Shown here: in pieces, positions 1 through 64,000 of the stretch | Position numbering within the stretch: the first letter of the stretch is position 1 | Layout: the number at the start of each line of letters is the position of its first letter | Source of the DNA: Candidatus Micrarchaeota archaeon | Lineage (GTDB): Archaea; Micrarchaeota; Micrarchaeia; Micrarchaeales; CABMGC01 | Direction of reading: 5' to 3' | Assembly: GCA_021796225.1 (NCBI GenBank) | Contig: JAJYOL010000001.1 | Span: forward strand, 3,471-67,470 | Length of the DNA: 64,000 nt | Notes under the pieces: model-generated | Database searches by the model: none | Seen by the model: only the letters and a program-made list of their open reading frames with translations | Told to the model about the DNA's origin: nothing | Program-made: the position numbers and the translations under genes

Positions 1-87
1 TTTTGTATTTCAGATACGAGCTTTTCCACAGGGGCAAGTTCCAGCATAAAAACACAATACTTATAATATACGTCAACACTTTAAATT

Positions 88-759
88 GTGCGTATGATTA
101 TGGAAGTTGAACGGTTGTTTAACGGAGTATTCCGCATAAGCGGCAAACTTGCCACGGAGAATCTTGCTCCAGGAATAAAGGTTTATGATGAAGAATTGAT
201 ACGTGACGGGAAAAAAGAATACAGAACATGGAATCCTTATAGGAGCAAGCTCGCTGCTGCCTTGCAAAAAGGGCTCAAACACATGGAAATCAACAGCGGA
301 GACAACGTTCTGTATCTCGGCGCGGCAACCGGTACGACCTGCAGCCACATAAGCGATATAATAGGAGACAATGGCAGCCTGTTCTGCATAGAAATTTCCG
401 AGAGGAGCATGCGCGACCTGTTGAAATTGTGCGAACACCGGGGCAATGTCCTGCCGATGCTTCAGGATGCGCGGAACGTATCCGCTTACGGAAAGGATGT
501 CGGCACCGTTGACGTGATATACGAGGACGTAGCCGCGCCGGACCAGGCGGAGATGCTGCTATACAACAGCGAACTGCTGAAGAAAGGGGGATTGGCGTAC
601 GTTGCGATAAAATCACAGAGCATAGACGTATCGAAGGCACCTGCAGAAGTTTACGATGCATTCATCAAGAAAGTATCAAAGAATTTCAAACTGATCGAAT
701 CAATCAACATAGAACCGTTTGACCGAATGCACCTCTTCGTTGTTTTAAAGAAACTTTGA
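88..759 (+). CDS. flpA: Fibrillarin-like rRNA/tRNA 2'-O-methyltransferase
   Basis: 223 aa. Full-length similarity to archaeal fibrillarin; SAM-binding motif VLYLGAATGTTCSHISDI; conserved C-terminal region. Confidence 0.9.
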   Translation: MRMIMEVERLFNGVFRISGKLATENLAPGIKVYDEELIRDGKKEYRTWNPYRSKLAAALQKGLKHMEINSGDNVLYLGAATGTTCSHISDIIGDNGSLFCIEISERSMRDLLKLCEHRGNVLPMLQDARNVSAYGKDVGTVDVIYEDVAAPDQAEMLLYNSELLKKGGLAYVAIKSQSIDVSKAPAEVYDAFIKKVSKNFKLIESINIEPFDRMHLFVVLKKL

Positions 760-805
760 TACCGGGAAGAAATGGCGCGTATACCTACTATGCCATAATC
801 AATAA

Positions 806-1717
806 ATGGTTTCCAGTAAAAGAAAAACCATGCACAGGCTACAGTCCGCGATGGAATACCTCATGACCTACGGATGGGCGATATTAGTCATAGCGGTTGT
901 TCTAGGCGTTCTCTATTCCCTCGGGATATTCAGTCCTTCGAACTTCGCGCCGAAGGCTTCTCCGGGATCATGCCAAGTTTTCAGACCAAATGGGCCCGGG
1001 ACGGGTTATGACGTTAATCTGGAAGGGACGTGCAGTGGCGAACTGCCGGAGTATGTGGCACAGTTTATTCAAGGTAAAAATTCATGGATTGAACACACTT
1101 CCTCAGTACTTCCTAATGGCACTAGTAACGCCACCATAATGGCATGGATAAATCCGGAAGTACTTCAAGGTGGCGGATCATATTCCGGGATTGCCAGAAT
1201 AGATGGTGAAAGTTCAATACAAGGGAGTGGTCTCCTTTTGTCCATACAGAATGGTAGTGGGAGGCCTTCAATGGCTACATGGTCCAACGATTATGTTCCT
1301 TCAACTGGACCTAGTGTAAATTATAATTCATGGAATTTCATTGCTGTAACGGTAAATAACAAAATCGTTACTTTATACTTGAATAATCTGTCCGAAACTG
1401 GTACACTCGCTGTGCCGATGTCACTAAAGCAAAATGGGGCTATCAAAAATTTTGCAATAGGTTCTACTGATGATCCAGGCAGGCTTTTTTATGGCTCAAT
1501 CGCAAATGTACAAATTTACAATACCTCTCTCACAACAAATGATATTACTGCTCTTTATGACGAAGGAATAGGCGGTGCGCCAATCGACATCCAAAACCTT
1601 GTTGGGTGGTGGCCGCTCAACGGAAATGCGAACGACTACAGCGGAAACAACAATGACGGTGTGCCTACCAATGTCCTGTTCACCGGTTCGTGGCAGTCGG
1701 GATATACTGCTCCTTAA
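806..1717 (+). CDS. Class III signal peptide (type IV pilin-like) protein with LamG-like jellyroll, paralog 1
   Basis: N-terminus RLQ|SAMEYLMTYGWAILVIAVVLGV matches the archaeal prepilin signal and hydrophobic helix. Conserved Cys pair GSCQVF...EGTCSGELPEY. LamG_3-like motifs AQF.G..S.I ... ANVQIYN.SL...I.ALY. C-terminal WWPLNGNANDYSGNNNDG motif. The true start may be a downstream Met (MHRLQ...). Confidence 0.8.
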   Translation: MVSSKRKTMHRLQSAMEYLMTYGWAILVIAVVLGVLYSLGIFSPSNFAPKASPGSCQVFRPNGPGTGYDVNLEGTCSGELPEYVAQFIQGKNSWIEHTSSVLPNGTSNATIMAWINPEVLQGGGSYSGIARIDGESSIQGSGLLLSIQNGSGRPSMATWSNDYVPSTGPSVNYNSWNFIAVTVNNKIVTLYLNNLSETGTLAVPMSLKQNGAIKNFAIGSTDDPGRLFYGSIANVQIYNTSLTTNDITALYDEGIGGAPIDIQNLVGWWPLNGNANDYSGNNNDGVPTNVLFTGSWQSGYTAP

Positions 1718-1800
1718 AGGTCTGTGAAAAAATTAATCTGATAATGCAATGCAAGTCTAAATGCAATACTAATTAAATCCTTCCGAGTGCATTATCAAAC

Positions 1801-2637
1801 ATGCGTGTAAACAAATATTTGAAGGACATAAAGAACATGCATTTCTCGGAACTAGAGTGCGATTGTTGCGGTTCTCCTGTTTACAGTACGCATCCGGATT
1901 CAGGCTCATTCTGTCATTTCTGCGAGGCATTTACCACCACGCTCAAAGGGCAATCGCCGAATCCCGATGCAGTTGTCATATTCAAGGCGCAGTCACTTAT
2001 GCGTGCAGGAAATCATTCCGCGGCGGCTGACACTCTCGAACAGCTTTCCAAACCTGACGATATACAAACCTTGTTTGGTGCAGGAATGGTTTATTGGGAA
2101 CTTTCAGATGCAATTTACGGCGCAGTAAACTACACCCTTCCAGGATTTATGGAAAAGAATGCCCTTCAAAGAAATGATGAATTTGACAAAAACAAGTATA
2201 ATGCAATGCATCTGCTGTCCAAATCAAAATCCCTGTTGTTCGAATTGCTTTACAACGCAAAGCATGAAGGCACAAACGTACTACCATCCGTGCAATATCT
2301 CGTATTCGCAGCGCAGATGAAACTCCATAGGAGGCTTGATGCTGAACAGTCACTTAAGATCATGCTCTCCGCATCAAAGGATTCACTAACATCCCACTAT
2401 TCTTCAATGGTTTATCATGTAGATACTGAAGGAGAAAAAGCAGATACGTACATAAACAGCGTATCATCGGTAAACGAGATAAATGCGTTGTTCTATCTTG
2501 CACGAAATCTCATAAAGAAACATAACGTTCCCGAAGCCCGCAAGGTCCTCGAATCTCTGGTTTCCATGGTATACATGCCAAAAGCACTGACACTGCTCGG
2601 AAAGATACAAGATTTAGAAGACAAGATAAGACTTTAG
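1801..2637 (+). CDS. Hypothetical protein with N-terminal zinc ribbon (CDCCGSP...CHFCE) and helical repeat region
   Basis: 278 aa ORF with four Cys in CxxC spacing near the N-terminus. No confident family assignment. Confidence 0.45.
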   Translation: MRVNKYLKDIKNMHFSELECDCCGSPVYSTHPDSGSFCHFCEAFTTTLKGQSPNPDAVVIFKAQSLMRAGNHSAAADTLEQLSKPDDIQTLFGAGMVYWELSDAIYGAVNYTLPGFMEKNALQRNDEFDKNKYNAMHLLSKSKSLLFELLYNAKHEGTNVLPSVQYLVFAAQMKLHRRLDAEQSLKIMLSASKDSLTSHYSSMVYHVDTEGEKADTYINSVSSVNEINALFYLARNLIKKHNVPEARKVLESLVSMVYMPKALTLLGKIQDLEDKIRL

Positions 2638-2708
2638 ACTGTTGGATTTAAGGATCCACTCGGTAACGCAAAACGGAGGCAAACGATATTAACCGCAATC
2701 GCAATTAT

Positions 2709-3959
2709 ATGTTGATACGTATATGTAAGAAAGATGTGGTTATAACGGACTGTCCAAGAGCCTACAAATTCAGAATCTATCCCGATGCAGCAAGGCAGGG
2801 AGAGATAGACGAGAGACTAACTCTTGCGCAGCAGTTCTACAATAAACTTCTTGAGAAATCGATTCAATCATATAAGAACGGCAATCACAAAGTATCAATG
2901 GCGCAATTCAACAGATTCGTAAAGGAGGTAATATCGGAGGACAAGAAATTCCTGAAACTCTATTCGCAGACAAGATGCGAGATAGAATACAGGCTTATGA
3001 AGGCATACCAGAACTTCTTCAGGAGAATCAAGGAAGGGAACAAGAAGGCAGGTTTCCCAAGATTCAGGTCAAGAGACAGATACAAGTCAATAACTTATCC
3101 ACAGGACAACGGTTCCTTCTCAATTCACAAAGGAAGGCTCAGGGTTTCAAGGATAGGGACTATGCCGATAGAATTGCACAGGCCAATAAAAGGCAAAATA
3201 AAGACGCTTTCAATCAAGAGGGATGCCGATAAGTATTACGCAATTTTCACTGCTATGACTGAAATCAAGATTCCAGAAGTGGAAAATTCAAATCCGGTAG
3301 GAATAGACCTGGGGCTAAATTCATTCATCGCACTTTCTGACGGAACAAAGATAGAAAAACCGAAGTTCATGCAACAAAAGAGAAAGAGGATTGCCATCTG
3401 GCAAAAAAGAGTTGCAAGAAGAGATAGGGGTTCGAAGAGACGGGAGAAGGCAAAGGCAGGTCTCCGGAAGGCGTACGAACACATAACAAACCAATCGGAT
3501 GACTATCTGCACAAGTTGTCGAAAACACTGGTGACCTCAGGATACACTTCATTCGCAGTAGAAGACCTTCAAATTCAGAATATGGTAAAGAATCACAGGT
3601 TGGCAGGTGCGATTCATGACGCTTCATGGAACAGGTTCATCCAACTGCTCTCATACAAGGCTGAAAGTGCTGGTTTGAGTGTAGTCAAAGTGGATGCAAG
3701 GAACACCTCAAAGGAATGCAGTAATTGTGGCAACATCCAAGATATGCCACTCTCGGAGAGGACATACAACTGCCAGAGATGCGGAATGTCAAAAGACAGA
3801 GATATAAACGCATCGATAAACATATTGCATAGGGCAACTACCCTCGGACAGAGGGAAGGTCACGCTCAGGGAGAGAATGTAAGACCTCAACAGGAGGCAG
3901 TTCTCGAAGAACTGAGAACCGATAAAACACATCCTTTGCGGGATGCAGTGATTGCATGA
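2709..3959 (+). CDS. tnpB: IS200/IS605-family TnpB (OrfB, RuvC-like RNA-guided nuclease), solo copy
   Basis: N-terminal YKFRIYPD motif. Central RuvC-like region. C-terminal zinc finger CSNCG...CQRCG followed by DRDINASINI, typical of the TnpB RuvC-III region. Confidence 0.85.
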   Translation: MLIRICKKDVVITDCPRAYKFRIYPDAARQGEIDERLTLAQQFYNKLLEKSIQSYKNGNHKVSMAQFNRFVKEVISEDKKFLKLYSQTRCEIEYRLMKAYQNFFRRIKEGNKKAGFPRFRSRDRYKSITYPQDNGSFSIHKGRLRVSRIGTMPIELHRPIKGKIKTLSIKRDADKYYAIFTAMTEIKIPEVENSNPVGIDLGLNSFIALSDGTKIEKPKFMQQKRKRIAIWQKRVARRDRGSKRREKAKAGLRKAYEHITNQSDDYLHKLSKTLVTSGYTSFAVEDLQIQNMVKNHRLAGAIHDASWNRFIQLLSYKAESAGLSVVKVDARNTSKECSNCGNIQDMPLSERTYNCQRCGMSKDRDINASINILHRATTLGQREGHAQGENVRPQQEAVLEELRTDKTHPLRDAVIA

Positions 3960-4010
3960 ATGCAGAGGAAGCCCACACCGTTTACGGGTGGGAGGATGTC
4001 ACACTCCATA
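3960..4010 (+). ncRNA. Putative TnpB-associated omegaRNA / right-end element (hairpin CCCACACCG-TTTA-CGGGTGGG followed by AGGATGTCACACT)
   Basis: Immediately 3' of the tnpB stop. The same hairpin architecture and the GGGAGGATGTCA(C/G)ACT motif recur after the second tnpB at 54313..54345. Confidence 0.45.
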
Positions 4011-4039
4011 TCGCATGTATGTAACGCGCAATTAGATCG

Positions 4040-5819
4040 GTGGATATCATGGCAGGCATTCCTGAAAACAAACGCGCATTTCTTTCAAATGGGCTGACTT
4101 CCGCGATAGAACTTTCCGGCTCTATCGATTGGTTTCCTTGTCCGCGTTTCGATTCCCCCTCTTTATTCAGTAAAATACTTGATGAAAAATCCGGGGGGAA
4201 GTTCTCAATCCGTCCGGAACAGGAATATTCCGTTGAGAGCGTATATCTCCCAAAGACTCTTGCACTGGAAAGCACCTTTACAACAAAGGACGGGAAATTG
4301 AAACTTACGGATTTTATGCCAATAGGCGTGCCTTCGATAATTCGGATGTTTGAATCAGAAATTCCTTTCATAGCGGAAATAGATCCTATCTTCGACAATG
4401 CCATGACACGCCCATCCATTGAGGAGTTGGAACAGGGTTACGTATTCAAAAATTACAAAACGTCAGAAAGTTTTGAGGTCCGCTTTACCGGAAACTATGA
4501 GATATTAGGGCGGGGTCTCGTAAGATTTCTTCCCGGAAATGGGCACATACTCTCCATATATTTCAAAAACTTCAAATACGGCCTTTTCAGCAAGAAGGGT
4601 TTCGTATATCCATTTCCAAAAGAGGCTCTTGGGATAACCACGGAATATTGGGAGAGCCAGGTATCTGCAGCACGCGACGTGAAAAATTTTACGGATGCGT
4701 ATTACAGGTCTATAGCTGTAATGATAGGGCTCATGTATTTTCCATCGGGCGGAATTATAGCGGCTCCAACCTCATCGATACCGGAAATAATCGGGCAGAG
4801 CAGGAATTGGGACTACCGTTACGTGTGGGTAAGGGATTCTGCATATGCGATAGAGGCTCTTGCAAATGCGGGTCTTGTATCGAAAGCTTCCAGAATACTT
4901 AATTTTCTGATAAGCGTTCTCGACCCATCATCAAAGAGCTTTGATCATCCTCTTTTTCAGATAGACGGCACCGCCCCCCCCTCCAGAGGAAGAATTGGGA
5001 TGGCTGCAGGGATACAAATCGTCAAGACCCGTACGCATCGGCAATGCGGCATATCAGCAGGTCCAAATGGATTGCGAAGGAGCGTTCATCGACGCTTTGC
5101 ATACGTATGTGGCTAAAACACAGGATTTCAATTATCTTAAAGAGAACATGTGGGCCGTGCATTCGATAGCGAAATGGACGGAATCGTCATGGAAATTGGA
5201 CGGTACTTCATTATGGGAAGAACGCGAAGTAGGCAGGCATTACGTTCATTCGAAGGTCATGTGCTGGGTGTCCATGGACAGGGCGGCAAAAATGGCGCAA
5301 ATGCTGGAAAACAACACTGAAGCTGCCAAATGGCACGCGGAAGCCGACAAAATAAAGAAAGACATTTTGGAAAAAGGGATCTCGAAGACGCATGGCGGAT
5401 TTACCAAATATTATGACGGAGAAGAAACGGATTCATCCCTGCTTCTGCTTCCCCTCTACGGATTTGTCGATGCAAATGATCCTGTATTTTCAAAAACGCT
5501 GCGTCAGATAGAAAAGGAATTGATTACAAAGGAAGGGCTCATGATTCGATACAAATCCGACATGATGGGCAGCATAGTAAACCCGTTTACGCTTCTGAAC
5601 GCATGGCTGGCAAGAGTCTACATAAAACGTGGCGAAATCGACAAGGCTAAGGCAACAATAGACACCATGCTGAGTTATGCCAACGATCTGCTCCTTTTTG
5701 CAGAGCATGTAAATGCCGAGACAAGGGAACCTCTTGGGAATTTCCCGCAACTCTTTCCACATGCTGGTTTAGTACAGGCAATACTTGAATACGAGGATGC
5801 AGTTTCCTCTAAAAAGTAG
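4040..5819 (+). pseudogene. GH15 glucoamylase-family glycoside hydrolase, interrupted by a +1 frameshift in a C8 homopolymer (4974..4981)
   Basis: The N-terminal SIDWFPCPRFDSPSLF region matches archaeal GH15. The C-terminal part continues in another frame with PPPEEELGWLQGYKSSRPVRIGNAAYQQVQMDCEG (GH15 motif) and then DYRYVWVRDS. The two ORFs, 4040..5116 and 4995..5819, overlap. Confidence 0.7.
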
Positions 5820-7259
5820 TCAACCCTTTATTACTGCTATTGGTTCGTTTCGCGATACGGGCGCGGCAAGATTTGCCCTTTCCACTACGCCTATCACACT
5901 GTCAATGTCCTTGTAAGTCCACTCGGATTCTTCGCTTACCAGCTTGCGGGTGCGTATCCTTATCTCAATGCCTTTTTTGCTCAACGAATCGAATGTCGCC
6001 GATGCCGGTATTTCCCTCAATGCCTGGTGCCTTGACATGACTCTTCCGGCACCGTGGCATGCGGATCCCAGCGTTTCTTCCATCGAGCCTTCCTTTCCGC
6101 AGAGAACATAACTTGCCGTGCCCATGCTTCCCGGTATGATTACCGGCTGTCCGAAATCGCGGAAAGCTTTCGGAACTTCCTTCATGTTCTTCGGGAATGC
6201 TCGTGTGGCGCCTTTTCTATGGACGTACAGCTTCATTTTCTTTCCATTTACCGTATGCTCCTCAAGCTTCACTATATTGTGCGCCACGTCGTATAAAACC
6301 TCCATGCCCATCGAATCGGAGCTCTTTTCGAATACTTCTTTAAAGCTGGTTCTTATCGAATTTGTTATAATCTGCCTGCTTGTAAATGCGAAATTGACTG
6401 CGCATTTCATCGCTTTAAGATAATCTTCAGCTTCCTTATCCTCTATTCTGGCATAGCTCAGTTCTCTGTCCACGAGCGTTATCCCCTTTCTCTTTTGATA
6501 TTCGTCAAGAAGTCTCACATAATCGCTGCATATTTGGTGCCCGAATCCGCGCGATCCCGTATGCACCATGACAACCATCTGCCCTTCATAAAGACCGAAG
6601 GCCTTTGCGGTTTTTTTGTCAAAAACCTTCCCTATCCGTTGCACTTCCAGAAAATGATTTCCCGCTCCCAGGGTTCCGAGCTCAGTGAGCCCTCTCTTCC
6701 TTGCCATCTGACTTACGCTTGAAATATCCGCGCCTTCCATAGCTCCGTTTTCTTCAGTATGTTCAATATCCTTGTCAATGCCGTATCCCTTTTCCACTAT
6801 ATAACCGGCTCCTTCTTCGACGACTTTTTTCAAATCCGATTCCGTCAATCCTATTCTCAGTCTGCTGCCGACGCCGCTCGGTATGTTCTTGAACAATGCA
6901 TCAGAAAGCTGTGCGATTTTCGGCCTTATTTCCTTTTCATCAAGATTGGTTTTTATTAGACGTACTCCGCAATTAATGTCAAAACCGACGGCTCCGGGAG
7001 AGACTATCCCCTCATTAGCGTCGAAACCGACGACTCCCCCTATGGGGAATCCGTATCCTTCATGCCCGTCAGGCATTACCATGACGTCCCCGGCTATTCC
7101 CGGGAGAGTTGCCGCATTCCGCGCCTGCATTAGCGTATGGTCCCTTTTCATCTTTTCAAGCATCTGGTCGTCGGTATAAATGGTCACGTTGGTCTTCATT
7201 CCAAGCGATTCGTCCTTCTCTATCCTGAACTTTACGTCGTTAATCTTTTTGATCTCCAT
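5820..7259 (-). CDS. rtcB: tRNA-splicing ligase RtcB
   Basis: 479 aa. Motifs MPDGHEGYGFPIGGV, DINCGVRL and HTGSRGFGHQ. Confidence 0.92.
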   Translation of the reverse strand: MEIKKINDVKFRIEKDESLGMKTNVTIYTDDQMLEKMKRDHTLMQARNAATLPGIAGDVMVMPDGHEGYGFPIGGVVGFDANEGIVSPGAVGFDINCGVRLIKTNLDEKEIRPKIAQLSDALFKNIPSGVGSRLRIGLTESDLKKVVEEGAGYIVEKGYGIDKDIEHTEENGAMEGADISSVSQMARKRGLTELGTLGAGNHFLEVQRIGKVFDKKTAKAFGLYEGQMVVMVHTGSRGFGHQICSDYVRLLDEYQKRKGITLVDRELSYARIEDKEAEDYLKAMKCAVNFAFTSRQIITNSIRTSFKEVFEKSSDSMGMEVLYDVAHNIVKLEEHTVNGKKMKLYVHRKGATRAFPKNMKEVPKAFRDFGQPVIIPGSMGTASYVLCGKEGSMEETLGSACHGAGRVMSRHQALREIPASATFDSLSKKGIEIRIRTRKLVSEESEWTYKDIDSVIGVVERANLAAPVSRNEPIAVIKG

Positions 7260-7387
7260 CCGCTCACTGGCACTGTTATATCGACATTAGGTGCGAAAAA
7301 TAACATAAACTATAAATATAAGTTAAGTTAACATATAGAAGGGGTTCAAGTCTTTTAATAATATGTGTTAGATAATTAATGGATGTT

Positions 7388-7485
7388 GCAGGGGTGGCGG
7401 AGCCTGGTCAAACGCGGCAGACTCAAGATCTGCTGGCTTAGGCCTGCGGGAGTTCAAAGCATTTGAACAAATCTCTCCCCCTGCA
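7388..7485 (+). tRNA. tRNA-Leu(CAA) with a putative 13-nt non-canonical intron in the T-loop (7459..7471)
   Basis: Acceptor GCAGGGG/CCCCTGC. D-arm GCGG/ACGC. Anticodon stem GCAGA/TCTGC with loop CTCAAGA. Long variable arm TGGCTTAGGCCTGC. T-stem GGGAG/CTCTC with the loop interrupted by GCATTTGAACAAA, which pairs with exon GTTCAAA. Discriminator A. Confidence 0.65.
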
Positions 7486-7506
7486 CATCTATATAAACGT
7501 GATAAT

Positions 7507-8274
7507 ATGGCAGCAAAATCAAAAACTCACCAAAAGGCAAACAGGACTGGGAAGGTCTCAAGGGCAGCATCAAAGACGAGCATATCGAGAACAAGCCCTT
7601 CAAGACAGAGACCGCAGCATTCACCTAAGAAGGCAAAGATGAAGGACAGAGTAATGCTTGACATACCTCATTACCCGCAGACCGAGGATTTCACGAGCTC
7701 GGCGGCATGCGCCATGATGGTATTGAAGTTCATAAACAACAATTTCCCATTCAAAAAGGACAACGAATACGATATCTGGCAGGAAGCCGTAAACGGGAGC
7801 GTATGGCACGGATCAAAATACGGGCTTGCATATGCATTGGCAAAGCGCGGTGCGGATGCTAAGATAATCAGCAATACGAAGGACGAAGGATACGATAAGA
7901 AGCTCGCAGTTTATGAAAACATAAATCTCGATACGCTTACCGCATCATACAACGAAATAAAGCAGAAATCGGAAGCGCACAACGTCGGGGAGGAACACAG
8001 CATAGTGACCATAAATTCGATAAAGAAGGCATTGTCGTCCAACAACATACCTATAGTGCTCATAGATGCGAATACGATAAACCCCTACATGGATTCATCG
8101 CCGCACTGGGTTGTCGTAAAGGGCTATGACAAGGATGCATTCTACATAAATGATCCTTATTCGGACAATACGATAACGCTTGATCCTGAAATATTCAAGT
8201 CCTCTCTCGGGTTTGACAACAACTATCACATGATACTTGTAAATTCGAGATCGAGAGGCGGCGGAAGAAAGTAA
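7507..8274 (+). CDS. Peptidase C39-like (papain-fold cysteine peptidase-like) domain protein with Lys/Arg/Ser-rich N-terminal tail
   Basis: C-terminal HWVVVKGYDKDAFYINDPY pattern is typical of C39-like domains. N-terminal 45 aa is basic and low-complexity. Confidence 0.5.
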   Translation: MAAKSKTHQKANRTGKVSRAASKTSISRTSPSRQRPQHSPKKAKMKDRVMLDIPHYPQTEDFTSSAACAMMVLKFINNNFPFKKDNEYDIWQEAVNGSVWHGSKYGLAYALAKRGADAKIISNTKDEGYDKKLAVYENINLDTLTASYNEIKQKSEAHNVGEEHSIVTINSIKKALSSNNIPIVLIDANTINPYMDSSPHWVVVKGYDKDAFYINDPYSDNTITLDPEIFKSSLGFDNNYHMILVNSRSRGGGRK

Positions 8275-8312
8275 CGCTTCTCCACACTCAAATTTCGCCG
8301 GGTGCGCATCAA

Positions 8313-8639
8313 ATGCGTGATGAGAAGATAATAAAGGAAATTGCGTCGGAGAGGATTACCCGGCTCATAGAGCTCTCCGAAAAAACGTATCTTTCAAAGA
8401 ATCCCGATCCCATATTATGCAAGAGATACGTCGCGTTGGCACGTGAAATCGGTTCGCACTACAAGATACGCATACCGCGTTCCGAAAAACTCAAATTCTG
8501 CAAAAAATGCGATTCTGTGCTCATTCCAGGAAGGAATTGTACGGTAAGGCTTTCCAAAGCGTCGGCAATATACAAATGCGATTGTGGGAACGAAACGCGT
8601 TTTTTCTACGGCAGAAAGGGCAAACATTCAGACAAATAG
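8313..8639 (+). CDS. rnp4: RNase P protein component 4 (Rpr2/Rpp21 zinc-ribbon subunit)
   Basis: 108 aa. Helical N-terminus plus zinc ribbon CKKCDSVL...YKCDCG. Confidence 0.7.
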   Translation: MRDEKIIKEIASERITRLIELSEKTYLSKNPDPILCKRYVALAREIGSHYKIRIPRSEKLKFCKKCDSVLIPGRNCTVRLSKASAIYKCDCGNETRFFYGRKGKHSDK

Positions 8640-9164
8640 CTATTCTACTCCTAATTTATGGAGCAGACCTGTAAGAAACTGCGGAAGCGCCTCTGGCTTT
8701 CCAAGCGTTATTACGGTCTTTTCGGTTTCTATCGGATTTTTCGTGAGCACTCCTCTGTACAGGGTAGCAAGCCTTCTCGATTCCTCATCTTTAGGCGCGG
8801 CTATCTTCAAATCCGTTATAATGTTGGCACGGGCGAGTATCTTAATCGCATTTCCAACTCCTGCCACAATCTTTCCCCCTTCGTAGAAATGCCTTACGAT
8901 ATCAAGCAGAGGCCTGTAATCATACATCTGATACTGGTCAATTCCGGGACCGTCGGCAAGAAATATCCCGTCAAAATCGACCGTCCGCACCATGTCCACG
9001 TTCAATGCCTGATGAACGACCGCACCATGATAGCCGTGGCACATCGTTCCCTTATCCGGGCTGACTATTACCGGCTCTATGTGCCATTTTTGCAGGAAAT
9101 CACGCACCGCGACAACAGTTTCGTCCCTGAATCCCTTATGCGGTATTACAAGTGCTATCCTCAT
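8640..9164 (-). CDS. DJ-1/PfpI family protein
   Basis: 174 aa. Nucleophile-elbow Cys in MCHGYHG; class I glutamine amidotransferase-like fold pattern. Confidence 0.75.
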   Translation of the reverse strand: MRIALVIPHKGFRDETVVAVRDFLQKWHIEPVIVSPDKGTMCHGYHGAVVHQALNVDMVRTVDFDGIFLADGPGIDQYQMYDYRPLLDIVRHFYEGGKIVAGVGNAIKILARANIITDLKIAAPKDEESRRLATLYRGVLTKNPIETEKTVITLGKPEALPQFLTGLLHKLGVE

Positions 9165-9230
9165 GACTTACCTTCGGATAAAACAAATAAAAATGTGCGC
9201 CCGCATTTCCATTGCACGTGAAATTGCGGT

Positions 9231-10040
9231 TCATACCTTTTCGTGGTCGACTCCTGCATCGTTCAGAGACTTCAGCACTTCATTCCTTGCCGCAACGTTA
9301 AGGCTCTTCCATTCTATCACGGCAAGATCCAAATCCTTGGTTTTTTCTATCGCTTGCGATATCATGTGGAAATTGCCGCTTCCATCCTGATTGAACATCG
9401 CATATTTCGGAAACATGTATGAAAATGCGTATCCCTTTTCCTTTGCCAACTTGGAGAACTTTTCCGGATAGTGATTGCTCCCAATGCCTATGACTATCTT
9501 CTCAGAATCCGTTTTTCCATCGGCGATATCCAAAGCCGTTTCATACGCGGCAGATCCGACACGCTCCGCAAGTTCGTTATTATTTATTATATCATCGGAA
9601 CCTCCGAGTTCGGCGAAGAATGAAGGAACGTTCAGCAACGGGCCGTGATGCGTAGCTTCATACACCTTCTCCATGTCGGCGTCTATTCCATTGAGCCTGC
9701 GAAGCATCATAAGCATCTGCTCTGGCGCCGATGCAGACAGCATGTGCGGTTTGCCGCCAAGTTCGTTTCTGTCATTCCAATTGCCAAGAGAATGTGTCGT
9801 AAGGGCGGGTATCCCTTTCGCACTCTTGTGTTTGCTCAGAAAAATGGCAAGGTTCACCCTCAATTCATCCGCTCCGGTAAATTTCCAGGATTCCGTGTCT
9901 ATGATGAATAGGGACAGGTTTCCGATGGAAAAGGCTTCCTTAACGTGATCCACTTTTATCTCTGTTTCTGAAAATCCGTACTCTTTTACAATGTATCTTG
10001 CCATATTGGATGAGGCAACATCCTTAACGGAACTTATCAT
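9231..10040 (-). CDS. dtdA: D-aminoacyl-tRNA deacylase, archaeal type (DtdA)
   Basis: Motifs PALTTHSLGNW and YEATHHGP...VPSFFAELGGS match archaeal DtdA. The start was moved to Met MISSVKD; the ORF track extends to 10082. Confidence 0.8.
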   Translation of the reverse strand: MISSVKDVASSNMARYIVKEYGFSETEIKVDHVKEAFSIGNLSLFIIDTESWKFTGADELRVNLAIFLSKHKSAKGIPALTTHSLGNWNDRNELGGKPHMLSASAPEQMLMMLRRLNGIDADMEKVYEATHHGPLLNVPSFFAELGGSDDIINNNELAERVGSAAYETALDIADGKTDSEKIVIGIGSNHYPEKFSKLAKEKGYAFSYMFPKYAMFNQDGSGNFHMISQAIEKTKDLDLAVIEWKSLNVAARNEVLKSLNDAGVDHEKV

Positions 10041-10142
10041 TCCAACATCCATAAAATCAACAGCACATCGGTAAAAAGTCACATATTAATACTTTCTGTT
10101 GCCTTATATCTCATCGGTTATCTATTTAGTTGTAGTGGTTGC

Positions 10143-10886
10143 ATGTTTGAGATTAAATTGGACAACGCAAAGTATTGGAGGGACTGCATAGGAGCGATCG
10201 GCAGCTTGATAGATGAGGGTCTGTTCAACATATCAAAGGACGGAATAAGCCTTAAGGCAATGGACCCGTCAAGCATAAGCATGGTTTCGTTCACTATGCC
10301 TGGAAAGACATTTTCAAAGTTCGATATAGAGAAGAATGCCTCTGTAGGGATAAACCTTGAGAACATGGGCAAGATCCTTTCAAGAACGAGAGACGACGAA
10401 TCTCTCGTGATAAAGGATGCCGAAGGAAAGCTTACACTTGAATTTATAGGGTCAAACAGCAGAAGGAGATACAAGCTTCCGCTTATAGAAGTTAAGAAGA
10501 GCGTAGAAAAGGAACCGAGCGTAGAATTCGATGCGCATATCGACATAAGCGGGGATCCGCTCAAGGACATTCTCAAAGACGCGAGCCTTCTTTCGTCTTA
10601 TATCGCATTCAAGGCAGCGAAGGATCAGTTTACCACAAGCGCTCACGGCGATTCCGGCGAGCTTGAGGAACTGCACAGCAAGGACGGCAGCATAATGAGG
10701 AAAATCGATGCATCAAAGAATGCGGATGCCGTATTCAATCTCGAATTTCTTGAGAATATGGTCAAGTCGTGCCCTGCAGGCAATGTCGTATCCCTTTCAA
10801 TGAAGTCAAACGAGCCGCTCAAGCTGAGCTACAAGATAGGCGATTCGGAAATCATATACTATCTTGCACCTTACATGGAGGACTGA
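10143..10886 (+). CDS. pcn: DNA polymerase sliding clamp PCNA
   Basis: 247 aa. Typical PCNA N-terminus MFEIKLDNAKYWRDCIGAIGSLIDEG and two-domain length. Confidence 0.9.
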   Translation: MFEIKLDNAKYWRDCIGAIGSLIDEGLFNISKDGISLKAMDPSSISMVSFTMPGKTFSKFDIEKNASVGINLENMGKILSRTRDDESLVIKDAEGKLTLEFIGSNSRRRYKLPLIEVKKSVEKEPSVEFDAHIDISGDPLKDILKDASLLSSYIAFKAAKDQFTTSAHGDSGELEELHSKDGSIMRKIDASKNADAVFNLEFLENMVKSCPAGNVVSLSMKSNEPLKLSYKIGDSEIIYYLAPYMED

Positions 10887-11153
10887 ATGGAAGAAGAATC
10901 TTCAAACGGCGAAAACGGGAACGTAAGGAGAAGGATAGAGAAGGACATATCCATCTTTTCCTCAAACATAAAGCTGATAAGAAACGCAGATCTCACTCCT
11001 ATAGAGCAGCATGTGGTCGAGCTTTCCGAAATGTATGCGAAGGATTCGGAATCATGGCTCGAAAAGGGCGATTACTATACGTCATTTTCAAGCATATCAT
11101 ATGCGCACGGCCTTCTCGATTCGATATTGAAGATCAAAGGGATGTCCGAGTGA
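10887..11153 (+). CDS. Small hypothetical protein downstream of PCNA
   Basis: 88 aa helical ORF, tightly coupled to the pcn stop. Confidence 0.4.
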   Translation: MEEESSNGENGNVRRRIEKDISIFSSNIKLIRNADLTPIEQHVVELSEMYAKDSESWLEKGDYYTSFSSISYAHGLLDSILKIKGMSE

Positions 11154-11157
11154 GACG

Positions 11158-12237
11158 ATGGCCGAATATACCGAAGGCAAAGCCGTTATCAAACAGGACA
11201 AGGGGGTATTCCTCAATCCGAACATGCATGCACTGCGCGACATCTCCGTTCTTTTCCTGAAACACGCAGCGGAGAAAGACGCAAAGCTTCTCGATGCGAC
11301 TTCCGCTACCGGAATACGTGGCATAAGGTATTCGCTAGAAGCCGGGATACGCGACATTACGCTGATAGACATAAACGAATCCGCTTACAAATCATCCAAG
11401 CAAAACCTTAAAACCAACAAAATAAAAGCGGTTTTGCTCAATCAAAGCCTCGAACATTTCGTTTCCTCAACCGAAGAGAAGTTCGACATCATAGATCTGG
11501 ATCCCTTCGGCACTCCCGTACCTTACGTAAACGATGCGATGAAGATTGCGTCAGGCAACGCTATTCTCATGGTTACCGCAACCGATACCGCGGTGCTCTG
11601 CGGTGCGCATTCTAACGCATGCCTTAAATTGTACGGGGCGAAACCGTTGCATAACGAACTGTGCAAAGAAGCCGGAATAAGAATACTGATAGGATTCATC
11701 GCAAGAGTCGCTGCGCAATTCAACAAAGGCATTTCCGTGATGCTCAGCGTCTCCGATTTGCACTACATGCGCGTTTTCATAAGACTGCTGCCAGGCGCAT
11801 CAAACGCGGTGGCATCTGTGAAATCAAGCGGCTTCGTAGCATTCTGCCCCTCCTGCCGCAGTTTCGAGACTGTCGAAGGATTGGTTTCCACGCTCAAAAA
11901 GGAATGCAGATATTGTGGGGCGAAGCGCGAAATGGCCGGACCTATGTGGCTGAAAGGAATATATGACAAGGCTCTCGTGAAGAAGATGCTTTCCGATCCT
12001 AAAGGCATGTCTGAAAAGGCCTTGGAGCAGCTTGAAACCATCCTAAACGAGCCTGACTCCCCGTTCTTCTACTCCGTCTCAATGCTTACCAAAATGTTGC
12101 GGAAGAGCTCCATATCTCCGAGGACAGTTATCTCAAAGCTCTCGGAGCAGGGATACCGCGCTGCCGGCACGCAGTTCGGCAAGGACTGTGTAAAGACCGA
12201 TGCCGCCTTGGAAGACGTCCTATCCGCTTTAAGTTGA
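11158..12237 (+). CDS. trm1: tRNA (guanine26-N2)-dimethyltransferase Trm1
   Basis: 359 aa. DLDPFGTP motif; C-terminal Zn-binding CPSC...CRYCG. Confidence 0.85.
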   Translation: MAEYTEGKAVIKQDKGVFLNPNMHALRDISVLFLKHAAEKDAKLLDATSATGIRGIRYSLEAGIRDITLIDINESAYKSSKQNLKTNKIKAVLLNQSLEHFVSSTEEKFDIIDLDPFGTPVPYVNDAMKIASGNAILMVTATDTAVLCGAHSNACLKLYGAKPLHNELCKEAGIRILIGFIARVAAQFNKGISVMLSVSDLHYMRVFIRLLPGASNAVASVKSSGFVAFCPSCRSFETVEGLVSTLKKECRYCGAKREMAGPMWLKGIYDKALVKKMLSDPKGMSEKALEQLETILNEPDSPFFYSVSMLTKMLRKSSISPRTVISKLSEQGYRAAGTQFGKDCVKTDAALEDVLSALS

Positions 12238-12408
12238 TGCATTCTACCAGATACTTTATCCAAATATTGTTAAAATATGCTAATTTCCAAGCCTAAAACG
12301 TATTAATATTACATATTAAGTGCTTAATACGATACATTATTACCATAAGGCATATATATCAGCAAACCTCCATATAAACTTGACAGTGAAGGAAAGTGGG
12401 GGTATAAA

Positions 12409-12792
12409 ATGGGGGACTATAAACAAATAGGATTTGGTTCCTTCGGTGGCCCTCTGGGCTTCCAGGAATCCGGACCGTCTGCGCCTGCAGAACTGCACGC
12501 AGACATGGAGGAAAAGGATCTGAGGTACCTTGTCGAGAACAGTTGCATATCATGCAACCATCCCTTGCAAAAGGGCTCGATAAAGATAGTACCTCCCAGC
12601 TACATACAGGAACGCGACCCTTATGTCAGAAAGGGGCTTGTCGGGAAGAGAATGATGTGTGTTTCCTGCTACAATAATGTAGGGGTAACACGCAGAAACA
12701 AGGCGAGAATCAAGTCCGCAGGCATGGGCCGCAGACAGGTGCACCCTCTCATAAGGGAAGCACTCAACTCATTCCTGTTTGAGAAGTTTTGA
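12409..12792 (+). CDS. Hypothetical zinc-ribbon protein
   Basis: 127 aa. CISCNH ... CVSCYNN; preceded by an AT-rich promoter-like region. Confidence 0.4.
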   Translation: MGDYKQIGFGSFGGPLGFQESGPSAPAELHADMEEKDLRYLVENSCISCNHPLQKGSIKIVPPSYIQERDPYVRKGLVGKRMMCVSCYNNVGVTRRNKARIKSAGMGRRQVHPLIREALNSFLFEKF

Positions 12793-13582
12793 TCTCCGAT
12801 GGCAAGCTGTTCGGTGCATTGTCGCCGTTTCCGGTCGCACCGCCCGCTGTCAGCATGTCGCCTTTGGATCTGAGCCATCTTCTGCTCTCAGCATAGCTTG
12901 GCATGTTTATTTCTACCATCTTCCAGAACCGTTTTCCATGGTTGCGTATGTAGTAGTGGCACAGCTCGTGCACTATCACATAATCCATGACGTGCGCAGG
13001 CGCAGTAAGCAGTTTAACATTCAACATCAACGTGCCTGTTTTCGGGGAATAACTTCCCCATCTGGATACGAGATTCTTGATCCTCACTTTTGAAACCTTG
13101 GAATTCAGCGACTGGGCATTCAATTCGTTTATCCTTTTCGTAACCGAAGGAATGCTTACCCGTTCCATCAATTTTATTATCCGCGTTTCCACCGCTTTTT
13201 CCTCGCGGTTTCCGGAAAGGGAATTCGCCAACGAGATTCTAAACTCATTTCCGTAAACTCTGGCCGTCGTTCTGGTCCGTTCGGGATCCTTGTTCATCCT
13301 TATTACGTATTCGGTGCCGAGCACGTTTACAACATGTCCGTCATTAAATGCGGGTTTCTGCCTTTGGAATCTTTCCGGATGCTTTTCCAGCGCTTTCTGC
13401 ATTCTCGCAACAAGATTTCCAAGCATTCTTGCGCTTTCACTCCTGTTCATCCAGCGTGGCATGCGTATAACTATCACGCCGTCGCGCACCGTCGCGCTTC
13501 CGCTCCTTTTGTTAAGGTATTTTACCACTACGGGGTATTCTTTTCCGTTGACTATTACCCTTTCGTTTCCTCCGAAGCGCAT
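12764..13582 (-). CDS. YgjP/DUF45-family metal-dependent hydrolase (HExxH)
   Basis: VIVHELCHYY zinc-binding motif. N-terminus resembles the YgjP family (..RSGSATVRDGVIVIRMP). Confidence 0.7.
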   Translation of the reverse strand: MRFGGNERVIVNGKEYPVVVKYLNKRSGSATVRDGVIVIRMPRWMNRSESARMLGNLVARMQKALEKHPERFQRQKPAFNDGHVVNVLGTEYVIRMNKDPERTRTTARVYGNEFRISLANSLSGNREEKAVETRIIKLMERVSIPSVTKRINELNAQSLNSKVSKVRIKNLVSRWGSYSPKTGTLMLNVKLLTAPAHVMDYVIVHELCHYYIRNHGKRFWKMVEINMPSYAESRRWLRSKGDMLTAGGATGNGDNAPNSLPSEIKTSQTGMS

Positions 13583-13624
13583 AACCTATTAATATCTTGA
13601 ACTTTTTATAAAACATAACTAACG

Positions 13625-14284
13625 GTGCAGTATATGGATGTAATAGAATGGATAGGGCATGCGAGTTTTATTTTCAGGACGAACGGGCAGGTTATATACG
13701 TAGATCCGTTCAGGCTTACCACGGCAGTTGAACATGCCGACATTATTCTGATAACGCATCCGCACTTCGATCACATGAGCGTAGACGACATAAAGAAGAT
13801 TGCCGATGAGAATACGGAAATATTTATTCCGGAGGACAGCGTGTCAAAAATCCCAATCGGTAAAGTACGTGCAGTTAAGCCTAATTCGAAATACGCATCG
13901 AACGGCGTCAATTTCAATACGGTGCCTGCTTACAACAATGTAAAAGAGCGACTAGATAAGCATCCCAAAAAGAACGGCTGGGTTGGTTATATAGTCGAAG
14001 TGGAAGGCAAGAAGATATACCATGCTGGAGATACCGATTTCATAGACGAGATGAAGGGCCTGAAGGCGGATACCGCGCTTCTTCCAATTGGCGGAACGTA
14101 TACCATGGATGTCGAGCAGGCGTCGGATGCGGCAAATGCGATGGAATTGAACCGGGCCGTCCCGATGCATTACAAGGCATTGCTTGGAAAGGAAGGCGCC
14201 GCTGTCGCGGAGAAAAAGTTTCTACAACGCGCCAGAAATTCATCCATCATTAAACAGATTCAGGAAGAATCTTTTTCTTTCTGA
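13625..14284 (+). CDS. MBL-fold metallo-hydrolase
   Basis: HPHFDH metal-binding motif; downstream HAGDT and conserved His residues. Confidence 0.75.
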   Translation: MQYMDVIEWIGHASFIFRTNGQVIYVDPFRLTTAVEHADIILITHPHFDHMSVDDIKKIADENTEIFIPEDSVSKIPIGKVRAVKPNSKYASNGVNFNTVPAYNNVKERLDKHPKKNGWVGYIVEVEGKKIYHAGDTDFIDEMKGLKADTALLPIGGTYTMDVEQASDAANAMELNRAVPMHYKALLGKEGAAVAEKKFLQRARNSSIIKQIQEESFSF

Positions 14285-15048
14285 TACTCGAAAATTTTCC
14301 TTGCCGTTTCGAGAATTTTTTGCGGAGGCATCTTGAACAGCCGTTCTTCGCCGTTTTCAAGGTTTGACGAGAGCTTTTGAATGTCATTCCTATCGAGTCC
14401 CAGGCTCTTTCGTGAATCCTCAATGGCATTTTTCAGCCTTTTTTTCTTATGCTGCATCAACGCCCCTATTATCACTGACTCGCGCGCTGTCATCCCGGAA
14501 CTTAACGGCTTTATGTAAATTATTGTCGAATCCACTTTCGGAATGGGCCTGAAATTCCCTCTTGAAACTTCATATATTTTTGTGACGCGGAATGAAAGTG
14601 ACGTTATCACGCTTAATTTCGAATAATCGCGCGTATTCTCCTTTGCAAGCATATGGTCCACGAATTCCTTCTGTAGACAAAGTACGGCCTGCATGTTTCT
14701 GTCAGAAAGCCATCCTATTACCTTTCCGGATATGGAATAGGGCACGTTGGATATTACTATGTCCGTATCCTTAAGCAAAACTTCCTCATCGGTTGCGTCT
14801 AGAAAATCTTTGTTGATAAGTACAAGTTTCTTCGAATGCAATGTCGATTTGAGTTCGCGATACAGTCGTCTGTCTTTCTCTACGGCAACTACCTTTTTTG
14901 CAAGTTTGCAAAGTTCTTCGGTAAGAATTCCCGGCCCCGGACCTATCTCGAGCACATGCTTGTCCCTCGCATGCTCTGCTTCCATCTTCGCAATGTCCTT
15001 GTTTATGAGAAATATCTGTCCCATCCTATGTGTCCGTCTGTCAGTCAT
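14260..15048 (-). CDS. ksgA: 16S rRNA (adenine1518/1519-N6)-dimethyltransferase KsgA/RsmA (Dim1)
   Basis: GQIFLINKDIA, EIGPGPGILTEEL and ISNVPYSISG motifs. Start assigned to Met MTDRR; the ORF track extends to 15087. Confidence 0.85.
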   Translation of the reverse strand: MTDRRTHRMGQIFLINKDIAKMEAEHARDKHVLEIGPGPGILTEELCKLAKKVVAVEKDRRLYRELKSTLHSKKLVLINKDFLDATDEEVLLKDTDIVISNVPYSISGKVIGWLSDRNMQAVLCLQKEFVDHMLAKENTRDYSKLSVITSLSFRVTKIYEVSRGNFRPIPKVDSTIIYIKPLSSGMTARESVIIGALMQHKKKRLKNAIEDSRKSLGLDRNDIQKLSSNLENGEERLFKMPPQKILETARKIFEYQKEKDSS

Positions 15049-15152
15049 AACAAGGGTTTCCCTTTTCTGTTTAAATAATCTTTTCATTTATGCCCTTTAA
15101 TCTGTGTTTTCAACCGACAACATCTTTATTTACTTTTCACTGTATGGTACTC

Positions 15153-16040
15153 ATGAAGATCATGAAAGTGCGTGTATTACGTTTCAAAAGCAATACCTTA
15201 ACCAAACTCCAATCGGCAATGGAGTATCTGATGACTTACGGGTGGGCAATACTAGTCATTGCGGTTGTTCTAGGCGTTCTCTATTCCCTCGGGATATTCA
15301 GTCCTTCAAACTTCGCACCTAAGGCGTCTCCTGGTTCATGTCAGATATTTCGACCGAATGGTCCTGGAACGAATTACGATATAAATCTCGAAGGAACGTG
15401 CAGCGGCGAACTGCCGGAATATACCGCTCAGTTTAACGGTGCCAGCGCTTACATATCGTTGTCTTCCTCCGCTCCATCAAAAAGCTATACGCAACTAAGT
15501 GTTTCCGCATGGGTTACTAAACCTGCAGACACGTCAAGAAATGAAATTCTGAATTTTTTCGGTTTTTATTTTAATGTGCAGCAAGGAAATGAAGCATGCC
15601 TTTACGTAAATAATATCAATACAGGATATTTGTGTTCAACTCCTTCCTTAATATCAGGATATAATTTCCTTACAGCAACACTAAACGGCAGTACCGAAAC
15701 CGTTTATGTGAACGGCAAGCTTTCCAATACTACAACTGTTTCAGGGACCGGATCTGGGGTTCTTGGGGGAACGGTTGGCGTATGTTCCTATTGCGGAAAT
15801 ACGGATTATTTCGACGGGCAAATAGCAAACATACAATTTTACAATGCCTCACTAAATCAGAACAGCATAACCGCCCTTTACGATGAAGGCATAGGCGGTG
15901 CACCTGTTGACATTCAGAATCTCGTAGACTGGTGGCCGCTGAACGGAAATGCGAACGACTACAGCGGAAACAACAATGACGGTGTACCTACCAATGTACT
16001 ATTCACTGGATCGTGGCAGTCAGGATATACGTCACCATGA
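15153..16040 (+). CDS. Class III signal peptide pilin-like protein with LamG-like jellyroll, paralog 2
   Basis: Same conserved N-terminus (KLQSAMEYLMTYGWAILVIAVVLGV...GSCQIFRPNGPGTNYDINLEGTCSGELPEY) and C-terminus (NLVDWWPLNGNANDYSGNNNDGVPTNVLFTGSWQSGYTSP). Variable core. Divergently transcribed from ksgA. Confidence 0.8.
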   Translation: MKIMKVRVLRFKSNTLTKLQSAMEYLMTYGWAILVIAVVLGVLYSLGIFSPSNFAPKASPGSCQIFRPNGPGTNYDINLEGTCSGELPEYTAQFNGASAYISLSSSAPSKSYTQLSVSAWVTKPADTSRNEILNFFGFYFNVQQGNEACLYVNNINTGYLCSTPSLISGYNFLTATLNGSTETVYVNGKLSNTTTVSGTGSGVLGGTVGVCSYCGNTDYFDGQIANIQFYNASLNQNSITALYDEGIGGAPVDIQNLVDWWPLNGNANDYSGNNNDGVPTNVLFTGSWQSGYTSP

Positions 16041-16131
16041 GGTAGAAATTTACAGGTTAACTGATTTTTCGACAAATAAGAGAATCGACTTCAACCGCAC
16101 TATTTATATATACCGGGTTCATTAAAAGAGT

Positions 16132-16437
16132 ATGAACTTTAGATTGCTATTTACGACATTTTCTATCAGTTTGTCCCTGATCAGCATACTCCTGTTTGCG
16201 CAGGGGGTTGCAATATGCAGTCAAATAGCCTCAATCCCAATCATATCGGTAATTTTTGGTGCAGTATTTCTACTGCTCTTCATATTATTACTGATGAGAA
16301 GCAACGGAAATCAAAATAAGACATTAAAGATGGCGTCATTCGTTTTCTTGGGATTAGCAATACTGTCTTTTCTTATGATTATCTTCGGACCATTTGTTAT
16401 CGGCATGCTCGTGCCTTCAGCAGTCGGCGCGTGCTAA
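16132..16437 (+). CDS. Small integral membrane protein (about 3 TM helices)
   Basis: 101 aa, strongly hydrophobic. Confidence 0.4.
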   Translation: MNFRLLFTTFSISLSLISILLFAQGVAICSQIASIPIISVIFGAVFLLLFILLLMRSNGNQNKTLKMASFVFLGLAILSFLMIIFGPFVIGMLVPSAVGAC

Positions 16438-16577
16438 ATGTCCTCTTGATAAAACTGGGCAAATCGACAGATTTCAATTTATCCAGCAAAGCCACGCAGC
16501 AATCCGGATATACCCCTCCATAAACGGCAATTGTAAAATTTATTAATGTTGAATACGAACGTAAGGTTACTGGTCCT

Positions 16578-17459
16578 ATGTTAGTCATTAGCGGTTCCGC
16601 GGATACGGGAATAGGGGAAAATATTGCGAAATCCTTGGGCGCCGAATATTTATCTTCAAGTTTCAAGACGTTTCCAGATGGAGAAATGCTTGTACGGGCC
16701 GATTGCGATGCCAAGAATGAAGATGTCGTAATAGTGCAATCTACATATGCCCCACAGGACAGGCATCTCATGGAATTATTCTTCCTATCCCAATCCATTC
16801 TGAAGCAAAAACCGTTGAGCATTACGGCTGTGGTGCCATATCTCGCGTATTTGCGCCAGGACAAGCCTTTCACTCCAGGGGAATCTGTAAGTGCGGAAGC
16901 GGTATTGGATTTACTATATTCCGCTGGGATATCGAATCTTGTTGTTGTGCAGCCGCACAAACTCGAAACGTTGGAAAAATTTAAAGGAAAATCAAAAGCC
17001 GTATTGCCTGTCAAGTCCCTAATGGATTATGCATTAAGGGAAATAGAAAATCCGTATCTGCTTGCACCAGACAAGGGGAGTTTTCCATTTGCAAAGGAAG
17101 CGGCGAAGCTTTTGAATTGCGATTGCACTTTCATAGACAAGGAACGTAACATTTCCACCGGAGAAGTATCCATAAAAAACGCGCCTGCCGAAAGATTTGA
17201 CGGCAAGAACGTAATAATATTTGACGACATGATAAGTACGGGGGGCACTACCGCACAGGCAGCCAAGTTTGCATATTCGCGTGGTGCATCCGATGTTATT
17301 GCAATAGCCGTTCATCTTCTGATGTCCGGTAATGCATTCGCAACTCTTAGGGAATCAGGCATATCGGGGATATACGGTGCAAATACCATACCTGCTCCGA
17401 ATACATATCAGATTGACGTATCTGAAGAAATAGCATCTGCAGTGCGCAGCTTGATCTAA
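16578..17459 (+). CDS. prs: Ribose-phosphate pyrophosphokinase
   Basis: PRPP-binding motif IIFDDMISTGGT; N-terminal Prs-type domain. Confidence 0.85.
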   Translation: MLVISGSADTGIGENIAKSLGAEYLSSSFKTFPDGEMLVRADCDAKNEDVVIVQSTYAPQDRHLMELFFLSQSILKQKPLSITAVVPYLAYLRQDKPFTPGESVSAEAVLDLLYSAGISNLVVVQPHKLETLEKFKGKSKAVLPVKSLMDYALREIENPYLLAPDKGSFPFAKEAAKLLNCDCTFIDKERNISTGEVSIKNAPAERFDGKNVIIFDDMISTGGTTAQAAKFAYSRGASDVIAIAVHLLMSGNAFATLRESGISGIYGANTIPAPNTYQIDVSEEIASAVRSLI

Positions 17460-17467
17460 CACTGCCG

Positions 17468-18130
17468 TTATCTGTCTTTCAACTGGCTCTTAAGTTTTGA
17501 CAATAGCGAAGAATATCTCACGTGTCTGCCTTTAAGTTTTGTCACTCTGGCATTTTTGCCGCTGAGTTTATGGTTAAGATTTCTTATCTCGCCTTTCCTG
17601 AAGAGTCTGCTTATGAAACTTGCATTATGCATTGCAATTTCGTTGTATAATCTTTCCATCGAACCGTTTTCCGTATCGATGCGCTTCTCGTATCTTTTCT
17701 GCCTGTTTTCCAGGTTGTCAAAAAGCACGTTTGTATAGTACACTACGGACTGCAAGTTCTTTGCCTTCCTTGCAAGCCCTATCATCAATAAATTGGTAAG
17801 GTCATATCCGATCATGTGGGAATAGCCGAGTGCAATGGTTTCCAGATGGGCAAGGTACGCCTTAACATCGCCTTTGTCCATGCTTGCCGTATTCGAAGCC
17901 ACAAGCGGCATTGCGGATATTTCATAGTCAAGGCTGTCAAGTATGCTTTTCATGTTGTTTGCATGCAAGTCAAGTTGCCAGAGCAGCTGCTTGTCCTCCC
18001 CTCTTGTCTTCGTGTCCCCGTGCCACGTCTCACGTATCACATTCTTGAGTATACCAGCTTCGAAAGTTTCCGATGGAATCCTCTCCCGCTGACTCTCCAC
18101 CCTATCTTTTTTCGTTGACAATGTCGCCAA
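17468..18130 (-). CDS. Hypothetical protein
   Basis: 220 aa ORF, no recognisable motifs. Confidence 0.35.
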   Translation of the reverse strand: MATLSTKKDRVESQRERIPSETFEAGILKNVIRETWHGDTKTRGEDKQLLWQLDLHANNMKSILDSLDYEISAMPLVASNTASMDKGDVKAYLAHLETIALGYSHMIGYDLTNLLMIGLARKAKNLQSVVYYTNVLFDNLENRQKRYEKRIDTENGSMERLYNEIAMHNASFISRLFRKGEIRNLNHKLSGKNARVTKLKGRHVRYSSLLSKLKSQLKDR

Positions 18131-18139
18131 GAACGCCCC

Positions 18140-19855
18140 CTACAGAGAAATGAATACCATATCCTTTCTATCATCAAATTTAAAAAGACCACGCTTATCT
18201 ATGTCTACTATCTGTCCTTCTTTTAACCGTGATGCAAATCCTTCAATTAATCCATCAATTTCCGTTATGCCGTTGCTATTCGGTTTTTCACCGTCAAGAA
18301 GATCCGATATAATAAGCAATTTGCATTTGACTGCGCTTTGTTTTTCCATCCATGCCACGCGCGGCGGAGTTGTCGGTTCGGTGCCTTTGTATTCCGCTGA
18401 AACGTTATCTGTTCCAGATTTTTCCACCTGCACGTTGAATGCATCCTTTAACCGAATAAGCGATCCTACGGTAAGATTCTTCTGTTCGTTTTTATCAACA
18501 TACACCGAATCGGTTATCACGTACTTTCTTTCTTCGTTTCCATTGCGATTGGCTTTCATAGTTACCTCAACGCCTTCCTTCCCTGTCCCGGAAACACGCA
18601 TTTCTACGGGATTTTCCATGAAGAACAACCGTATCGCATCTCCTTCGACGATTCGCCTGTTGATATCAAGGAGTTTTTGCAGGCTGACTTTTGTGTTCGC
18701 CTTTCCCATTCCGAAACTGAGTGCAAATTCCCTTATGGCTTCTGGTCTTATCCCCCGTCTCCGGAGTGCCGATACCGTGATGAGGCGCGGGTCGTCATAG
18801 TTCTTTATCACCCCTTCGTCTATCATCGCATTCAGCGTCCTTTTCGAAGTGACATTGTTAAGTATTTCAAGTCTTGAGATGGTGTGCACTCTCGGTTTTC
18901 TGAGAGCAAGCATATCGAGTATCCTATCATAAAGTTCGTCACGCAGTTCGTATTCCTTGCTGCGTATTATATCCGTCATGCCGTTAAGCGAATCCATTAT
19001 CGGCGTGCTGAAGTTGTATGTTGGCCATACCCTGTATTTTTCCCCCTGTCTGTAATGTTTGCCTTCCTTTATTCGGAACAATGTCGGATCCCTCATCACC
19101 GTGTTCAAGGATTTCATATCCCCATTCAATCTTACTATCGCGCCTTCCTTTATCGCTCCATTAAGCATGTCTTTCCACATTGCAATGCTGGCATCCGTGC
19201 CTTGTGTTTTGTGCACGCACCCGATGCCCTTTTCCCTGCCTTTCTTTATTTCATCGGCACTGCAGTTGCACACGTACGCGTTTCCTTCGCGCATTGCCGT
19301 CTCGGCAAATCCGTACATTTTCTCAACGCTGTCACTGGCGTAGCACTCGGAATCAAAAGTTATACCGAGCCATTTCAGGTCACGCTTTATCGCGTCAACG
19401 AATTCCTGCCGTTCCTTTTCTGGATTCGTATCGTCAAAGAAAAGAACCATTTTTCCGTCGTACTTGTCCGTCAGTTCACGTTCAAGGAACGCGGCCTTTG
19501 TATGCCCTATATGCATATATCCATTCGGTTCCGGGGGAAATCTCGTAGTAAATTCGCCCATGACCGCTTCTGCAATCGATATGTTGGGTTTTGCAGTCTT
19601 CTCGGCCTTTTCCTTTGCTGCAACATCGAATTCATCCGCGTATTTGCCGTATTCCTCCCCTAGTTTTTCCTTAGAATATGCATTTACCTCCGCAACAATT
19701 TCGTTAACTTCGCGTGCGAATTCCTTCATGGAGTTTTTAAGTTCCGGCTTTTCTGAAAGCACCTTGCTTATGACGGTTCCAGCGCGGGCCGTTCCGTAAT
19801 CCCTTGCATTCTTGACTGCATATTTAATTATCAGTTCACGTGTTTCATTGTCCAT
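18140..19855 (-). CDS. gltX: Glutamyl-tRNA synthetase, archaeal type
   Basis: 571 aa. HIGH motif PNGYMHIGHTKAA, class I fold, anticodon-binding C-terminal domains. Confidence 0.9.
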   Translation of the reverse strand: MDNETRELIIKYAVKNARDYGTARAGTVISKVLSEKPELKNSMKEFAREVNEIVAEVNAYSKEKLGEEYGKYADEFDVAAKEKAEKTAKPNISIAEAVMGEFTTRFPPEPNGYMHIGHTKAAFLERELTDKYDGKMVLFFDDTNPEKERQEFVDAIKRDLKWLGITFDSECYASDSVEKMYGFAETAMREGNAYVCNCSADEIKKGREKGIGCVHKTQGTDASIAMWKDMLNGAIKEGAIVRLNGDMKSLNTVMRDPTLFRIKEGKHYRQGEKYRVWPTYNFSTPIMDSLNGMTDIIRSKEYELRDELYDRILDMLALRKPRVHTISRLEILNNVTSKRTLNAMIDEGVIKNYDDPRLITVSALRRRGIRPEAIREFALSFGMGKANTKVSLQKLLDINRRIVEGDAIRLFFMENPVEMRVSGTGKEGVEVTMKANRNGNEERKYVITDSVYVDKNEQKNLTVGSLIRLKDAFNVQVEKSGTDNVSAEYKGTEPTTPPRVAWMEKQSAVKCKLLIISDLLDGEKPNSNGITEIDGLIEGFASRLKEGQIVDIDKRGLFKFDDRKDMVFISL

Positions 19856-19861
19856 TGCGTA

Positions 19862-20488
19862 TCATCTGCCAAGCTCGGTGACACTGAGATTTCCATAAAG
19901 CGTTTCGTTTGCCGTCAAAAGCGCTGCCATCTTAACAGGAATTATGGTGCTCATATTCTGTGAAAAGGTCGTTTCAAACGTGTAGCTTCTTATGTCGTTG
20001 CTCAGATTCAACGCTATGTTTCCATTTCCCGCGGCGAGTGTTACCGTTTGCGGAAGCAATACTGCAATTCCGGAAGTGAAGTTTATGCACGATCTTTCAG
20101 TGGTATTGAACGATGAATACAGGTTTCCGTATATTGCAAAAGTGTTCGCCGTTCCCGATTCTACGACAACCGTGCTTCCCATCGGGTAAAACGTGCTGAC
20201 GGAATTATTATTCTGGAATAACGATATCTTCTTTGAAATCGACTGCACGACGTTTGCCATAACCGAGGAATTCCCGCACGCGGATGTGGCCGTTATATTC
20301 ATGAACGGAGTGTAACCGAACACGATTGCATTTCCGGTTCCCGTAGCGTATCCAACGGGCTTACCGATAGTCGTAGTGCTCGCGCTCTTTATCGGAGCAC
20401 CAAAATTAAATACGGTAGAATAAGAGACTACGAATATGATCCCGAATATCACTGCAAATAGGATTTTGACAAGTTTTCCTTTTTCCAT
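19862..20488 (-). CDS. Secreted or membrane-anchored protein with N-glycosylation sequons
   Basis: N-terminal TM helix, Ser/Thr/Asn-rich, many N-x-S/T sites. Confidence 0.5.
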   Translation of the reverse strand: MEKGKLVKILFAVIFGIIFVVSYSTVFNFGAPIKSASTTTIGKPVGYATGTGNAIVFGYTPFMNITATSACGNSSVMANVVQSISKKISLFQNNNSVSTFYPMGSTVVVESGTANTFAIYGNLYSSFNTTERSCINFTSGIAVLLPQTVTLAAGNGNIALNLSNDIRSYTFETTFSQNMSTIIPVKMAALLTANETLYGNLSVTELGR

Positions 20489-20645
20489 CGATTCACCATT
20501 GTTGATGACCTGCTAAGGGTTATATCCACCGCTACGCGACCATTTTTATATCTTATGCGAGCATTATCTATAAATTCATAGCGGCAGGCACCCCTCTTCC
20601 AGCGGATTCCGCAAAGGAAGCTTTAGGTGCCAATGTTATGAGAAC

Positions 20646-21356
20646 ATGAGTGATTGCATGAGCTTTAAGGATGGAGATTTTGTAAAGGTTGAATACAGCG
20701 CGTGGAGAGGTTCCGACGGTTCTCTTGCTTATACTACGGATAAGAGCGTAGCCGAAAAGAACGGTGCGAGCACGGAAGGCAATACCTACGGCCCGCGTCT
20801 CGTCGTCATTGGCAAAAATACGATAATCAAGGGTGCGGAGAAGGCCATAACGGAAATGAATGTCAATGAGACCAAGAAGGTCGAAATAGAACCGCAGGAT
20901 GCATTCGGCGAACGCGATTCTGCACTCGTGCGCGTAATGCACGTTGCGGATTTCAGAAAGCGCGATATAGAGCCGCATGCAGGAATGCAGGTGGATCTCG
21001 ACGGAAACATCGCAACCATAACGAGCGTGAATTCCGGGAGAGTGACTGTGGATCTCAATCATGTACTTGCAGGAGAGAAGCTTACCTATGAGATAAAGGT
21101 TGTCGAAAAGGTAGATGCACCAGATGCGAAGGTTTCCGCGCTTGCAAAAATGAGCAGCCTGGATCCCAGTGCAGTGAAGGTATCCGGTTCTTCAGCAGAA
21201 GTCTCATTCAACGAAAAGACCGAGAAGGATGCGAATTATTTCATAAACAAGTCCGCCATGGTCAATTCCATATTGAGATACATGCCCGACATAAGCAAGG
21301 TACTGGTTAACGAGGAGTATACAAGGCAGAAGGAAAATGCTCCCGCTAACGCCTGA
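20646..21356 (+). CDS. FKBP-type peptidyl-prolyl cis-trans isomerase (SlyD-like, long archaeal form)
   Basis: DGDFVKVEYSAW...DG, and VDLNHVLAGEKLTYEIKVVEK. Confidence 0.8.
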   Translation: MSDCMSFKDGDFVKVEYSAWRGSDGSLAYTTDKSVAEKNGASTEGNTYGPRLVVIGKNTIIKGAEKAITEMNVNETKKVEIEPQDAFGERDSALVRVMHVADFRKRDIEPHAGMQVDLDGNIATITSVNSGRVTVDLNHVLAGEKLTYEIKVVEKVDAPDAKVSALAKMSSLDPSAVKVSGSSAEVSFNEKTEKDANYFINKSAMVNSILRYMPDISKVLVNEEYTRQKENAPANA

Positions 21357-21380
21357 TTTTGTAAAATAAAAAACGGGGCA

Positions 21381-21572
21381 CTATGCGTTTATGTTTATCG
21401 CATATGTGCCGTTTACTTTTATCCCGAGCTTTTTGGCTATCTCCGATTTCTCGGCATCCAGTATTACTATATAGCCGCTCCATTTGGAAGTAAGCTGATC
21501 GGAACCGCATACAGGGCATACCGTACCCTGCGTTATTATGAGCCTGCAGTTCTTACACGCTTGGTCTACCAT
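21381..21572 (-). CDS. spt4: Transcription elongation factor Spt4 / RNA polymerase subunit E''
   Basis: 63 aa. Zn ribbon CKNC...CPVCGS and conserved SEIAKKLGIKVNGTYAI. Confidence 0.75.
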   Translation of the reverse strand: MVDQACKNCRLIITQGTVCPVCGSDQLTSKWSGYIVILDAEKSEIAKKLGIKVNGTYAININA

Positions 21573-21578
21573 AAAATA

Positions 21579-22172
21579 TCACTTCTTCTTGCCGCCTCTT
21601 CCTCCTCTCGGGGCGCCGCCTCTCCTTTCACGTGCCTTGGTCTCCTTCATCCATTCCGGCTTGCCAAGTCCGTCAGGCCTCATTGTAAGTGCAATCTTCG
21701 TATCCTTTATGTTGTTCTTCAGGCTGATGGTCGATACTTTTGCGAGAACCGTGTCGCCTTTCTTAAGGCTCTTTCCGCTGTTCTTCGACACGAAAAAGCC
21801 CCCTCTCTTGTCATAGCTTATGAAATCGCTAGTAATCTGCGAAAGGTGCACGAGTCCTTCTATCGGCCCTATGCGCACGAAGCATCCGAAGTCTACGAGT
21901 TCAGAAACCTCTCCAGCGACTATCTCATCAACTTCGACATTAAATGTAAGAACGTCAAACGTGACGTCGTTGTGCGTTGCGGGATCTCCCGGAACCAGAT
22001 GTCCGTCGCTGATATCCCTCACATTGAATAAGGCTATTATTATCCCGAGATCCTTGTCTATGGTTCTCTCGTATTTCCTTCTGAGTATCTCTTCCGCAGA
22101 CTTCTTGACGTCTTCCCCAAAATAGTTCGGGGTTATGCTTATCGTATCCTGTATCGTGTTAATGTAATACAA
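21579..22172 (-). CDS. rpoE: DNA-directed RNA polymerase subunit E' (Rpb7-like, S1 domain)
   Basis: S1-domain GDTVLAKV, Gly/Arg/Lys-rich C-terminal tail, adjacent to spt4. The start is uncertain (TTG at 22172 or ATG at 22232; the ORF track extends to 22256). Confidence 0.75.
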   Translation of the reverse strand: MYYINTIQDTISITPNYFGEDVKKSAEEILRRKYERTIDKDLGIIIALFNVRDISDGHLVPGDPATHNDVTFDVLTFNVEVDEIVAGEVSELVDFGCFVRIGPIEGLVHLSQITSDFISYDKRGGFFVSKNSGKSLKKGDTVLAKVSTISLKNNIKDTKIALTMRPDGLGKPEWMKETKARERRGGAPRGGRGGKKK

Positions 22173-22242
22173 TTTCTCACCAAAAGTAACGCGTAATAAA
22201 AAGAAAACCGCAATATAATATGCCAGATGCATATTTATAATG

Positions 22243-22608
22243 TTATCTGAGGGCACCGGTACGTGAAATACTGAATACCGTTATGCCTTTGTTTTTAAGC
22301 CTCTCCTTGAGTTTCATGTCGTTGGTGCATACGGCTTCCTCTCCCGGCTTTACGCTCCCGACAAGCCAGTCGTCCACATTTCCATTGCTGCTTGCAACGG
22401 TGACATGCGCCCCGCTTATAAGGGCAAGGCCTGCATTGGCGTGTTTCGCAAATTTTCCCGTACCCGATCCTATGCCCTTCAATTCTCCAAGCACGCCGCT
22501 GGGAATCACTATCTCGCAACCTGGCAAGCCTTCCCGTATCCCTGCGAGAGGATCCTTCCTATTCGACAGTGCAAATACTATAGAACTGGTATCTACGAAC
22601 ACGCGCAT
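22243..22608 (-). CDS. PIN-domain protein conserved upstream of rpoE'
   Basis: 121 aa. N-terminal acidic D (VFVDTSSIV); PIN-like pattern. Confidence 0.65.
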   Translation of the reverse strand: MRVFVDTSSIVFALSNRKDPLAGIREGLPGCEIVIPSGVLGELKGIGSGTGKFAKHANAGLALISGAHVTVASSNGNVDDWLVGSVKPGEEAVCTNDMKLKERLKNKGITVFSISRTGALR

Positions 22609-22670
22609 AACTATTAAATAGCTTTATCAAAATACATATACGTTTCGCACAGGGCGAATCGGTGTTTTAA

Positions 22671-23540
22671 TTGTTTGACCTATATCAATTATTCGTATCA
22701 GTAGTGCTGGGCATAGTGCAGGGCATATCGGAATGGCTGCCGATAAGCAGCAAAACGCAGATAATCATAGTCTCAACCGAGCTCATGCACATATCGTTCC
22801 AGCAGGCGTATGCGTTCGGCCTCTTCATGGAAATAGGCACGATACTCGCAGCCGTGATATACTTCAGAAAGGAGCTTTACACGCTGATAATGGTGCTCAT
22901 AGGCAGGGCGCACGGAGAAGACAGGCGCCTTTTCAATTTCGTTCTGATATCAACTGCCGTTACCGGGATAATAGCCGTACCGCTTTATCTCATAGTCGAC
23001 AAGATATCCGGTGGTTACAATATAGGCATACCGATGATACTTCTGGGTTTGATACTGTTCGGCGACGCACTGCTTATCAGGCACTCACGCTCAAAATATG
23101 CAATAGACAAGAACAGAAAGCAGCTTAGCAACATAGGCATAAAGGAGTACATACTCGTAGGCATAGCACAGGGTCTTGCGGCCCTTCCCGGAGTAAGCAG
23201 ATCCGGTGCGACTACCAGCACGATGCTTCTATTGAACATGGAAGCGAACGAGGCATTCCGCCTTTCCTTCCTTGACATGATATTCGCAACTACCGCGGCA
23301 GTTTTCGTCACGCTGATATTCAGCGGCGGAAGCGTTCACACTGCCGTAGCCGATGTCGGCATATACGGGCTTCTCGTTTCGATAGTAATCGCAACCATAG
23401 TAAGTTTGTTCCTAATAGATTTCCTGCTCAACATGGCAAAGAAGTCGAAGATAGTTTATTTCATCGCGGCTCTCGGATTCATAGCGCTGATTGGGGGAAT
23501 AATAATAACATTCTTCCCTCTCGGATTCAGTGCGGGCTGA
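22671..23540 (+). CDS. uppP: Undecaprenyl-diphosphatase (BacA/UppP family)
   Basis: GISEWLPISSKTQ and PGVSRSGATTST motifs; 8 TM helices. Confidence 0.85.
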   Translation: MFDLYQLFVSVVLGIVQGISEWLPISSKTQIIIVSTELMHISFQQAYAFGLFMEIGTILAAVIYFRKELYTLIMVLIGRAHGEDRRLFNFVLISTAVTGIIAVPLYLIVDKISGGYNIGIPMILLGLILFGDALLIRHSRSKYAIDKNRKQLSNIGIKEYILVGIAQGLAALPGVSRSGATTSTMLLLNMEANEAFRLSFLDMIFATTAAVFVTLIFSGGSVHTAVADVGIYGLLVSIVIATIVSLFLIDFLLNMAKKSKIVYFIAALGFIALIGGIIITFFPLGFSAG

Positions 23541-23550
23541 GTGAAGTTTT

Positions 23551-23955
23551 ATGGAACTCGACATGTATGCGGAAGAAATGATTTCGAATTACGAAAATCC
23601 TTCTCACAAGCGCAAGCTCGACTCTCCATCCGCAAAAGACCACGAGGAGAACATATCCTGCGGAGACAAAATCGATGTATATGTAAAAATAACGGACGGA
23701 AAGATTGCGGACATGAGTTTTGAAGGAAGCGGCTGCGTCATATCGATGGGCACGGCCAACATGGTTGCCGACGCAGTCAAAGGCAAGCCTCTTTCTTCAA
23801 TAGAGAAAATGGGCAAAAAGGAACTGCTCAAGATAATCAACGTGGATCCCGGCCCCGTGCGCATGCACTGCGCAACGCTTGTGCTCCGCGCTCTGAAGTA
23901 CGCCGTCCTGAGCTACGAGAAAAAACCTATCGATGCGGATACGAAAGATCTGTAA
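23551..23955 (+). CDS. NifU/IscU-like Fe-S cluster assembly scaffold
   Basis: Three conserved Cys (CGD, GSGCVIS, HCATL). Confidence 0.75.
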   Translation: MELDMYAEEMISNYENPSHKRKLDSPSAKDHEENISCGDKIDVYVKITDGKIADMSFEGSGCVISMGTANMVADAVKGKPLSSIEKMGKKELLKIINVDPGPVRMHCATLVLRALKYAVLSYEKKPIDADTKDL

Positions 23956-23959
23956 CTTA

Positions 23960-24682
23960 TCATTCCAGACGTATTTCTATCCTCTTGCTGTGGGCCCCGT
24001 TGTTCTTGTACCCGTTAAGCACGATTTTTCCTAGTTCTTTTATGTTATCAACATGAAGGCCTCCATCCGCTTGCGAGTCAAGCCCTTCTATTTCCACTAT
24101 CCGCACCCTCTCAAGCCTGTTTATCAATTCCCGTCCGGGAGCGGTTCTTGCAAGATCAGGTATTTTCAAGGCTTCATCCCTGCTTATTTCTTTTACAAGG
24201 ACGCGCCTTCCGTTCAAGATTTCTTCGTTTGCCTTGTCTATTATCTGCTGTCCAAGCTCCTTGTTCAGCGTAGGCATGTCAAAATCCATCCTTGCCCTGT
24301 CCTTGTATATCTGGCCGCCGGTCATGATGCCGTTGCTGCTGAAGCTCTTTATGGTTACGGCATCGACAAGGTGCAATGCCGTATGATATTTCATGTAAGC
24401 GTATCTCGTATCCCAGTCTATGATTCCGTGCACACTGTCCCCTTCCTTCAATCCGTTCGCATCCTGAACGGTATGCACAACGTCATCGCCGTCTTTCTTA
24501 ACGTCTACAATCTGTAATTCCCCATTGCCGAATACCAGCTTTCCTATATCATTAGGCTGTCCTCCGCCCGTGGGATAGAACGCAGTTCTGTCAAGATACA
24601 CGGAATTGCCGTCCAGTTTCACTACTGTGGCATCGAACTCCTTCATTTTCATGTCCTTCAGGTAAAGCTTCTCGGTCATCTT
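23960..24682 (-). CDS. alaX: Alanyl-tRNA editing protein AlaX-like
   Basis: Zn-binding HTALHLV and GGLHV motifs. Start moved to Met MTEKLY so that it does not overlap tRNA-Gln. Confidence 0.75.
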   Translation of the reverse strand, partial: KMTEKLYLKDMKMKEFDATVVKLDGNSVYLDRTAFYPTGGGQPNDIGKLVFGNGELQIVDVKKDGDDVVHTVQDANGLKEGDSVHGIIDWDTRYAYMKYHTALHLVDAVTIKSFSSNGIMTGGQIYKDRARMDFDMPTLNKELGQQIIDKANEEILNGRRVLVKEISRDEALKIPDLARTAPGRELINRLERVRIVEIEGLDSQADGGLHVDNIKELGKIVLNGYKNNGAHSKRIEIRLE

Positions 24683-24742
24683 CTCACACGGGTATATATG
24701 TGATAATAAATATTTAAGGGTTCGAGATATAACAGGTATTGG

Positions 24743-24815
24743 ATATATGCAGAGTCCCGTCATCTAGTGGCCAAGGATCGCGGGCTTTGGACCCGCGTAC
24801 GCCAGTTCGAATCTG
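24743..24815 (+). tRNA. tRNA-Gln(UUG)
   Basis: Acceptor AGTCCCG/CGGGACT. Anticodon stem GCGGG/CCCGC with loop CTTTGGA. T-arm GCCAG-TTCGAAT-CTGGC. Confidence 0.8.
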
Positions 24816-24894
24816 GCCGGGACTATCCTGTGATGAGACGAGGTATTTCTGATTTGTGAAGACAAAGAGAGTCGCTGAGGTATATCCAAACTTT

Positions 24895-26370
24895 TCAGTA
24901 GGATCTTGCAAAATTAGCTCTTTCCTCTGCAGGCTTGCCGCAGTATATGCATTTTGAAGAAATTTTCTTCTGCCCTATCGGTATGTTGGTAACCTTCGCC
25001 CCAGTTTCGGATTTTATCTTAGTTTCGCATTCGACGCTTCCGCACCACGGCGCGCTTACCATGCCTTTTTTGCTTGTCAGCATTTCCTTCAAAGTGTCGT
25101 AATCATCCGCTTCGTGCACGTACGATTGCAGCATCTTTTCCGCTTTCTCGTACATGCTTTCGTGCATTTCCGATATTATGCTTTCAATGCGTGATGAAAG
25201 GGAATCGGCGGGCACTTCTTCCTTGGCACCGGTATCCCTTCTCGCAACGGATACGACCTTGCGTTCCATTTCCTTCGGGCCGATTTCTATCCTAAGAGGT
25301 ATTCCCTTAAGCTCCCAGTCATTGAATTTGTATCCCGGCGAATATCCTTCCCTGTCATCCACTCTGCAGCGGAATTTTTTCTTAAGTGAAGCGTTTATCT
25401 CTTCGGCAAACTTTAGCACTTCCGAGCTGCCTTCCTTTCTAAGAATAGGTATTACGATTATCTGTATGTATGCGAGCTTCGGCGGAAGTACGAGCCCTTT
25501 GTTATCGCCATGCACGGCGACCATCACTCCGAGCTCGCGTGTCGATATCGCATAAGTATTCTGCCATGCAAACTGCTTCTTGCCTTCCTTGTCCAAAAAG
25601 CTTATCCCGAACGCCTTGGCGAAGTTCTGCCCGTCAAGATGGAAATCCGGACCTTGCAATGCCCATCCGTCCGGCATCATGTGCTCTATGCTGTAACTTG
25701 CAACCGCTCCCGCAAATTTTTCCCCGTCGCTCTTCTTTCCGAGTATTCCCGGAAGTGCGAAGTATTCCCTAAGCGTTTTAAGATATATCCCAAGTATCGC
25801 GTCGCGTTCAGCCGTTGCTTCCTCTTCCGTTGCGAAGACGCTGTGTCCTTCATTCCACAGGAACTCCCGCGATCTTATGAAAGGCGTAGGATGCTTGAAT
25901 TCCCATCTCAACACATTATTCCATTGATTGAATCTAAGAGGTAAATCCCTCCACGATCTTATCCATTTCGAATAGCTCTTGTACATTATCGTTTCGGAAG
26001 TCGGACGTATTGCCAGCCTCTCTTCCAGTTTCGTATTTCCCGTTTCCGTAACCCATGCAACTTCAGGAACGAATCCTTCAAAATGATCCTTTTCCTGTTC
26101 CAGCAATTTTTCCGGTATCAGGAGCGGAAAGTAAACGTCTTCAACGCCATTTTTCTTGAATTCTGAATCTACAACCTGCGTTACTATCTGCCATGCACCG
26201 TATGCGCTCGGCAGAAACACAAGCGATCCCGAAACGTCGCTATAGTCTATGAATCCGGATTTCAGCAGCACTTGCGTATACCATTCGGAGAAATTTTCCT
26301 CTTTCTTTACAGTAAGCCCTTTCTTATCCTGTTCCTGGTTCTGGCTTTTTGCATCCAATTTAAACACCAT
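24895..26370 (-). CDS. proS: Prolyl-tRNA synthetase, archaeal/eukaryotic type
   Basis: 491 aa. Class II motifs, LAIRPTSE, FIRSREFLWNEGH, C-terminal Zn-binding domain. Confidence 0.9.
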   Translation of the reverse strand: MVFKLDAKSQNQEQDKKGLTVKKEENFSEWYTQVLLKSGFIDYSDVSGSLVFLPSAYGAWQIVTQVVDSEFKKNGVEDVYFPLLIPEKLLEQEKDHFEGFVPEVAWVTETGNTKLEERLAIRPTSETIMYKSYSKWIRSWRDLPLRFNQWNNVLRWEFKHPTPFIRSREFLWNEGHSVFATEEEATAERDAILGIYLKTLREYFALPGILGKKSDGEKFAGAVASYSIEHMMPDGWALQGPDFHLDGQNFAKAFGISFLDKEGKKQFAWQNTYAISTRELGVMVAVHGDNKGLVLPPKLAYIQIIVIPILRKEGSSEVLKFAEEINASLKKKFRCRVDDREGYSPGYKFNDWELKGIPLRIEIGPKEMERKVVSVARRDTGAKEEVPADSLSSRIESIISEMHESMYEKAEKMLQSYVHEADDYDTLKEMLTSKKGMVSAPWCGSVECETKIKSETGAKVTNIPIGQKKISSKCIYCGKPAEERANFARSY

Positions 26371-26966
26371 CAGAAAGAAGTCCGTTCAGTTTTTTCACCA
26401 AGCGTCTGAAGCCTATGTAATGTATGCTGCATATCCCAACTTTACGGGCTTCCCTAACATTCCTTATGTCATTATCTATAAAAAGTATTTCTTCCGGTTT
26501 GACATTGAGTTTTTTCACAACCGTCCTGAATATTCTGCGTTCGGGTTTTGCCATGCGCATGTTGCATGACGTGAATCTTCGGTTAAAGATTGAAAAATCG
26601 AGAATCTTCCTCGTATACCTGTATTTTACGTGATCTATGTTGCTGAGGCATGCTATGCGATACTTTCCCTTGAGCTTCCTGATCAGTGCTACCGTATTGT
26701 CGATTATTCCTACGTGCTTCTTATAAAATTCAAGCCACTTGACATCCTTTCTGTTCATGCCCAAGCTCATCGCAACTCCCCTGTTGAAATCGCGCATTCC
26801 TATGCCGTCTTTTTCCATAAGCCTCGTATACCTGTACACGGTTTCCTTTGCCTTGTGCCAGCTTCTTCCGCTCACCCTGGAAATATAATCTATATAATGG
26901 TCATTGTTAACGTCGACTACGACTCCACCGAGGTCGAATAAGATTACCTTAAATTTTCTTTTCAAA
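26360..26966 (-). CDS. HAD-superfamily hydrolase (subfamily IA)
   Basis: Motif I ILFDLGGVVVD. Start assigned to TTG; the ORF-track N-terminal extension is not hydrophilic. Confidence 0.6.
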
Positions 26967-27054
26967 AAAACACCGAACGGCAACGCCGTACTGTCACAAT
27001 AGATATATAACAACACGTAAAGAATAAATAACAAACAATAGAAAGCAATACCAA

Positions 27055-27197
27055 GGGGTTGTTGCGTAACTTGGCAGCGCGGCAGGCTCCAGATGTTTAT
27101 TTGGAATCTATGAGCGAAATGCGATGATTAAGATTTGGAGCGATGATTTGTGATCAGGCGTTACCTGCAAATTCGGGTTCAAATCCCGACAACCCCA
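27055..27197 (+). tRNA. tRNA-Trp(CCA) with roughly 70-nt intron (about 27093..27162)
   Basis: Acceptor GGGGTTG/CAACCCC. D-arm GCGT/GCGC. Anticodon stem GCAGG/CCTGC with loop CTCCAG-A. T-arm TCGGG-TTCAAAT-CCCGA. Discriminator A. The intron contains internal direct repeats. Confidence 0.75.
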
Positions 27198-27303
27198 AAC
27201 TTTCTTTTCCCTGTACGCTTTCTGCACTGGCTGTGTGTATTCCGTTTCAATGCCGCGTGGTAATGTGTATAAATCTTCATTCAGATGTCTGCACGGGATA
27301 TAA

Positions 27304-27573
27304 ATGGAAAAATTAAGCGTAAAGGGATTGGCATTCGGCATAGGCGCTTCGTGGGGCATATACGTATTATGTGCTGGATGGATGGCATCATTCGGATGGC
27401 TTAACGCATTCGTTTCCGCACTCGGGACGATGTATATCGGATATGCTCCTGGATTCATAGGCGGAATAATCGGAGGCATATGGGCATTCTTCGACGGCGC
27501 GTCCGGCGGAGTGATCCTTGCCCTGGTTTACAACTGCTTTGTGAATTGGGAAAAGAAAAGGTCACGCAAGTAA
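27304..27573 (+). CDS. Small Gly-rich membrane protein
   Basis: 89 aa hydrophobic ORF; the alternative minus-strand ORF overlaps tRNA-Trp. Confidence 0.35.
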   Translation: MEKLSVKGLAFGIGASWGIYVLCAGWMASFGWLNAFVSALGTMYIGYAPGFIGGIIGGIWAFFDGASGGVILALVYNCFVNWEKKRSRK

Positions 27574-27730
27574 ATTCTTTTCATGTGAAGGAACCGTGCC
27601 GTTAGCTGTGTGTATTTAATAGTTGTCACGCATATAGCTTTTGTCAGAACGGTTTCTCTGCAGGTTTGTTTACCGATATCAATAAACGAATAGTGAATCT
27701 TCACACATTCTTTTTAGAAAAAGGGGTCTG

Positions 27731-29485
27731 ATGGTCCAATACAAATGGGTAGCTCTTTCAAACACGACGTTAGGCGTGTTAATGGCTAGCATAAATGCCA
27801 ACATTCTTCTTATTTCAATACCTGCGATATTCAACGGCATACATCTGAATCCGCTATCTGGCGATGCATTCCAGTATCTGCTATGGCTGCTATTCGGCTA
27901 CAACATAATAACGGCAACGCTCCTCGTCACGTTCGGCAAGCTTTCCGACATGTTCGGAAGGGTGAAACTCTACAATTTGGGGTTTCTCATATTCACCGTA
28001 GGTTCTATTCTCCTCGCGCTGACTCCAAGCACCGGTGCCGCCGGCGCAATGGAGCTAATACTCTTTCGCATAGTGCAGGCGGTAGGCGGGGCATTCATAT
28101 TTGCAAACAGCGCGGCGATACTCACGGACGCGTTTCCGCATAACGAACGCGGCAAGGCTCTCGGAATAAACCAGGTGGCGTTTCTCGTAGGGTCATTGCT
28201 CGGCCTTCTGCTCGGGGGAGTTCTCGCCGTAATCGATTGGAGGGTCGTCTTTCTGGTAAGCGTGCCTGTAGGAATAATCGGCACGATATGGTCGTACTTC
28301 AAGCTCAAGGAACTCGGCAAGCCGCAGACCGCTCACATAGACATATACGGAAATGCAACCTTCGCGATAGGCTTGACATTGCTGCTGGTAGGGGTTACTT
28401 ACGGCATGCTTCCTTACGGAAACAGCGTGATGGGCTGGAGCAGCCCGTTTGTACTGGCAACCATAACATCCGGCGCGCTGCTTTTGGTGGCATTCATTTT
28501 CATAGAAAGAAAGGTCAAAGACCCGATGTTCCGCCTTGAGCTCTTCCGCATACGCATGTTCACAGCTGCAAACGCTGCAGGAATGCTGGGTTCGATGGCA
28601 CGCGGAGGCGTGTTTCTCCTGCTGATTATCTTACTGCAGGGAATATGGCTTCCGCTTCACGGATACAATTTCGCCGAAACGCCATTCTGGTCCGGGATAT
28701 ACATGATACCGATGCTTATCGGATTTGTGATAATGGGTCCGCTGAGCGGCTGGCTGTCCGACAAGTACGGGGCTAGGTTTCTCGCCACGGCTGGCATGCT
28801 GATATCAGCATTCGCATTCGTCATGCTTGCAACGCTGCCATTCAACTTCACTTATTTCAGCTTCGCTTCCATCCTTCTCGTAATGGGTATAGGAAGCGGG
28901 ATGTTCGCGTCGCCGAATACCGCATCGATCATGAATGCTGTGCCACCTGAAAACAGGGGGGCGGCTTCCGGAATGCGCGCAACGCTGCAAAACACCGGCT
29001 CTACGGCAAGTCTTGCGATATTCTTTACCATAGTGATACTGGGCCTCGCATCTTCGCTGCCTCATGCACTTTCCAGTGCTATGACCGCCGCCGGCGCACC
29101 GCAGGTCGTATCGACTGACATAGCGCACATACCGCCGACATCCGCATTGTTCGGAGCATTCCTGGGTTATAATCCCGTCACATCCATGCTTGCACAGCTT
29201 CCCGCAAACGATACGCGTTCAATAAGCAACAGCACGCTGGCAACCGTGACATCGACCGATTGGTTCCCAAACACCATCGCACCTTCATTCATGAAATCGC
29301 TTGACGATTCATTTTACATAGGTGCAATCCTTTCATTCGTCGCGGCTTTCGCATCACTCTTCCGCGGGAAAAAATACGTGCATGGCGAAGGTTCTTCACT
29401 GGAGGAAACACTGCATGCTTCCGATGCGGCCGACGAAGCCCGCATACGCAAACTCGAGGAAGGCATCGACAGAAAACGCGGCTGA
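27731..29485 (+). CDS. MFS transporter (DHA2/EmrB-like, 14 TM)
   Basis: 584 aa; MFS signature around [11 protein letters not shown]. Confidence 0.85.
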
Positions 29486-29541
29486 CTTTTTATATCTCTC
29501 AATCAAGAAAGGTTTTAAATTTCCTACTCCTATTCCTTTCC

Positions 29542-30768
29542 ATGGGCATACTGATCAAGAATGCACTTGTCGTTTCTCAGGACAGGAAACGCAGCGTGCG
29601 TTACAACGATGTGTTAATCGAAGGAAATGTGATTGCCGAAGTATCTAAGAAAATACGCGTAAGCACGGATCGCGTGATAGACGGAACGGGCAAGCTGCTA
29701 ATGCCTGGACTGGTAAATACGCACACCCATGTCGCGATGGGAAGAATGCGCGGTCTCGTAGATGACGTTCCTCTCGGAGAATTTCTCAGCAGGACATCGC
29801 GCCTTGATTCAAAACAGACCGGCAAAACGATAAGACGCGGTGCCGAACTGGGGATCAATGAAATGATCCGCACCGGAACGACAACTTTCGTAGATCTTTA
29901 TTATTCCGAAGATATAATCGCAAGTGCCGCAGCAAAATCCGGGATGCGTGCGTTCCTTTCATGGGTCGCACTCGACAAAAAATATACGACACAAAAAGGC
30001 GATCCTTTGGAAAATGCCGAAAGATTCATAAGAAATTTCAGAAATAAGACCGGACTCGTGGTTCCTGGAATAGGATTGCAAGGCGTATACGTATGCGGCA
30101 GGGATACCATACTCAAGGCGAAGGAGATAGCGGAGAAATACGATTGCATAGTTCCGATGCATGTTTCGGAGAGCATATCTGAAATATCAGAATGCAAGAA
30201 ACGCACCGGTGCAACGCCTATTTCGTATCTGGAGAAAATAGGCGCTTTGCATGAAAAGCTCATTGCAGTGCATGCCGTGTATGCCTCTCAAAGCGACATA
30301 AGGAAACTGCGTTCAAATAACGTCAGCGTATCACATAATCCCACAAGCAATATGAAGCTGGGCAACGGTTTTGCCGCTCCTGTAACCGAAATGGCCGAAG
30401 GCGGTATAAATGTTTCATTGGGAACGGACAGCGTTGCAAGCAATAACGGGCTTGACATGTTCGGGGAAATGAAGGCTGCAGCGCTTCTGCAGAAGGCAAA
30501 AACAAGCGATCCGACTGCACTAACCGCACAACAATCGTTGGACATGGCTACCCTAAACGGCGCTAAGGCGATAGGGATGGCCGGCAGGCTTGGAAGTATA
30601 CAGGAAGGCATGCTTGCCGACGTCGTACTGCTTGATCCTGCACCAAACGGGCTTCCGTTGACTCCAGGCAACGCCGTATCTAATATAGTCTATGCACTTA
30701 ACGGGTTAAACGCGTGCGCCACGATAATAAACGGAAAAATAGCATGGCAACGCAAAACGGATTCCTAA
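29542..30768 (+). CDS. Amidohydrolase-family deaminase (MtaD-like)
   Basis: PGLVNTHTHVAMG metal-binding motif; about 408 aa. Confidence 0.7.
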   Translation: MGILIKNALVVSQDRKRSVRYNDVLIEGNVIAEVSKKIRVSTDRVIDGTGKLLMPGLVNTHTHVAMGRMRGLVDDVPLGEFLSRTSRLDSKQTGKTIRRGAELGINEMIRTGTTTFVDLYYSEDIIASAAAKSGMRAFLSWVALDKKYTTQKGDPLENAERFIRNFRNKTGLVVPGIGLQGVYVCGRDTILKAKEIAEKYDCIVPMHVSESISEISECKKRTGATPISYLEKIGALHEKLIAVHAVYASQSDIRKLRSNNVSVSHNPTSNMKLGNGFAAPVTEMAEGGINVSLGTDSVASNNGLDMFGEMKAAALLQKAKTSDPTALTAQQSLDMATLNGAKAIGMAGRLGSIQEGMLADVVLLDPAPNGLPLTPGNAVSNIVYALNGLNACATIINGKIAWQRKTDS

Positions 30769-30846
30769 TCCCTCATAAATCACGCTCCGCATTTTCCATA
30801 TCCGTCGAGTGAAGGTTTTTATATCTAAAAAAGAAATACTTTCTTA

Positions 30847-31518
30847 GTGAATTCTATGACTTTTCTTAAGGACAGCGATAGGAAGCAGATAACACAGATG
30901 TTGGCAACTGAAATGTCTGGAGAAGTAAATCTTATGCTATTTCAGGATCCGTCAAAGGAGAAATGCATGTATTGTGCTCAAACTGTAGAGTTGTTGAAAG
31001 AAGTTTCCACGCTCGACTCGCGCATAAAGCTTTCCATATACGATATAAACAACAGTGCAAAGGAAGCGAAATTCCTCGGAGTTGACAAGGTTCCCGCAAT
31101 AGTTGTCGGGGGTAAAAAAATATACAACGTTCTTTATTACGGGATACCTGCAGGTTACGAATTTTCATCTCTGCTCGGAGACATAATTGATGCTTCAAAA
31201 GGCACGACCGCTCTTTCCGATGCTACAAAGGAAAAATTGCGCGGAATAAAGAATCCTGTCGACATAAAAGTTTTTGTCACTCCAACGTGCCCATATTGCC
31301 CTCAGGCAGTAAGGATGGCGCACCAGTTTGCAATGGAGAACAGCATGATACGCAGCAGCATGATAGAAGCGCAGGAGTTCATGGAATTATCTTCCAAATT
31401 CGACGTAATGGGCGTTCCGAAAATAGTCATAAATGATAAAATAGGACTGGAGGGTGCACAGCCGGAGGAAGCGTTCCTGCAATCGGTTCTCGATGCGGGA
31501 GCTTACGTGCGCGAATAA
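30847..31518 (+). CDS. Protein disulfide oxidoreductase with two thioredoxin-like units (CMYC and CPYC)
   Basis: Two CxxC motifs in glutaredoxin-like halves. Confidence 0.75.
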   Translation: MNSMTFLKDSDRKQITQMLATEMSGEVNLMLFQDPSKEKCMYCAQTVELLKEVSTLDSRIKLSIYDINNSAKEAKFLGVDKVPAIVVGGKKIYNVLYYGIPAGYEFSSLLGDIIDASKGTTALSDATKEKLRGIKNPVDIKVFVTPTCPYCPQAVRMAHQFAMENSMIRSSMIEAQEFMELSSKFDVMGVPKIVINDKIGLEGAQPEEAFLQSVLDAGAYVRE

Positions 31519-31540
31519 TGCAATAACACTGGTGAATTGC

Positions 31541-32461
31541 ATGAACATATATAACGGATCAAAGAACGCGGTCATATTTAACGTAATTGCAGCCGCAGTG
31601 ATCGGAATATTTTCAGCACTGCTGTTTCCCGGTTCGGGGATTTTTGTCGGGATAATATCCCTAATATTCCTATTCGCCCTGTCAATTCGCGTCATAAACG
31701 AATGGAATCGTATGCCTGTCCTCCATCTCGGCAATTACAATGGCATAATCGGTCCTGGACTTCTGTTGATTACCCCGTTCATAGAGACTACTCCTTACAA
31801 ATTAGATTTGAGGGTCATAAACACCGCGTTCAGTGCCGAACAGACTCTGACAAAGGATAATGTTCCCGTAAGCGTCGATGCGATATTGTTCTGGCAGATA
31901 CTCGATTCAGAAAAAGCAATACTCAACGTGCAATCGTATTACGATTCTGTGCAGCTTGCTTCACAGACTGCATTGAGGGACGTAATAGGGAAAAGCACCC
32001 TTTCAGAAATGCTCGAGGGGAGAAACATAATAGGGCAGGACATCGATGCGCTGATACAGGACAGGGTTGCAAGTTGGGGAATACGCGCAATATCTGTAGA
32101 AGTTCGTGATGTTAAGATACCTAGGGAATTGCAGGATGCGATGGCCAAGGTTGCGACCGCCGACAGGGAAAAGCTGGCACGAGTGGCGCTCGCGGAAAGC
32201 GAATCCCTTGCCGCAGACAAGATACTCGAAGCGGCAAAGAAGTATGAAAAGGACAAATACGCGATGCAGCTTCGTTCGCTTAACATGATGTATGAAATAA
32301 GCCTTAACGGAAAGAACCAGATAATATTCATACCTACGGAGAACAGGGGATTCAGTCTTCCGACTCCCATGGGCGTACTGGGCATAGAGCAATTGGCAAA
32401 ACCTTCCCAATCCAAATCCCACAAGCAGCAATCTTCGGAGAAGAAGGGCGAAGAGGATTAG
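31541..32461 (+). CDS. SPFH/band-7 (stomatin/prohibitin-like) membrane protein
   Basis: N-terminal TM helix then band-7 domain. Start moved to ATG 31541 after the stop of the upstream gene. Confidence 0.8.
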   Translation: MNIYNGSKNAVIFNVIAAAVIGIFSALLFPGSGIFVGIISLIFLFALSIRVINEWNRMPVLHLGNYNGIIGPGLLLITPFIETTPYKLDLRVINTAFSAEQTLTKDNVPVSVDAILFWQILDSEKAILNVQSYYDSVQLASQTALRDVIGKSTLSEMLEGRNIIGQDIDALIQDRVASWGIRAISVEVRDVKIPRELQDAMAKVATADREKLARVALAESESLAADKILEAAKKYEKDKYAMQLRSLNMMYEISLNGKNQIIFIPTENRGFSLPTPMGVLGIEQLAKPSQSKSHKQQSSEKKGEED

Positions 32462-32506
32462 ACAAACCGTTAAAACATTGATTGACGTTTATGATAGCGT
32501 GATAAC

Positions 32507-33133
32507 ATGGCTCTGTTCTTGATTTTGGCAATCGTTGTAGCGGCTATACTCGGAATCATAGTATTGACTTACAACGGTCTGATTTCAAAGCGCAATTCCG
32601 TGCAGGATGCATGGGCGCAGATAGACGTTCAGCTGAAGCGAAGATACGATTTGATACCGAATTTGATAGAGACCGTCAAGGGCTACATGAAATACGAAAA
32701 AGGCGTAATGACGCAGATAACAAAACTTAGAAGTTCGCTGATGGCGGGATCTGTTCAGGATCGTGCAAATGCCGATAACATGCTCAGCAAGACGCTCAAA
32801 AGCCTGTTTGCCGTGGCGGAAAATTACCCCGATCTCAAAGCATCGGAGACTTACAAGAATCTGCAGGAAGAACTTGCGAATACGGAAGACAAGATATCTT
32901 TCGTACGCACCTCATACAACGATTACGTGCTTCAATACAACAATGCAATACAGCAATTCCCCGGGAATCTCTTTGCCGGACCGATGGGGTTCAAGAAATT
33001 TGATTTCTTCAAGGCTCCTGACGAAGAGAAAAACGTGGTAAAGGTTAATCTCACCGGTGACGGTTCGGAACAGGCAAAATCCCCACAAAAGAAAAATCAG
33101 AGAAAGAAGAACGGTTCTTCTGCGGAAAAATGA
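32507..33133 (+). CDS. LemA family protein
   Basis: N-terminal TM helix; LemA signature NSVQDAWAQIDVQLKRRYDLIPNL. Confidence 0.8.
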   Translation: MALFLILAIVVAAILGIIVLTYNGLISKRNSVQDAWAQIDVQLKRRYDLIPNLIETVKGYMKYEKGVMTQITKLRSSLMAGSVQDRANADNMLSKTLKSLFAVAENYPDLKASETYKNLQEELANTEDKISFVRTSYNDYVLQYNNAIQQFPGNLFAGPMGFKKFDFFKAPDEEKNVVKVNLTGDGSEQAKSPQKKNQRKKNGSSAEK

Positions 33134-33181
33134 CGCTCCGTTCCGATATGCTGCGATAAACGTGCACGTGTACATTTTAAG

Positions 33182-34090
33182 ATGAAACGAATGGCAAGCT
33201 TCTTCACCGAAATAGCGGCAAACAGACTCAAATCCGTAGCTATGCTGGCAATATTTTTCGCGTTTTTCATGGGTATTGCCTATCTTTTTTCATACGTGTT
33301 CGGCCTTGGCATATTCGGCCTAGGCATCGGAGCCGCGATAATCGCGGTCTACGCGATTTTCTCCTATTCTGCAGGTGACAAACTCGTGCTGAAACTTTCA
33401 CATGCAATTCCAGCAGAAAGATCCGAATACCGCACGTACTACGCCGCGGCAGAAGGAATGTCAGCTGCAATGCAAGTGCCGATGCCAAAACTTTACGTGA
33501 TAGACGATCCTAATCCCAACGCATTCGCTACCGGCAGAAACAAGAAGCATGCTTCGATAGCAGCTACGACCGGTCTTCTGAAAATGATGGACAGGCGGGA
33601 GCTCGAAGGCGTCATATCCCACGAAATGTCGCACATAGCAAACAACGATATTCTCTTCATGCTCATCGCCGTCGTATTCGCAGGGGCAATAGGCATACTC
33701 GCGGCGTTCATACGCAGCATATTCTTCTTCGGTCCGATAGGCGACAGGGGAAGAAACAACGGCGGATTTCTCGTGCTGATAGCGCTCGCAATAAGCCTGC
33801 TCGCCCCCATGTTTGCAATACTCTTGAGACTTGCTATATCGCGAAGGCGGGAATATATGGCAGATGCAAACGGGGCAAGAATAACAAGAGATCCGGCATC
33901 CCTCGCGTCGGCTCTGAAAAAAATATCGACTTATTCATCAGCGCCTTCGGCCAAACCCGTTAAACATGCAAACGATCTTACGGCATCATTATATTTTTCA
34001 AATCCATTTTCTAAAAATTCCATTTCAAATCTGTTTTCCACTCATCCGCCGATAAACGAGAGAATAAATCGCCTTGAACACATGTTCTAA
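33182..34090 (+). CDS. htpX: M48-family zinc metalloprotease HtpX-like
   Basis: HEMSHI zinc-binding motif; 4 TM helices. Confidence 0.8.
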   Translation: MKRMASFFTEIAANRLKSVAMLAIFFAFFMGIAYLFSYVFGLGIFGLGIGAAIIAVYAIFSYSAGDKLVLKLSHAIPAERSEYRTYYAAAEGMSAAMQVPMPKLYVIDDPNPNAFATGRNKKHASIAATTGLLKMMDRRELEGVISHEMSHIANNDILFMLIAVVFAGAIGILAAFIRSIFFFGPIGDRGRNNGGFLVLIALAISLLAPMFAILLRLAISRRREYMADANGARITRDPASLASALKKISTYSSAPSAKPVKHANDLTASLYFSNPFSKNSISNLFSTHPPINERINRLEHMF

Positions 34091-34153
34091 TTCAGAAAAA
34101 AACATCGCCGAACTTATAAAAGACAGCTACCCTTTTCACAGTAACCTTTTTAG

Positions 34154-34615
34154 ATGCTCGTGCAATATATATACTATTTGTCAAAGAAAGGTGGGTTCTT
34201 GGCTGGGAAGACTGTATTAAATAAATACAGCATGTTTGTATCCGAAATGCATCATTACATACGCAACAGGTCTGCGGTGGATTTAGATCCGTCCATGAAG
34301 AAAAAAGCGTCATTAATTGCTTCTTTTTCATCAAGCCATTCATGGAAGACGTATGAATATCTTTCAGGAAAGGGTCCATTCGACAAGGATGCGATACTCG
34401 AGGAGAAAAAGCACGCTTTTGAAAAAGGGTGGACTGATATAAACGAAAGCGACATTGAAGAAGTAATGCAGCTTGACATAAGCGACTATGCTGTAAGCAT
34501 GTGGCTTTTTTACACTTTGGAAAAGGATACGCGCGGAGAATACCGCGATTTATTTTCACAGATATGCAAGGAATTTGCGTACGGGCTTGAGCCCATAGAA
34601 AGAGTAATGGACTAA
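34154..34615 (+). CDS. Hypothetical protein
   Basis: 153 aa acidic ORF upstream of kae1. Confidence 0.35.
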   Translation: MLVQYIYYLSKKGGFLAGKTVLNKYSMFVSEMHHYIRNRSAVDLDPSMKKKASLIASFSSSHSWKTYEYLSGKGPFDKDAILEEKKHAFEKGWTDINESDIEEVMQLDISDYAVSMWLFYTLEKDTRGEYRDLFSQICKEFAYGLEPIERVMD

Positions 34616-34628
34616 AACCATTCGTATT

Positions 34629-35612
34629 GTGATACAGATGCGAGTCATCGGAATAGAGAGCAGCGCTCATACTTTCGGAGTCGGCATAGTCGATGATGGA
34701 AAAATCCTGGCGAAAGAGAAAGAAATGTTCCATATAGGAACGACAGGGATGATACCCGCGGAGGTTGCGGAATTCCATACAGACAATGCCGCAGAAGTCA
34801 TAAACCGCGCACTCAAAAGTGCGAATTTGAATTATTCCGACATAGAAGGTATCGGATACACGCGCGGTCCTGGATTGGGACCATGCCTGCAGGTCGGATA
34901 TCTTTCTGCAAAGACTCTGGCCAAGAAGTTGAAAGTTCCAATAGCCCCGGTAAATCACGGTGTCGCCCACATAGAATCCACGCGTTTAATATCGGGAATG
35001 AAGGACCCGATAGCTCTTTATGTCAGCGGTGGCAACTCTCAGATCCTCAAAATGGATAACAAGCCGTTTAAGCACTATCGCGTACTAGGCGAAACGTTTG
35101 ATATAGGGGTAGGCAACATGCTTGATTCATTTGCAAGGGAACTCAAACTAACACCTTCATGGGGCTCTTCGATTGAGAAAAAAGCTTCCGGAGGCAAATA
35201 CGTCGAAATGCCTTACAGCGTAAAGGGGATGGATTTCTCCTTTACCGGTTTGTTAACAAAAGCCGTTTCCATGATCCCTGACGTTCCGGCAAAGGATTTA
35301 TGCTTTTCAATTCAGGAAGCTGCCTTCTCGATGCTTGCCGAAACTACGGAACGCGCACTACTTTTGACGAACAGCGATGAAATATGCGTGTGCGGAGGCG
35401 TTGCGCAGAACAGCAGATTAAAGCAGATACTGAATTTGGTGGCAAAGGAGCATGGGGCAAGGTTCGGATTCATTGAAGGAGCTTTAAATGCAGACAACGG
35501 AGCCATGATCGCAATGGTTGCGGAGCGCATGCTGCTCGCCGGACATTCTACTTCAATTGACAAATGCGATATAGAGCAGAGATTCAGGGTGGATTCGGCA
35601 GAGGTGTTTTGA
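34629..35612 (+). CDS. kae1: tRNA N6-adenosine threonylcarbamoyltransferase Kae1
   Basis: VIGIESSAHTFGVGIV, GPGLGPCLQVG, VNHGVAHIE. Confidence 0.9.
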   Translation: MIQMRVIGIESSAHTFGVGIVDDGKILAKEKEMFHIGTTGMIPAEVAEFHTDNAAEVINRALKSANLNYSDIEGIGYTRGPGLGPCLQVGYLSAKTLAKKLKVPIAPVNHGVAHIESTRLISGMKDPIALYVSGGNSQILKMDNKPFKHYRVLGETFDIGVGNMLDSFARELKLTPSWGSSIEKKASGGKYVEMPYSVKGMDFSFTGLLTKAVSMIPDVPAKDLCFSIQEAAFSMLAETTERALLLTNSDEICVCGGVAQNSRLKQILNLVAKEHGARFGFIEGALNADNGAMIAMVAERMLLAGHSTSIDKCDIEQRFRVDSAEVF

Positions 35613-36196
35613 TGGTTATCGGAGAAGGCGCCGAGGCGCAAATATACTTGGAAAACATTCTCGGCCTTGAGATGGTAGTGAAAGTAAGGCAGAGGAAGGA
35701 ATACCGCATTCCGGAAATCGACGAGCCGATGCGCAGGAGAAGGACGCGAAAAGAAGCCGGATTGATGATTGTGGCATCGAAAGCCGGCATAAACGTTCCG
35801 CACGTAATCGCCGTTGGGAAATTTTCAATATACATGGAGAAAATCGGGGGAAAACTGCTCAAGGACATTCAAAATTCAAAAACATACATGGAAAAAGTGG
35901 GAAAGGAGCTGGCAAGGATGCACGATTCCGGAATCGTGCACGGGGATTACACGCCTGCAAATATCATGATATCTGGAAACGAAACAACCATAATAGATTT
36001 CGGCCTGGCGGACATGAGTCTTGATCCAGAGCAGAAAGCCGTAGATCTTCTTCTCATGAAGCGATCTGTTACGAGAGGCATGTATGCGCATTTCGAGCAT
36101 GCATACGTTAACGCGTCGCGCAACGGCACGGCTGTGAAAAAACAGCTTGCCGAAACGGAGCGCAGGGGCCGCTATCAGTCAAGAACACTTAGCTGA
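35612..36196 (+). CDS. bud32: KEOPS kinase Bud32
   Basis: Small kinase fold, HGDYTPANIM, IDFGLA. ATG overlaps the kae1 TGA (TGATG). Confidence 0.85.
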   Translation: MVIGEGAEAQIYLENILGLEMVVKVRQRKEYRIPEIDEPMRRRRTRKEAGLMIVASKAGINVPHVIAVGKFSIYMEKIGGKLLKDIQNSKTYMEKVGKELARMHDSGIVHGDYTPANIMISGNETTIIDFGLADMSLDPEQKAVDLLLMKRSVTRGMYAHFEHAYVNASRNGTAVKKQLAETERRGRYQSRTLS

Positions 36197-36197
36197 T

Positions 36198-37376
36198 TCA
36201 ATATATCAGCAGCGGTATTTCGACCTCATCCTTTGCAAGTCCGCCATGCTTTCCAAGCTGTTCGTAATCCTTCGGTTTTTCTCCCGGAAAGACATAAGAT
36301 ATCGAATGTAAACCTTTAGCCAGTGCGATATGCGTTCCGAATCTGTAGCGCAACGCTTCATCCACTTTTTTCTTGCCGAAGAGCCCGGCAGATATCGCTT
36401 CCTCGGAATCCATGAGCACGGCAAAGTCCTTGAAGTTTTTTTCAAAATAAGTTTCAAATTTTGCATCCATCCCTTCCCGTGCCTGCATGAACAATGCCCT
36501 GCCGCCTCCCCAAGGGGGCATGCTGAGAAAATCCAGGAACCTATCATTGCTGTCAACGAGTTTTCTTTCCTTGTTCGATACGCATATCTGCCCATGGTCT
36601 GCTGTTATTACGAGATTCCACCCTTTTTTCTTCAGCAGCGGCACCAGATTCCTGTCTATTGAGGCAAGCATGCCTGTCAGATGCTCAAGCACTTCTTCCG
36701 ATTTGTAAGAGTGCAGGTGCTCCAGGGAATCGAGAATGTCGTAATATGCTATTATATAATCGCATCCGTCTTTTTCGATTTCCTTGCGCAGCCTGACAAT
36801 CATCTCGTCAAAGACGGTATAAGGCATGACATTTTCTTCGTGGAACATTGTCCATTGGCCTCTCTTCCTGGTTATTTGCTTCGGATATGCGATCTTAATT
36901 CTCAGACCGGCTTCCTTTGCACCATTCAGTATGTTCGCCTTCGGAAACAACAAGCTGGGATTATACGTATTTAGGCCGAGTTCGTCAGGACTCAGCAATG
37001 CGGACATCTTTATGCTGTTTATCATGATGCCCGCATCTTTGAGGAAGAGCGAGTCTCCGACGATTCCATGCTCCGCCGTGCTCATTGTGCCGTAAATGCT
37101 CGTAAGCCCTGTCATCGTGGTTGTCGGAAACACCGCATGTATCTTTGTGATTTCCGCCTTCTCAAGCATCTTTGCGGCTTCCTTCCTCTCTTTTCGTATC
37201 CTTTCAATCAGATTGTAGCCTAGTGCGTCTACCACGAGAAATATTTTCTTATCCCTGCTTCCGGTAAATTTTCCGTTTGCAAGATTTCCGAGTTCCAGCC
37301 CTGCCTTAAGGTTGGATTTTTCAATATTTGGAACGGCGAAGCCTTCTTCTTCAAGTTCTGACAGCAGTGCCGGCAC
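36198..37376 (-). CDS. Alkaline phosphatase-superfamily (type I phosphodiesterase/nucleotide pyrophosphatase-like) protein
   Basis: Metal-ligand pattern VVDALGYN ... ITADHGQ ... HGGL. Confidence 0.65.
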   Translation of the reverse strand: MPALLSELEEEGFAVPNIEKSNLKAGLELGNLANGKFTGSRDKKIFLVVDALGYNLIERIRKERKEAAKMLEKAEITKIHAVFPTTTMTGLTSIYGTMSTAEHGIVGDSLFLKDAGIMINSIKMSALLSPDELGLNTYNPSLLFPKANILNGAKEAGLRIKIAYPKQITRKRGQWTMFHEENVMPYTVFDEMIVRLRKEIEKDGCDYIIAYYDILDSLEHLHSYKSEEVLEHLTGMLASIDRNLVPLLKKKGWNLVITADHGQICVSNKERKLVDSNDRFLDFLSMPPWGGGRALFMQAREGMDAKFETYFEKNFKDFAVLMDSEEAISAGLFGKKKVDEALRYRFGTHIALAKGLHSISYVFPGEKPKDYEQLGKHGGLAKDEVEIPLLIY

Positions 37377-37690
37377 GATATCCCCGACTTACTTTACACT
37401 CAGGCATTTTAATATCTATCGCGATTGCACGTCTGCACAGCGCTTACGCTAAGCCATAAAGAAACCTGCAGGCTAATCACAGTTCGCCTACTCTCCTCTT
37501 CTGAGCTCTCTTGACTCTTCTGCGCCTTTTCTTTACCCATTTCCAGCGCATTCGTCCTTTCTTTTTCCATTTTCTGGGGATACTTCCCAAATGTGACACC
37601 TGATTAAATAGCTAATTATTATCACAGCATACCTTTATATATTTTCATTAGGAACCTCTTATTTGTCTTTACTTAGGTAGTGGTAATAAT

Positions 37691-38476
37691 ATGGCAAACA
37701 ACCCTGCATCTTATCTTTTGCTGCTTGTAATAGTTCTTGCCGCGATTTTCGCAATATACTACATAACAACGCACTTATTCAAGAATATCCTGCCGTCTCC
37801 TACGGTAAAGCCTACCACGACGGTTCAACTAAATACCACCGGTTCCGGAAGCAATCAATCGATAAACGGAACGTCAGGCAATACAACCGCTACGGGTCCG
37901 GTAGCAGGCAGCTGCATGACGCGCCTGCCCTATTTGCCTATAAGGAATGGAAACTTCTCAACGGGAACGTATGAAGGGTGGAATACCACGGGCAACGGAT
38001 TCGGAGCAGTTCCATTCAACATAAGCTTTGCAAACGTGTACGGATACTACTATGCCGCTCCATGGGCAAATTACAGCGGCTCATTCGTCGCAACGACATA
38101 CAAAATAGGGACGGAGGTAAGCCCCGGCAACATAACATCGGATCAATTCAAGGTTACCGAGCCGTATCTGAACTTCAAGCTCATATCTCCTCAGGACGGT
38201 TATCTTTATGTGGAAATACTGGAAAACGGCAGGCCGTTCATGATAAATCATTATGACACGTTTGCCGCTGCGGGCAACTACAACCCTCAAACCAATTTCA
38301 TAAACATAAGCGTATCCATGGCTCCGATAATGTGCCAGAACGCGAGCGTGCGCATAGTATCCGACGTGGTAAACACGCATACCAGCAAATACGAGTACAT
38401 TGCGGCAGGGGATTTCTACCTCAGCACAAATGCGCACAACACCGCCGGCGTACTTGTAAACACATCGATAATATGA
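37691..38476 (+). CDS. Secreted or membrane-anchored glycoprotein
   Basis: N-terminal TM anchor, Thr/Asn-rich linker, many sequons. Confidence 0.5.
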   Translation: MANNPASYLLLLVIVLAAIFAIYYITTHLFKNILPSPTVKPTTTVQLNTTGSGSNQSINGTSGNTTATGPVAGSCMTRLPYLPIRNGNFSTGTYEGWNTTGNGFGAVPFNISFANVYGYYYAAPWANYSGSFVATTYKIGTEVSPGNITSDQFKVTEPYLNFKLISPQDGYLYVEILENGRPFMINHYDTFAAAGNYNPQTNFINISVSMAPIMCQNASVRIVSDVVNTHTSKYEYIAAGDFYLSTNAHNTAGVLVNTSII

Positions 38477-38519
38477 TACAAATGCGGCCTGTCAGAATGT
38501 TGAATGCAGCTGATGTCCG

Positions 38520-39953
38520 ATGGACAAACCACTTATAATCTACAATACTCTTTCCAGAAAGGAAGAAGAGTTTCATCCTCTATCCGAAAAGGACACGCGC
38601 CTGTTCGTATGCGGCCAAACCGTTTATGACGATGCGCATATAGGGCATGCGAAAGTATACATAAACTTCAGCATAGTCTCCAGATGGCTGAGGCATCTCA
38701 ACTATCCTTTAAGATATGTGCAGAACATCACGGATGTCGATGATAAGATAATCGCAAGGGCGAAAGAGCGCAACATGGATCCGATAGAGCTTGCAAGGCA
38801 CTTTGAATCAAGATTTCTGGAAGACATGGATGCCATTCACGTCAAGGAAGACGTTGACACGTACATACGTTCCCACGATTACATAGATCAGATACGCGAA
38901 CAGATACAGCTGCTCCTTGACAAGGGATATGCGTATCCTCTCGAAGGCGACGTATACTATGACGTATCGAAATTCCCTGATTATACGAAACTTTCCGGGG
39001 TAAAGCTTGAAGAGCTCGAGAGGCACAGGATAGAGCCTAAGGAGGGCAAGAAAAACGTATACGATTTTGCCCTGTGGAAAGCCGCAAAGCCTGGGGAGCC
39101 GTCATGGAAGATAACGCTTAATTACAATAACAAATCCTTATCGTTGGATGGAAGGCCCGGGTGGCATATAGAGGATACCGCCATGACGAATGCCGTTTTC
39201 GGCCCGCAATACGATATACACGGAGGAGCATCCGATTTGATATTCCCGCATCATACCAATGAAATAGCCCAGGCGGAGGCTGCATTCGGAAAAGTCCCGA
39301 TGGTGATGTATTGGATGCATTCAGGAGTGCTTCGCGTCAACGGGGAAAAGATGAGCAAGAGTATCGGGAATTTCATAACTATACGCGATATGTTGAAAAA
39401 ACACGGTGCGGAGGAACTGCGCATGCTGATAGCGTCAACGCATTACCGCAAGGAGATAAATTACACGGAAAAGCACATGGAGATGGCATCGAAGAGACTC
39501 CGTTACATGTATTCAGCAATGTGCATATTTTACAACGCGAAAGAAGACGGGGAACACCAGGACGGCAAAATAAAAGAAATACTCGACAAAATGGAAACCG
39601 GATTCACTTCCGCAATGAATTCCGATTTCAATACTCCTTTGGCATTGTCCGAGCTCTCCGCCGCAATAGACTCATTGCGCCTTATCGCGGAAAGCGGCGC
39701 TGCAGTGGGGAAAGCATCAAAGGAAGAATCAATATCGCACATAGTGAAGCTGGCGCGCATATTCGGCATATTTACCAGCGAAGAATACAAAGAACGCCTT
39801 ACGGAAGAAGAATCGCGCATGCTCAAGGATCGCGAGACTATGAGAAAACAAGGCAACTACGCCTCCGCGGATCTCATACGAAAAGAACTGTCGGAAAAAC
39901 ACGGGATAACGCTCGAAGACAGCGAATACGGGACGTTATGGTATAGAAAATGA
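38520..39953 (+). CDS. cysS: Cysteinyl-tRNA synthetase
   Basis: HIGH (DDAHIGHA), KMSKS (KMSKSIGN), Zn-binding Cys. Confidence 0.9.
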   Translation: MDKPLIIYNTLSRKEEEFHPLSEKDTRLFVCGQTVYDDAHIGHAKVYINFSIVSRWLRHLNYPLRYVQNITDVDDKIIARAKERNMDPIELARHFESRFLEDMDAIHVKEDVDTYIRSHDYIDQIREQIQLLLDKGYAYPLEGDVYYDVSKFPDYTKLSGVKLEELERHRIEPKEGKKNVYDFALWKAAKPGEPSWKITLNYNNKSLSLDGRPGWHIEDTAMTNAVFGPQYDIHGGASDLIFPHHTNEIAQAEAAFGKVPMVMYWMHSGVLRVNGEKMSKSIGNFITIRDMLKKHGAEELRMLIASTHYRKEINYTEKHMEMASKRLRYMYSAMCIFYNAKEDGEHQDGKIKEILDKMETGFTSAMNSDFNTPLALSELSAAIDSLRLIAESGAAVGKASKEESISHIVKLARIFGIFTSEEYKERLTEEESRMLKDRETMRKQGNYASADLIRKELSEKHGITLEDSEYGTLWYRK

Positions 39954-39958
39954 CTGCA

Positions 39959-40405
39959 TTATTCTTCAGTTTCATCTGATGCGCTTTCCTCTTTTGTTGC
40001 AACTGGTTTTCCCCCTCTTTTTTTCTGCTTTTCCATCCTTGCGGATGCAAAAAGTATTTCAAGGTCTTCTCCGCTCGGGACATCCATCCACGCCCTTATG
40101 TACGTTGCAATGTTTTTCAAAGGCTTGCTGTATCTGTCGGTGAAACTATACTCGCTGTTTTCATGCTTGAGTATTCCCACGGTGACTCCGAAGTCAAGGT
40201 ATCGCTTCCATGTTGCAAGCGGCAGTTCGCCGTTGCAGTTCTTCAATCTCAACGAACCGGCTTTCTTTACCTCGCTAAGCGCTTTTGAAAATCTGTATGC
40301 CTTGGTCTCATTGTCGAAATAAATTTTTGCAACGTCCTTGATGTTCGGGCTTTTCATCTTTTCCCGAAGTGCCGCATCTTCGAACTCCCAGTATTTGATC
40401 GCCAT
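39959..40405 (-). CDS. Hypothetical protein
   Basis: 148 aa with acidic C-terminal tail. Confidence 0.4.
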   Translation of the reverse strand: MAIKYWEFEDAALREKMKSPNIKDVAKIYFDNETKAYRFSKALSEVKKAGSLRLKNCNGELPLATWKRYLDFGVTVGILKHENSEYSFTDRYSKPLKNIATYIRAWMDVPSGEDLEILFASARMEKQKKRGGKPVATKEESASDETEE

Positions 40406-40458
40406 GATTCTCTATCCATGTACATCTTAAAAAACCTAACGCCGCCCGAAATGGGGGA

Positions 40459-41574
40459 TCATATCTCCCGGTATACGAGAGTCACCACGTCTTTGTCCTG
40501 CAATACGTGGTCTATTCCCATCTTTTGGTTTCTGAACCTGACGCTTTTTCCGTCAACATACGCGTAGCGCAGGTTCTTGGCAGTTTTGGAATGCAGTGCC
40601 TTCGCAACATCCATGACGGTTGCACCTTCCTTCGATATGAACGGTTTTTCCATATCTGCAATGCCGTCCTTCGGTTTCAGGTATATTCTCATCAGTCTCA
40701 GTCTGCTGAAAAGCAAATCCCCGAGTTCGTCAAGATTCGTGCCGTATGCCGCGCTTATTTTTACAACATCCATCCCGGTTTTCTTTTTTATCTCGTTGGA
40801 TATTTTTTCCGCCTTATTCTTTTCCATCGTGTCTATCTTGTTCAGCACGACGACTCCGTTTATGTAAACGACGTTTCCCGAAAGGATGTCTATCAAATCG
40901 TCTGCCGTTGCATCCTCATAGAAATAGATATCAGCATTGAATATCGAGAATTCGTTCAGTATCCCGACTACCGTATCCTTGTCCGGGATCTTGTGGTTGT
41001 TCGCAGCCACTATTATACCGCCGGTCTGGTGGCGTTCTATTCTGATTCTCGGCGTTTGCCTGTTCGGTCTTATTCCAAGGAGATTGATTTCGTTTATCAA
41101 TTCATACAGTTCTTCCGCTTTGTTTATGTCGACTAGAAACAACAACAAATCAGAAACGCGTATCACGCTTGCTATTTTCGCGCCGTCTCCTTTTCCCGCA
41201 TGCGCTCCGCGTATAAGCCCCGGAAGATCGAGTATCTGTATCATGGCTCCGTTGTGTTCCAGTATTCCGGGTATCACGCTCACCGTAGTGAATGCGTAAC
41301 CGGCGACTTTGGATTCGACTTGCGTAAGCCTTCCTAGAAGAGAAGATTTTCCGGCATTCGGAAAACCGACAAGAGCGACCGTCGCATCGCCGCTTTTTTT
41401 CACGGAGAATCCGATGCCGCCATGGCCTTTTTTTGCAGACAGGTCTTTCTTGAGCTTCGCTATCTTCGCGCGCAATATTCCCAGATGTTTATTGGTCGCT
41501 TTGTTGTGTTTTGTTTTGGAATATTCGTCTTCCAATTCTTTTAATTTGCTTCCTGTTGCATTCTCAGCCGTCAT
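40459..41574 (-). CDS. Developmentally regulated GTP-binding protein (DRG/Obg family) with TGS domain
   Basis: G1 GFPNAGKSS, G3 DLPG, G4 NKID, C-terminal TGS. Confidence 0.85.
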   Translation of the reverse strand: MTAENATGSKLKELEDEYSKTKHNKATNKHLGILRAKIAKLKKDLSAKKGHGGIGFSVKKSGDATVALVGFPNAGKSSLLGRLTQVESKVAGYAFTTVSVIPGILEHNGAMIQILDLPGLIRGAHAGKGDGAKIASVIRVSDLLLFLVDINKAEELYELINEINLLGIRPNRQTPRIRIERHQTGGIIVAANNHKIPDKDTVVGILNEFSIFNADIYFYEDATADDLIDILSGNVVYINGVVVLNKIDTMEKNKAEKISNEIKKKTGMDVVKISAAYGTNLDELGDLLFSRLRLMRIYLKPKDGIADMEKPFISKEGATVMDVAKALHSKTAKNLRYAYVDGKSVRFRNQKMGIDHVLQDKDVVTLVYREI

Positions 41575-41816
41575 AAAAATCATAAAAGCTTGTATCGCGT
41601 TATAGACCATTACAGATTTTATTTAAATAACTGTCGTATGTACTATAGAATAGTTGGTTTCAATGGCCAAGAAAACTTCGAAGAAGGCTTCAAAGAAGGT
41701 AAAGAAAACCTCAAAGAAGACTTCAAAGAAAGCTTCAAAGAGAAAATCAAAGAGATAATTGAAGCAAAGAAAAACAGAATGGTGGGTTGATTTTATTTTT
41801 TTTCTCTCTCTTTATT

Positions 41817-43124
41817 TCACATTTTAGGCATGAATTTTGAAAGATTCCTTCTCAGATCCCGGTTGTTCTTGAACATGTTTGCGAATTTTTTCATCTTGTT
41901 GAAATCATTAAGCAATTCCCTGACGTCTTTTTCCGTAGTCCCGCTTCCTGCCGCGATTCTTTTTATCCTGTTTCCTTCCCTTACGAGTTTTTCATCACGC
42001 CTTTCCTCTTTTGTCATCGAACTTATTATATTCCCGTATTTTTTCAGTTTCGTTTCGCTGTTATCCAGGGTTTCTTTCGGGACGTCCGCCATGCCCATCA
42101 TTCCAAGCATGTTTTTTATCGGCCCCATTTTGTTCATTGCCTTAAGCTGCGTGTAAAAAGTTTCGAAATTCAACTCAGCATTTTCCATGTCTTCCGGTTT
42201 TATGTTTGCTTCCTTTACGGCATTCTGCACGCTTTCGATAAGTCCTTCCAGATCCGGTATTCCGAGTAGTCTGCCTACGAATTTTTTTGAATCGTAAAGT
42301 TCCAGCGAATTAAGTTTTTCACCAGTTCCGATGAATGCGATCTGTGCCTTTGCTGCGGATACCGCGCTTAACGCACCTCCTCCGCGTCCGGATCCGTCGA
42401 GACGCGTGACTATCACCCCGTTTATCCCTATCGCCCTGTCGAATTCGGATGCCTGCTTTCCGGCAATCTGTCCGATATCTGCCGTTATCACGAGGAATTT
42501 TTCATCGGGATTGAATACCTTATTGATCCCTTTCAATTCCTCTATCAATTCATCATCAAGTGCACTCCTTCCGCTGGAATCGCATATGATTACCTTTCTG
42601 TCCTTCAACCTCACAAGCCCTTCTCTGGCAATTTTCGAAGCGTCAGATTCGCCCTTTATTCCGAAGAAACTGACGTTTGCCTGCTTTGCGAGCGTTTCAA
42701 GCTGTTCATATGCCGCAGGCCGCGTGACGTCGCAGCATATCACTCCCGCACTGAATCCTCGATCCTGGTAAAATTTTGCGAGTTTTGCAGCAGTCGTGGT
42801 TTTTCCCGAACCATACATTCCGGCAAGAAGGATCTTTTTCGGTTTTACCTCCGGGGCATATCCGCGGCCCATCATGGCAACAAGCTGTTCATACACCATG
42901 TTCGTTATGTAATCCTTCGGACTTACGCCCTTGGGCATCTTTTCCTTAAGGGCGGCATCCTCTATTCTTTTCGTAAATTCGAATACAAGACCTACTTCAA
43001 CATCCGCGGAAAGCATCGCCTTCTGCAGCTCTTTTGAAAACTCCCTGATGGTCTTCGCATCTATGATGGTGGCTCCGCTCAGCTTTGCGAGCGCTTTCCT
43101 AAGACCCTCTCCCAAATCCATCAA
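41817..43124 (-). CDS. srp54: Signal recognition particle protein SRP54
   Basis: N-G domain (GMYGSGKTTTAAKLA, DTSGR) and M domain. Confidence 0.9.
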   Translation of the reverse strand: MMDLGEGLRKALAKLSGATIIDAKTIREFSKELQKAMLSADVEVGLVFEFTKRIEDAALKEKMPKGVSPKDYITNMVYEQLVAMMGRGYAPEVKPKKILLAGMYGSGKTTTAAKLAKFYQDRGFSAGVICCDVTRPAAYEQLETLAKQANVSFFGIKGESDASKIAREGLVRLKDRKVIICDSSGRSALDDELIEELKGINKVFNPDEKFLVITADIGQIAGKQASEFDRAIGINGVIVTRLDGSGRGGGALSAVSAAKAQIAFIGTGEKLNSLELYDSKKFVGRLLGIPDLEGLIESVQNAVKEANIKPEDMENAELNFETFYTQLKAMNKMGPIKNMLGMMGMADVPKETLDNSETKLKKYGNIISSMTKEERRDEKLVREGNRIKRIAAGSGTTEKDVRELLNDFNKMKKFANMFKNNRDLRRNLSKFMPKM

Positions 43125-43211
43125 AAAGACCTTGACCTCGAAAATAGAGCTGTTTAAACAGCTGTAACAGACACATTTATTAATAGTTTTTGTTATATAA
43201 AGATATCTTGA

Positions 43212-43320
43212 GGGCTCGTAGCTCAGCCTGGTTAGAGCGCTGGTCTTATACTGCTCTTTTGGTTTAAATCAAAAGGCATAGGCAAGCCAGATGTCGAGAG
43301 TTCAAATCTCTCCGGGCCCA
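43212..43320 (+). tRNA. tRNA-Ile(UAU) with 34-nt intron after position 37 (43251..43284)
   Basis: Acceptor GGGCTCG/CGGGCCC. D-arm GCTC/GAGC. Anticodon stem CTGGT/GCCAG with loop CTTATA|intron|A. T-arm GAGAG-TTCAAAT-CTCTC. Discriminator A. Confidence 0.7.
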
Positions 43321-43427
43321 TTCATTTCTGTCGTCGAATTTTCAATATGAAAAAAAGTTCCGCCGTTTTGACACATGTTTTTGCACTGCAGGAATGTCCT
43401 GCCGCATACGCATGTGTAAAACATCGG

Positions 43428-43610
43428 TTATCTCCTCACGACTTCCTTTGTCTTGAGGGTGTCTGCCTCAATGCCTATCTTGGCATTTGCCGTCATGTCC
43501 TTTCTTTGCAGTTCCAACGTCTTCTGATATAGGAAGAACTGCCTGTCAACTGCCGCATGGGTGCCTATACCGATGCCAGCTACCTTTAGGGGTTTTCCAA
43601 CGTGTGTCAT
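43428..43610 (-). CDS. Small hypothetical ORF inside a 470-bp intergenic region. It may be spurious, and the region may instead encode a structured RNA
   Basis: 60 aa; no family recognised. Confidence 0.2.
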   Translation of the reverse strand: MTHVGKPLKVAGIGIGTHAAVDRQFFLYQKTLELQRKDMTANAKIGIEADTLKTKEVVRR

Positions 43611-43800
43611 GTTTTCACCTCTTATCGCAATCTGTTCTGATGTGAGCCAATACTCCTATTCCGCAAGCCCGAAACGGGCTCATATCGCCTTACGTGGAAT
43701 ATGCGTGTCTAACCTTATTAATGCTTTCCTGGTAACATCTGCCTATATTCTCTTATCTGAACTTTAAAGAACGCCCTGCCACACAATAAACATTTACTTT

Positions 43801-45597
43801 TTACGGATTTCTTTTGTATAAAACAGCCGTATTTGTATTATTCATATCATATGAATTGCCAAACTGTGTTTCCGATTGTGACAAGTTCGGCGAGAATACC
43901 ACATGCAGATTAGTACATGACAGTACTTTGTTATCATATGGTACGCTGTAAATCCCGATAATATAATTACCGGTAAGAGAACTGCAATTGTCGAAAATTG
44001 TCGAATAATTTACATTTACTTTATAATTTGCATAACTTTCAATGATCATCCAATAAAGGAAATTAAATGTATTTATGGATTGGTACACGGATGTGAATTC
44101 ATCTGGATTCAACGCCGGCTGTATCACGTCAGTTTTGTTCAGTCCTGAAACGATATATATCGTAGCATTCTTTGGCAGTGCGGCAATGGCCTTTGAAATT
44201 TGTGACCATCCGTCAGTTAAAATACCATTTTCCTGGTGAATGGCTCCCATCAAAAGAATGGCATTTGCTATCAATAACATATATCCAAATATTATGACCA
44301 TGAGTAAAGCTTTTGAGGATAATGGTATAGATTTTCGTCCTTTTTTGTGTTTTATTATTTCATTAAGGCCTTTGCTTATTGCTATCCCGATGATTATTGA
44401 CAACGGGGGAATCACTATAATCATGAATCTTGGAAGAAATAGCATATACCCGTTAAACGGCAGACTGTCCACCCCGAATGACATATAAGCGGACAACAGT
44501 AAAAACCATGCAATTGGGATTAAAGCGGCATATTGTTTTTGTTTGATTGAGAGAATTACCAGAAAAACAATGCTTATTATCATAGCGTATCCGAAAAATC
44601 CGATAATATTCGGATATACATTAAGTGAAAATTTGGAAAAATCTCCAAATTCGGAAACGAATGGCCAGAAGAACGGATAAGATACGTTATTGTATGCGTC
44701 GTGTAGCGGTAGCAATAGCGAAAGAAACGCACCGATTCCGGGTGTGCTGGAAGATATATATGTACCAGGTCTACCATTATTTTGAAAATGGGTAATGAAA
44801 TAAGCCATAGCATTCGACTGCAAAAGATAACCCAATGTGAATATCATTGCAACTGCCAAAACCATTCCTAAAAGAAACGCAAAGGACCGTATCAACTGGA
44901 CCTTATTCCTATTTTTTACAAATACGTATGTCAGATATGGTATTAGAAACATGAAAACTGTAAAATTCAACACGCTTCCCCCCAATATGCCTGTGAGCCC
45001 TATAAATCCGGACAACGCATAATATCCAATCTGCTTTTTTCTAATTCCCAGTAGAATTAAAAGTACTGCCAATGTTGCGAAGAATGCAACAGGCATGTTG
45101 TCCCCGGAAGCTGCGCCTTCGGCAGCAATCAAGGGCACAAAAATAAATGTACATGCCGAAATCAGACCTGCGAACGTGCCATCAAGAATTTTTGCGATAA
45201 AAAATATGCATATTATCGTTCCAATCAGGCAAATCATGCTAAACAGTCCTTCGGTAAAAAGACTGATTCCAAACAGCCTGAATAGCAATGCCTGCACTCC
45301 TGACAATATGTATTTGGTTAAGAAATTTGCATATATGGAATTGCTGAAACCGTGTGTTGTTATCTGATGTGAAAAATACAAATAATATACGTCATCCATT
45401 AAATCTAAGTACATACCCGGACCAAGAACGGTCTTTATGCTTAGATAAACGCCCAATACCGCAATAATCATCAGGGCAGGGATCCAGTATTTTTTTGTCA
45501 GACGCGTTTGTTTTATTTTTTCGACATTAACAATTGCGCGAACGTATACAGCCAAGGTAACAAGGAATTTTTTAATTATCAAATTAAGCTTTGACAT
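43801..45597 (-). CDS. GT-C fold glycosyltransferase (PMT/ArnT-like, GT39/GT83-like) polytopic membrane protein
   Basis: 598 aa, 12 or more TM helices plus C-terminal extracytoplasmic domain. No WWDYG (not AglB). Confidence 0.55.
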   Translation of the reverse strand: MSKLNLIIKKFLVTLAVYVRAIVNVEKIKQTRLTKKYWIPALMIIAVLGVYLSIKTVLGPGMYLDLMDDVYYLYFSHQITTHGFSNSIYANFLTKYILSGVQALLFRLFGISLFTEGLFSMICLIGTIICIFFIAKILDGTFAGLISACTFIFVPLIAAEGAASGDNMPVAFFATLAVLLILLGIRKKQIGYYALSGFIGLTGILGGSVLNFTVFMFLIPYLTYVFVKNRNKVQLIRSFAFLLGMVLAVAMIFTLGYLLQSNAMAYFITHFQNNGRPGTYISSSTPGIGAFLSLLLPLHDAYNNVSYPFFWPFVSEFGDFSKFSLNVYPNIIGFFGYAMIISIVFLVILSIKQKQYAALIPIAWFLLLSAYMSFGVDSLPFNGYMLFLPRFMIIVIPPLSIIIGIAISKGLNEIIKHKKGRKSIPLSSKALLMVIIFGYMLLIANAILLMGAIHQENGILTDGWSQISKAIAALPKNATIYIVSGLNKTDVIQPALNPDEFTSVYQSINTFNFLYWMIIESYANYKVNVNYSTIFDNCSSLTGNYIIGIYSVPYDNKVLSCTNLHVVFSPNLSQSETQFGNSYDMNNTNTAVLYKRNP

Positions 45598-45654
45598 AAC
45601 TTATTGCCACACAAAACGTATTTATTAAATGGTTATTATCGCATTTATGATAAA

Positions 45655-46707
45655 TTATAACATATCAGACAATGATTTTTTGTACGGATGTCTTGCAATT
45701 CCCTTTTCGGTCACAATGGCGCTTACGAGATCCGGTGGTGTTATATCAAAAGCGGGATTCAACACGGGAACGTCGGGCACCGTGATTTGGAGTTTTCCAA
45801 GCACAGTTCGCACCTCATCGGGCTTTCGCATTTCTATCGGTATGCTGCTGCTCTTCGAATCCACCGTTGACATAGGCGCGGCGACATAAAACGGTATCTT
45901 ATGGTGATTTGCAAGCACCGCAAGCTGATACGTGCCTATCTTATTTGCAACCTGCCCATCCATGAGAATCCTGTCTGCGCCAAGGAAAATCTTCGTTATC
46001 CCTGCATTTTTCATGGCATATGCCGCCATATTGTCCGTTATCAGCGTGACCGGAACTCCGGCCTTCATGAATTCCCACACCGTGAGCCTTGCTCCTTGAT
46101 AAAGAGGGGCTGTGTAAGTCGCAATAACCTTGAAATCTTTTCCTTCCTCCCATGCCGAAAGGATGACCCCTGTTGAAGTGCCTATGCCTCCGCATGCAAG
46201 CGGCCCTGTGTTGCAATGCGTCAGTATGACATCGCCGTCCTGTATCAGGTCCTTTCCGTTCCTTCCCATGCGTATGCTGTCTTCCGTATTTTCCTTTTGT
46301 ATCGCAACTGCTTCCGCAAGTAGCCCTTTCTTTATCGCATCCACACTTCCGGAATTTTTTACAAGTTCCGCCGTTTTTTTGGACATGCGATCAAGAGCCC
46401 AGAACAGGTTAACTGCCGTAGGGCGCGTCTTTGCCAACCTTCCCCTGTCATTTTCGATGTGGCGTGCCATTTCATCAATGTCATTTCCATTGTAGTTGCT
46501 TGCCGAAAGTGCAATGCCGTAAGCTGCTGCAATTCCTATCACCGGAGCGCCGCGTATTTCCAACGTTTCTATTCCGCGCGCGAGTTCCTCTATTGACGAG
46601 CTTTTCTTCCATGTTTCCTCCCACGGGATTCTATTTTGCAGTATCCATTCGACTTTCTGATCGTTCCACCTGACAGGTTCCATGCTTTTTATCTCTCTGA
46701 TTGGCAT
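45655..46707 (-). CDS. eIF-2B alpha/beta/delta-like protein (MtnA / ribose-1,5-bisphosphate isomerase family)
   Basis: Family pattern includes GAPVIGIAAAYG and TGPLA. Start set at Met MPIREIK; the roughly 110 aa N-terminal extension on the ORF track was rejected. Confidence 0.75.
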   Translation of the reverse strand: MPIREIKSMEPVRWNDQKVEWILQNRIPWEETWKKSSSIEELARGIETLEIRGAPVIGIAAAYGIALSASNYNGNDIDEMARHIENDRGRLAKTRPTAVNLFWALDRMSKKTAELVKNSGSVDAIKKGLLAEAVAIQKENTEDSIRMGRNGKDLIQDGDVILTHCNTGPLACGGIGTSTGVILSAWEEGKDFKVIATYTAPLYQGARLTVWEFMKAGVPVTLITDNMAAYAMKNAGITKIFLGADRILMDGQVANKIGTYQLAVLANHHKIPFYVAAPMSTVDSKSSSIPIEMRKPDEVRTVLGKLQITVPDVPVLNPAFDITPPDLVSAIVTEKGIARHPYKKSLSDML

Positions 46708-46846
46708 AATCTCATCCGAAAACTCTACAAAATACAATCCGCAAAGCGCTATGGTAAATCCAGCATCTAATTTAGAACATCCTTTACGCATAAATAAACG
46801 CGTAGACAAACTTATTATTTGTATAATGGTATGTTGACTTGATGGT

Positions 46847-47485
46847 ATGATGGCAAAAGCGAACAAAAACAGTATGCTTGATGACATATACAGGATAATC
46901 TCATTCTCTGACAAGGTGATATACAAGACTTCATCGATAAGACGGTACAATACGACGCAGATAATACAGCAGCAATCCGTCCTAGAACACGAAGGAAGCG
47001 TCGCACTCATCGCCATGCTGATATCGGATTATCTGATTAAGAAAGGAGTGAAGCTTGACACCGAGAAAATAATGCGCATGGCAATCATACACGACCTCGA
47101 TGAAGCCATATACGGCGACATACCCTATGATGCAAAATACGAATTCGGAAAAACATCTGAAGAATTTCGCGCGGCCTTGGAGAACATGAAGATATTCACC
47201 CTTAAGATGATACTGAATACGATCGGGGACAGCACGCTTGCCAACAAGTATTTCGACCTTATGATGGAAGAGAAGGAAAAAGGAACGCTGGAAGCGAGGA
47301 TAGTAAAGCTTGCCGATTACATCGACGTGCTGATATTCATAAATCATGAATTGTCTCTCGGAAACAAAAGCGTTCTTGACATAAAGAAGAAGGCGGAGAA
47401 GAACATACACCAGCTTCTGCTAAAACTTGCCGAAAATGCCGGTCAAGGTGCCACCGGCAAGCCTGTTTTTAAACGTACCAAATAA
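46847..47485 (+). CDS. HD-domain phosphohydrolase (YfbR-like 5'-nucleotidase family)
   Basis: H..HDLDEAIYGDIP motif. Confidence 0.7.
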   Translation: MMAKANKNSMLDDIYRIISFSDKVIYKTSSIRRYNTTQIIQQQSVLEHEGSVALIAMLISDYLIKKGVKLDTEKIMRMAIIHDLDEAIYGDIPYDAKYEFGKTSEEFRAALENMKIFTLKMILNTIGDSTLANKYFDLMMEEKEKGTLEARIVKLADYIDVLIFINHELSLGNKSVLDIKKKAEKNIHQLLLKLAENAGQGATGKPVFKRTK

Positions 47486-47558
47486 ACAAGCTTTTATAGC
47501 AGTTTGCAAACTTTCACAGCGTTTAAATATCAGAAATTACCGCATTATTTCGGATTAC

Positions 47559-48398
47559 ATGAACATTTTCAAGAGTAGACCCGCAAAGGCAACGTTGTCA
47601 GAGCAAACAAGGAATTCTACGGTATCAAAGATTGCAGCCGGAGCAGCCCTTACAGCTGCGTTGGTGTTCGCATTTCCTCCTCACGCTGCATCAGCCGTGC
47701 CTGAAACGGAATCATATACCCCAGCAACAATCTCGGTATTGGATGTCGTGCCAAATCTGGAAAAAGGGCAGACCGTATTTGCAGGCATATCCGGCAACCA
47801 GTACAGCAAGCCCGGAGACGGTTATTCCCTGGAATTCGTTTCTACAAAGAAGGAGAGCATAATCTTCAAGGTATATACAAATCCCGATCTTTCAGAAAAC
47901 GCTCCGAATGGACATCTGATGGGTGAGGCAAGCTTAAAACTCGGCCATACTGTAAACATAACTCCTTCATATTGGAAATATGTTAAGAGCTCAGATGCGA
48001 TGCCTCCTGCAGGATCGCTCTCTATATCCTTCACCGGAGTTAAGATGCACAATGGCGTTCCCGGCGCAGTTCTTGTTTTCGGCTACACCGCTCCTGAAGT
48101 CAAGCTTCCTATTCTTAACGAAGGCGTTCCTGTGAAAAAAGGCACGAACAGCGAAATAATATTTTTCGGTACAAGCAAACACTTAAAGGAAGCAATAGTC
48201 GCAGCACACGACGTTACCCAGTCAACCGGCAAGTTTGTCATACTCAGCCTTGCGGTAACCGGTGAAAACGGCACGTCTGCCGGGCAATCCCAAACGGTAA
48301 CCGTGCCTGGAAGAATGACGGGGATATTCCCTACTGAAGGATCAGGCGTGTCTGTATATGTTGGAAATCCCGAACTTGACATTCTTGTCCGCAACTGA
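47559..48398 (+). CDS. Secreted protein with N-terminal signal/anchor
   Basis: Start assigned at MNIFKSRPAKA..., upstream of a hydrophobic segment AAGAALTAALVFAF. Confidence 0.45.
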   Translation: MNIFKSRPAKATLSEQTRNSTVSKIAAGAALTAALVFAFPPHAASAVPETESYTPATISVLDVVPNLEKGQTVFAGISGNQYSKPGDGYSLEFVSTKKESIIFKVYTNPDLSENAPNGHLMGEASLKLGHTVNITPSYWKYVKSSDAMPPAGSLSISFTGVKMHNGVPGAVLVFGYTAPEVKLPILNEGVPVKKGTNSEIIFFGTSKHLKEAIVAAHDVTQSTGKFVILSLAVTGENGTSAGQSQTVTVPGRMTGIFPTEGSGVSVYVGNPELDILVRN

Positions 48399-48436
48399 AC
48401 GTCTGCAAAATCCGCACAGCTGGAAACGGCATATTA

Positions 48437-49753
48437 TCAGGCCGGAGCTACGCTTTTAGCCTGCGGCTGCGGTTGTTCTGGTTTCTTAATGTTTCTTGAA
48501 GACAGGAAGACTCCTACTCCTGCAGCCACGTTTGAAAGAAGTATTATTATGAATATTAAATTTAGGAATCCCGGGATGTGTATTCCTAACGCTTCAGGCA
48601 ATGTTGCTACTATCGCGGGGGACAATCCTCGCGGAACGTTGAAAGATACCAGCCTCCTGACTCCTGTCTTGTCGTCTTGCATGTATTTTTTAAGTATGAG
48701 CGTGAAAACGCTGCGCAATATTATCATCAGTATTACCGCACCCACTCCTACTCCGAGCATCAGCAGGCTTATATTGTGCAAATCGAAAAGCATCCCGATG
48801 TAAACGAAGAAGAAAGTGCTCGTGAAGAACTCTATTTCACGCTGGTAATCCCTTATGTATTCTATATTCGTGAAGTGGAAGAATGCCTTTATTATCGCAT
48901 TGAATCCCTTTCTTATGCTGTCGCTTTCTTCCTTTTCGTTCTTTTTCTTATGCAATCTTATTGTTCCGAAATTCGAGAATATTATGCTGAATACGAATAC
49001 GGTTATGGCGCCGCTGTAGTTCAATTCCTGTGCTATTCCATAAGCCGCTATTACCATGCTTATCGTAAGCATCCATCCGTACGTCTTGCTGTATTTCTCG
49101 AACCTTTTCAGGACATAAAGCCAAAATATGGCGAATAACGATCCGAGCACCACGGAACCGATTATAACTTCACCGAGCAGTTCCGCCGCACCGTTTAAGG
49201 TTAAGGTTACCTGAGAATTTACGAGAATCCCAAGCAGCAATATCGGAACCGCAAGCTGCAGGGAATCGGACATCACGCTTTCGTATATCAGCGTCGTTTT
49301 GATATCCTCTCCGAGGTTCGCGACCTTCATGATCGAAGGGACTACCGCACTGCTCGGCCCGCTCAATGCGAACCCGAATATCAGCGCTTCTACTATGCTC
49401 CACTTGAATACGAAGAAAGCGACGCCGGCGAGTACAAATCCCGTAACTATGACAAGCAGCATGGTGAAAATCGTACCACGTACTATTATCTTGCGGAGCC
49501 TGTGTATGTTGATGTTCAATCCCACGTCAAAAAGAATGAACGATATTGCTATTGCGGTTATCAGCGGTGCAAGATTCGCAATCGTGCTGTTCGGTCCTCC
49601 ATTTACGATGCCGAGAACCGGTCCCGCAAGCAGTCCTATAAGCATGAGCGGAAGCATCTTGGTTATGTGTATCTTGTCGAACAGCGCATTTATTACGAAA
49701 CCGAGAAACGCTATGCCCGCTATGAATATGAACAGCAGATTAATGTTAATCAT
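48437..49753 (-). CDS. Monovalent cation:proton antiporter (Na+/H+ exchanger family)
   Basis: 438 aa, 12 or more TM; CPA-like pattern. Confidence 0.75.
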   Translation of the reverse strand: MININLLFIFIAGIAFLGFVINALFDKIHITKMLPLMLIGLLAGPVLGIVNGGPNSTIANLAPLITAIAISFILFDVGLNINIHRLRKIIVRGTIFTMLLVIVTGFVLAGVAFFVFKWSIVEALIFGFALSGPSSAVVPSIMKVANLGEDIKTTLIYESVMSDSLQLAVPILLLGILVNSQVTLTLNGAAELLGEVIIGSVVLGSLFAIFWLYVLKRFEKYSKTYGWMLTISMVIAAYGIAQELNYSGAITVFVFSIIFSNFGTIRLHKKKNEKEESDSIRKGFNAIIKAFFHFTNIEYIRDYQREIEFFTSTFFFVYIGMLFDLHNISLLMLGVGVGAVILMIILRSVFTLILKKYMQDDKTGVRRLVSFNVPRGLSPAIVATLPEALGIHIPGFLNLIFIIILLSNVAAGVGVFLSSRNIKKPEQPQPQAKSVAPA

Positions 49754-49892
49754 TGACTTCAGATACTCTTTCTGTGCAAAATAATAAAAAGCACGCCTAT
49801 ACCTTCCTTATTGGCATCGTCTCTCTTTGTTGTTTGGTACAAAATATAAATTTTCCCAACGAGGTTAATTCAGCAAAGAGGCTTGTTGGCAA

Positions 49893-50783
49893 ATGTTACG
49901 GGGAAGAAGCACATCAAAAATCCAGAGCGCAATGGAGTATCTGATGACCTATGGTTGGGCCATACTCGTCATTGCCGTTGTCCTTGGAGTTCTCTATTCA
50001 CTCGGAATTTTCAGTCCTTCGAACTTTGCACCGAAGGCACAACCCGGATCGTGTCAGGTATTCCGCCCGAACGGCCCCGGCACAAGTTATGATGCGAATC
50101 TCGAAGGAACGTGCAGCGGCGAACTGCCTGAATACGTGGCAAATTTCAGCGGAAGGTCGTCAATATCAAACATTAACGTGAGTTACCTTAAAACAAACAA
50201 CGGAACGATAAGTTTGTGGTATAAAGGAACCGGCACAGGAAGACAATTCATTTGGTCAATGGGCACCGACGGCAGTGCAAACGATATGGATTTGATATCG
50301 ACAAGCGGTACCGGCAGCAACGTTATTTTTTATTTTAGGGTTTTCAACGTTTCCGATGTTCAGTTCAATACTAACGTAAGAGTCGATCCGTATTCCCCTT
50401 CAACTTTTTACAATCTAGTTGCACAATGGACCAGCACAAATTCTATTTATTTGTACCTGAACGGCATCATGATTAGCGATAAAGGCGGCGTAGTATATCC
50501 GCAATCTTTCGGATGTCCTGAAAAGATCGGAGGATCCTGTAACGGCCAAGGGCTGATAGCAGACCTTGCAAACGTGCAGGAATACAATACTTCTTTATCA
50601 ACAAATGAAATACAGGCACTCTACCAGGAAGGAATAGGTGGTGCACCGATTAATCTGCAACATTTGGTGGCATGGTTCCCGCTCAACGGCAATCCGAATG
50701 ATTACTCTGGCAACAATAATGACGGTATACCTGTTAATGTAATCTATACTGGAACATGGCAAGGAGGGTATTCCGCACCATAG
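49893..50783 (+). CDS. Class III signal peptide pilin-like LamG protein, paralog 3 (first gene of the tandem triplet)
   Basis: Conserved N-terminus (SKIQSAMEYLMTYGWAILVIAVVLGV...) and C-terminus (HLVAWFPLNGNPNDYSGNNNDGIPVNVIYTGTWQGGYSAP). Confidence 0.8.
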   Translation: MLRGRSTSKIQSAMEYLMTYGWAILVIAVVLGVLYSLGIFSPSNFAPKAQPGSCQVFRPNGPGTSYDANLEGTCSGELPEYVANFSGRSSISNINVSYLKTNNGTISLWYKGTGTGRQFIWSMGTDGSANDMDLISTSGTGSNVIFYFRVFNVSDVQFNTNVRVDPYSPSTFYNLVAQWTSTNSIYLYLNGIMISDKGGVVYPQSFGCPEKIGGSCNGQGLIADLANVQEYNTSLSTNEIQALYQEGIGGAPINLQHLVAWFPLNGNPNDYSGNNNDGIPVNVIYTGTWQGGYSAP

Positions 50784-50792
50784 GTAAGGCAC

Positions 50793-51677
50793 ATGAAATC
50801 AAAACTTCAATCCGCAATGGAATACCTCATGACCTATGGATGGGCAATACTCGTCATTGCGGTTGTCCTTGGCGTTCTTTATTCACTCGGAATATTCAGT
50901 CCTTCGAACTTTGCGCCGAAGGCACAGCCTGGAAGCTGCCAGGTCTTCAGACCTAACGGCCCTGGAACGAATTATGATATAAATCTTGAAGGCACGTGCA
51001 GCGGTGAACTGCCGCAGTATGTCGCACAGTTTGACGGGGCATCGAGTTATTTCAAAACTCTTGGATTTTCTACTATGCATCCAATAACATCATCATCTCA
51101 AATATCTATAGCGTTTTGGATGTACCTTACAGGTTACCCTCCAAACACACTTGACAATAATTTCATCCAAATCAAATCCGATGCGGGCGGTATAAGTTAT
51201 AGGATAGCATATAGCGTTGCAGGAAACGGAGCATGTGCGAAAAATACAGGAATATGGGTTCAAATATGCTCAAGCAACGCCATTCCGTTGAATAACTGGA
51301 CGGAGATAGTATACGCTTATAATGCACTCTCAATGCAAATATATTTTAATGGTAAATATTCTGACGGAGGAAATTGGACAGCAATAAATAACAACTCAGG
51401 AAGCATGTATTTTTTTGTCCCTGATTTTGCAACTGGTTATCAGATCCCTCCTTATCGTATTGCCAATGTCCAAATTTACAACACGTCACTATCCGCAAAT
51501 GATATTTCCGCACTGTATCAGTCAGGCATCGGGGGATCTCCTATCCATATACAAAATTTGATTGCATGGTATCCATTAAATGGAAACACAAACGATTATT
51601 CTGGTAATAATGAGGAAGGGTTTCCAGTTAACATGATGTATGTCGGTACATGGCAAGGAGGGTATTCCGCACCATAG
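50793..51677 (+). CDS. Class III signal peptide pilin-like LamG protein, paralog 4
   Basis: Conserved termini; core AQFDGASSYF...AFWMY...NVQIYNTSLSANDISALY (LamG_3-like). Confidence 0.8.
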   Translation: MKSKLQSAMEYLMTYGWAILVIAVVLGVLYSLGIFSPSNFAPKAQPGSCQVFRPNGPGTNYDINLEGTCSGELPQYVAQFDGASSYFKTLGFSTMHPITSSSQISIAFWMYLTGYPPNTLDNNFIQIKSDAGGISYRIAYSVAGNGACAKNTGIWVQICSSNAIPLNNWTEIVYAYNALSMQIYFNGKYSDGGNWTAINNNSGSMYFFVPDFATGYQIPPYRIANVQIYNTSLSANDISALYQSGIGGSPIHIQNLIAWYPLNGNTNDYSGNNEEGFPVNMMYVGTWQGGYSAP

Positions 51678-51686
51678 GTAAGGCAC

Positions 51687-52526
51687 ATGAAATCAAAACT
51701 TCAATCCGCAATGGAATATCTCATGACATATGGATGGGCTATACTAGTCATTGCGGTTGTTCTAGGTGTTTTGTACTCGCTAGGAATTTTTAGTCCGTCA
51801 AACTTCGCACCGAAGGCACAGCCTGGAAGCTGTCAAGTATTCAGACCGAACGGCCCTGGAACGAATTACGATATAAATCTTGAAGGAACGTGCAGCGGCG
51901 AACTGCCTGAATATGCTGCGCAATTCGATGGCAAATCAAGTTACATAAATGCCGGCGAGAGTTCGCTGCTGCAATCGAATACTTTTACTATAACGGCATG
52001 GGTAAATCCCGCAACGCTCGATTTAAGCGGAAATGCCATAACCGGCAGCTCTTCTCCAAGCGGCGTCGAGTTCAGACTGGCAAATTCCGGGGGGAAATTA
52101 TACCTGCAAGCACTCAAGGAAGACATAACTGGAATAGGGACATCTACAGGATACGTATCTGCAGGCACTTGGAGTTTTGTCGCAGTAACATACAATTCAA
52201 GTGCAAATGGTGCTTATGCCTATTACGTAAATGGGGCAAATGCAGGTTCCGGAAACAACTTGCAAACTTTCTCATGGAGCAGCCAATACATAGGAAAACA
52301 ATCAAGCAACACGGAATACTTCAACGGCATGCTCTCAAATGTGCAAATATACAACGTTTCGTTATCGGGAAATGATGTTGCCGCTTTGTACGCCGAAGGC
52401 ATAGGGGGAACACCTACAGATTTACGGCACATATGCGGCTGGTGGCCGCTGAACGGAAATGCGAACGATTACAGCGGAAACAACAACGACGGCATACCAA
52501 CTAACATTATTTACAAAAATACCTAG
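51687..52526 (+). CDS. Class III signal peptide pilin-like LamG protein, paralog 5, 3'-truncated by IS insertion
   Basis: Ends ...NDGIPTNIIYKNT* and lacks the conserved TG(S/T)WQ(S/G)GY(S/T)AP tail. A remnant of the tail sequence is found after the IS right end, at about 54352..54380. Confidence 0.75.
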   Translation: MKSKLQSAMEYLMTYGWAILVIAVVLGVLYSLGIFSPSNFAPKAQPGSCQVFRPNGPGTNYDINLEGTCSGELPEYAAQFDGKSSYINAGESSLLQSNTFTITAWVNPATLDLSGNAITGSSSPSGVEFRLANSGGKLYLQALKEDITGIGTSTGYVSAGTWSFVAVTYNSSANGAYAYYVNGANAGSGNNLQTFSWSSQYIGKQSSNTEYFNGMLSNVQIYNVSLSGNDVAALYAEGIGGTPTDLRHICGWWPLNGNANDYSGNNNDGIPTNIIYKNT

Positions 52527-52632
52527 CAGAAAGCCCACGATTTCCAATCGTGGGATGAATGCGAATGTCTTGAAATTTGATAGAAACATATCTATATAAA
52601 TTAGAAGGGATATACAGTATCTAAGAATTAAT

Positions 52633-53025
52633 ATGGGATACAAACATAAGCGAACAAGTGTGGCAATGGTAAACTACCACATAGTATTCTGTCCGAAATA
52701 TAGGAGAAAGTTATTGGTAGGTGGCATAAAGAAAAGGCTTGAAGAGGTTATGTTTGATGTCGCACTTGAAAATGGGTGGAAGATTATTTCAAAAGAGGTC
52801 ATGCCAGATCACGTCCATCTATTCGTCTCTGCTGATGTAAGGTCAAGACCAGAGATAGTAGTCAAGAGATTCAAAGGCAGAAGTTCAAGGTATCTGCGCA
52901 ATGAGTTTCCAGAGCTCTTGAAGATGCCAACATTGTGGACTCGCTCATACTTTCTTTCAACCGCAGGAAATGTGTCCGCTGCGACAATCAAGAAATATAT
53001 AGAACAACAATGGGATAAAGTATGA
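52633..53025 (+). CDS. tnpA: IS200-type Y1 HUH transposase TnpA
   Basis: 130 aa; HUH motif HVHLFV; catalytic Tyr region TLWTRSYF. Confidence 0.85.
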   Translation: MGYKHKRTSVAMVNYHIVFCPKYRRKLLVGGIKKRLEEVMFDVALENGWKIISKEVMPDHVHLFVSADVRSRPEIVVKRFKGRSSRYLRNEFPELLKMPTLWTRSYFLSTAGNVSAATIKKYIEQQWDKV

Positions 53026-53038
53026 AACAAAAACGTTA

Positions 53039-53260
53039 ATGGTCTTGGGCATAATCTCAATACTTTTGGATTTGATAATCTCTATCAGTAGTGCCATTTC
53101 CTACTTTAACAGAGCGTGCAGCTGTCCTGCTGAAATTGTAGGGCAACCTCCAATACCTTGTTGCACAGACCCGTCTGCAATCTATCTTATATATTTTGGC
53201 ATAGCCCTTGTAGTAATTGGTCTGATTGCAATAACGGTAAAATGGTTTTATAAAAAGTGA
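53039..53260 (+). CDS. Small hydrophobic ORF between tnpA and tnpB (possibly spurious)
   Basis: 73 aa, Cys-containing hydrophobic peptide. Confidence 0.25.
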   Translation: MVLGIISILLDLIISISSAISYFNRACSCPAEIVGQPPIPCCTDPSAIYLIYFGIALVVIGLIAITVKWFYKK

Positions 53261-53261
53261 T

Positions 53262-54284
53262 ATGATGATTCTAACCTTCAAAATAAAACACGAAAGAAAT
53301 TTCTCCCCTGAGTTAGGAAAGGCAAGAAAGATTGCGGAGTATGTCTTGACACACAAAACAAGGTCTTCTAAGGATGTAAAACAATTCGGTCTAAAATCCG
53401 CAATCGCAAATCAGATACTCAGGAAATATGGAAACAACGAAACAATCAAGAATGTCAATAAGATAAAACTGACTGTTCCTTCTCAGTCGGTCAACGCAAA
53501 CAAAGAGCATAGGACAATAGAAATTCCGTGTCTAAAGTTCACCGCGCCATATAACTTCAGGAACGACTACGATAAGATAAACCAGATAGAACTGGACAAC
53601 GAATACGCCTATGTTTCAGTAAATGTAAAGGAAGAGCCACAAATAGTTCCTCAAACATGGATAGGCGTAGACAGAAACACAACAGGTCATATTGCAGTAG
53701 CAGGAAATCCAGAGACAGGGAAGATTCTGAAACTCGGAAAGGAGGCACTCCATATTCACAAGAAATACAGAAACATAAGAAGGAAGATGCAAAGAGAAGG
53801 AAAGTATAGCGTGGTAAAACGGATAAAGGACAGGGAATCAAGAATAATCAAGAACATAAACCACAACGTCTCAAAGGCAATAGTTGAGGCTGCAAAGGAA
53901 AATAATGCAGGGATAAAGTTGGAGAAACTGGAAGGCATAAGAAAAAACAGGAAGCACATAAGGAACTTCAACTACGGTCTGCATAGTTGGTCGTTCTACC
54001 AATTGCAGACGTTCATTGAATACAAAGCAAAATTATATGGAATACCTCTAACCTACGTGGAGCCTAAAAACACGTCCAAGGACTGTTCAAGGTGCGGAAA
54101 CGAAGGTATTAGAGATTCAAAAAAATTCGTGTGCCAGTCGTGTGGACACGTAGACCATGCCGACGCAAATGCATCGTTCAATATATCGCAGCGTCCTCCA
54201 ATTGGAGAAGGCAGAAGTCAATTGAATGCAGACAGGGATGCATTCAAGGGCAGCACTGATACGCCCCAAGGTGCAACTCTATGA
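53262..54284 (+). CDS. tnpB: IS605-family TnpB (RuvC-like nuclease with C-terminal zinc finger)
   Basis: RuvC-like motifs; zinc finger CSRCGN...CQSCGH; DADANASFNI. Confidence 0.85.
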   Translation: MMILTFKIKHERNFSPELGKARKIAEYVLTHKTRSSKDVKQFGLKSAIANQILRKYGNNETIKNVNKIKLTVPSQSVNANKEHRTIEIPCLKFTAPYNFRNDYDKINQIELDNEYAYVSVNVKEEPQIVPQTWIGVDRNTTGHIAVAGNPETGKILKLGKEALHIHKKYRNIRRKMQREGKYSVVKRIKDRESRIIKNINHNVSKAIVEAAKENNAGIKLEKLEGIRKNRKHIRNFNYGLHSWSFYQLQTFIEYKAKLYGIPLTYVEPKNTSKDCSRCGNEGIRDSKKFVCQSCGHVDHADANASFNISQRPPIGEGRSQLNADRDAFKGSTDTPQGATL

Positions 54285-54352
54285 ACGCAGAGACACCAAA
54301 CCAAAGAGGAACCCCACGAATTTATTCGTGGGAGGATGTCAGACTGCTTCAT
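54285..54352 (+). ncRNA. Putative omegaRNA/right-end RNA of the IS605 element (hairpin plus GGGAGGATGTCAGACT)
   Basis: Same architecture as the 3' flank of the solo tnpB at 3960..4010. Confidence 0.45.
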
Positions 54353-54477
54353 GGGCTTCAACGTATAGCGCTCCTTGAAAGTTGCATTTTAACGAAATTC
54401 TGTCAATAAAGCGTATAAATGCACTCATTTAAATACCACCTCGGTCATAATATGTATCGACCACAGAGGGTTCGAAT

Positions 54478-54681
54478 ATGAACGACAAGTATACGGAACT
54501 TGAACAACAGCTGACGGTGACTGATGCACAGCAGGAGAATCCTGAGATTGCACAGATGCCCTCAAAATTTTCATATCCGAATCCCACTGGTGGCAATAAA
54601 GGCGGCGGGGCATCCAACCCTCTTAATCTGAGAATATTCTCGGCAAGGGACCCGGGGCTCAAGACCGCACTGCGCAAGTAA
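54478..54681 (+). CDS. Small hypothetical protein (low complexity)
   Basis: 67 aa ORF with an upstream purine-rich stretch; uncertain. Confidence 0.25.
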   Translation: MNDKYTELEQQLTVTDAQQENPEIAQMPSKFSYPNPTGGNKGGGASNPLNLRIFSARDPGLKTALRK

Positions 54682-54765
54682 CCTCTGGATTCTTCGCGGC
54701 TAATATGAATAAAGACCCAGCGTCAGCACGCAAAGCTTAAAATCCTTTAATTCGCAAGCAGAAGT

Positions 54766-55674
54766 ATGTCCGCAAAACAATACGTCTGGTTCGACGGCAA
54801 GTTCATCGATTACTCTAAGGCCAACGTGCACATTCTTACGCATTCGCTCCAATACGGAACTGGCATGTTCGAGGGAATACGCGGATACAAGACCGAACGC
54901 GGCACTGCAATATTCAGATTAAAGGATCATGCAAGGCGCTTCATGCGCACGGCGAAGATACTCGGAATGCCTCTCGGCATAACTCAAAAGGAGTTCGAGC
55001 ATGCCGTAATATCCACGGTTAAGAAAAACAAGCTCAGCGACTGCTATATACGGCCGTTTGCATTCTATAACAATTCGCACATAGGTCTCGGAGTATCCGG
55101 GAAGAAGGTAAGCGTCGCAATTGCGGCAATGCCGTTCGGAAGCTATTTCGAGGACAGGAACAAGGGGATAACGTGCAAGATCTCTTCATGGAACAGGATA
55201 TCTTCAAACATACTGCCTCCTGAAGCCAAGGCCAGCGGAAACTATGCCAATTCGGTGCTCGCTTCGGAGGAAGCGAAGGCTGCGGGTGCCGAAGAGGCCA
55301 TCCTCACGACAGCGGGTGGATACGTCGCAGAAGGACCGGGTGAAAACATCATGCTTGTCGAAGACGGCAAGATAATAACGCCTTCCAAGGAATCGGATAT
55401 ACTTCTCGGGATAACCCGTGCATCACTTATCGATCTGGCTGAAGAATTGGGGATTGTCGTCGAAGAAAGGCTCGTCCACAAGGAAGAGCTGTTCACATGC
55501 GACGAATTGTTCTTCTGCGGCACAGCCGCTGAAGTAACGCCGATAATATCTGTGGATTCGAGAGCCGTCGGAAGCGGAAAACAAGGACCGATTACAAAAT
55601 TGCTCTCGGATAAGTTCTTCGCTATTGCACGGGGGCAGGTTCCTACTTATACGAAGTGGCTGACCTATCCCTGA
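54766..55674 (+). CDS. ilvE: Branched-chain amino acid aminotransferase
   Basis: Class IV aminotransferase pattern (FEGIRGY, EAKAAGAEEAIL, FFCGTAAEVTPI). Confidence 0.85.
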   Translation: MSAKQYVWFDGKFIDYSKANVHILTHSLQYGTGMFEGIRGYKTERGTAIFRLKDHARRFMRTAKILGMPLGITQKEFEHAVISTVKKNKLSDCYIRPFAFYNNSHIGLGVSGKKVSVAIAAMPFGSYFEDRNKGITCKISSWNRISSNILPPEAKASGNYANSVLASEEAKAAGAEEAILTTAGGYVAEGPGENIMLVEDGKIITPSKESDILLGITRASLIDLAEELGIVVEERLVHKEELFTCDELFFCGTAAEVTPIISVDSRAVGSGKQGPITKLLSDKFFAIARGQVPTYTKWLTYP

Positions 55675-55687
55675 CCGTTAAAAAGAA

Positions 55688-56044
55688 TTACAGCAGCTTC
55701 AATGACGACGTAAACGCGTCTATCTCGCTGTTTTTCCAAGGGCCGATGCCAAGCGCCGTGACGGTGCCAGGCGGCAATTCCGTAAGCCCGGCGTCTGTAA
55801 CAAGCGCGCACGGCACGTTCTTGAATTTGAATGCATCATTCAGTTTCCTGAGCGAAATTTCGTTTTCTACCTTCAGCACTATTTTCTTCTCTCCAGCGGC
55901 AAGCCACTTTTTAACGACTTCCTTGTCTGTCTTTTCCGCTTCGAAATAGCTCATCAAAGAAGCGTGTGCGACCTGTGCGGCAAGCTTGCCCTTGCCCATA
56001 TCCAAGTCATTTCTTACTACTATTACCTGCTTGATCTCGTCCAT
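55688..56044 (-). CDS. pth2: Peptidyl-tRNA hydrolase Pth2 (archaeal type)
   Basis: VVRNDLDMGKGKLAAQVAHAS signature. Confidence 0.85.
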   Translation of the reverse strand: MDEIKQVIVVRNDLDMGKGKLAAQVAHASLMSYFEAEKTDKEVVKKWLAAGEKKIVLKVENEISLRKLNDAFKFKNVPCALVTDAGLTELPPGTVTALGIGPWKNSEIDAFTSSLKLL

Positions 56045-56379
56045 GATCTTCACCGAAGCTTCTTACCGAGACTATTGAATACGCATCTTTAAATATGCGT
56101 GCGCCCTTTCCCGTTCGAAAGGGAAGGATTTTAACCCTATTATAATATACTATAATATTAATATGGGGATGAACGCGGGAAAATCATTGCCCGTGCGAAG
56201 CTCCGTTCCAAGCGGTAAACATGGATGTTAGACACTTGCCGTATATGCGGCAAAAGTGCTTTGTCGTCGGTAACACCCTGCTTTTTGACGAAGAAATACG
56301 TCATTTCGAGAAGTCGTTTCTAACGTCTGACGAATATATACCACAAATATACAAATTAAAAATTAAACAAAACGCAGTG

Positions 56380-56387
56380 TTTAAATA
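56380..56387 (+). promoter_or_regulatory. Putative TATA box (TTTAAATA) of the S-layer-like gene
   Basis: AT-rich element about 45 nt upstream of ATG 56432. Inverted repeats (ACGCAT..ATGCGT, CCCTTTC..GAAAGGG) lie further upstream at about 56085..56135. Confidence 0.3.
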
Positions 56388-56431
56388 CTTTACACCTAAG
56401 ATGTATTCACAAAAAAATGTTAAGTGATAGA

Positions 56432-59392
56432 ATGAAAAGTCTAAATGCAAAGAGAATAGCCGCTGTTGCGGCAAGTTTGGTAATGGGCATAGCCGTTGCT
56501 GGACAGGGTGTAACCTTCGGTAACATCCCTATCATAAGCAACCAGGGCCAGCCAGTCGTGCAGATAGTAGTGGGAAGCCACGCAGCACCTAGCGACGGAG
56601 TTGTCGCTGCGAACATCGCTGCGGTAATAGGCAACCTGGCACTTACGACCCAGAACGTAACCGCAACGGTCTCGACCGTTAATGGAACGTCCGCATGTGT
56701 CGTAACAACGCCTAAGTGCACACTGACAAACCAGCAGGTTTGGCTTGGCGAAAGTGGACTGTCCGCACCTAGCGGATCGTACTCATTCGGTGCGTTGATT
56801 GGTTCTGTAATAAACAGGGCTATACAGCTCAACACGCCTGCCAACACGAAGTCTCTGCAGGGATCAAGCTCACAATATGTGTATCCTGAATCCACTTCTT
56901 TGACTTCAACGCCTGCACCTAGCCCTTACTACGGAGTCGGTGTTCCACTGACAAACGCAGTAACTGCTAACTACAATGGAGGAGGCGTCGGCTTCGGCTC
57001 AACATTCACGAGCGGAGGTTCAGACAACATACTTCAGGTAAGCAGCGCACAGCTCCCTGCACTTTTGGGCAATTCTGGCTCAAACGGTGAAAGTGAGTAT
57101 CTGTGGCTTACGGGTTTCCCTGTATACAACCAGGAATCTACGGTAAACAACTTCCAGGTATTCGATGCCGGAGGTGCATACCAGATGACCTTTAACAAGC
57201 CTATACAGAACCAGACATCATCTGGCTCAACAAGCATAAATGTTCCTATAACATTGCTTGGACAGAGTTGGACAATAGTGAACGAAACTGGAGCAGGAAA
57301 GACCTCTTCAGTATCAAGCCAGCAGTTCACGACTGGTGGTAGCTTGTGGCTCGCATCTTCATTGACCCCTCTGCAGACTGTATACGTTGGTCACAACGTT
57401 TCAAACAGCTCTGTCGGCGGATTCAATGTAGAACTTACGGACCTTGGTCAGCCTAACTCCAACGGTGTAAGCACTGCAGCTTTGCAGGTTTACTACAACG
57501 GAGTGCCTACGAACACAACGCAGGTCAATGCGTACTCAACACAGAAGTTCAACGTTTCCGGACACATCTTGTATGTGCACGTAAACCAGACCTTCGCAGG
57601 GTTGTATGCATACCAGAAGTGGGCAAAGGTTCAGCTCTATTCCAACCTCGTACAGTTGAACAACGGTAAGAAGTTCAACCAGACTGGCGACAATGGATGG
57701 TACACGAACCTGTGGTGGACAAACACGTCAACATCAGGACAGGCAGATGCATTGCAGAGCATTGTAATATACAATACCTCTCCAACAACGCTGTCAACCG
57801 GACAAAGCTTGACGTTCTTGCCTAACCCTTCAAAGTATCAGCTTACTTTCGTAGGAGACAACCTCGGCAACAACTATGATCCGATACAGGCGCAGACTGC
57901 GTATTCGTCATCATTGCAGTACCAGAACCTCGGTACGGTAAGCGATGCACCTACAAGCCTGCAGATATCCAACATAACGGAACCTGCACAGGAACTTGTA
58001 GTCACAAGCTCAATACCGAACGCATTCAGCTACGCGGGACAGACAAGCTCAAGCGTAACATACGACTTGACTCCATACCAGCTCAATGAATACGGCAACT
58101 CAGTGACGACCAACACGATCGACACAGTGGCATGGAACTTTGCGGCTGCAAGCAGCACTGGTGCATGGATATCAAGCACGAACCCTGTTACTGTCAGAGT
58201 AACTGGATACGCAAGCAATACTGCAACTGCGATGACTTCCGACCCTGTAACATTCGATTCGATGTCAGGGAACGCCGTGCTTAGCACGAACCTGTACAAT
58301 GTTACTGGAATACAGCTCCAGCAGACACTTCCTGCAGGAACGTTGAGCATATATGCTGGAAACAGCGTAGGTCTCAATGGTGCAACGAACGTGATTTCAG
58401 GAACGCAGCTCGCTGCAAGCTTGACAGCAACAACGTCAGCACCTGGTCCGTCAATAGTGTATTCACTGAGCGGCAAGAACTATGATTACCTTGCCCCTGT
58501 AAGCGGAAACACTGTGATCTACAACCAGCAGAACGGTCAGTCAACAAGCAACTTCGTGCTTGCGACCGCGACGCCTTCTGGAACGTCTGCATCAACGTAC
58601 TTCACCTATACTCTGAACGAGATAGCGGTACCGACGAACACGGCTGCACAGGACTCGCTTGCATTCGGAATAGACAACACGACTGCTGGAATACAGCAGG
58701 GTGGAGCTCTATACCAGCTGAACTACTCTAAGACTGGTACGCACAACAACGCGACGTACACCTCAACGCAGGGAACGTCACTCAGCGTGAAGCAGGGCTT
58801 CGTGACTGAACGCGGAAGCAAGGTCGCTTCAATAACGCCTTCAAGCGTTACATTCGACCTGGCAAAGGCCGTCGACCAGTTGGAGTTCGTAGTAGGGCCG
58901 GCAACGACCAATACGACAGCATTGTCAACAACGACAAACTATGGTCCATACACAGTTGGACAGCAGACAAACCTGGCTAACGTAACCATAGCGGAGGTCA
59001 ATGCAACATGTGCATTCACCGCAACAAGCTGCTCAGTAAACACGAGCGACTTGAATGCAGTGCCTTCAGTGTCGCAGGCAGTAGTGTCTTCACACCTCAA
59101 CACGGCGACAACGCCTCTTGCGGTGCTTGACGCGAATGCAAACAATGCATCCACGCTCGTCGTAGTAGGAAGCGCGTACGTGAACTCTGTCGCAGGACAG
59201 ATATTCGCGGACAACCCACAGTTCGCTTCAAGCTTCGACAACGGAGGAGTGTCAGGGCCTAATGCGGTCACAGTGCAGTCGTTCGGTGCAAACAGAATCC
59301 TGGTAGCAGGGTTCAACGCAAGCCAGACGGTAGAAGCTGGAAACCAGTTCATAAACCAGCTCCTGACGCAGGCAAGCAGCACCACGGGCTAA
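56432..59392 (+). CDS. Large secreted surface glycoprotein, candidate S-layer protein
   Basis: Sec signal peptide (MKSLNAKRIAAVAASLVMGIAVAGQ). About 985 aa. Extremely Thr/Ser/Asn/Gln/Val-rich with many N-x-S/T sequons. A strong terminator follows. Confidence 0.6.
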   Translation: MKSLNAKRIAAVAASLVMGIAVAGQGVTFGNIPIISNQGQPVVQIVVGSHAAPSDGVVAANIAAVIGNLALTTQNVTATVSTVNGTSACVVTTPKCTLTNQQVWLGESGLSAPSGSYSFGALIGSVINRAIQLNTPANTKSLQGSSSQYVYPESTSLTSTPAPSPYYGVGVPLTNAVTANYNGGGVGFGSTFTSGGSDNILQVSSAQLPALLGNSGSNGESEYLWLTGFPVYNQESTVNNFQVFDAGGAYQMTFNKPIQNQTSSGSTSINVPITLLGQSWTIVNETGAGKTSSVSSQQFTTGGSLWLASSLTPLQTVYVGHNVSNSSVGGFNVELTDLGQPNSNGVSTAALQVYYNGVPTNTTQVNAYSTQKFNVSGHILYVHVNQTFAGLYAYQKWAKVQLYSNLVQLNNGKKFNQTGDNGWYTNLWWTNTSTSGQADALQSIVIYNTSPTTLSTGQSLTFLPNPSKYQLTFVGDNLGNNYDPIQAQTAYSSSLQYQNLGTVSDAPTSLQISNITEPAQELVVTSSIPNAFSYAGQTSSSVTYDLTPYQLNEYGNSVTTNTIDTVAWNFAAASSTGAWISSTNPVTVRVTGYASNTATAMTSDPVTFDSMSGNAVLSTNLYNVTGIQLQQTLPAGTLSIYAGNSVGLNGATNVISGTQLAASLTATTSAPGPSIVYSLSGKNYDYLAPVSGNTVIYNQQNGQSTSNFVLATATPSGTSASTYFTYTLNEIAVPTNTAAQDSLAFGIDNTTAGIQQGGALYQLNYSKTGTHNNATYTSTQGTSLSVKQGFVTERGSKVASITPSSVTFDLAKAVDQLEFVVGPATTNTTALSTTTNYGPYTVGQQTNLANVTIAEVNATCAFTATSCSVNTSDLNAVPSVSQAVVSSHLNTATTPLAVLDANANNASTLVVVGSAYVNSVAGQIFADNPQFASSFDNGGVSGPNAVTVQSFGANRILVAGFNASQTVEAGNQFINQLLTQASSTTG

Positions 59393-59421
59393 TCTGTAGC
59401 GACATAGCGGATATACAAACT

Positions 59422-59459
59422 GGCGGGGCCTTTTTGGCCCCGCCTTTTCTTTTTCTTTT
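59422..59459 (+). terminator. Hairpin GGCGGGGCC-TTTTT-GGCCCCGCC followed by a T-tract
   Basis: Perfect 9-bp GC-rich stem immediately after the 56432..59392 gene, then an oligo-T run (an archaeal termination signal). Confidence 0.6.
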
Positions 59460-59611
59460 GGTTTTAAATCTTTCAGCGTAAGCTAGGTCTCAAATGCTCT
59501 GCATCTCACGAAACCCCTCTTTTCCTCTTCAAAATTCGCATATTCTTTATAATTCACGGCTTAAGAACCAACAATAGTATATTTTATATATCAAACGGTT
59601 GGAACAATAAT

Positions 59612-61744
59612 ATGCCTAAGCACATGCGCAAACGCGCGCATACATACGTCAAAGACGCTTCAGCTAAAAGCAGGAGGCATAATCACACATTCGCCCAGGC
59701 AGCAATAGAATATCTTACCACTTACGGCTGGGCAATCCTAATTATAGCAATTGTCATATCCCTCATGTATGCTTTCGTTTTCGCACCTTCATTCGTAGTG
59801 CCGCAGAAATGTACTTTCGGATCGGGCGCATACTGCAACGACGTAATTCTCGGTACTGCGACAAACACGTCAAAAATGGTTTTGTTGCTTTCGAATTCGC
59901 GGCAATACGCCTTAAATAATCCGGGAATTATCTTATCTATAGAGAATGTAGGAAACGTTACCGGGACTTGTTATCCTTCATACGTGCTTCCTGGAGGCAC
60001 GATGGTGTGCAATGCCACAATACCTGCAGGATATTCTGCAGGATCTATAGTATCGTCTGAAATGTATCTGAGCGGAACAACTTGCACGTCAAATTCCAAT
60101 TTGTGTACCTCAAATCCATTACAGGTCTTTTCGGGTTCCGTTGTTGCGCATTCGCAGCCCATCCTCGCATCAGAACCAGTATCGATATCACTGTATGCCG
60201 CAAATCTGACTCCTGCGATAAATTCCGGCCAGACCATGGTAACAGCAACCGTTACGCTTCTCGGTTATCCTCTTCCAGGTGCAACTGTAAACTTCACCGA
60301 AAACGCAGGCACGAATTTCACGCTTACCCCTTCACAATCAACCACTAACACGAACGGAAAAGCTGTCAGTTACCTGTCGAGTACGAAGACGGGTCCTGTC
60401 ACCGTAAACGCGACATTTGCAGGACATACTTCGTCAGTAACGCTCACGTATCAGTTGCAGAAGTACTACACAACCCAGGAATATACTACAACCGGTTCCG
60501 GTTCGGGAAACGGCACATATACGACGCAGCAATACGCCGTGTTGTGCCAGCCTACCGTTTCATTCTCCGGATTAACAACCATTACCGTTACGTGGTGCGG
60601 CGGAACTCCTCCCTATACTGTTACACTGTATTCCGGTTCGTCTCCAAATTGCGCGCTTGATACAAATGTCGTCGCAGTAAACACAGGGGTTACCACAACG
60701 TCAACATCATTTTCAATATCTACAGGAAGTGCATATTACTGTGCCACCGTTACGGATTCATCTTCATCACAACAGAGTGAAGGCTCCGGTTCTGGCGTGT
60801 CTTCAACTACATCCATTGCGACCGTAGTCACAAACGCTGCAACCAACGCTGCAACCAATGCGGCAACGAATGCAGCCACGACAATCACAAACGCTGCAAC
60901 CAATGCGGCAACGACAATTACAAACGCGGCAACGAACGCAGCAACCAATGCCGCAACAAATGCCGCAACCAGCGGTGCAACTGGGAAGGAAGGGACATGC
61001 ACATATTCAACACCTGTGGCAATTGTCGGATGTGTTTCAGGACCTTATAACTCTACCGAAGAAACATTCCTCCCATGCTCTTGCCTTGGATCCGGTGGAA
61101 CGTGTCAACCTCCATCCTATTCTGTAGGGTATGGTTATTCCGGAACCTACGAAGCCTGCGTGTATCCTTCGACTTCAACAACTGTTGCAACCATTATCAC
61201 CAATGCGGCGACGAATGCAGCAACCAATGCCGCAACCAACGCGGCTACCCATACAACGAACGCGGCTACCCATACAACGAACGCGGCTACTCATTCTACT
61301 AACGCAGCAACTCATACAACGAACGCAGCTTCAGTCAGTGGCGGAGGATCTGTATACGGAAGCACGATGATACTGCTCGCAAACGGGACGTACATACCTG
61401 CAAAGAATGTACAAGTCGGATCTATTTTGGAATCTTATAATTTCGTGCTAAACGAAACGGCACCTTCGGCTGTCATATACGTAACAACTACCATGGTGAA
61501 CAACACCTATGTGATAAACGGAAACCTTTCAGTAGATGCAGACGAAATAATATTCCTCAACGGTGCGTGGAACAGGGCATTCAATGCGAAGGTCGGCGAC
61601 GTGCTTTATGATCCTGTGACAAACAGCAACGTAACCATATACAATATATCCGTGAAGAACACTGGCGGAATCGTGTATGATTTCTATCTGGCTCCGAACA
61701 ACAATTTCGTTGCCGCAGGCTATCTCATAGATGCGAAAGTATAA
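59612..61744 (+). CDS. Pilin-like (class III signal peptide) surface protein with TNAA tandem repeats, Cys-rich module and degenerate C-terminal Hint-like domain
   Basis: N-terminus HTFAQ|AAIEYLTTYGWAILIIAIV, analogous to the pilin paralogs. Two blocks of 12-nt repeats encoding (TNAA)n. C-terminal roughly 130 aa matches the Hint block A pattern (S/T-MILLANGTYIPAKNVQVGSIL) and the terminal YDFYLAPNNNFVAAGYLID. It lacks the Cys nucleophile and the TxxH motif. Confidence 0.6.
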   Translation: MPKHMRKRAHTYVKDASAKSRRHNHTFAQAAIEYLTTYGWAILIIAIVISLMYAFVFAPSFVVPQKCTFGSGAYCNDVILGTATNTSKMVLLLSNSRQYALNNPGIILSIENVGNVTGTCYPSYVLPGGTMVCNATIPAGYSAGSIVSSEMYLSGTTCTSNSNLCTSNPLQVFSGSVVAHSQPILASEPVSISLYAANLTPAINSGQTMVTATVTLLGYPLPGATVNFTENAGTNFTLTPSQSTTNTNGKAVSYLSSTKTGPVTVNATFAGHTSSVTLTYQLQKYYTTQEYTTTGSGSGNGTYTTQQYAVLCQPTVSFSGLTTITVTWCGGTPPYTVTLYSGSSPNCALDTNVVAVNTGVTTTSTSFSISTGSAYYCATVTDSSSSQQSEGSGSGVSSTTSIATVVTNAATNAATNAATNAATTITNAATNAATTITNAATNAATNAATNAATSGATGKEGTCTYSTPVAIVGCVSGPYNSTEETFLPCSCLGSGGTCQPPSYSVGYGYSGTYEACVYPSTSTTVATIITNAATNAATNAATNAATHTTNAATHTTNAATHSTNAATHTTNAASVSGGGSVYGSTMILLANGTYIPAKNVQVGSILESYNFVLNETAPSAVIYVTTTMVNNTYVINGNLSVDADEIIFLNGAWNRAFNAKVGDVLYDPVTNSNVTIYNISVKNTGGIVYDFYLAPNNNFVAAGYLIDAKV
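60829..60969 (+). repeat. 12-nt coding tandem repeat (ACn AAy GCn GCn = TNAA), block 1
   Basis: Direct inspection. About 11 to 12 units with synonymous variation and TTIT interruptions. Confidence 0.8.
61196..61330 (+). repeat. 12-nt coding tandem repeat (TNAA / THTTNAA), block 2
   Basis: Direct inspection. Units ACCAATGCGGCG..., then a 21-nt superunit ACC CAT ACA ACG AAC GCG GCT repeated 4 times. Confidence 0.8.
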
Positions 61745-61871
61745 TTCCTTAGAAATTCTTTTAGGAATCATGCAGTAATTCGGCCAAACACGTGTTTTCG
61801 GTTGCCGACCGGCGTTTATCCTCTGAAAGAGTATTCTAGATATATTTAAATACATTCATTTCCCATACCGA

Positions 61872-63965
61872 TTGATTTTAATGGATGAAAGGACGACCTC
61901 ATTCATTGCAATTGCTCTCGCGATTATGTTTATGGGGACTGTAGGGGCGGCGTCTACGCCTTCTACATCATCTCTTACACTGCTTCACCAATATTCCGTG
62001 CCTAATTCGATAATAACGCATCTTACGCAGGCTAATCTGACTTATAACGGATTAAGCTACGTTGCTCTTTACAACAATGGCGCTCTCGCATTCGTGATAA
62101 ATGGATCCGACAGTTCTTTTGTGACAGGCACGGGCAACATCTACAACGTCATACAGGCGTACACGGTAAATCAGAGCTATTCCAAAGTCAATTTCACGCA
62201 GATAGGTGCGCAGATGCATGCCTACGAAGCATCGTCAGCAGGGCCTCTTGCCGACTGCATGATGGAAACCGGTCTTTCCGGGGGTGCTACATGCACGCTA
62301 TCCAATATATGCGAGTCCTGCAGAACCGTTCCCGTATGTTCGAAAGTGCTCAGTGCAGTAGGCGGCCCTACTACGCCATTCGGCTATGGGTTAATGCAGT
62401 TTGAAAACAACGCCACCGTGCTCGACAACGCATTTGCAAATTTCTATTCATACATTAACAACGTCAACATAGGCAACGCCGCAACATTGTTACCTGCAAT
62501 GAGTGCCGAGGCGCAAAACATCTCCGATATAACCTCATCGCTAGGAGAAAATCCCATATTTCCTCCTCCACAGACTGCCGATTTCCAGCTATGTACTGGT
62601 GCAGGCAGCGGCTTCACATCCAACATACCGCTAAGCGGCGGAGTTCCATGGTACTGCAATGCCGTCGGTTTCTGCCAGTATCTGACATACAACACCACGC
62701 TCATAAACGGCATAAACACCGAACTAACGAATGCGGGTTCATCTTCAATAACAAAGCAGGGCATTGAATCAGTCGCATCGGCTGCAAACACCACCGAAGC
62801 TACATACATAACTCCTGTAATAGTAAAAGAAAAAGGCACGGTACTCTCGGGAATACTCAATACGACTCTGTACGGATATTCCGGCATCGTCAACGGATCA
62901 AAAACACTATTAAGCCACATAAGCAACGCAACGCTATCAAGCGAACTTTCCCGATTGGAGGGCAATTATTCTACTTTGACTAAGAACTATGCAAGCATAA
63001 ATCTTACTTCATACAATTCCATTCTCGCGGGCCAGTTCTCAAACGTGTCAAAACTATATTCCTTTCTCAATTCAAGCTATTCCGCACTTTCATCGACAGC
63101 GCAGAACAACACGAACGACATAACAAACCTTGAACTCAAATCGAAGACTGAAAATCCTACGCTTGCTTCTCTCGCATTCAGGCAAATCTTGATAAACAAG
63201 GAGCTTTCCGGCAGTATAGGCAACACGACACAATTATCCCAGCAGCTCAATGCTGTAAGGCTGGCGCTGAATGGCATGGGGATAAACGAGAATCCTGTCA
63301 GCGCACTTTCAAGATATGTCGGCGGACACATTGCAGTTTCAGTTGCAGGCCTGTTGCATTTGTCATACGATTCAAATGTCGCATTTGCACCATGGTTCGC
63401 ATCGATGCCTGCACTCATACTGTTCATAATCTCCCTTTTGTTGCTTCTGCATGCACTATTCCCTGGGAAAGCGGTATCACAATCCATGCTTCTAAAAGGC
63501 AATGCGAAGAAAAGCAGCAATAAGGGCAAACTGGTCGTTTTCGCATTTGTCATGCTATTGTACCTGATATTATCTCTGGCATTGTCCTCAACAAATAATT
63601 CCAGCGTTACCGCATCAACGGTAAGTCATGCAATCACGTCTTCCAACACTATTGTTATTGCACTTAACGGCACGCAGACAAGCGGCATGCTGTCCTGTGC
63701 ATCTTCGATATCTGCCCATTTGATGGGGATGAACAAAACAGTCATTCGCACAACGATAAACGGGATAAAGTGTGTTTCAAACGGCAGCATAGAAACAACG
63801 AGCGCATGCCTTAACGGCTACGTGCACAGCGGCACCCCTGTCGTGATGCTGACAAATTCTTCCGTTAACAGGGCAAACATGTATTCGTTCTACGGCACAA
63901 TGATAAATTACGGCGGCAATTCCACATATCTTGGCAAATGCACGCCTGATGAATTAATCGGGTAA
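61872..63965 (+). CDS. Large secreted protein with C-terminal TM anchors (surface protein)
   Basis: Sec-type signal (MILMDERTTSFIAIALAIMFMGTVGAAS). About 700 aa, Ser/Thr/Asn-rich. Two hydrophobic helices near the C-terminus. Confidence 0.5.
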   Translation: MILMDERTTSFIAIALAIMFMGTVGAASTPSTSSLTLLHQYSVPNSIITHLTQANLTYNGLSYVALYNNGALAFVINGSDSSFVTGTGNIYNVIQAYTVNQSYSKVNFTQIGAQMHAYEASSAGPLADCMMETGLSGGATCTLSNICESCRTVPVCSKVLSAVGGPTTPFGYGLMQFENNATVLDNAFANFYSYINNVNIGNAATLLPAMSAEAQNISDITSSLGENPIFPPPQTADFQLCTGAGSGFTSNIPLSGGVPWYCNAVGFCQYLTYNTTLINGINTELTNAGSSSITKQGIESVASAANTTEATYITPVIVKEKGTVLSGILNTTLYGYSGIVNGSKTLLSHISNATLSSELSRLEGNYSTLTKNYASINLTSYNSILAGQFSNVSKLYSFLNSSYSALSSTAQNNTNDITNLELKSKTENPTLASLAFRQILINKELSGSIGNTTQLSQQLNAVRLALNGMGINENPVSALSRYVGGHIAVSVAGLLHLSYDSNVAFAPWFASMPALILFIISLLLLLHALFPGKAVSQSMLLKGNAKKSSNKGKLVVFAFVMLLYLILSLALSSTNNSSVTASTVSHAITSSNTIVIALNGTQTSGMLSCASSISAHLMGMNKTVIRTTINGIKCVSNGSIETTSACLNGYVHSGTPVVMLTNSSVNRANMYSFYGTMINYGGNSTYLGKCTPDELIG

Positions 63966-64000
63966 TAAGTATGGCAACGACACAACCGAAACAAAAAGGG

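Follow-up and report, generated by a model that had tools for sequence, protein, structure and literature searches.

The window analyzed here is a stretch of 64,000 nucleotides from a Candidatus Micrarchaeota archaeon (contig JAJYOL010000001.1). Close to its start, ORF and sequence reading gave a gene on the + strand (806-1717) for a protein of 303 aa, the target of this study and the first (A) of five paralogs in the window. The parts of the target gene, the other paralogs, and the mobile element inside one of them are located as follows.

806-841, + strand: leader peptide of a class III (prepilin-type) signal, residues 1-12 (ORF and sequence)
842-937, + strand: residues 13-44, comprising the mature N-terminus (QSAMEYLMTYGW..., Glu at +5) and the hydrophobic pilin helix
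938-1054, + strand: conserved Cys56-Cys76 loop (SCQVFRPNGPGT.YD.NLEGTCSGELPEYV), residues 45-83 (conservation, hhalign, AF2)
1055-1564, + strand: LamG_3 jellyroll body, residues 84-253, reaching from AQF... through the final canonical strand (ANVQIYN) to the end of the helix NDITALYDEG
1565-1597, + strand: conserved return linker IGGAPIDIQN(L), residues 254-264 (column conservation)
1598-1714, + strand: C-terminal closure element LVGWWPLNGNANDYSGNNNDGVPTNVLFTGSWQSGYTAP, residues 265-303, homologous to the canonical LamG_3 N-terminal lead-in
15090-16040, + strand: paralog B, same architecture, full tail
49893-50783, + strand: paralog C, first of three tandem genes, full tail
50793-51677, + strand: paralog D, full tail
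51687-52526, + strand: paralog E, third tandem gene, tail cut after ...PTNIIY by an IS200/IS605 insertion
52633-53025: TnpA (PF01797) of the IS200/IS605 element in paralog E
53262-54284: TnpB (PF07282) of the same element

A preliminary description of this DNA had claimed one order of elements for every paralog, and this order was found in all five window paralogs. Paralog E ends prematurely (...GIPTNIIYKNT, then a stop codon), with the IS200/IS605 element lying within its tail-coding region; the displaced remnant of the tail end (...SWASTYSAP and stop) can still be read at 54331-54378. For the ORF at 15090, translation probably does not include the long N-terminal extension. A stand-alone TnpB/OrfB_IS605-like gene (PF01385, PF07282) is located at 2709-3959, ~1 kb downstream of paralog A.

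Neighbouring genes have housekeeping functions (fibrillarin, RtcB, tRNA synthetases, PCNA, and SRP54), and a Pfam scan of the ~50 window ORFs recovered no prepilin peptidase and no assembly ATPase or platform protein. An S-layer protein gene (56417-59392, PF05124) is immediately followed downstream by a gene (59612-61744) for a 710-aa class III-signal protein (AQAAIEYLTTYGWAILIIAIV...) with a Big_1 Ig-like domain and long low-complexity repeats of the TNAATNAAT type. A glycoside hydrolase family 15 gene (4040-5819) is broken up into two ORFs that overlap in different reading frames. Of these, 4040-5116 corresponds to profile positions 4-94 and 4995-5819 to positions 102-339; a frameshift, a pseudogene, or a sequencing error is the probable cause.

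At the N-terminus of the target, the class III signal and pilin helix that had been described there were recovered as residues 13-44 (QSAMEYLMTYGWAILVIAVV) by sequence reading. A short basic leader is followed by QSAMEYLMTYGWAILVIAVVLGVLYSL, with Gln at +1, Glu at +5, and a hydrophobic helix of ~20 aa, and the cleavage-site context (...KRKTMHRL before the cut, QSAMEYLMTYGWAILVIAVVLGVLYSL after it) is that of a class III signal as judged by motif. The target protein had no match to a class III signal family in Pfam at E up to 10. Its database copy (P0001, 295 aa, 100% identity across 97% of the query) begins at Met9 (MHRLQSAMEY..., window position 830). Met9 at 830 may accordingly be the true start, in which case the leader would perhaps comprise only four residues. 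AlphaFold2 (AF2) predicted the pilin helix at residues 15-38 (pLDDT 91), and the helix is nearly invariant across 122 homologs (mean column entropy 0.40 bits).

The Cys56...Cys76 loop (also written SCQVFRPNGPGT.YD.NLEGTC) is placed between pilin helix and LamG body. Within this region C56, G74, C76, and P81 are invariant, the pLDDT is 44-58, and a mean column entropy of 0.73 bits was obtained. A shortened version of the loop is repeated in P0295 ahead of the second body. A PDB sequence search with the Cys-loop region alone returned nothing at E up to 10. The two cysteines presumably form a disulfide hairpin. The possibility that the loop is a degenerate LamG lead-in found no support, as its hhalign comparison with the canonical lead-in scored 8.8, i.e. 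noise.

The LamG domain is of a sugar-binding type; its body opens at VAQF and closes with the canonical LamG_3 ending SIANVQIYNTSLTTNDITALYDEG. Pfam Laminin_G_3 (PF13385) matched residues 90-247 (profile positions 2-150 of 151, E = 1.3 × 10−17) with 64.8 bits, passing the gathering threshold of 27.6, and the LamG head has the concanavalin-like beta-sandwich fold. Between homologs the body is hypervariable (mean column entropy 2.81 bits; last strand and helix 1.10). In the linker that follows (0.71 bits), G254 is invariant, and conservation reaches 90% or more at I255, G256, G257, and P259. The spacing between the HMM matches of body and motif is fixed at nine residues in all relatives.

The tail (0.85 bits) comprises 39 aa, starting with LVGWWPLNGNANDYSGNNNDG... 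and reaching the end of the protein (...ANVQIYNTSLTTNDITALYDEGIGGAPIDIQNLVGWWPLNGNANDYSGNNNDGVPTNVLFTGSWQSGYTAP, stop). The segment 1447-1717 singled out in the preliminary description corresponds to residues ~215-303 plus the stop codon; the tail itself occupies 1598-1714. The complete protein has 21 invariant columns, seven of them in the tail (W268, P270, L271, D277, Y278, G280, and N281), and the C-terminus lies exactly 36 residues past WW in most of the best 120 relatives. With the tail alone as query, no PDB sequence was matched at E up to 10. Because the tail sequence has no hydrophobic segment, a sorting or anchor signal at the C-terminus was rejected.

In canonical LamG_3 members, the closure motif (LVxxWxFDEGSG..DSSGNGNxGT) is N-terminal to the body; here it is C-terminal. 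For the comparison, 120 real LamG_3 proteins were collected with a self-written consensus-like query (validated by Pfam at 171 bits), 112 full domains including the lead-in were extracted, and the canonical profile was composed of these 112 real domains with the written consensus as master sequence. In a profile-profile comparison with hhalign, the tail matched the canonical LamG_3 lead-in with a score of 27.8 (E = 6 × 10−6). This lies beyond all of 100 shuffles of the tail columns, which averaged 9.5 (sd 2.0) and reached 15.3 at most, and bears out the claim that the canonical first-strand motif sits at the extreme C-terminus. An N-terminal strand already present upstream of AQFDG, which had been named as evidence against a permutation, was not found: profile comparison gave no equivalent of the closure motif upstream of AQF (again the score of 8.8, noise).

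In native order, the Micrarchaeota family aligned to canonical positions 44-202 only (score 170-177). Moving the tail (259-303) ahead of the body (78-258), as had been proposed, extended the alignment end to end over canonical positions 2-202 (191 columns, score 192) and placed LVGWWPLNGN--ANDYSGNNNDG on LVAHWKFDEGSGTTAADSSGNGNHG. At the level of sequence, the protein is a circular permutant, i.e. the same homologous segments occur in swapped order. The lead-in had been taken for a part of PF13385, but on the canonical-type consensus this model starts only at residue 46, past the 45-residue lead-in. The Pfam match is therefore uninformative about the tail, and the domain is complete and colinear by the Pfam definition. 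For the same reason HHpred against PF13385, suggested earlier as a test, could not detect a permutation.

AF2 modelling with the 122-sequence alignment yielded a mean pLDDT of 77 and a pTM of 0.74. The body was predicted confidently (pLDDT 80-97), residues 230-238 being its last strand and 244-253 the helix. The monomer model, recommended in the preliminary description for placing the C-terminal strand, has residues 265-269 as a strand in the sheet in cis; weaker strands were predicted in the tail at 286-288 and 290-293. The pLDDT was 82 for residues 261-270 and 42-56 beyond, and two thirds of the tail (273-283 and 294-303) remained below 50 despite near-invariance. These low values in the model hint at a role beyond simple closure or, alternatively, at a shallow alignment. 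Deletion of the tail left the AF2 confidence in the body undiminished.

In the predicted model, the tail superposes in sequential order on the C-terminal strands of monomeric solved jellyrolls (pentraxin/LNS folds). The numbers of aligned residues with and without the tail are given below for a first group of targets (strands after the helix) and a second group (lead strands N-terminal).

PAPP-A LG, 8hgg_C (strands after helix): 189 with tail, 159 without
PTX3, 7zl1_B (strands after helix): 184 with, 164 without
SAP, 1gyk_A (strands after helix): 176 with, 159 without
CRP-like, 4pbp_A (strands after helix): 177 with, 156 without
Neurexin-1beta, 2r1d_A (strands after helix): 167 with, 140 without
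Laminin LG5, 1qu0_A (strands after helix): 159 with, 135 without
4dqa_A (strands after helix): 215 with, 185 without
CBM40, 4c1w_A (lead strands N-terminal): 158 with, 157 without
CBM40, 6er4_A (lead strands N-terminal): 157 with, 158 without
TSPN, 1za4_A (lead strands N-terminal): 155 with, 154 without

Against targets of the first group, 2-4 Z units were lost without the tail, and its deletion cost 14-31 aligned residues against pentraxin/LNS folds. The chain lengths in PDB sequence alignments agree with this split: pentraxin chains run 28-36 residues past the position matching the helix end of the target, whereas 5hon, 4qvs, and 4c1w run only 3-8 residues past it. In the three-dimensional fold, the tail presumably takes the position of the canonical N-terminal lead-in.

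A protein search returned more than 3000 relatives, the named ones being Candidatus Micrarchaeaceae/Micrarchaeia. Scanning species-representative genomes confirmed at least 542 loci, several per genome, and 77 of the 80 best loci belonged to Micrarchaeota MAGs. The family is Micrarchaeota-wide and combines conserved ends with a hypervariable body in between. Searching 1.84 billion representatives by profile detected 11,672 proteins at E up to 1 × 10−30, and giant tandem LamG arrays dominate the top of this list.

Bodies (B) and closure motifs (M) were mapped by HMM on multi-domain relatives. In pilin-type proteins with two or three modules (P0043, P0295, P0367, P0349, and P0369), M was found nine residues after every body and leads on to Thr/Gly/Ser linkers or to domains of other kinds; the proteins themselves end with M. 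About 32 clusters of 1100-aa proteins show the arrangement B-9-M-(~79)-M-(~6)-B-9-M-(~18)-B-9-M-(~18)-B-16-end, which amounts to four motifs for four bodies. Read from the sequence, the first body in these arrays is apparently closed by the motif behind it and each later body by the motif ahead of it, the last having no tail. In about ten clusters of 1100-aa proteins only three motifs were detectable for four bodies, the second motif going undetected. If lead-in and tail represent one and the same structural element, a single closure motif for each body, before or behind it, is the expected pattern. The recurrent arrangement B-M-(~79-aa Ig-like insert)-M-B-M-B-M-B was seen in P0259-P0382 (~40 clusters, ~1100 aa), and this four-LamG architecture has a pilin-like N-terminus (e.g. 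LQIALEFMIIFSF in P0274). Seven further LamG_3 proteins (P0139, P0142, P0152, P0158, P0169, P0172, and P0234) are of the canonical type; they possess a membrane anchor, a lead-in at the N-terminus, and a body, and carry a second, partial lead-in at the C-terminus (...GGPVAHWRFDEGSGTT.YDSSGN..HG.LHE, stop). With the motif on both sides of one body, proteins of the P0139/P0152 type indicate that not every motif at the C-terminus serves to fill a vacancy.

The LamG bodies of the window paralogs barely align, and their tails are conserved. Between paralogs, the N-terminal block of 75 aa shows 92-97% protein identity at 77-85% DNA identity, and in the tail core WWPLNGNANDYSGNN up to 17 of 45 nucleotides differ with only two amino-acid changes. 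Since the protein is conserved while the DNA has diverged, recent gene conversion was rejected as the cause of the conserved ends, which purifying selection maintains.

Our preferred reading, to which we assign a probability of roughly 0.7, is an intramolecular circular permutation with respect to canonical LamG_3, in which the C-terminal element closes the same jellyroll. It is based on the homology of tail and lead-in, the lack of an upstream lead-in, the predicted cis strand, the superposition, the one-motif-per-body rule, and purifying selection. The target would then be a Micrarchaeota surface protein of modular, pilin-like build, composed of signal and helix, Cys-Cys loop, and LamG_3 head. 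Its class III signal and hydrophobic helix would serve membrane extraction and filament assembly, and, judging by these N-terminal features, the protein may assemble into an actual pilus. A three-strand closure element (canonical LVxxWxFDEGSG..DSSGNGNxGT...W), encoded after the last strand and helix, would be returned by the conserved 11-residue linker and complete the jellyroll of the same polypeptide. The resulting strand order would be the natural order of pentraxins, LNS/LamG, and PAPP-A LG domains. Most likely the arrangement would have originated by duplication, with a body and the lead-in of the next repeat being kept from a tandem LamG array; tandem arrays among the relatives provide an obvious route to such a permuted unit. 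Helix, Cys loop, last strand, and tail would form the filament-proximal face, and the hypervariable body the ligand-binding (host or glycan) face.

Donor-strand exchange had been offered as a second reading alongside intramolecular permutation. Permutation gained support from the tail/lead-in homology and the cis strand; for donor-strand exchange no positive support emerged. Filaments of this kind include chaperone-usher pili as well as archaeal threads and bundling pili, and a terminal beta-strand such as that of the target could in principle complete the sandwich of a neighbour. Here, the C-terminal strand or strands would enter the LamG head of the adjacent subunit and lock the filament subunits as in chaperone-usher pili, which we consider very improbable; we give just as little credit to the idea that the invariant element, beyond closure in cis, swaps into or zips onto an adjacent head. 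If true, donor-strand complementation on a helix-driven type IV filament would yield a rigid, hypervariable, lectin-coated pilus for host-archaeon attachment. The motif does lie, extremely conserved, at the free C-terminus of single-module proteins, most of the tail has low confidence in the monomer model, the body does not lose AF2 confidence upon tail deletion, and the proteins that combine an N-terminal lead-in with a partial C-terminal one carry the motif without a vacancy in cis. However, subunits of donor-strand filaments lack the strand in cis, do not self-complement, and have N-terminal donor strands, whereas for the target completion in cis is predicted, a return linker is present, and assembly would be helix-driven. 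The monomer model, with 265-269 as a paired strand in cis, does not show the vacancy of such a subunit, although AF2 monomer predictions are known to self-complement, returning true donor strands to their own chain in cis. The conserved 11-residue linker resembles the pentraxin-type helix-to-strand connection and permits the return, and the tail follows the C-terminal strands of monomeric jellyrolls sequentially. Moreover, the internal tails of P0043, P0295, and P0367 precede linkers or domains and thus have no free end, each body having its own tail, and type IV filaments polymerise via N-terminal helices and would not need strand exchange.

A division of labour within the tail is unlikely as well, if less so. 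Only the first strand (LVGWWPL) would close the jellyroll, and the Asn/Gly/Asp-rich loop together with the C-terminal 20 residues would be a conserved interaction site, possibly for a contact with the filament core or a neighbouring subunit, for metal binding, or for modification. This would suit the drop in pLDDT after residue 270 (82 for 261-270, 42-56 beyond), the invariant D277, Y278, G280, and N281 within the low-confidence loop, the retention of just WWPLNGDTKDYSGSGNNGVPT ahead of a Gly/Ser linker after the first body of P0295, and the P0139-type proteins, which stop after lead-in position 28. Yet the 14-31 aligned residues lost against pentraxin/LNS upon tail deletion exceed a single five-residue strand, and this loop is conserved to the same degree in the N-terminal lead-ins of canonical members, in which it belongs to the domain. 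That the tail is a vestige, left over from the beginning of a second LamG repeat that was lost and playing neither a structural nor a functional role, is hardly credible, even though tandem arrays with the motif between bodies abound among the relatives: its length is fixed and its sequence near-invariant in more than 100 homologs of 45-65% overall identity, synonymous divergence accompanies a conserved protein sequence, a confident strand is predicted in it, and no upstream element could close the fold otherwise.

Among known systems, canonical Laminin_G_3 domains (PF13385; PDB 5HON, domain 4 of AbnA, and 4QVS) have the closure motif before the body and end 3-8 residues past the helix, whereas the target has the motif after the helix and nothing equivalent ahead of the body. 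Pentraxins, the LNS domains of neurexin, laminin, and agrin, and PAPP-A LG share only 12-20% identity with the target; their C-terminal strands lack the WWPLNGNANDYSGNNNDG signature and no pilin helix is fused to them, and pentraxins form rings. Concanavalin A and the legume lectins show that the same superfold tolerates moved termini. In concanavalin A the permutation is post-translational (transpeptidation); here it would be genetic, with the closure element alone displaced.

A modular type IV pilin with a lectin module is known from Streptococcus sanguinis, i.e. PilC (PDB 7OA7/7OA8; PMC9934059, PMC8179133). PilC is a bacterial, single-copy minor pilin with an extra Ig-like module and a galectin-like lectin module; the target is archaeal, has many hypervariable paralogs per genome, and belongs to a permuted LamG_3 family predicted from sequence. 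In the same lineage (Micrarchaeota/DPANN), proteins of the same kind were reported for Mia14, in which LamG-like jellyroll genes are expanded, some of them beside type IV pilus loci, of which Mia14 has two; these proteins were proposed to act in host interaction (Golyshina et al. 2017, PMC5498576). That paper describes neither the class III signal fusion in detail nor the C-terminal position of the closure motif. In treating the type IV pili of archaea, Makarova et al. (2016) mention neither LamG nor DPANN, and a literature search on circular permutation of LamG or pentraxin domains retrieved nothing relevant. LamG-containing Micrarchaeota proteins and lectin-bearing modular pilins are both already known; the literature searched contained neither the placement of the closure motif at the C-terminus, nor its fixation throughout the family, nor the one-motif-per-body rule. 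The interpretation given in the preliminary description is borne out in part; a new mechanism of filament assembly is not revealed by the finding alone. The structural variant is real but modest: most likely the tail returns into its own molecule, and no new mode of filament building would be involved.

The final 39 residues are part of the LamG head, and the Pfam boundary falls 56 residues short of the C-terminus, which bears on domain boundaries, expression constructs, and structure prediction. The family provides a clean natural case of genetic circular permutation whose plausible tandem-array precursors persist, and the one-motif-per-body rule assists the parsing of giant multi-LamG proteins. 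Micrarchaeota are obligate episymbionts, and their attachment to the host is poorly understood. A conserved helix, Cys loop, and tail combined with a hypervariable LamG body is the pattern expected of a diversifying adhesin on a conserved scaffold.

Follow-up and report, generated by a model that had tools for sequence, protein, structure and literature searches.

Hairpin block shared by two divergent tnpB genes of a Micrarchaeota genome: very probably an IS608-type right end that also forms the ωRNA 3′ end

In the 64-kb stretch of a Micrarchaeota genome analyzed here (herein referred to as the window), two tnpB genes are followed on their 3′ side by the same block, consisting of GGAAN, a CCCAC…GTGGG hairpin, and AGGATGTCAN, with block termini at positions 4002 and 54342 (Table 1). 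This raises the question of whether the block is part of a TnpB guide RNA (ωRNA), a transposon end, or both. The initial annotation proposed ωRNA scaffolds and treated a right end (RE) hairpin recognized by TnpA as the opposing alternative. The data point to both functions in one block: the hairpin with GGATGTCAN is very probably the ordinary RE of two insertion sequences of the IS200/IS605 family, IS608 type, and also the 3′ end of their ωRNAs. Sequence anatomy, element boundaries, and every covariation described below are results of this analysis.

Table 1. Features of the two tnpB-containing elements, in positions of the window.
Feature	Position	Strand	Description
tnpB1	2709..3959	+	416 aa; alternative GTG start 2736; ISDra2-type; GIDLG / VEDL / DRDINAS catalytic motifs
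Decayed left end (LE) of element 1	~2640..2735	+	inner LE ~2690-2735 still homologous to intact relatives (alignment with L217, L218)
ωRNA1 helix P1	3837..3860	+	arms 3841-3845/3851-3855; loop GGACA 3846-3850; outer pairs 3837-3839/3858-3860; 5/8 pairs with double compensatory changes
ωRNA1 helix P2	3865..3916	+	3865-3869/3912-3916, 3873-3876/3902-3905; 6/7 tested pairs compensatory
ωRNA1 helix P3	3932..3969	+	3932-3940/3961-3969; variable distal hairpin 3943-3947/3953-3957; includes the tnpB1 stop codon
RE block, site 1	3962-4002	+	GCAGAGGAAG-CCCACACCGTTTACGGGTGGG-AGGATGTCAC; directly 3′ of the stop of tnpB1 (2709..3959)
Guide tetranucleotide G_R, element 1	3968..3971	+	GAAG; last base G3971 matches terminal C4002 (covariation; IS608 rule, PMC3201880)
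IP_R, element 1 (= ωRNA1 helix P4)	3972..3992	+	8 bp; bulged A3977; UUUA loop 3981-3984; stem covariation in relatives
Tail, element 1	3993..4002	+	AGGATGTCAC, 10 nt; G3998-U3999-C4000, pseudoknot 3′ strand; TCAC 3999-4002, predicted TnpA cleavage site (TEM); element end 4002
Predicted guide of ωRNA1	4003..4022	+	ACTCCATATCGCATGTATGT; flanking DNA upstream of the GH15 gene; from known ωRNA layout
Element 2	52515..54342	+	1828 bp; LE, tnpA, orf73, tnpB2, ωRNA2/RE
Target/TAM of element 2	52511..52514	+	TTAC; 19 nt 5′ of the LE hairpin foot; L097 homology begins at 52511; IS608 rule
LE guide and LE imperfect palindrome, element 2	52530..52554	+	AAAG 52530-52533; CCCACGATTTCCAATCGTGGG 52534-52554
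tnpA	52633..53025	+	Y1 (HUH) transposase, 130 aa; Pfam Y1_Tnp, E = 2e-38
tnpB2	53262..54284	+	340 aa; Cas12f-like TnpB clade; catalytic D/E/D motifs; Pfam Cas12f1-like_TNB; PDB matches
ωRNA2 helix S1	54223-54231/54240-54248	+	invariant loop GACAGGGA
ωRNA2 helix S2	54249-54252/54264-54267	+	
ωRNA2 helix S3	54271-54274/54295-54298 and 54278-54281/54290-54293	+	stop codon in loop
RE block, site 2	54306-54342	+	GAGGAAC-CCCACGAATTTATTCGTGGG-AGGATGTCAG; 3′ of tnpB2
RE of element 2	54309..54342	+	guide GAAC 54309-54312; hairpin 54313-54332, 8 bp, UUUA loop 54321-54324; tail AGGATGTCAG 54333-54342
Tail features, element 2	54338-54340; 54339-54342	+	candidate pseudoknot strand GUC; predicted cleavage site TCAG
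Predicted guide of ωRNA2	54343..54362	+	ACTGCTTCATGGGCTTCAAC; homology with relatives ends at 54342

The hairpin and motif reported in the initial annotation were found at both tnpB genes, in the places given there. A covariance model trained on 30 right ends from other organisms, all of them foreign elements, picks exactly these two sites (3967-4002 and 54308-54342, E ~1e-10), the next match having E > 1. A search of the window found GGGAGGATGTCA exactly twice. The pattern CCCAC-N4-16-GTGGGA was found three times, against 0.15 occurrences expected; the third copy, at 52534-52555, had been overlooked and represents the LE of the second element. The same RE string is found in more than 120 loci from many archaeal and bacterial phyla and TnpB clades, and the identical string CCCAC..GTGGGAGGATGTCA is present in many Halobacteria. 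A stable GC-rich hairpin just 3′ of a stop codon could also be a tnpB transcription terminator, or the resemblance of the two sites could be accidental. Both ideas have practically no chance of being correct and were rejected. The hairpin is followed not by a T-run but by AGGATGTCAC at site 1 or its G-ending counterpart at site 2, and accident is contradicted by the comparative data, namely the exact string in more than 120 genomes, the excess over expectation, and the E-value of the foreign-built model.

The limits of the block coincide with the limits of the elements. Similarity of element 1 to all its relatives stops at 4002-4006 and the covariance-model match at 4002, and homology of element 2 with three relatives (L097, L073, and L011) stops at 54342. 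Flanks beyond the RE are unrelated among all relatives, and among 120 related ends the base composition is random from position +2 onward. The conserved block therefore extends only up to GTCA and one further base; the ACT included in the originally described motif belongs to flanking DNA, and its presence in both copies is a coincidence, because composition is already random from +2. The GCAGAG prefix, also described as common to both sites, is not homologous, being a part of different helices in the two RNAs.

In IS608, the cleavage site is selected by pairing with the 4 nt located 5′ of the hairpin foot (PMC3201880). In both REs of the window, the cleavage site TCAN ends 10 nt 3′ of the hairpin foot, exactly where the similarity of the copies ends. 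Covariation links the terminal base to the base located 5′ of the hairpin in 90 of the 120 ends, with C-G (28/33), G-C (46/57), and T-A (16/24) combinations, and GGAA is conserved in these ends despite lying outside the search pattern. On the other side of the elements, the last base of the LE guide tracks the flank in the relatives (AAAT-TTAA, AAAA-TTAT, and AAAG-TTAC). Within single elements, changes in the LE stem go along with changes in the RE stem. The DNA fold z-scores of the RE hairpins are -2.2 (3972-3992) and -3.7 (54313-54332); covariation in the stem of the terminal hairpin does not discriminate a DNA hairpin from an RNA hairpin.

By analogy with IS608, a Y1 TnpA would recognize the top strand in single-stranded form, binding its subterminal CCCAC...GTGGG imperfect palindrome. 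The cleavage site would not be read by TnpA itself; the four bases 5′ of the foot (GAAG or GAAC) would pair with TCAC or TCAG, and TnpA would cut after 4002 and after 54342. The likeness to IS608 of Helicobacter pylori includes subterminal imperfect palindromes at both ends, the order tnpA-tnpB, and identical spacing and guide: 10 nt at the RE, 19 nt at the LE, and AAAG/TTAC (PMC3201880). The pairs TCAA/GAAT of IS608 correspond here to TCAC/GAAG and TCAG/GAAC. The differences are a DPANN archaeal host, the CCCAC/GTGGG stem, and a terminal C or G instead of A; moreover, element 2 has an extra 73-aa ORF between tnpA and tnpB, and element 1 lacks tnpA and has a dead LE.

Both proteins are TnpB by Pfam and, as the initial annotation noted, they are divergent (25% identity over 211 residues). 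From this divergence it had been argued that the conserved element points to an ωRNA. This argument is not supported, since the conserved item comprises the guide tetranucleotide, the imperfect palindrome, the 10-nt spacing, and the cleavage site. The covariation between guide and cleavage bases, the same hairpin at the LE, and the recurrence of this string in over 120 elements identify the conserved part as a TnpA-recognized DNA end. Conservation between the two divergent loci stems mainly from this common end; the ends are alike despite the distance between the TnpBs, presumably because one kind of TnpA serves both element types. It could be supposed instead that TnpB and ωRNA alone, as a common scaffold module, drive the conservation and that TnpA has no role in it, given that the hairpin and tail belong to the ωRNA and the pseudoknot strand lies inside the motif. 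This is most improbable: the LE carries the same hairpin outside any ωRNA, the terminal base covaries by the IS608 rule with the base 5′ of the hairpin whereas position -1 is unpaired in ISDra2, and TnpBs of such low identity have unrelated upstream helices.

Element 2 is, judging from its sequence, a complete and autonomous insertion sequence. It shares 84% identity with L097 over exactly 52511-54342, and TTAC is found in the corresponding flank of 6 of the 7 listed clade members. An LE profile derived from TnpB1-type relatives matches this element at 52529-52565 (E = 2e-5), and its LE hairpin has a DNA fold z-score of -4.7. The true start of the tnpB2 ORF is 53262, not 53264. The tnpA gene of this element is the sole tnpA in the window (tblastn); since it lies in element 2 only, TnpA would act on element 1 in trans, and the similarity of the hairpins suggests that the element 2 TnpA may be capable of acting on TnpB1-type ends. 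Meers et al. (2023) reported that TnpB/IscB families served by one TnpA share ends and that TAM/TEM covary with the DNA guides. A comparable case is ISGst1-5 in Geobacillus stearothermophilus (Meers et al., 2023), where distinct TnpB/IscB families with similar LE and RE in one genome are mobilized in trans by one TnpA and most tnpB copies lack tnpA. The organism and the end sequences differ from those studied here, where one autonomous and one disabled copy lie within 64 kb.

A matching LE with hairpin, guide, and target is present in element 2, whereas element 1 has only a decayed remnant without a hairpin. By comparison with its relatives, element 1 (~2640-4002) is an IS1341-type copy in which tnpB, ωRNA, and RE are intact and the LE hairpin has decayed in place. 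The hairpin segment (~2642-2685) is diverged, contains a 5-nt insertion, and shows no fold (DNA fold z = -0.9). No match to an LE was found in element 1 by local alignment or by the nhmmer profile; the remnant is seen only by pairwise comparison with the 86%-identical L217, and in both L217 and L218 the LEs are intact. Because the LE hairpin has decayed, element 1 is probably immobile and no longer excisable by TnpA. The first copy had been described as lacking both TnpA and an obvious LE. It has indeed no tnpA and no functional LE, but a decayed LE remnant is present; the element is a relic of an IS1341-type element and not the distinct stand-alone TnpB-ωRNA architecture proposed. Its upstream neighbor (1801..2637), annotated as a pilin paralog, encodes a Cys-rich/TPR-like protein with no pilin-type N-terminus.

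Loss of the LE could have fixed element 1 as a domesticated TnpB-ωRNA unit with a host function, for instance RNA-guided regulation or protection of the GH15-adjacent locus. The ORF, the catalytic motifs, the ωRNA helices, and the RE are all intact despite the dead LE hairpin, and a second LE-less copy exists (L132). Nevertheless, domestication is highly improbable. The closest homologs (86-91% identical) have normal ends and are located in unrelated neighborhoods, so no conserved locus can be assigned to this element. The RuvC residues are intact, which sets element 1 apart from known TldR-type domestications. Its guide finds no second match in the 64-kb window, and a recently disabled copy is the simplest reading. 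It is likewise very unlikely that element 1 has become fixed and is kept by the host as an RNA-guided unit, either to provide TnpB in trans for other remnants that bear an ωRNA or to act at the neighboring GH15 locus via a now permanent guide.

Judged by comparative RNA structure, the RE block very probably also makes up the 3′ end of a genuine ωRNA, providing the last stem of each TnpB guide RNA together with a pseudoknot strand, which for TnpB2 is a candidate. In both copies, the ωRNA region lies on the tnpB strand, overlaps the ORF 3′ end and the RE, and is found beside an intact TnpB. TnpB1 contains the Pfam domains HTH_OrfB_IS605, OrfB_IS605, and Cas12f1-like_TNB, and its residues 17-393 match PDB 8H1J (E = 2e-55). 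The scaffolds are ~166 nt (ωRNA1) and ~120-133 nt (ωRNA2) long, reach into the ORFs, and are unrelated upstream of the hairpin. For the ωRNA of the TnpB1 clade, 98.2% of the cells are paired versus 39-44% in slid controls, and the covariation score is 0.50 versus ≤0.11 in slid controls. In total, 14 compensatory pairs were found in this clade, a number reached by none of 500 shuffles. Helix P3 is present in each of the 22 clade members and contains compensatory changes, and an inner hairpin of P2 (3885-3888/3894-3897) was obtained by single-sequence folding. For ωRNA2, RNAalifold analysis of 11 TnpB2 clade members gave 34 pairs, 14 of them compensatory, and supports the helices at 54223..54298.

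In TnpB1-type elements, the tail takes part in a pseudoknot. Tail positions -5 to -3 (GUC) covary across clades with GAC in an upstream hairpin loop, which in ωRNA1 corresponds to the P1 loop bases G3847-A3848-C3849 (the pseudoknot 5′ strand), and the two strands pair in 46 of 48 distinct TnpB1-type elements. Loop position 4 and tail position -5 are C-G in 36 cases and A-U in 10, a covariation matched by none of 5000 permutations; it rests on few lineages (the GUC and UUC types), so that the independent covariation events are few. For the tail of TnpB2 clade members there are two candidate partners, the loop GAC 54232-54234 and GGCA 54210-54213; both are complementary to it but invariant. RNAalifold additionally proposed long-range pairing of the GUC tail with GAC in the DRD codons. 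This partner is invariant and was set aside in favor of the P1 loop, for which there is covariation support.

Neither region matched any Rfam model (Rfam 15) at the gathering score or at E ≤ 10, so curated RNA family models gave no support; HgcC, which the haloarchaeal sense-overlapping transcript (sotRNA) paper connects with this hairpin (PMC4615843), was also absent. Rfam appears to be without a model for these TnpB clades. The lack of an Rfam match would suit a block that is only a TnpA-recognized DNA end with no functional RNA, the more so as the IS608 DNA mechanism covers all the features of the common block; the upstream structure would then have another cause, such as coding constraints. 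Such a limitation to DNA is nonetheless quite unlikely. The double compensatory changes in the upstream helices, located partly 3′ of the stop codon, are well above the slid and shuffled controls. The covarying pairing of the tail with a distant loop is not needed for DNA cleavage but is needed in the ISDra2 ωRNA, and the catalytic residues are kept in both TnpBs. Thus, the ωRNA part of the original interpretation stands at both sites, since in each tnpB 3′ region a conserved RNA structure with covariation extends up to the transposon boundary, and since covariation supports the pseudoknot of the TnpB1-type elements; the RE as an opposing alternative, the argument from scaffold conservation, and the stand-alone architecture are not supported.

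A close structural counterpart is the ωRNA of ISDra2 TnpB (cryo-EM structures 8H1J / 8EXA), which likewise shares sequence with both the RE and the 3′ end of tnpB, takes its guide from the transposon boundary, and forms a pseudoknot between positions -5..-3 and the stem-1 loop. In a transcript that also covers the 3′ portion of tnpB, the hairpin would become the last ωRNA stem and correspond to stem 4 of ISDra2, including the UUUA tetraloop; the loop lies at -22..-19 here and at -20..-17 in ISDra2 (PMC10097598). The GUC tail and the upstream loop GAC would then form a pseudoknot held by TnpB next to the guide. Unlike the ISDra2 molecule, ωRNA1 is longer (~166 nt from P1), with the pseudoknot partner in a 5-nt loop at ~-155 instead of ~-104. 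The ISDra2 TAM is TTGAT, whereas the TAM predicted here is TTAA/TTAT for TnpB1 relatives or TTAC for TnpB2. TnpB2 belongs to another clade, which is Cas12f-like and differs in its upstream helices. The sotRNAs described in haloarchaea (Gomes-Filho et al., 2015) are similar: they overlap the 3′ end of IS1341-type tnpB in sense orientation and have an RE-like tetraloop of an 8-bp stem and a UUCA/UUUA loop that was attributed to the IS right end (PMC4615843). Both RE hairpins of the window conform to this description; the host here is a member of Micrarchaeota, and the RNA is predicted from the sequence. Expression, processing, and TnpB binding of ωRNA are known for relatives (PMC4615843, PMC10278001).

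The biochemical steps, ωRNA transcription, the guide length, and the homing cycle are proposed on the model of IS608, ISDra2, and the Geobacillus work. The variable sequence begins at the transposon boundary, both in the 120 ends and in the flanks of relatives, in agreement with the previously suggested position of the guide just beyond the RE; its predicted starts are 4003 and 54343. The 16-20 nt beyond the boundary would serve as guide. For the predicted guide of ωRNA1, no second target with ≤3 mismatches beside a TTAC-type motif was found in the window. After excision by TnpA, the resealed donor site would carry the TAM (TTAC for element 2) beside the guide-matching sequence; TnpB would cut this site, and recombination with the sister copy would restore the element.

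For the window, the outcome is the ends of two insertion sequences (~2640-4002 and 52515-54342), two predicted guides, the predicted TAM TTAC, and one copy that is probably immobile. The arrangement is the known one of IS608, ISDra2, and haloarchaeal sotRNA with new members, and the understanding of IS200/IS605 or OMEGA systems is unchanged. In these members, TnpA would recognize element bases -4 to -1 in the DNA, and TnpB would recognize bases -5 to -3 in the RNA, where they form a pseudoknot. Because of this dual TnpA/TnpB constraint, GGATGTCA would be held nearly frozen across phyla and unrelated TnpB clades. Covariance models for clades outside Rfam could be started from the two ωRNA structures.

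The blocks 3' of the two tnpB genes, quoted in the initial annotation as candidate ωRNA scaffolds, were located in the window; tnpB2, whose start had been placed two bases off, is the ORF 53262..54284. The block recurs in the window far more often than chance would allow: there are exactly two copies of the 12-mer GGGAGGATGTCA, and the hairpin pattern CCCAC-N4-16-GTGGGA was observed three times versus 0.15 expected, with the third copy at 52534-52555, upstream of tnpA. The ACT that had been counted into the motif is flanking DNA, the first bases of both guides, and its presence in both copies is a coincidence. Pfam matches in the window include two TnpB proteins and one Y1 transposase. As had been claimed, the TnpBs are divergent (25% identity only, over the RuvC/zinc-ribbon part).

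Right-end blocks and predicted ωRNA helices, with positions in the window
Feature	Position	Sequence or pairing
Block after tnpB1 (2709..3959)	end 4002	GGAAG-CCCACACCGTTTACGGGTGGG-AGGATGTCAC
Block after tnpB2 (53262..54284)	end 54342	GGAAC-CCCACGAATTTATTCGTGGG-AGGATGTCAG
P1, TnpB1 clade	3837-3860	
P2, TnpB1 clade	3865-3916	
P3, TnpB1 clade	3932-3969	
P4, TnpB1 clade		RE hairpin
S1-S3, TnpB2 clade	54223-54298	14 of 34 pairs compensatory

When one genome per species was scanned for CCCAC-N4-16-GTGGGAGGATGTCA, at least 120 loci were found, in Micrarchaeota, Thermoplasmata, Halobacteria, Thaumarchaeota, Bathyarchaeota, and several bacterial phyla. Among the 120 loci listed, a GGAA 5' of the hairpin is conserved, no base is preferred beyond the first position after GTCA, and the base that directly precedes the hairpin complements the one directly following GTCA (C-G in 28 of 33, G-C in 46 of 57, and T-A in 16 of 24); none of these features was imposed by the search pattern. 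In IS608, TnpA binds subterminal imperfect palindromes, and the tetranucleotide 5' of each hairpin foot recognizes the cleavage site by pairing with it; the distance from the foot is 10 nt, on its 3' side, for the RE site and 19 nt, on its 5' side, for the LE site (TTAC, with guide AAAG) (PMC3201880). The tails AGGATGTCAC (element 1, carrying tnpB1) and AGGATGTCAG (element 2, carrying tnpA and tnpB2) are 10 nt each, and at the LE of element 2, TTAC (52511-52514) is followed by 19 nt ending in AAAG and then by a hairpin. Element 2 is homologous to a related copy, L097, over exactly 52511-54342, and the homology of element 1 to all its relatives ends at 4002-4006.

In an unbiased set of 80 loci, gathered via the TnpB1 protein and not the motif, the general form is GGAAG, a hairpin whose stem varies with compensation, a linker of 7-9 nt, TCAC, and then unrelated DNA. 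The last base of the LE guide tracks the flanking tetranucleotide (AAAT/TTAA, AAAA/TTAT, AAAG/TTAC), and LE and RE stems co-vary within an element (CTCC...GGAG at both ends in the relatives L205 and L209). Since the LE lies outside any ωRNA, these features implicate TnpA. A covariance model of the RE module, built from 30 foreign elements, matched the window only at 3967-4002 and 54308-54342, both at full length with E ~1e-10. Judged by its sequence and its relatives, the shared block is a transposon RE of the IS608 type. The initial annotation had wrongly opposed an ωRNA to a TnpA-recognized RE; the RE itself is what the two copies conserve. The identical RE string with the IS608 combination of GGAAT guide and GTCAA end was found in Endozoicomonas, Poribacteria, Nostoc, and Selenomonas (bacterial examples among loci L001-L120: L004, L024, L028, L044, and L075), and C/G-ending versions predominate in archaea among the loci listed. 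One end type thus spans both domains.

For the TnpB1 clade, the 215 nt up to the boundary were folded with RNAalifold in 22 sequences (protein identity 54-100%), giving 14 pairs with double compensatory changes. P3, misaligned by MAFFT, is formed in all 22 sequences with compensatory changes. In the named structure, 98.2% of cells are paired, versus 39-44% with partners slid; its covariation score of 0.50, versus at most 0.11 with slid partners, was reached by none of 500 shuffles. TnpB1 aligns to ISDra2 TnpB with E = 2e-55. In the ISDra2 structure, the last stem has a UUUA tetraloop at -20..-17, and bases -5..-3 form a pseudoknot with the stem 1 loop (PMC10097598). Counted back from the RE boundary in the window, the UUUA loop is at -22..-19 and GUC occupies tail positions -5..-3; the P1 loop reads GGACA. 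Of 48 distinct elements that form a hairpin of the P1 type, 46 show pairing of loop positions 2-4 to tail -5..-3 (GAC/GUC, GAA/UUC, GGA/UUC), with covariation between loop position 4 and tail -5 (C-G 36 times, A-U 10 times); this pairing was matched by none of 5000 permutations. Because few independent lineages are represented, the test is supportive rather than conclusive for a pseudoknot in TnpB1-type RNAs. The covarying helices and the tail/loop pairing bear out the proposed ωRNA 3' ends and indicate that the RE block additionally forms the 3' end of a genuine ωRNA. A 2015 study of haloarchaeal sotRNAs had already named this hairpin the "RE-like tetraloop" and traced it to the IS right end (PMC4615843).

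TnpB2 belongs to a Cas12f-like clade. In 11 sequences of this clade (Micrarchaeota, Thermoplasma, Ferroplasma, and others), the helix set differs, and 5' of the terminal hairpin the two RNAs are not related. The S1 loop has an invariant GACA that could pair with the tail like the P1 loop; GGCA at 54210-54213 could be an alternative partner. Neither ωRNA clade of the window matched curated RNA families, and both are therefore new members alongside known ωRNAs.

In the proposed mechanism, GAAG or GAAC 5' of the hairpin would serve as the TnpA DNA guide, the hairpin as both predicted TnpA binding site and last ωRNA stem, tail -4..-1 (TCAN) as cleavage site, and tail -5..-3 (GUC) as pseudoknot strand. 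Such double use, as DNA signal and as RNA, would account for the near invariance of the string across phyla and for two such divergent TnpBs being followed by the same sequence. The transcription and processing of both ωRNAs, their guide length, and the homing cycle are predicted from other systems.

No tnpA was found in element 1, and no tnpA or tnpB in the window beyond those named, so this copy is tnpA-less, as first noted. Its relatives have a clear LE (TTAA|C..GTGAGYGGGAAAT-CCCAC..GTGGG-ATGAAAGCGAAC), which neither local alignment nor an nhmmer profile found at element 1. Comparison with the 86%-identical locus L217 revealed an inner LE still present at ~2690-2735 and a diverged hairpin segment with a 5-nt insertion and no fold. 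The closest homologs have normal ends in unrelated neighborhoods, so the family is mobile. The tnpB catalytic motifs are present, and the ωRNA helices and RE are intact. Element 1 most plausibly represents an IS1341-type element that LE decay has disabled. No second target for its guide (ACTCCATATCGCATGT...) was found in the window.

Partly decayed ends were also found in other copies: L123 (~1141-1200) has a mutated tail (GGGAGACTGACATG), L218 (~4716-4790) a mutated hairpin and tail (CCTAC..., GGATGTTAC), and L132 no LE upstream of tnpB. Disabled copies seem common in the family. In another Micrarchaeota MAG (L034, 855-975), a LamG-like gene homologous to that beside element 2 is directly followed by a ~120-nt remnant, a 5'-truncated ωRNA plus RE without tnpB, which could be a PATE-like or deleted element. 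Insertion may recur at the 3' ends of LamG-like genes.

Element 2 (52515-54342), a complete element of the IS605 type, is inserted 3' of TTAC (52511-52514), four codons from the end of a LamG/ConA-like gene (51687-52526), and its left end now supplies that gene's last three codons and stop (within 52511-52526). Its predicted guide is ACTGCTTCATGGGCTTCAAC, with TAM TTAC. Between tnpA and tnpB2 lies a 73-aa ORF (53039-53260) with two hydrophobic segments and a Cys-rich loop (CSCPAEIVGQPPIPCC), for which no Pfam match was found. This ORF, perhaps a passenger gene, is retained in L097 and missing from most relatives, whose tnpA and tnpB share a 4-nt overlap; in locus L216, a similar hydrophobic coding-like sequence separates a tnpA fragment from a TnpB1-type gene. 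Relatives of TnpB2 with 63-68% identity were found in Thermoplasmatales (L205, L206-L210; Thermoplasma, Ferroplasma), the usual hosts of acidophilic Micrarchaeota, which suggests that symbiont and host lineages have exchanged IS copies.

The gene upstream of tnpB1 (1801-2637), initially called pilin-like, instead has a Cys-rich, zinc-ribbon-like start and weak TPR matches; its stop codon (2635-2637) directly abuts the decayed LE of element 1. The GH15 glucoamylase-like gene (4040-5819) consists of two ORFs overlapping in different frames (4040..5116 and 4995..5819), with an eight-C run (~4973-4981) just upstream of the overlap; the split is a frameshift (assembly error, pseudogene, or slippery tract). 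Three of four tRNA genes (7388-7485, 27055-27197, and 43212-43320) are 98-143 nt long and thus probably contain introns, consistent with an archaeal genome. These tRNAs and the names carried by homologs assign the window to a Micrarchaeota (DPANN) archaeon.

In Geobacillus, several TnpB/IscB families share common ends and are all served by one TnpA; tnpA is missing beside most tnpB copies, and TAM/TEM covary with DNA guides (Meers et al.). The elements of the window agree with IS608 feature by feature on the DNA side, with ISDra2 and sotRNAs on the RNA side, and with ISGst1-5 in the sharing of ends. Both are a clear, well-explained example of already known biology.

Follow-up and report, generated by a model that had tools for sequence, protein, structure and literature searches.

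The products of the genes described here are probably surface lectins of modular, pilin-like build, made by a Micrarchaeota (DPANN) archaeon, and their old heads are exchanged by recombination. Each protein is predicted to start with a leader that contains a cleavage site and to continue with a helix and a two-Cys hairpin; a jellyroll head of LamG/ConA type and then a conserved tail complete it. The common helix would allow every paralog to use one type-IV-pilus-like assembly system, where the proteins would either co-assemble with small pilins of the same N-terminus or remain membrane-anchored. Through the common helix and the shared assembly, a panel of differing lectin heads would be presented by the cell, and these may mediate attachment to glycans or proteins on the host-cell surface. 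The panel is made up of ancient core types, each under purifying selection, and the lectin heads are good candidates for host recognition by these cells.

Paralog set and tandem triplet

The window (the whole stretch of DNA that was analysed, 64 kb in length) was searched by tblastn and was found to contain five full-length paralogs, all on the + strand, at the positions where the sequence-only reading had placed them. The five ORFs matched one another with E = 1e-75 to 1e-94. The features of the family in the window are as follows.

806..1717, + strand: p1, 303 aa, LamG_3 E=1.3e-17
about 842-1066: N-module of p1
1060-1603: replaceable core cassette of p1
from 1604: identical 3' anchor of p1
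15153..16040, + strand: p2, 295 aa, LamG_3 E=4.6e-13
49893..50783, + strand: p3, first gene of the triplet, no Pfam match
50793..51677, + strand: p4, second gene of the triplet, LamG_3 E=9.9e-14
51687..52526, + strand: p5, third gene of the triplet, LamG_3 E=5.3e-25
50756..50845, + strand: junction repeat copy 1 (end of p3, 9-nt spacer GTAAGGCAC, start of p4)
51649..51740, + strand: junction repeat copy 2 (end of p4, spacer, start of p5)
59612..61744, + strand: gene of a 710-aa protein, sixth gene, with only the class-III-like signal and helix (AQAAIEYLTTYGWAILII) in common

The p3, p4 and p5 genes were arranged head-to-tail with 9-nt spacers, the start of p4 lying 9 nt past the stop of p3, and a putative AT-rich, TATA-like element was located about 45 nt upstream of p3. 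The database protein P0001, which corresponds to p1, begins at M9 (position 830), and the open frame of p2 reaches upstream to 15090. The cargo of the sixth gene product was of another kind and consisted of a Big_1 domain plus TNAA-type repeats. On the contig as a whole the family numbered at least seven, five of them in the window. Exact-protein database look-ups for p4, P0001, P0070, P0026 and P0032 gave no match.

The nearest database relatives were annotated as 'LamG-like jellyroll fold domain-containing protein [Candidatus Micrarchaeaceae archaeon]', and the homologs in general were named Candidatus Micrarchaeaceae or Micrarchaeota. The organism is thus a Micrarchaeota (DPANN) archaeon; a DPANN-like archaeon had been supposed conditionally from the letters. 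The family was found phylum-wide in Micrarchaeota, often as tandem arrays.

Conserved termini and the LamG head

The mean protein identity among the five paralogs was 95% in the N-module and 68% in the C-module (about 90% between p1 and p2), whereas that of the core was about 18% (20-50% at the nucleotide level), so conserved termini surrounding nearly unrelated cores, as first noticed, were recovered. The LamG_3 domain (PF13385) was matched in four of the five copies (p1, p2, p4 and p5) at 50-89 bits, the curated cut-off being 27.6 bits. In the Pfam search p3 was below the threshold, yet it was clearly homologous to the other four. The AF2 model of p1 (pLDDT 79.5) contained a helix at residues 15-39 and a jellyroll; the core was modelled at pLDDT 80-97 and the two-Cys hairpin region at low confidence (pLDDT about 50). 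The best Foldseek matches of this model were the LamG domain of PAPP-A, pentraxins and the LNS domains of neurexin, with probability 1.0 and E down to 1e-10. The family profile also matched LamG structures in PDB, and in NCBIfam only a weak TafC match was found, over the LamG part. Pfam, the AF2 model and Foldseek therefore agree with the architecture proposed earlier, a class-III-signal-like N-terminus joined to a LamG jellyroll. The would-be binding-site residues differed from core to core, and the binding of a ligand (glycan or Ca2+) by the LamG heads is putative.

A circular permutation, in which the C-terminal tail (LVGWWPLNGNANDYSGNNNxG...) would be the canonical first strand of LamG_3 relocated to the C-terminus, was considered but is speculative. 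The one observation in its favour was a sub-alignment without significance, which covered residues 23-34 of 4qvs and preceded the main domain; a phmmer search of the permuted p5 sequence against PDB gave no match, and the multi-LamG proteins in L048 were uninformative on this point.

Pilin-like N-terminus and assembly machinery

The N-module contained a short basic leader, a predicted prepilin-type site, a hydrophobic helix of about 25 residues and a two-Cys hairpin. The predicted cleavage site was K/R-x followed by Q-S-A-M-E, with Q at +1 and E at +5. The QSAMEY residues were invariant across the family, and Q at +1 with an acidic residue at +5 is as in EppA-type or bacterial-type sites. Position -2 was K/R in about 90% of the members, and at position -1 about 60% carried S/A and about 32% carried L/I. 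We infer that these proteins may be incorporated into pili and may bind the host.

The same proteins could be surface lectins rather than filament subunits, with the N-terminus only anchoring them in the membrane or forming a short stalk like a pseudopilus or bindosome, for which the sugar-binding proteins of Sulfolobus are a precedent. We consider this unlikely, though deserving of weight, and equally so its functional form, in which the LamG heads would serve in glycan capture or cell-envelope organisation; the findings on recombination would be unchanged. The non-filament reading draws on the -1 position, which in each of the five copies of the window was L or I and is non-canonical, since characterised archaeal prepilin peptidases require G/A/S there (PMC4371748). 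It draws also on the N-module (window 830-1075), which gave no match to a pilin Pfam family even at E <= 1, on the subunit of about 30 kDa, a large size for a major pilin, and on the genomic setting, as the family genes of the window lay dispersed between housekeeping genes and the 64-kb window was found to contain neither a prepilin peptidase nor a platform protein nor an assembly ATPase. Against it, about 60% of the family contained the canonical K/R-A/S followed by Q, with E at +5. Furthermore, T2SSE (PilB-type) ATPase genes directly adjoin family genes in L030, L035 and L055 (a strict Walker-A regex gave one candidate, and BLAST from it gave four), and in relatives LamG genes are neighboured by pilin-like genes (about 160 aa) that share their N-terminus; several species show such neighbours. 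No platform gene was seen beside the T2SSE ATPases in the three related loci, and the small pilin-like neighbours gave no Pfam pilin match at E <= 1. The helix was near-identical within a genome, as co-assembly predicts, with a precedent in the PilA1-6 pilins of Haloferax (PMC4371748). In Mia14, two T4P systems and one FlaK-like peptidase are described, and T4P loci are linked to LamG genes (PMC5498576).

Core types and core exchange

The identity of core orthologs in other species was 55-63%, dN being about 0.26-0.32 where dS was saturated and dN/dS below about 0.13; the core of p2 had an ortholog in the DAHWXM genome (55% identical) and that of p3 in L004 (63% identical). The cores are therefore old, individually constrained types. 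The sequence-only reading had taken the central loops to be diversifying, but the cores are conserved between species and are not hypermutating.

Whole cores are moved between gene copies and between strains by homologous recombination that uses the conserved flanking modules as anchors. The genome GCA_027371795.1 was 99.7-100% identical to window 1-1059 and 1604-1744, and the core between these segments was unrelated; at the p5 locus the two genomes were 99.99% identical over 9.9 kb. The replacement at the p1 locus is the one strain-level core swap directly observed. The core of P0014 had p1-locus-specific sequence on either side, and a p1-type core is also present at the P0010 locus, which does not adjoin fibrillarin. 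In another species (L055), an adjacent gene pair shared 651 nt at 99.85% identity in the core, and the N-helices of the pair were divergent. In 24 of 32 cases the N-module was nearer to the paralogs of its own genome than to the ortholog of its core, so the histories of N-modules and cores are discordant. The cassette exchange or recombination suggested at the outset thus does occur, as the replaced p1 core, the shared L055 core and this discordance indicate.

Identity tracts and selection on the termini

The junctions at 50756-50845 and 51649-51740 were identical at 88 of 92 positions, including a perfect tract of 69 nt, in line with the earlier estimate of about 95%. The p1 and p2 genes shared a perfect 47-nt tract within the helix, where a run of about 55 nt had been claimed; the tract is real and somewhat shorter. 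Near-identical 3' ends had also been described, and p1 and p2 matched at 96 of 108 positions across 1610-1717. A further tract, about 44 nt long and near-perfect, was common to p1, p2 and p5 over WWPLNGNANDYSGNNNDG. GENECONV-style permutation tests were significant for the p1-p2 tract in the N-module (p=0.0004) and for p1-p2 (p=0.0024) and p2-p5 (p=0.0012) in the C-module.

Outside the tracts, the synonymous sites of the termini were saturated (pS 0.56-0.77, dS >= 1), and the dN/dS of the N-module was 0.02-0.07 at saturated dS; purifying selection at the protein level is therefore the main force that keeps the termini alike. Gene conversion is visible only as short tracts of 44-69 nt superimposed on purifying selection. 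The proposal that gene conversion homogenises the termini stands for these short, significant tracts and fails as a general account, because dS is saturated and selection dominates.

The identity of the N-module was 0.84 within genomes vs 0.64 between genomes, and that of the core was 0.18 vs 0.17. The synonymous-codon identity was 0.49 within genomes against a between-genome background of 0.39. Over long timescales the termini turn genome-specific; part of this could be due to their having co-adapted with the assembly machinery and not to conversion. A scan of JGI metagenomes with the conserved 35-nt tract of the C-module matched one distant relative, so the tract is not broadly conserved as DNA, and this single match is compatible with chance. 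The same scan with a 32-mer specific to the p1 locus gave nothing.

A simpler history would be birth and death only, with lineage-specific duplication, fast divergence of the cores, termini kept by purifying selection, and mosaics arising by chance or codon bias. The saturated terminal synonymous sites, the only modest excess of synonymous-codon identity within genomes and the recurrence of the 35-nt tract in a distant relative are what such a history would give. We nevertheless hold it to be very improbable, as it is contradicted by the wholly different p1-locus core between genomes that are 99.99% identical elsewhere and by the L055 pair with its divergent N-helices. The persistence of core orthologs across species at low dN/dS, the discordant N-module and core histories and the significant permutation tests also speak against it.

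The paralogs or the swapped core could in principle be an artefact of metagenome assembly, that is, chimeric joins over repeated modules. Independent assemblies do break in family genes: L079, L080 and L083 start or end inside modules, and the L001 contig stops 27 nt past the gene, with identity over exactly 141 nt (= k). This explanation was rejected and is given almost no credence. An independent ENA assembly matched the whole triplet together with the IS element at 99.994%, and Logan contigs from SRR13170412 matched the window at 99.96-100%. The modules of the paralogs differed by 10-30% as DNA, with perfect tracts of at most 69 nt, far under k=141, and the P0014 core was bounded by p1-locus-specific sequence on both sides. 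As contigs break inside family genes, the copy number and alleles of the family in MAGs are systematically under-recovered.

Programmed antigenic or phase variation, with high-frequency switching of heads within a clone, is likewise extremely unlikely: conserved module flanks, gene arrays, the perfect 69-nt junction repeat and a core that differs between near-clonal genomes recall such systems, but the silent-cassette model (pilE/pilS or vlsE type) was rejected by tblastn, which found no partial or silent cassettes in the window and, besides the one gene with unrelated cargo, no more than five copies, all of them complete and equipped with a start codon and a signal of their own; a shufflon (R64 PilV type) was rejected because window 49700-54500 was without meaningful inverted repeats, the copies were co-oriented and the sole recombinase at the locus was the IS200/IS605 transposase TnpA; and a DGR was rejected because there was no reverse transcriptase among the scanned ORFs and the cores, about 18% identical as protein, differed at nearly all positions and not in an adenine-specific pattern.

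Comparison with known systems

The sequence-only reading knew of no such arrangement in archaeal pilins; precedents were found in the LamG expansion of Micrarchaeota (PMC5498576) and in PilA1-6 (PMC4371748). Lectin-bearing modular pilins, pilin paralogs with identical N-termini and the LamG expansion in Micrarchaeota are already known. The last, with its link to T4P loci, was reported in 2017 (Golyshina et al., PMC5498576). The LamG proteins of 'Ca. Mancarchaeum acidiphilum' Mia14 belong to the same phylum and contain the same domain, are multi-copy and are in some cases T4P-linked, and they were proposed to take part in the interaction with host cells (PMC5498576). The arCOG07813 ConA/LamG proteins of Undinarchaeota are another likeness within DPANN (PMC7414124). 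The passages considered from these two reports describe neither a pilin-type N-module with a Cys hairpin nor a conserved C-terminal tail, and neither genome-specific termini around ancient cores nor core replacement between near-clonal strains.

PilC of Streptococcus sanguinis, with a ConA-like lectin, resembles the family in joining a class III signal (class-III-like in the family) with Glu5 and a short pilin part to a lectin head of the ConA/LamG superfamily (PMC9934059), and PilB of the same species is a modular pilin with vWA (PMC8179133). The proposed role of PilC is adhesion to the glycans of partner cells (PMC9934059). PilC is bacterial and single-copy, lies inside the pil operon and has an Ig-like linker module, whereas the Micrarchaeota family is archaeal, multi-copy, dispersed or tandem, and exchanges its cores by recombination. 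PilC is in pili and binds glycans by experiment, whereas the Micrarchaeota family is known from genes alone.

The adhesion pilins PilA1-6 of Haloferax volcanii have H-domains that are nearly the same (Esquivel et al. 2013; review, PMC4371748) and differ in adhesive properties (PMC4371748). Like the family described here, they are paralogs with a near-identical hydrophobic N-terminus and differing C-terminal parts, located away from the assembly genes; unlike it, they are small and without lectin domains, their -1 residue is canonical (A/S) and no cassette exchange is described. In Neisseria pilE/pilS gene conversion and in the tip adhesins of the R64/TP114 PilV shufflon (PMC9045228), exchange between conserved segments varies the receptor-binding part of a pilus protein and alters the partner-cell specificity, as may hold for the present family. 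The Micrarchaeota locus differs from both: it lacks promoterless silent cassettes, inverted repeats and a site-specific recombinase, and its copies are complete. The exchange observed in our study is at the population or evolutionary level.

Possible implications for host attachment

The LamG expansions noted before in DPANN came, as far as we know, without a mechanism. The LamG family of Micrarchaeota now gains an anatomy (pilin-type stem, lectin head and conserved tail) and an evolutionary mode: recombination reassorts ancient heads, and a locus is polymorphic even between genomes that are 99.99% identical elsewhere. Tentatively, the family could form a population-level host-range cassette system, in which ancient LamG heads on one genome-specific pilin stem would be reshuffled between loci and strains through homologous recombination at the conserved stem and tail. 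If so, near-clonal episymbiont cells would differ in the host surfaces to which they can attach or in the pilus-binding viruses that they escape, an archaeal analogue of receptor-binding protein swapping in phages or of shufflon adhesins. As a family of adhesin candidates, these proteins yield predictions that are testable in cultivated Micrarchaeum-Thermoplasmatales co-cultures.

IS200/IS605 insertion in p5

The third gene of the triplet was found to be interrupted by an insertion element, the parts of which (Pfam) are as follows.

52515..54342, + strand: IS200/IS605-family element
52633-53025: tnpA (Y1_Tnp)
53262-54284: tnpB
54343..54378, + strand: displaced original 3' end of p5, TASWASTYSAP-stop (last 11 codons)

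Subterminal hairpins were present at both ends of the element (z-scores -3.7 and -4.1). The element entered p5 after TTAC at 52514 and deprived the gene of its 3' end; the stop at 52526 was made by the insertion, and the ORF now ends in ...NIIYKNT-stop. The same insertion was found in the sister genome.

Paralogs and their junctions

The window was found to contain five LamG paralogs (p1–p5), all in the same orientation, of which the last three form a head-to-tail triplet.

806-1717, co-oriented with p2–p5, p1
15153-16040, co-oriented with the other four, p2
49893-50783, co-oriented with the other paralogs, p3, triplet gene 1
50793-51677, co-oriented with the other paralogs, p4, triplet gene 2
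51687-52526, co-oriented with the other paralogs, p5, triplet gene 3

Their mutual tblastn matches had E values of 1e-75 to 1e-94. No further full or partial family copies were found in the window by tblastn, the one extra match being to a 710-aa protein (59612-61744), in its signal and helix. The protein alignment contained a near-invariant N-terminal block from QSAMEYLMTYGW to ELPEY, a hardly alignable middle part and a second conserved block from IANVQIYN through the C-terminus, which bears out the conserved termini and divergent middle described in the sequence-only reading. In 15-codon windows, nucleotide identity was 70–96% in the N-module (signal, helix and two-Cys hairpin), 20–50% in the core (LamG jellyroll) and higher again in the C-module (conserved tail), where p1 and p2 reached a peak of 98% over one such window. 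The p3/p4 and p4/p5 junctions, noted earlier as about 95% identical, agreed at 88 of 92 positions, with a perfect 69-nt tract composed of the gene's last codons, the 9-nt spacer GTAAGGCAC and the next gene's first codons. Transcription of the triplet as a single unit is probable; its spacers are of 9 nt, and a TATA-like element is present only upstream of p3.

Exchange of whole cores

In our study, recombination was found to reassort whole cores, with the breakpoints at the module borders. The sister genome GCA_027371795.1 contains a family protein (P0014) directly 3′ of fibrillarin, the same position as p1. At this locus, the two genomes were identical over window 1-1059 except for three synonymous third-position differences (892, 916 and 925); similarity was undetectable over 1060-1555, 1556-1603 was semi-conserved with 10 mismatches, and 1604-1744 was 100% identical to the contig end. 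Elsewhere the two were 99.99% identical over 9,863 nt, including the p5 core and an IS element; the two genomes are therefore near-clonal, yet have cores at one locus that are unrelated. The swap had its breakpoints at the module borders, which are also the sites of DNA-level identity tracts. In a different species (Micrarchaeota FK5.bin94, JAJZAJ; locus L055, 1513-3316), two adjacent genes had 651 nt in common at 99.85% identity, comprising the N-module end, core and tail, and their divergent N-terminal helices shared only ~65% protein identity. Moreover, in 24 of the 32 cross-genome pairs with related cores, the N-module resembled paralogs of its own genome, whose cores are unrelated, more than it did the core ortholog. 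Taken together, the p1-locus replacement, the L055 pair and this discordance show that N-module and core have different histories.

An assembly artefact was considered. The paralog modules were 10–30% apart at the DNA level and the longest perfect tract was 69 nt, so an assembly at k=141 should not collapse or chimerise them. The triplet and IS region (44766-61617) was reproduced by an independent ENA assembly at 99.994% identity, and Logan contigs of SRR13170412 matched the window at 99.96–100%. Contig breaks inside conserved modules were observed in independent assemblies (MEGAHIT k141, Logan), at the ends of the fetched loci L001, L080 and L005 and the starts of L079 and L083. The L001 contig continued for exactly 141 nt (= k) beyond the 3′ breakpoint of the core swap, which an allelic bubble would be expected to produce. 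The breaks fit repeats or allelic bubbles, and since contigs break inside family genes, the copy numbers in MAGs are underestimates.

Selection on termini and cores

Purifying selection acted both on the termini and on each of the core types. By the Nei-Gojobori method, the five N-modules had pS of 0.56–0.77 (dS at least 1) and dN/dS of 0.02–0.07, and the C-modules were equally saturated at synonymous sites. Synonymous-codon identity at identical residues showed a modest excess within genomes (0.49) over that between genomes (0.39), and was 0.53 for the window N-modules. This saturation and the modest codon excess indicate that the termini are alike through purifying selection on the protein rather than recent homogenisation. 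Superimposed on this background are short conversion-like tracts: p1 and p2 share 47 nt in the helix, p1, p2 and p5 share ~44 nt in the C-module, and the two triplet junctions (p3/p4 and p4/p5) share 69 nt. A permutation test, based on runs of polymorphic sites that match, was significant for the p1–p2 N-module (p=0.0004), the p1–p2 C-module (p=0.0024) and the p2–p5 C-module (p=0.0012). Gene conversion, earlier proposed to homogenise the termini, is thus retained for these 44–69 nt tracts and not for the termini in general.

The cores are old types and not hypervariable loops, contrary to the earlier view of them as diversifying. In the DAHWXM genome, one gene matched the p3 core at 63% identity and another matched the p2 core at 55%; the p1 core was 55–60% identical to eight proteins from metagenomes. 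For the ortholog pairs of p2 and p3, core dN was 0.26–0.32 at saturated dS, so that dN/dS is below ~0.13. Core identity was the same within (0.176) and between (0.173) genomes, whereas N-module identity was 0.84 within and 0.64 between genomes.

Protein architecture and predicted role

Family members consist of a pilin-like N-terminus joined to a LamG fold and a conserved tail. Laminin_G_3 was detected by Pfam in four of the five paralogs, and the family profile matched LamG-type structures by sequence. The AlphaFold2 model of p1, made from a 119-sequence alignment (mean pLDDT 79.5, pTM 0.74), contained a confident N-terminal helix (residues 15–39), a low-confidence hairpin with two invariant cysteines and a confident jellyroll, followed by a short helix and, at the C-terminus, three strands. 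In the PDB, its Foldseek matches were LamG, pentraxin and LNS domains, with probability 1.0. The C-module tail of the window copies (e.g. 1595-1717), LVGWWPLNGNANDYSGNNNxG, resembles the LamG_3 segment normally preceding the FDG strand, a faint hint of a circular permutation or of a second LamG unit of which the first strand is left.

The N-terminus had the class III (prepilin) layout of basic leader, K/R at −2, Q-S-A-M-E and hydrophobic helix, so that, relative to the predicted cleavage site, Q is the +1 and E the +5 residue. Among 125 family members of related genomes and 120 database homologs, −2 was K/R in ~90%, and −1 was S/A in ~60% and L/I in ~32%. All five window copies contained L or I at −1, an atypical residue, since G/A/S is required by the archaeal prepilin peptidases characterised so far (PMC4371748). 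No pilin family was recognised in the N-module by Pfam. The pilin-type signal with LamG proposed from the sequence is supported as a class-III-like N-terminus plus jellyroll, and is qualified by the −1 residue and the Pfam result.

The proteins are predicted to be exported and cleaved before Q+1. The shared helix would allow all paralogs to enter a single type-IV-pilus-like system, as filament subunits alongside small pilins or as membrane-anchored stalks, and the different heads may provide a putative range of specificities for binding to host surfaces. The arrangement, of which the sequence-only reading knew no archaeal pilin example, has some precedent: previous reports describe that LamG proteins are expanded in Micrarchaeota and other DPANN archaea, are linked to type IV pilus loci and presumably act in host interaction (PMC5498576, PMC7414124). 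In Streptococcus sanguinis, modular pilins bearing a lectin are established (PMC9934059), and Haloferax contains several pilin paralogs whose H-domain is identical (PMC4371748). In the literature searched or read, no description was found of this family's defined anatomy of pilin stem, lectin head and tail, of ancient conserved heads with genome-specific stems, or of whole cores being replaced, on direct evidence, among near-clonal strains.

Distribution and gene neighbourhood

Database homologs exceeded 3000 clusters, the named ones being 'LamG-like jellyroll fold domain-containing protein [Candidatus Micrarchaeaceae archaeon]'. The window's own 152.7-kb contig carried at least seven members, and at least 567 matches were confirmed in GTDB species representatives, nearly all Micrarchaeota MAGs. 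The 77 fetched loci contained 125 full-length members, with tandem arrays of 2–7 genes common (seven each in L015 and L064).

The window paralogs were interspersed with housekeeping genes (fibrillarin, KsgA, PRPP synthase, Na/H exchanger and IlvE), and no pilus ATPase, platform protein or prepilin peptidase was found among the window ORFs scanned. In related genomes, a T2SSE (PilB-type) ATPase gene directly adjoined family genes in L030, L035 and L055, lying in the last (136-1479) alongside the core-sharing pair. LamG genes in L030, L036, L038 and L044 adjoined genes of ~160 aa that share their N-terminus and Cys pair and are plausibly ordinary pilins. Clusters of pilin-like, T2SSE ATPase and LamG genes occurred amid housekeeping genes in L030 (4572-7360) and L035 (8986-12175), near which no platform (TadC/PilC) gene was recognised. 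These neighbours agree with the linkage of some Mia14 LamG genes to type IV pilus loci, as reported in PMC5498576, and the pilus link is more suggestive in related genomes than in the window.

An IS insertion and other features

The last codons of p5 were found to be interrupted by an IS200/IS605 element, whose insertion point follows TTAC at 52514.

52515-54342, IS200/IS605 element
52633-53025, Y1 transposase (tnpA), within the element
53262-54284, TnpB, within the element
54343-54378, displaced p5 end, TASWASTYSAP*, directly after the element

Its subterminal hairpins were strong (z = −3.7 and −4.1). Owing to the insertion, the p5 ORF ends in ...NIIYKNT*, 11 residues being replaced by KNT*; the identical insertion was present in GCA_027371795.1 and in the ENA assembly. 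A second TnpB/OrfB_IS605 gene (416 aa, 2709-3959) lies 1 kb downstream of p1, and no adjoining Y1 transposase was seen.

The window was archaeal by its intron-containing tRNAs and fibrillarin. Three tRNA genes (43212-43320, 27055-27197 and 7388-7485) were found by Rfam and missed by ARAGORN, their lengths of 98–143 nt indicating introns; an RtcB ligase gene was present at 5820-7259. The 710-aa protein contained a related class-III-like signal and helix with a different cargo, a Big_1 domain and two TNAA/THTTNAA-type repeat blocks (tandem repeats 60830-60981 and 61199-61330), its neighbours being an S-layer protein of 991 aa (56417-59392) and an Asn/Ser-rich protein of 697 aa (61872-63965). A GH15/trehalase-like gene (4040-5819) was seemingly split into overlapping ORFs (4040-5116 and 4995-5819), which may represent a frameshift or a pseudogene.

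Follow-up and report, generated by a model that had tools for sequence, protein, structure and literature searches.

Insertion of IS608 (Helicobacter pylori, IS605 group) occurs at TTAC targets, and the spacings at its left and right ends are 19 nt and 10 nt, respectively (PMC3201880). The left guide tetranucleotide of IS608 (G_L) is AAAG, its right guide tetranucleotide (G_R) is GAAT and its right cleavage site (C_R) is TCAA. The TnpB encoded by IS608, HpyTnpB, was inactive in one published assay, so that the activity of a TnpB is not to be assumed from homology. The TnpB of ISDra2 (Deinococcus radiodurans) is an RNA-guided nuclease, whose RNA comprises the 3' end of tnpB and the right end (RE) and takes a guide of ~16 nt from the flank (Karvelis 2021). 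In bacterial TnpB systems with the TAMs TTTAT and TTCAT, the nuclease TAM is the TnpA target that abuts the left end (LE), and the donor joint, made up of the TAM and the RE flank, serves as the nuclease's natural target. An RE-internal motif with two positions unlike those of the TAM protects the element. LamG-like jelly-roll surface proteins are reported to be expanded in Micrarchaeota/DPANN (for example, "Ca. Mancarchaeum acidiphilum" Mia14), where they are linked to type IV pilus loci and have been proposed to act in host contact (PMC5498576).

We analysed a 64,000-nucleotide stretch of DNA from a Candidatus Micrarchaeota archaeon (hereafter, the window) in which one such gene, paralog 5, is interrupted. 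We put a probability of roughly 0.93 on the reading that 52515..54342 is an IS608-type IS200/IS605 element carrying TnpA and TnpB, inserted precisely 3' of a TTAC in a LamG-family gene whose displaced tail has been retained. The features of the locus are as follows:

51687..52514, +: body (codons 1-276, TTAC included) of paralog 5, an ORF for a LamG-family surface protein (Pfam Laminin_G_3, E = 5e-25)
52511..52514, +: TTAC, the insertion target, left cleavage site (C_L) and presumptive TnpB TAM; abuts the left end in 9/9 independent insertions
52515..54342, + (top strand): insertion sequence (1828 bp) of the IS200/IS605 family; homology to six further copies begins at 52515 and ends at 54342
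52530..52533, +: left guide tetranucleotide G_L, AAAG, directly 5' of the LE hairpin foot and invariant in all copies
52534..52554, +: LE subterminal hairpin (IP_L), CCCACGATT-TCC-AATCGTGGG, with a 9-bp stem; foot 19 nt from the cleavage point
52593..52601, +: candidate archaeal TATA box TATATAAAT, proposed from sequence, ~32 nt upstream of the tnpA ATG
52633..53025, +: tnpA, Y1 HUH transposase, 130 aa (Pfam Y1_Tnp, PF01797, E = 2e-38)
53039..53260, +: orfX, a 73-aa ORF carried by the IS; same slot conserved in other IS copies
53262..54284, +: tnpB, compact RNA-guided-nuclease homologue, 340 aa (Cas12f1-like_TNB, PF07282, E = 4e-24)
54045..54342, +: putative scaffold of an omega-RNA (reRNA) that takes in the 3' end of tnpB and the RE; 5' limit uncertain
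54309..54312, +: right guide tetranucleotide G_R, GAAC, which pairs with the C_R TCAG by the IS608 rule
54313..54332, +: RE subterminal hairpin (IP_R), CCCACGAATTTATTCGTGGG, with compensatory changes in 6/8 pairs across copies
54339..54342, +: right cleavage site C_R, TCAG, the last 4 nt of the IS; cleavage point 10 nt 3' of the hairpin foot
54343..54378, +: tail end of paralog 5, displaced by the IS, TASWASTYSAP-stop; identified by in-silico reconstruction and match to the family tail

As annotated, paralog 5 occupies 51687..52526 and encodes a truncated protein of 279 aa. It aligns with four other paralogs in the window and with more than 2700 homologues. An earlier note on this DNA had described the TTAC at 52511-52514 and the ending NDGIPTNIIY-KNT-stop, and both are present. 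The TTAC is formed by the codons ATT-TAC (Ile-Tyr276), and among the five paralogs only paralog 5 has a TTAC at the insertion codon. The last 11 residues of the protein have been swapped for KNT-stop, which is encoded by the left end of the IS. When 52515..54342 is deleted in silico, an ORF of 287 aa is restored, without a scar and without gaps against the family, that ends ...IIYTASWASTYSAP-stop. The note had also recognised that the sequence after the RE encodes the family tail (...STYSAP-stop), but the displaced tail begins at 54343 rather than at about 54353 and comprises 11 residues (TASWASTYSAP) rather than the last 5-6. The empty site it proposed, obtained by deleting 52515..54352, carries a frameshift (...NIIYGLQRIALLES...), so that a test of the C-terminus with those coordinates would have been a false failure, whereas deletion of 52515..54342 gives the family C-terminus. 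Homologues of paralog 5 end with the pattern [TVISE]xxWxxxYxx[PTSH]-stop in 112/119 cases (chance probability ~1.3e-6 per junction offset), and one of them, P0054, ends TNSWASTYSAP, equal to the restored tail at 10/11 residues.

It might be argued that the gene naturally ends at ...IIYKNT-stop, that the IS lies merely downstream of it and that what follows the RE resembles the family tail by coincidence. Variant C-termini do exist, as the standard tail is absent from 7/119 homologues, six of which have a shorter ending, ...FTSQYGK. However, the KNT-stop codons belong to a conserved left-end sequence of the element, AAAAAT(A/G)C(C/A)TAG, also found in copies at unrelated sites, and the restored tail is gapless and in frame, has its stop at the family position, has the close match in P0054 and would arise by chance at a rate of only about 1e-6 per offset. 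This alternative is effectively already refuted.

The pre-insertion state of paralog 5 is reconstructed in silico rather than observed. The search for an uninterrupted allele that the earlier note had advised returned none: with the 287-aa protein as query, only the truncated 279-aa form was found at 100% identity among 5.8 billion proteins (the next best match had 55%), and the 24-nt empty junction had 0 matches in metagenome contigs (metagenome_contigs). A paralog-specific 23-nt search for the empty site likewise gave 0 matches. The window derives from a metagenome-assembled genome and misassembly is common at IS elements, raising the question of whether the two junctions are an assembly chimera, from a collapsed or mis-joined multi-copy IS, instead of a real insertion; moreover, the related loci L009 and L010 have a common left flank and different right flanks. 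Against this, both junctions recur in an independent record (GCA_027371795.1, DAHXML010000024.1) with 99.98% identity over 6.5 kb, and the flanks join into one family-typical ORF at single-nucleotide precision, which would not be expected of a chimera. We consider a chimera very improbable. Neither the body nor the displaced tail of paralog 5 carries further disabling mutations, which argues that the insertion was a recent event.

The ends of the element were compared with those of six related copies (genome_contigs) and of two further groups, the divergent relatives L009-L018 having been located via the conserved AAAG...ATGAA and AGGATGTCA motifs. The common layout is TTAC / 18-19 nt ending AAAG, hairpin ... 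GAAC, hairpin, AGGATG-TCAG / (slashes marking the element ends), the copies compared continuing after TCAG into unrelated flank; flanks outside 52515..54342 are unrelated among these copies. Consulting other copies of the IS, as the earlier note had recommended, defined the ends exactly: nine independent insertions in other Micrarchaeota MAGs have the same ends and a flanking TTAC, which fixes the right end at 54342 and not at 54352. There is no target duplication, as TTAC is not repeated at the right flanks, and terminal inverted repeats are absent, both ends aligning as direct repeats.

The LE hairpin is present as the note had given it, and its DNA fold has a free energy of -11.7 kcal/mol (z = -4.3). 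A same-strand hairpin exists at the RE too, but the string reported for it, GGGAGGATGTCAGACT, covers the last bases of the 3' arm, the linker of 10 nt with the cleavage site, and 3 nt of flank. Both hairpins are stable as ssDNA, and each is unique in the window, where 0 matches are expected by chance. The distance from the left cleavage point to the LE hairpin (52515-52533) is 19 nt, or 18 nt in the L014 group, and that from the RE hairpin to the right cleavage point (54333-54342) is 10 nt. Stem sequences differ between sub-lineages with pairing kept; for instance, the LE stems of L009 and L014 are different yet paired. At the sequence level, the guide/cleavage pairs AAAG:TTAC and GAAC:TCAG fit the IS608 pattern (positions 1:-3, 2:-4, 4:-1). 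An exception is L010, in which a C_R of TCAC is found with a G_R of CAAC, breaking the pairing rule, and the right end of this copy may be decayed or rearranged. Family matches, hairpins, end geometry and the scarless reconstruction strongly support the central proposal of the note, a precise IS608-like TnpA+TnpB insertion 3' of TTAC.

Between the subterminal hairpins lie, in this order, tnpA, a small membrane ORF (orfX) and tnpB, with tnpB downstream of tnpA and co-oriented with it. The motifs of TnpA are intact (H60-V-H62, Y122, and Q126) and the protein scores 137 bits against NCBIfam transpos_IS200 (cut-off 55). Its matches in the PDB are 2EC2 (8e-37) and IS608 TnpA, 2A6M (8e-29), and its relatives include ISDra2 TnpA. 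The TATA-like motif upstream of tnpA is found in L009, L012 and L014 as well. TnpB has the RuvC residues D137/E221/D301 and a zinc finger (CSRC...CQSC), scores 169 bits against NCBIfam guided_TnpB (cut-off 100) and matches TnpB/Cas12f structures in the PDB.

The product of orfX has two hydrophobic segments and a conserved loop, CxCPAEI[VI]GxPxxPC(P)CTD, and has no Pfam match. Its family is rare (19 representative clusters), and every relative with an examinable context lies inside such an element. In most copies orfX is translationally coupled to both neighbours; the copy in the window has lost the upstream start codon that overlaps the tnpA stop. Pairwise dN/dS values of 0.14-0.61 indicate from sequence comparison that orfX is under purifying selection. 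We tentatively suggest, at clearly less than even odds, that the IS608-like lineage of Micrarchaeota is a three-gene variant with a conserved mini-protein (~73-82 aa, two hydrophobic segments, four cysteines, CxCPAxIxGxP...CxC). The product could be an undescribed IS accessory factor, such as a membrane-acting addiction or regulatory component, and this conserved membrane mini-ORF is an addition to the little-studied accessory genes of IS605-family elements.

The sequence of the element suggests that it is complete and probably still mobile. It is present in a single copy within the window, the exact TnpB is found in one context only, and a look-up of the exact TnpA and TnpB for extra copies in the same genome identified only the same insertion, in the second assembly. 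It is feasible that the element is a relic, fixed and no longer mobile, with paralog 5 a decaying pseudogene and nothing at the locus functionally active: only one copy is detectable in the data for the genome, the protein and metagenome contig searches did not find the empty site, and the start codon of orfX that would overlap the tnpA stop is missing. However, TnpA and TnpB are full length with every catalytic residue present, both ends and both guide tetranucleotides match other copies exactly, the family is represented at nine or more independent insertion sites (76-91% identity), and the gene body and displaced tail are free of further disabling mutations. A relic is accordingly quite unlikely in our estimation.

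Synonymous divergence drops from 0.74-0.90 to 0.36-0.52 over the last ~80 codons of tnpB, and RNAalifold identified covariation-supported helices at 54222-54230/54239-54247, 54248-54251/54263-54266 and 54270-54273/54294-54297, in addition to the RE hairpin. Sixteen pairs show compensatory change, compared with 6.1 +/- 1.7 in shuffles (0/500 reach 16) and 1-3 when the register is slid. Against Rfam, 52300-54600 has no family match, only one sub-threshold chance match. The covariation and the suppressed synonymous change favour a putative omega-RNA, whose predicted guide portion, by analogy with ISDra2 (Karvelis 2021), would be the first ~16-20 nt of the displaced gene tail (54343-~54362). We also considered whether such a guide might target the other paralogs and rejected this: with up to 3 mismatches allowed, the window contains TTAC plus guide nowhere else, and none of the other paralogs has the TTAC at that codon. 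A TnpB of 340 aa with a candidate TAM, TTAC, and a covariation-supported putative omega-RNA scaffold may be of practical interest where miniature genome editors are sought.

By analogy with the biochemistry of IS608, ISDra2 and ISGst, the IS would have integrated as single-stranded DNA directly 3' of the TTAC in paralog 5. TnpA would recognise the hairpins as ssDNA structures, find the cleavage sites through base interactions of AAAG with TTAC and of GAAC with TCAG, excise the top strand as a circle and re-insert it 3' of a TTAC. TnpB, loaded with an omega-RNA that has its scaffold in the 3' end of tnpB and the RE and its guide in the adjacent gene-tail sequence, would then be expected to cut the scarless excision product (TTAC + ACTGCTTCATGG...), and this cut would drive re-copying of the IS.

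The consequences for paralog 5 depend on what its tail does. The earlier note proposed that the LamG fold is completed by the lost tail as its C-terminal strand, a view not supported by AlphaFold or Foldseek. In the AlphaFold model the interrupted protein (PF13385, E = 5e-25) has a concanavalin-A-like beta-sandwich core with pLDDT 85-97, the jelly-roll (residues ~78-253) is confidently predicted and complete without the tail, and residues 257-287 have pLDDT ~31-37 and form no strand. By Foldseek the core matches complete pentraxin/LamG domains (E = 1e-10, TM to target 0.6-0.7). The tail is nonetheless highly conserved (across 79 aligned homologues W280 and Y284 do not vary, and P287 is kept in at least 90%), from which we infer that loss of function is plausible; loss of the 11 residues probably impairs paralog 5.

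Nor did the label "pilin" fare well, as no Pfam or NCBIfam pilin model matches; the N-terminal part (82-87 residues) has no Pfam match even at E ≤ 10 and no NCBIfam match. In the AlphaFold prediction a long helix at the N-terminus (residues 5-31) leads into a globular domain, and the N-terminal motif QSAMEYLMTYGWA resembles class III signal peptides. We infer from this motif and the helix that paralog 5 may be called pilin-like.

The position of the entire jelly-roll core upstream of the break, with the last 30 residues modelled as disordered, is also what would be expected if the insertion were tolerated and the truncated 279-aa protein functional; alternatively, as IS200/IS605 excision is scarless by mechanism, the insertion could be a reversible switch operated by TnpA. 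The strong selection on the tail implied by W280, Y284 and P287 speaks against tolerance, and TnpB-guided re-cutting of the donor joint would be expected to oppose stable reversion, leading us to regard either version as unlikely. In the weaker of our two novel readings, the insertion could be a reversible, TnpB-policed off-switch of a host-contact adhesin paralog in a DPANN symbiont. Our preferred reading, a precise IS608-type insertion that displaced the tail, explains the truncation of one paralog in an expanded DPANN surface-protein family and gives exact ends for the element. As an IS insertion it is textbook biology, an ordinary event of a well-understood type for which the evidence is here unusually clean, and its value is mainly one of annotation.

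In likeness to the LamG-like proteins of Mia14, the interrupted gene encodes a Laminin_G_3 domain, is predicted to adopt a pentraxin/LamG-like fold and is a member of a large family that bears the name LamG-domain proteins of Micrarchaeia, whereas the conserved N- and C-terminal extensions of its subfamily are not described in PMC5498576. As in the bacterial systems with TTTAT and TTCAT TAMs, an RE-internal motif (TCAG) contrasts with the presumptive TAM (TTAC), but activity is experimental there and predicted here. With ISDra2 the element shares a Y1 TnpA and the organisation of a peel-and-paste ssDNA transposon, and the region that yields the ISDra2 RNA is the one that here shows covariation and synonymous constraint. 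In contrast, the target/TAM of ISDra2 is the pentanucleotide TTGAT instead of TTAC, its TnpB has 408 aa and is weakly similar by sequence (E = 1e-4), and for our element the RNA and nuclease activity are predictions.

We class the element as IS608-like. Both elements insert 3' of TTAC, have AAAG as G_L, have their cleavage sites at the same distances from the hairpin feet (19 nt on the 5' side of IP_L, 10 nt on the 3' side of IP_R), follow the same guide/cleavage pairing logic and have the bases A-T after the LE hairpin; both have co-oriented tnpA and tnpB without inverted repeats or target duplication, and the transposases align (E = 8e-29). The element described here has an archaeal host (Micrarchaeia), not a bacterial one, and its hairpins differ in sequence from those of IS608; its TnpA has 130 aa instead of 155 aa and is closer to Sulfolobus IS200-type transposases (2EC2, 2F4F), TnpB is shorter (340 aa), and a conserved membrane mini-ORF has been added between the two genes. 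The C_R/G_R combination is TCAG/GAAC in place of TCAA/GAAT, the change in the last pair being compensated. Thus, the IS608 rule set of TTAC target, 19/10-nt spacing and tetranucleotide pairing holds unchanged in a DPANN lineage, with a compensated G_R/C_R variant.

A precise IS608-like insertion, cleanly delimited, truncates one LamG-family surface-protein gene, paralog 5. Pfam assigns a Laminin_G_3 domain to this interrupted ORF and to two of its sisters. Homologues carry the name LamG-domain proteins and come from Candidatus Micrarchaeia, which makes the host a DPANN archaeon; the window contains five family members, at approximately 806, 15186, 49893, 50793, and 51687. From the ORF listing and direct reading of 51000-55500, three co-oriented plus-strand ORFs were identified directly 3' of the 279-residue ORF at 51687..52526. 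The features of the element, and of a second tnpB in the window, are as follows:

52515..54342, plus strand: the element, 1828 bp, with neither inverted repeats nor a target duplication
52534-52554, plus strand: left-end (LE) hairpin
52633-53025, plus strand: tnpA, 130 residues, first of the three ORFs
53039-53260, plus strand: orfX, 73 residues, second of the three
53262-54284, plus strand: tnpB, 340 residues, third of the three
54313-54332, plus strand: right-end (RE) hairpin
2709-3959, plus strand: stand-alone tnpB, 416 residues

TnpA is recognised both by Pfam Y1_Tnp, at E = 2e-38, and by NCBIfam transpos_IS200, with 137 bits (cut-off 55), and contains the motifs H60-V-H62 and Y122...Q126. 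Its nearest solved structures are Sulfolobus IS200-type transposases (2EC2, 8e-37; 2F4F), followed by the TnpAs of IS608 (2A6M, 8e-29) and ISDra2. The TnpB product matches PF07282 and the NCBIfam model guided_TnpB (169 bits, cut-off 100) and has D137, E221, D301, and two CxxC pairs, and TnpB/Cas12f structures align with its C-terminal half. At 339-340 residues, of which ~136 precede RuvC-I, the TnpBs of the lineage are unusually compact.

The limits of the element were set by the homology limits and end architecture of other copies and by the IS608 arrangement. Both ends carry hairpins of the form CCCACGAWT...AWTCGTGGG, which occurs exactly twice in the window, on the same strand (none expected by chance), and both are stable when folded as ssDNA. 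When one genome was scanned for each species, other MAGs of Micrarchaeota yielded six relatives of the element (TnpB identity 76-91%), and context look-ups added two further groups that are more divergent, represented by loci L009 and L014. BLAST and alignment place the limits of homology to other copies precisely at 52515 and 54342, the flanks being unrelated. In all nine independent insertions, the left side reads TTAC, then 18-19 nt ending in AAAG, then the hairpin, and the right side reads GAAC, hairpin, AGGATG-TCAG, and flank. The hairpin stems vary by sub-lineage (CCCACGAAT, CCCATC, CCCCTATC) yet retain pairing. The conserved parts are AAAG and GAAC, the linker AGGATG, and TCAG.

Several copies have peculiarities of their own. 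In L009 (3246-4328) and L014 (3246-4331) CGA replaces the usual TGA stop of tnpB, and the reading frame stays open across the RE and into flanking sequence, for 360-361 residues in all. L009 and L010 (IS at ~2487-4306 in both) share their left flank and their IS, but their right flanks differ (Amidohydro_1 and HhH-GPD, respectively); the L010 right end, CAAC...TCAC, breaks the guide/cleavage pairing rule and may reflect IS-mediated rearrangement, a decayed end, or misassembly. The 2214 bp contig JAGWFS010000066.1 is nearly all IS and is binned in a "Thaumarchaeota" MAG, either through mis-binning of a mobile element or as a sign of transfer beyond Micrarchaeota.

Paralog 5 departs from its family immediately after ...NIIY and then reads KNT-stop, codons that are part of the conserved IS left end. 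When right boundaries from 54336 to 54357 were tried one by one, only in-frame boundaries recovered a family-like end, and only 54342 gave a gapless product, of 287 residues ending ...IIYTASWASTYSAP-stop, with the empty-site junction ...AACATTATTTAC|ACTGCTTCATGGGC... The earlier note had placed the right end at 54352, 10 nt beyond the point where homology among copies stops, and deletion of 52515..54352 produces a frameshift; removal of 52515..54342 does restore the full-length ORF and the family C-terminus, the outcome which that note had proposed to check. The end pattern [FYW][TVISE]xxWxxxYxx-X-stop is present in 112 of 119 homologues (one, P0054, ends FTNSWASTYSAP), an alignment of 79 sequences shows no variation at W280 or Y284, and a random 36-mer would encode pattern plus stop with a probability of ~1.3e-6. 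Together the ends, the copies, and the restored ORF bear out the precise insertion first proposed. Only paralog 5 has TTAC at the insertion codon pair, the others having TTC-ACC, TAT-ACT, or TAT-GTC, which explains why it was the one hit. Both junctions recur in an independent record (GCA_027371795.1, DAHXML010000024.1, 99.98% identity), arguing against an assembly chimera. No uninterrupted allele was found among 5.8 billion clustered proteins, where matches above 55% identity were of the truncated form alone, and a metagenome contig collection contained no match to the 24-mer of the empty junction or to a 23-mer specific to the paralog. Events of this type are already known, and the insertion is of modest general interest. 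A 50-residue ORF at 54226-54378 (plus strand) is an artefact: it reads the tnpB 3' end and RE in an alternative frame that continues into the displaced tail (...GGCQ-TASWASTYSAP-stop), and it could be mis-annotated by gene callers.

The proposal that the lost tail completes the LamG fold was unsupported by structure prediction, because the core matches complete domains and the tail was modeled without secondary structure. AlphaFold, supplied with 78 homologues of the reconstructed protein, confidently predicted an N-terminal helix (residues 5-31) and a jelly-roll (residues 78-253, pLDDT mostly 85-97), with residues 257-287 at pLDDT 31-37. Foldseek aligns the jelly-roll core over ~200 columns with whole pentraxin/LamG domains, at E = 1e-10 and a TM to target of 0.6-0.7. 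The conservation of the tail nevertheless argues that it matters, perhaps in contacts invisible to a monomer model, and segment 41-74, likewise conserved and poorly modeled, may belong to the same feature. Segments 41-74 and 257-287 are among the most conserved of the LamG subfamily, yet have pLDDT <50; their invariant residues include G47, C49, R53, G67, C69, and P74 in the first and D261-G264, W280, and Y284 in the second. Together they may make up one module, or an interface to a filament or partner, that the monomer does not show. The label "pilin" had its basis in the N-terminal motif and architecture, and no Pfam or NCBIfam pilin model supports it in the interrupted protein.

The slot between tnpA and tnpB is occupied by orfX, a conserved ORF of 73-82 residues with a CxCPAEI[VI]GxPxxPC(P)CTD loop flanked by two hydrophobic segments. 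It has counterparts in L003 (3257-3499), L004, L005, and L009-L018 (3001-3249 in L009 and L014); L007 has a different TM mini-ORF in the slot, and L008 no spacer. A word-indexed search found 8 relatives and an exhaustive profile search 19 representative clusters. The two relatives whose context was examined (12 loci in total) lie between or beside Y1_Tnp and TnpB genes, with stop and start codons that overlap, and the genomic sites are unrelated. Pairs of copies give dN/dS of 0.14-0.61, and a 1-nt indel has cost the window orfX its first 6 codons.

The stand-alone tnpB (NCBIfam guided_TnpB, 278 bits), which lies downstream of LamG paralog 1 (806-1717) at a distance of ~1 kb, is unrelated to the IS TnpB (25% identity). 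An RE-like end of its own, GAAG-hairpin(3972-3992)-AGGATG-TCAC, extends to 4002, and GAAG/TCAC is another guide/cleavage pair that obeys the IS608 pairing rule; neither a tnpA nor an obvious LE hairpin was seen at 2640-2708.

The most conserved part of the element among copies is its last ~300 nt. RNAalifold, run on seven copies and later on ten, predicted the RE hairpin together with helices that lie within the 3' part of the tnpB coding sequence or span its stop codon. Double-sided compensatory changes occur in 16 of 48 pairs among the ten copies (6.1 +/- 1.7 in shuffled controls, 16 being reached in 0/500; 1-3 in slid registers), with 97.5% of cells paired; in the helix 54222-54230/54239-54247, four pairs covary and no pair is broken. 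An independent sign is that synonymous divergence, 0.74-0.90 over tnpB codons 1-220, drops to 0.36-0.52 over codons 261-339, with no parallel drop in non-synonymous divergence. No Rfam model matches this region. The ISDra2 reRNA/omega-RNA consists of ~150 nt derived from RE and the 3' end of tnpB, plus a ~16 nt guide from the flank, and the covariation and synonymous suppression fit a putative omega-RNA of this kind. If the analogy holds, the guide would be the displaced gene tail from 54343 onward, the TAM would be TTAC, and TnpB would naturally act on the scarless donor joint, TTAC+ACTGCTTC..., in line with the homing model; TTAC plus guide has no other match within the window. As reported for ISGst elements, the RE-internal motif differs from the putative TAM at two positions (TCAG versus TTAC).

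The arrangement of the ends is the published one of IS608, in which TTAC lies 19 nt 5' of the left subterminal hairpin and the right cleavage site 10 nt 3' of the right one (PMC3201880), and in which the left guide is AAAG and the right guide GAAT pairs with cleavage site TCAA (PMC3201880; PMC5934647). The window element shares the TTAC target, both spacings, and AAAG, but has GAAC/TCAG at the right end; this pair retains all three Watson-Crick contacts of the IS608 pattern, the compensated T:A to C:G change being at the cleavage-proximal pair.
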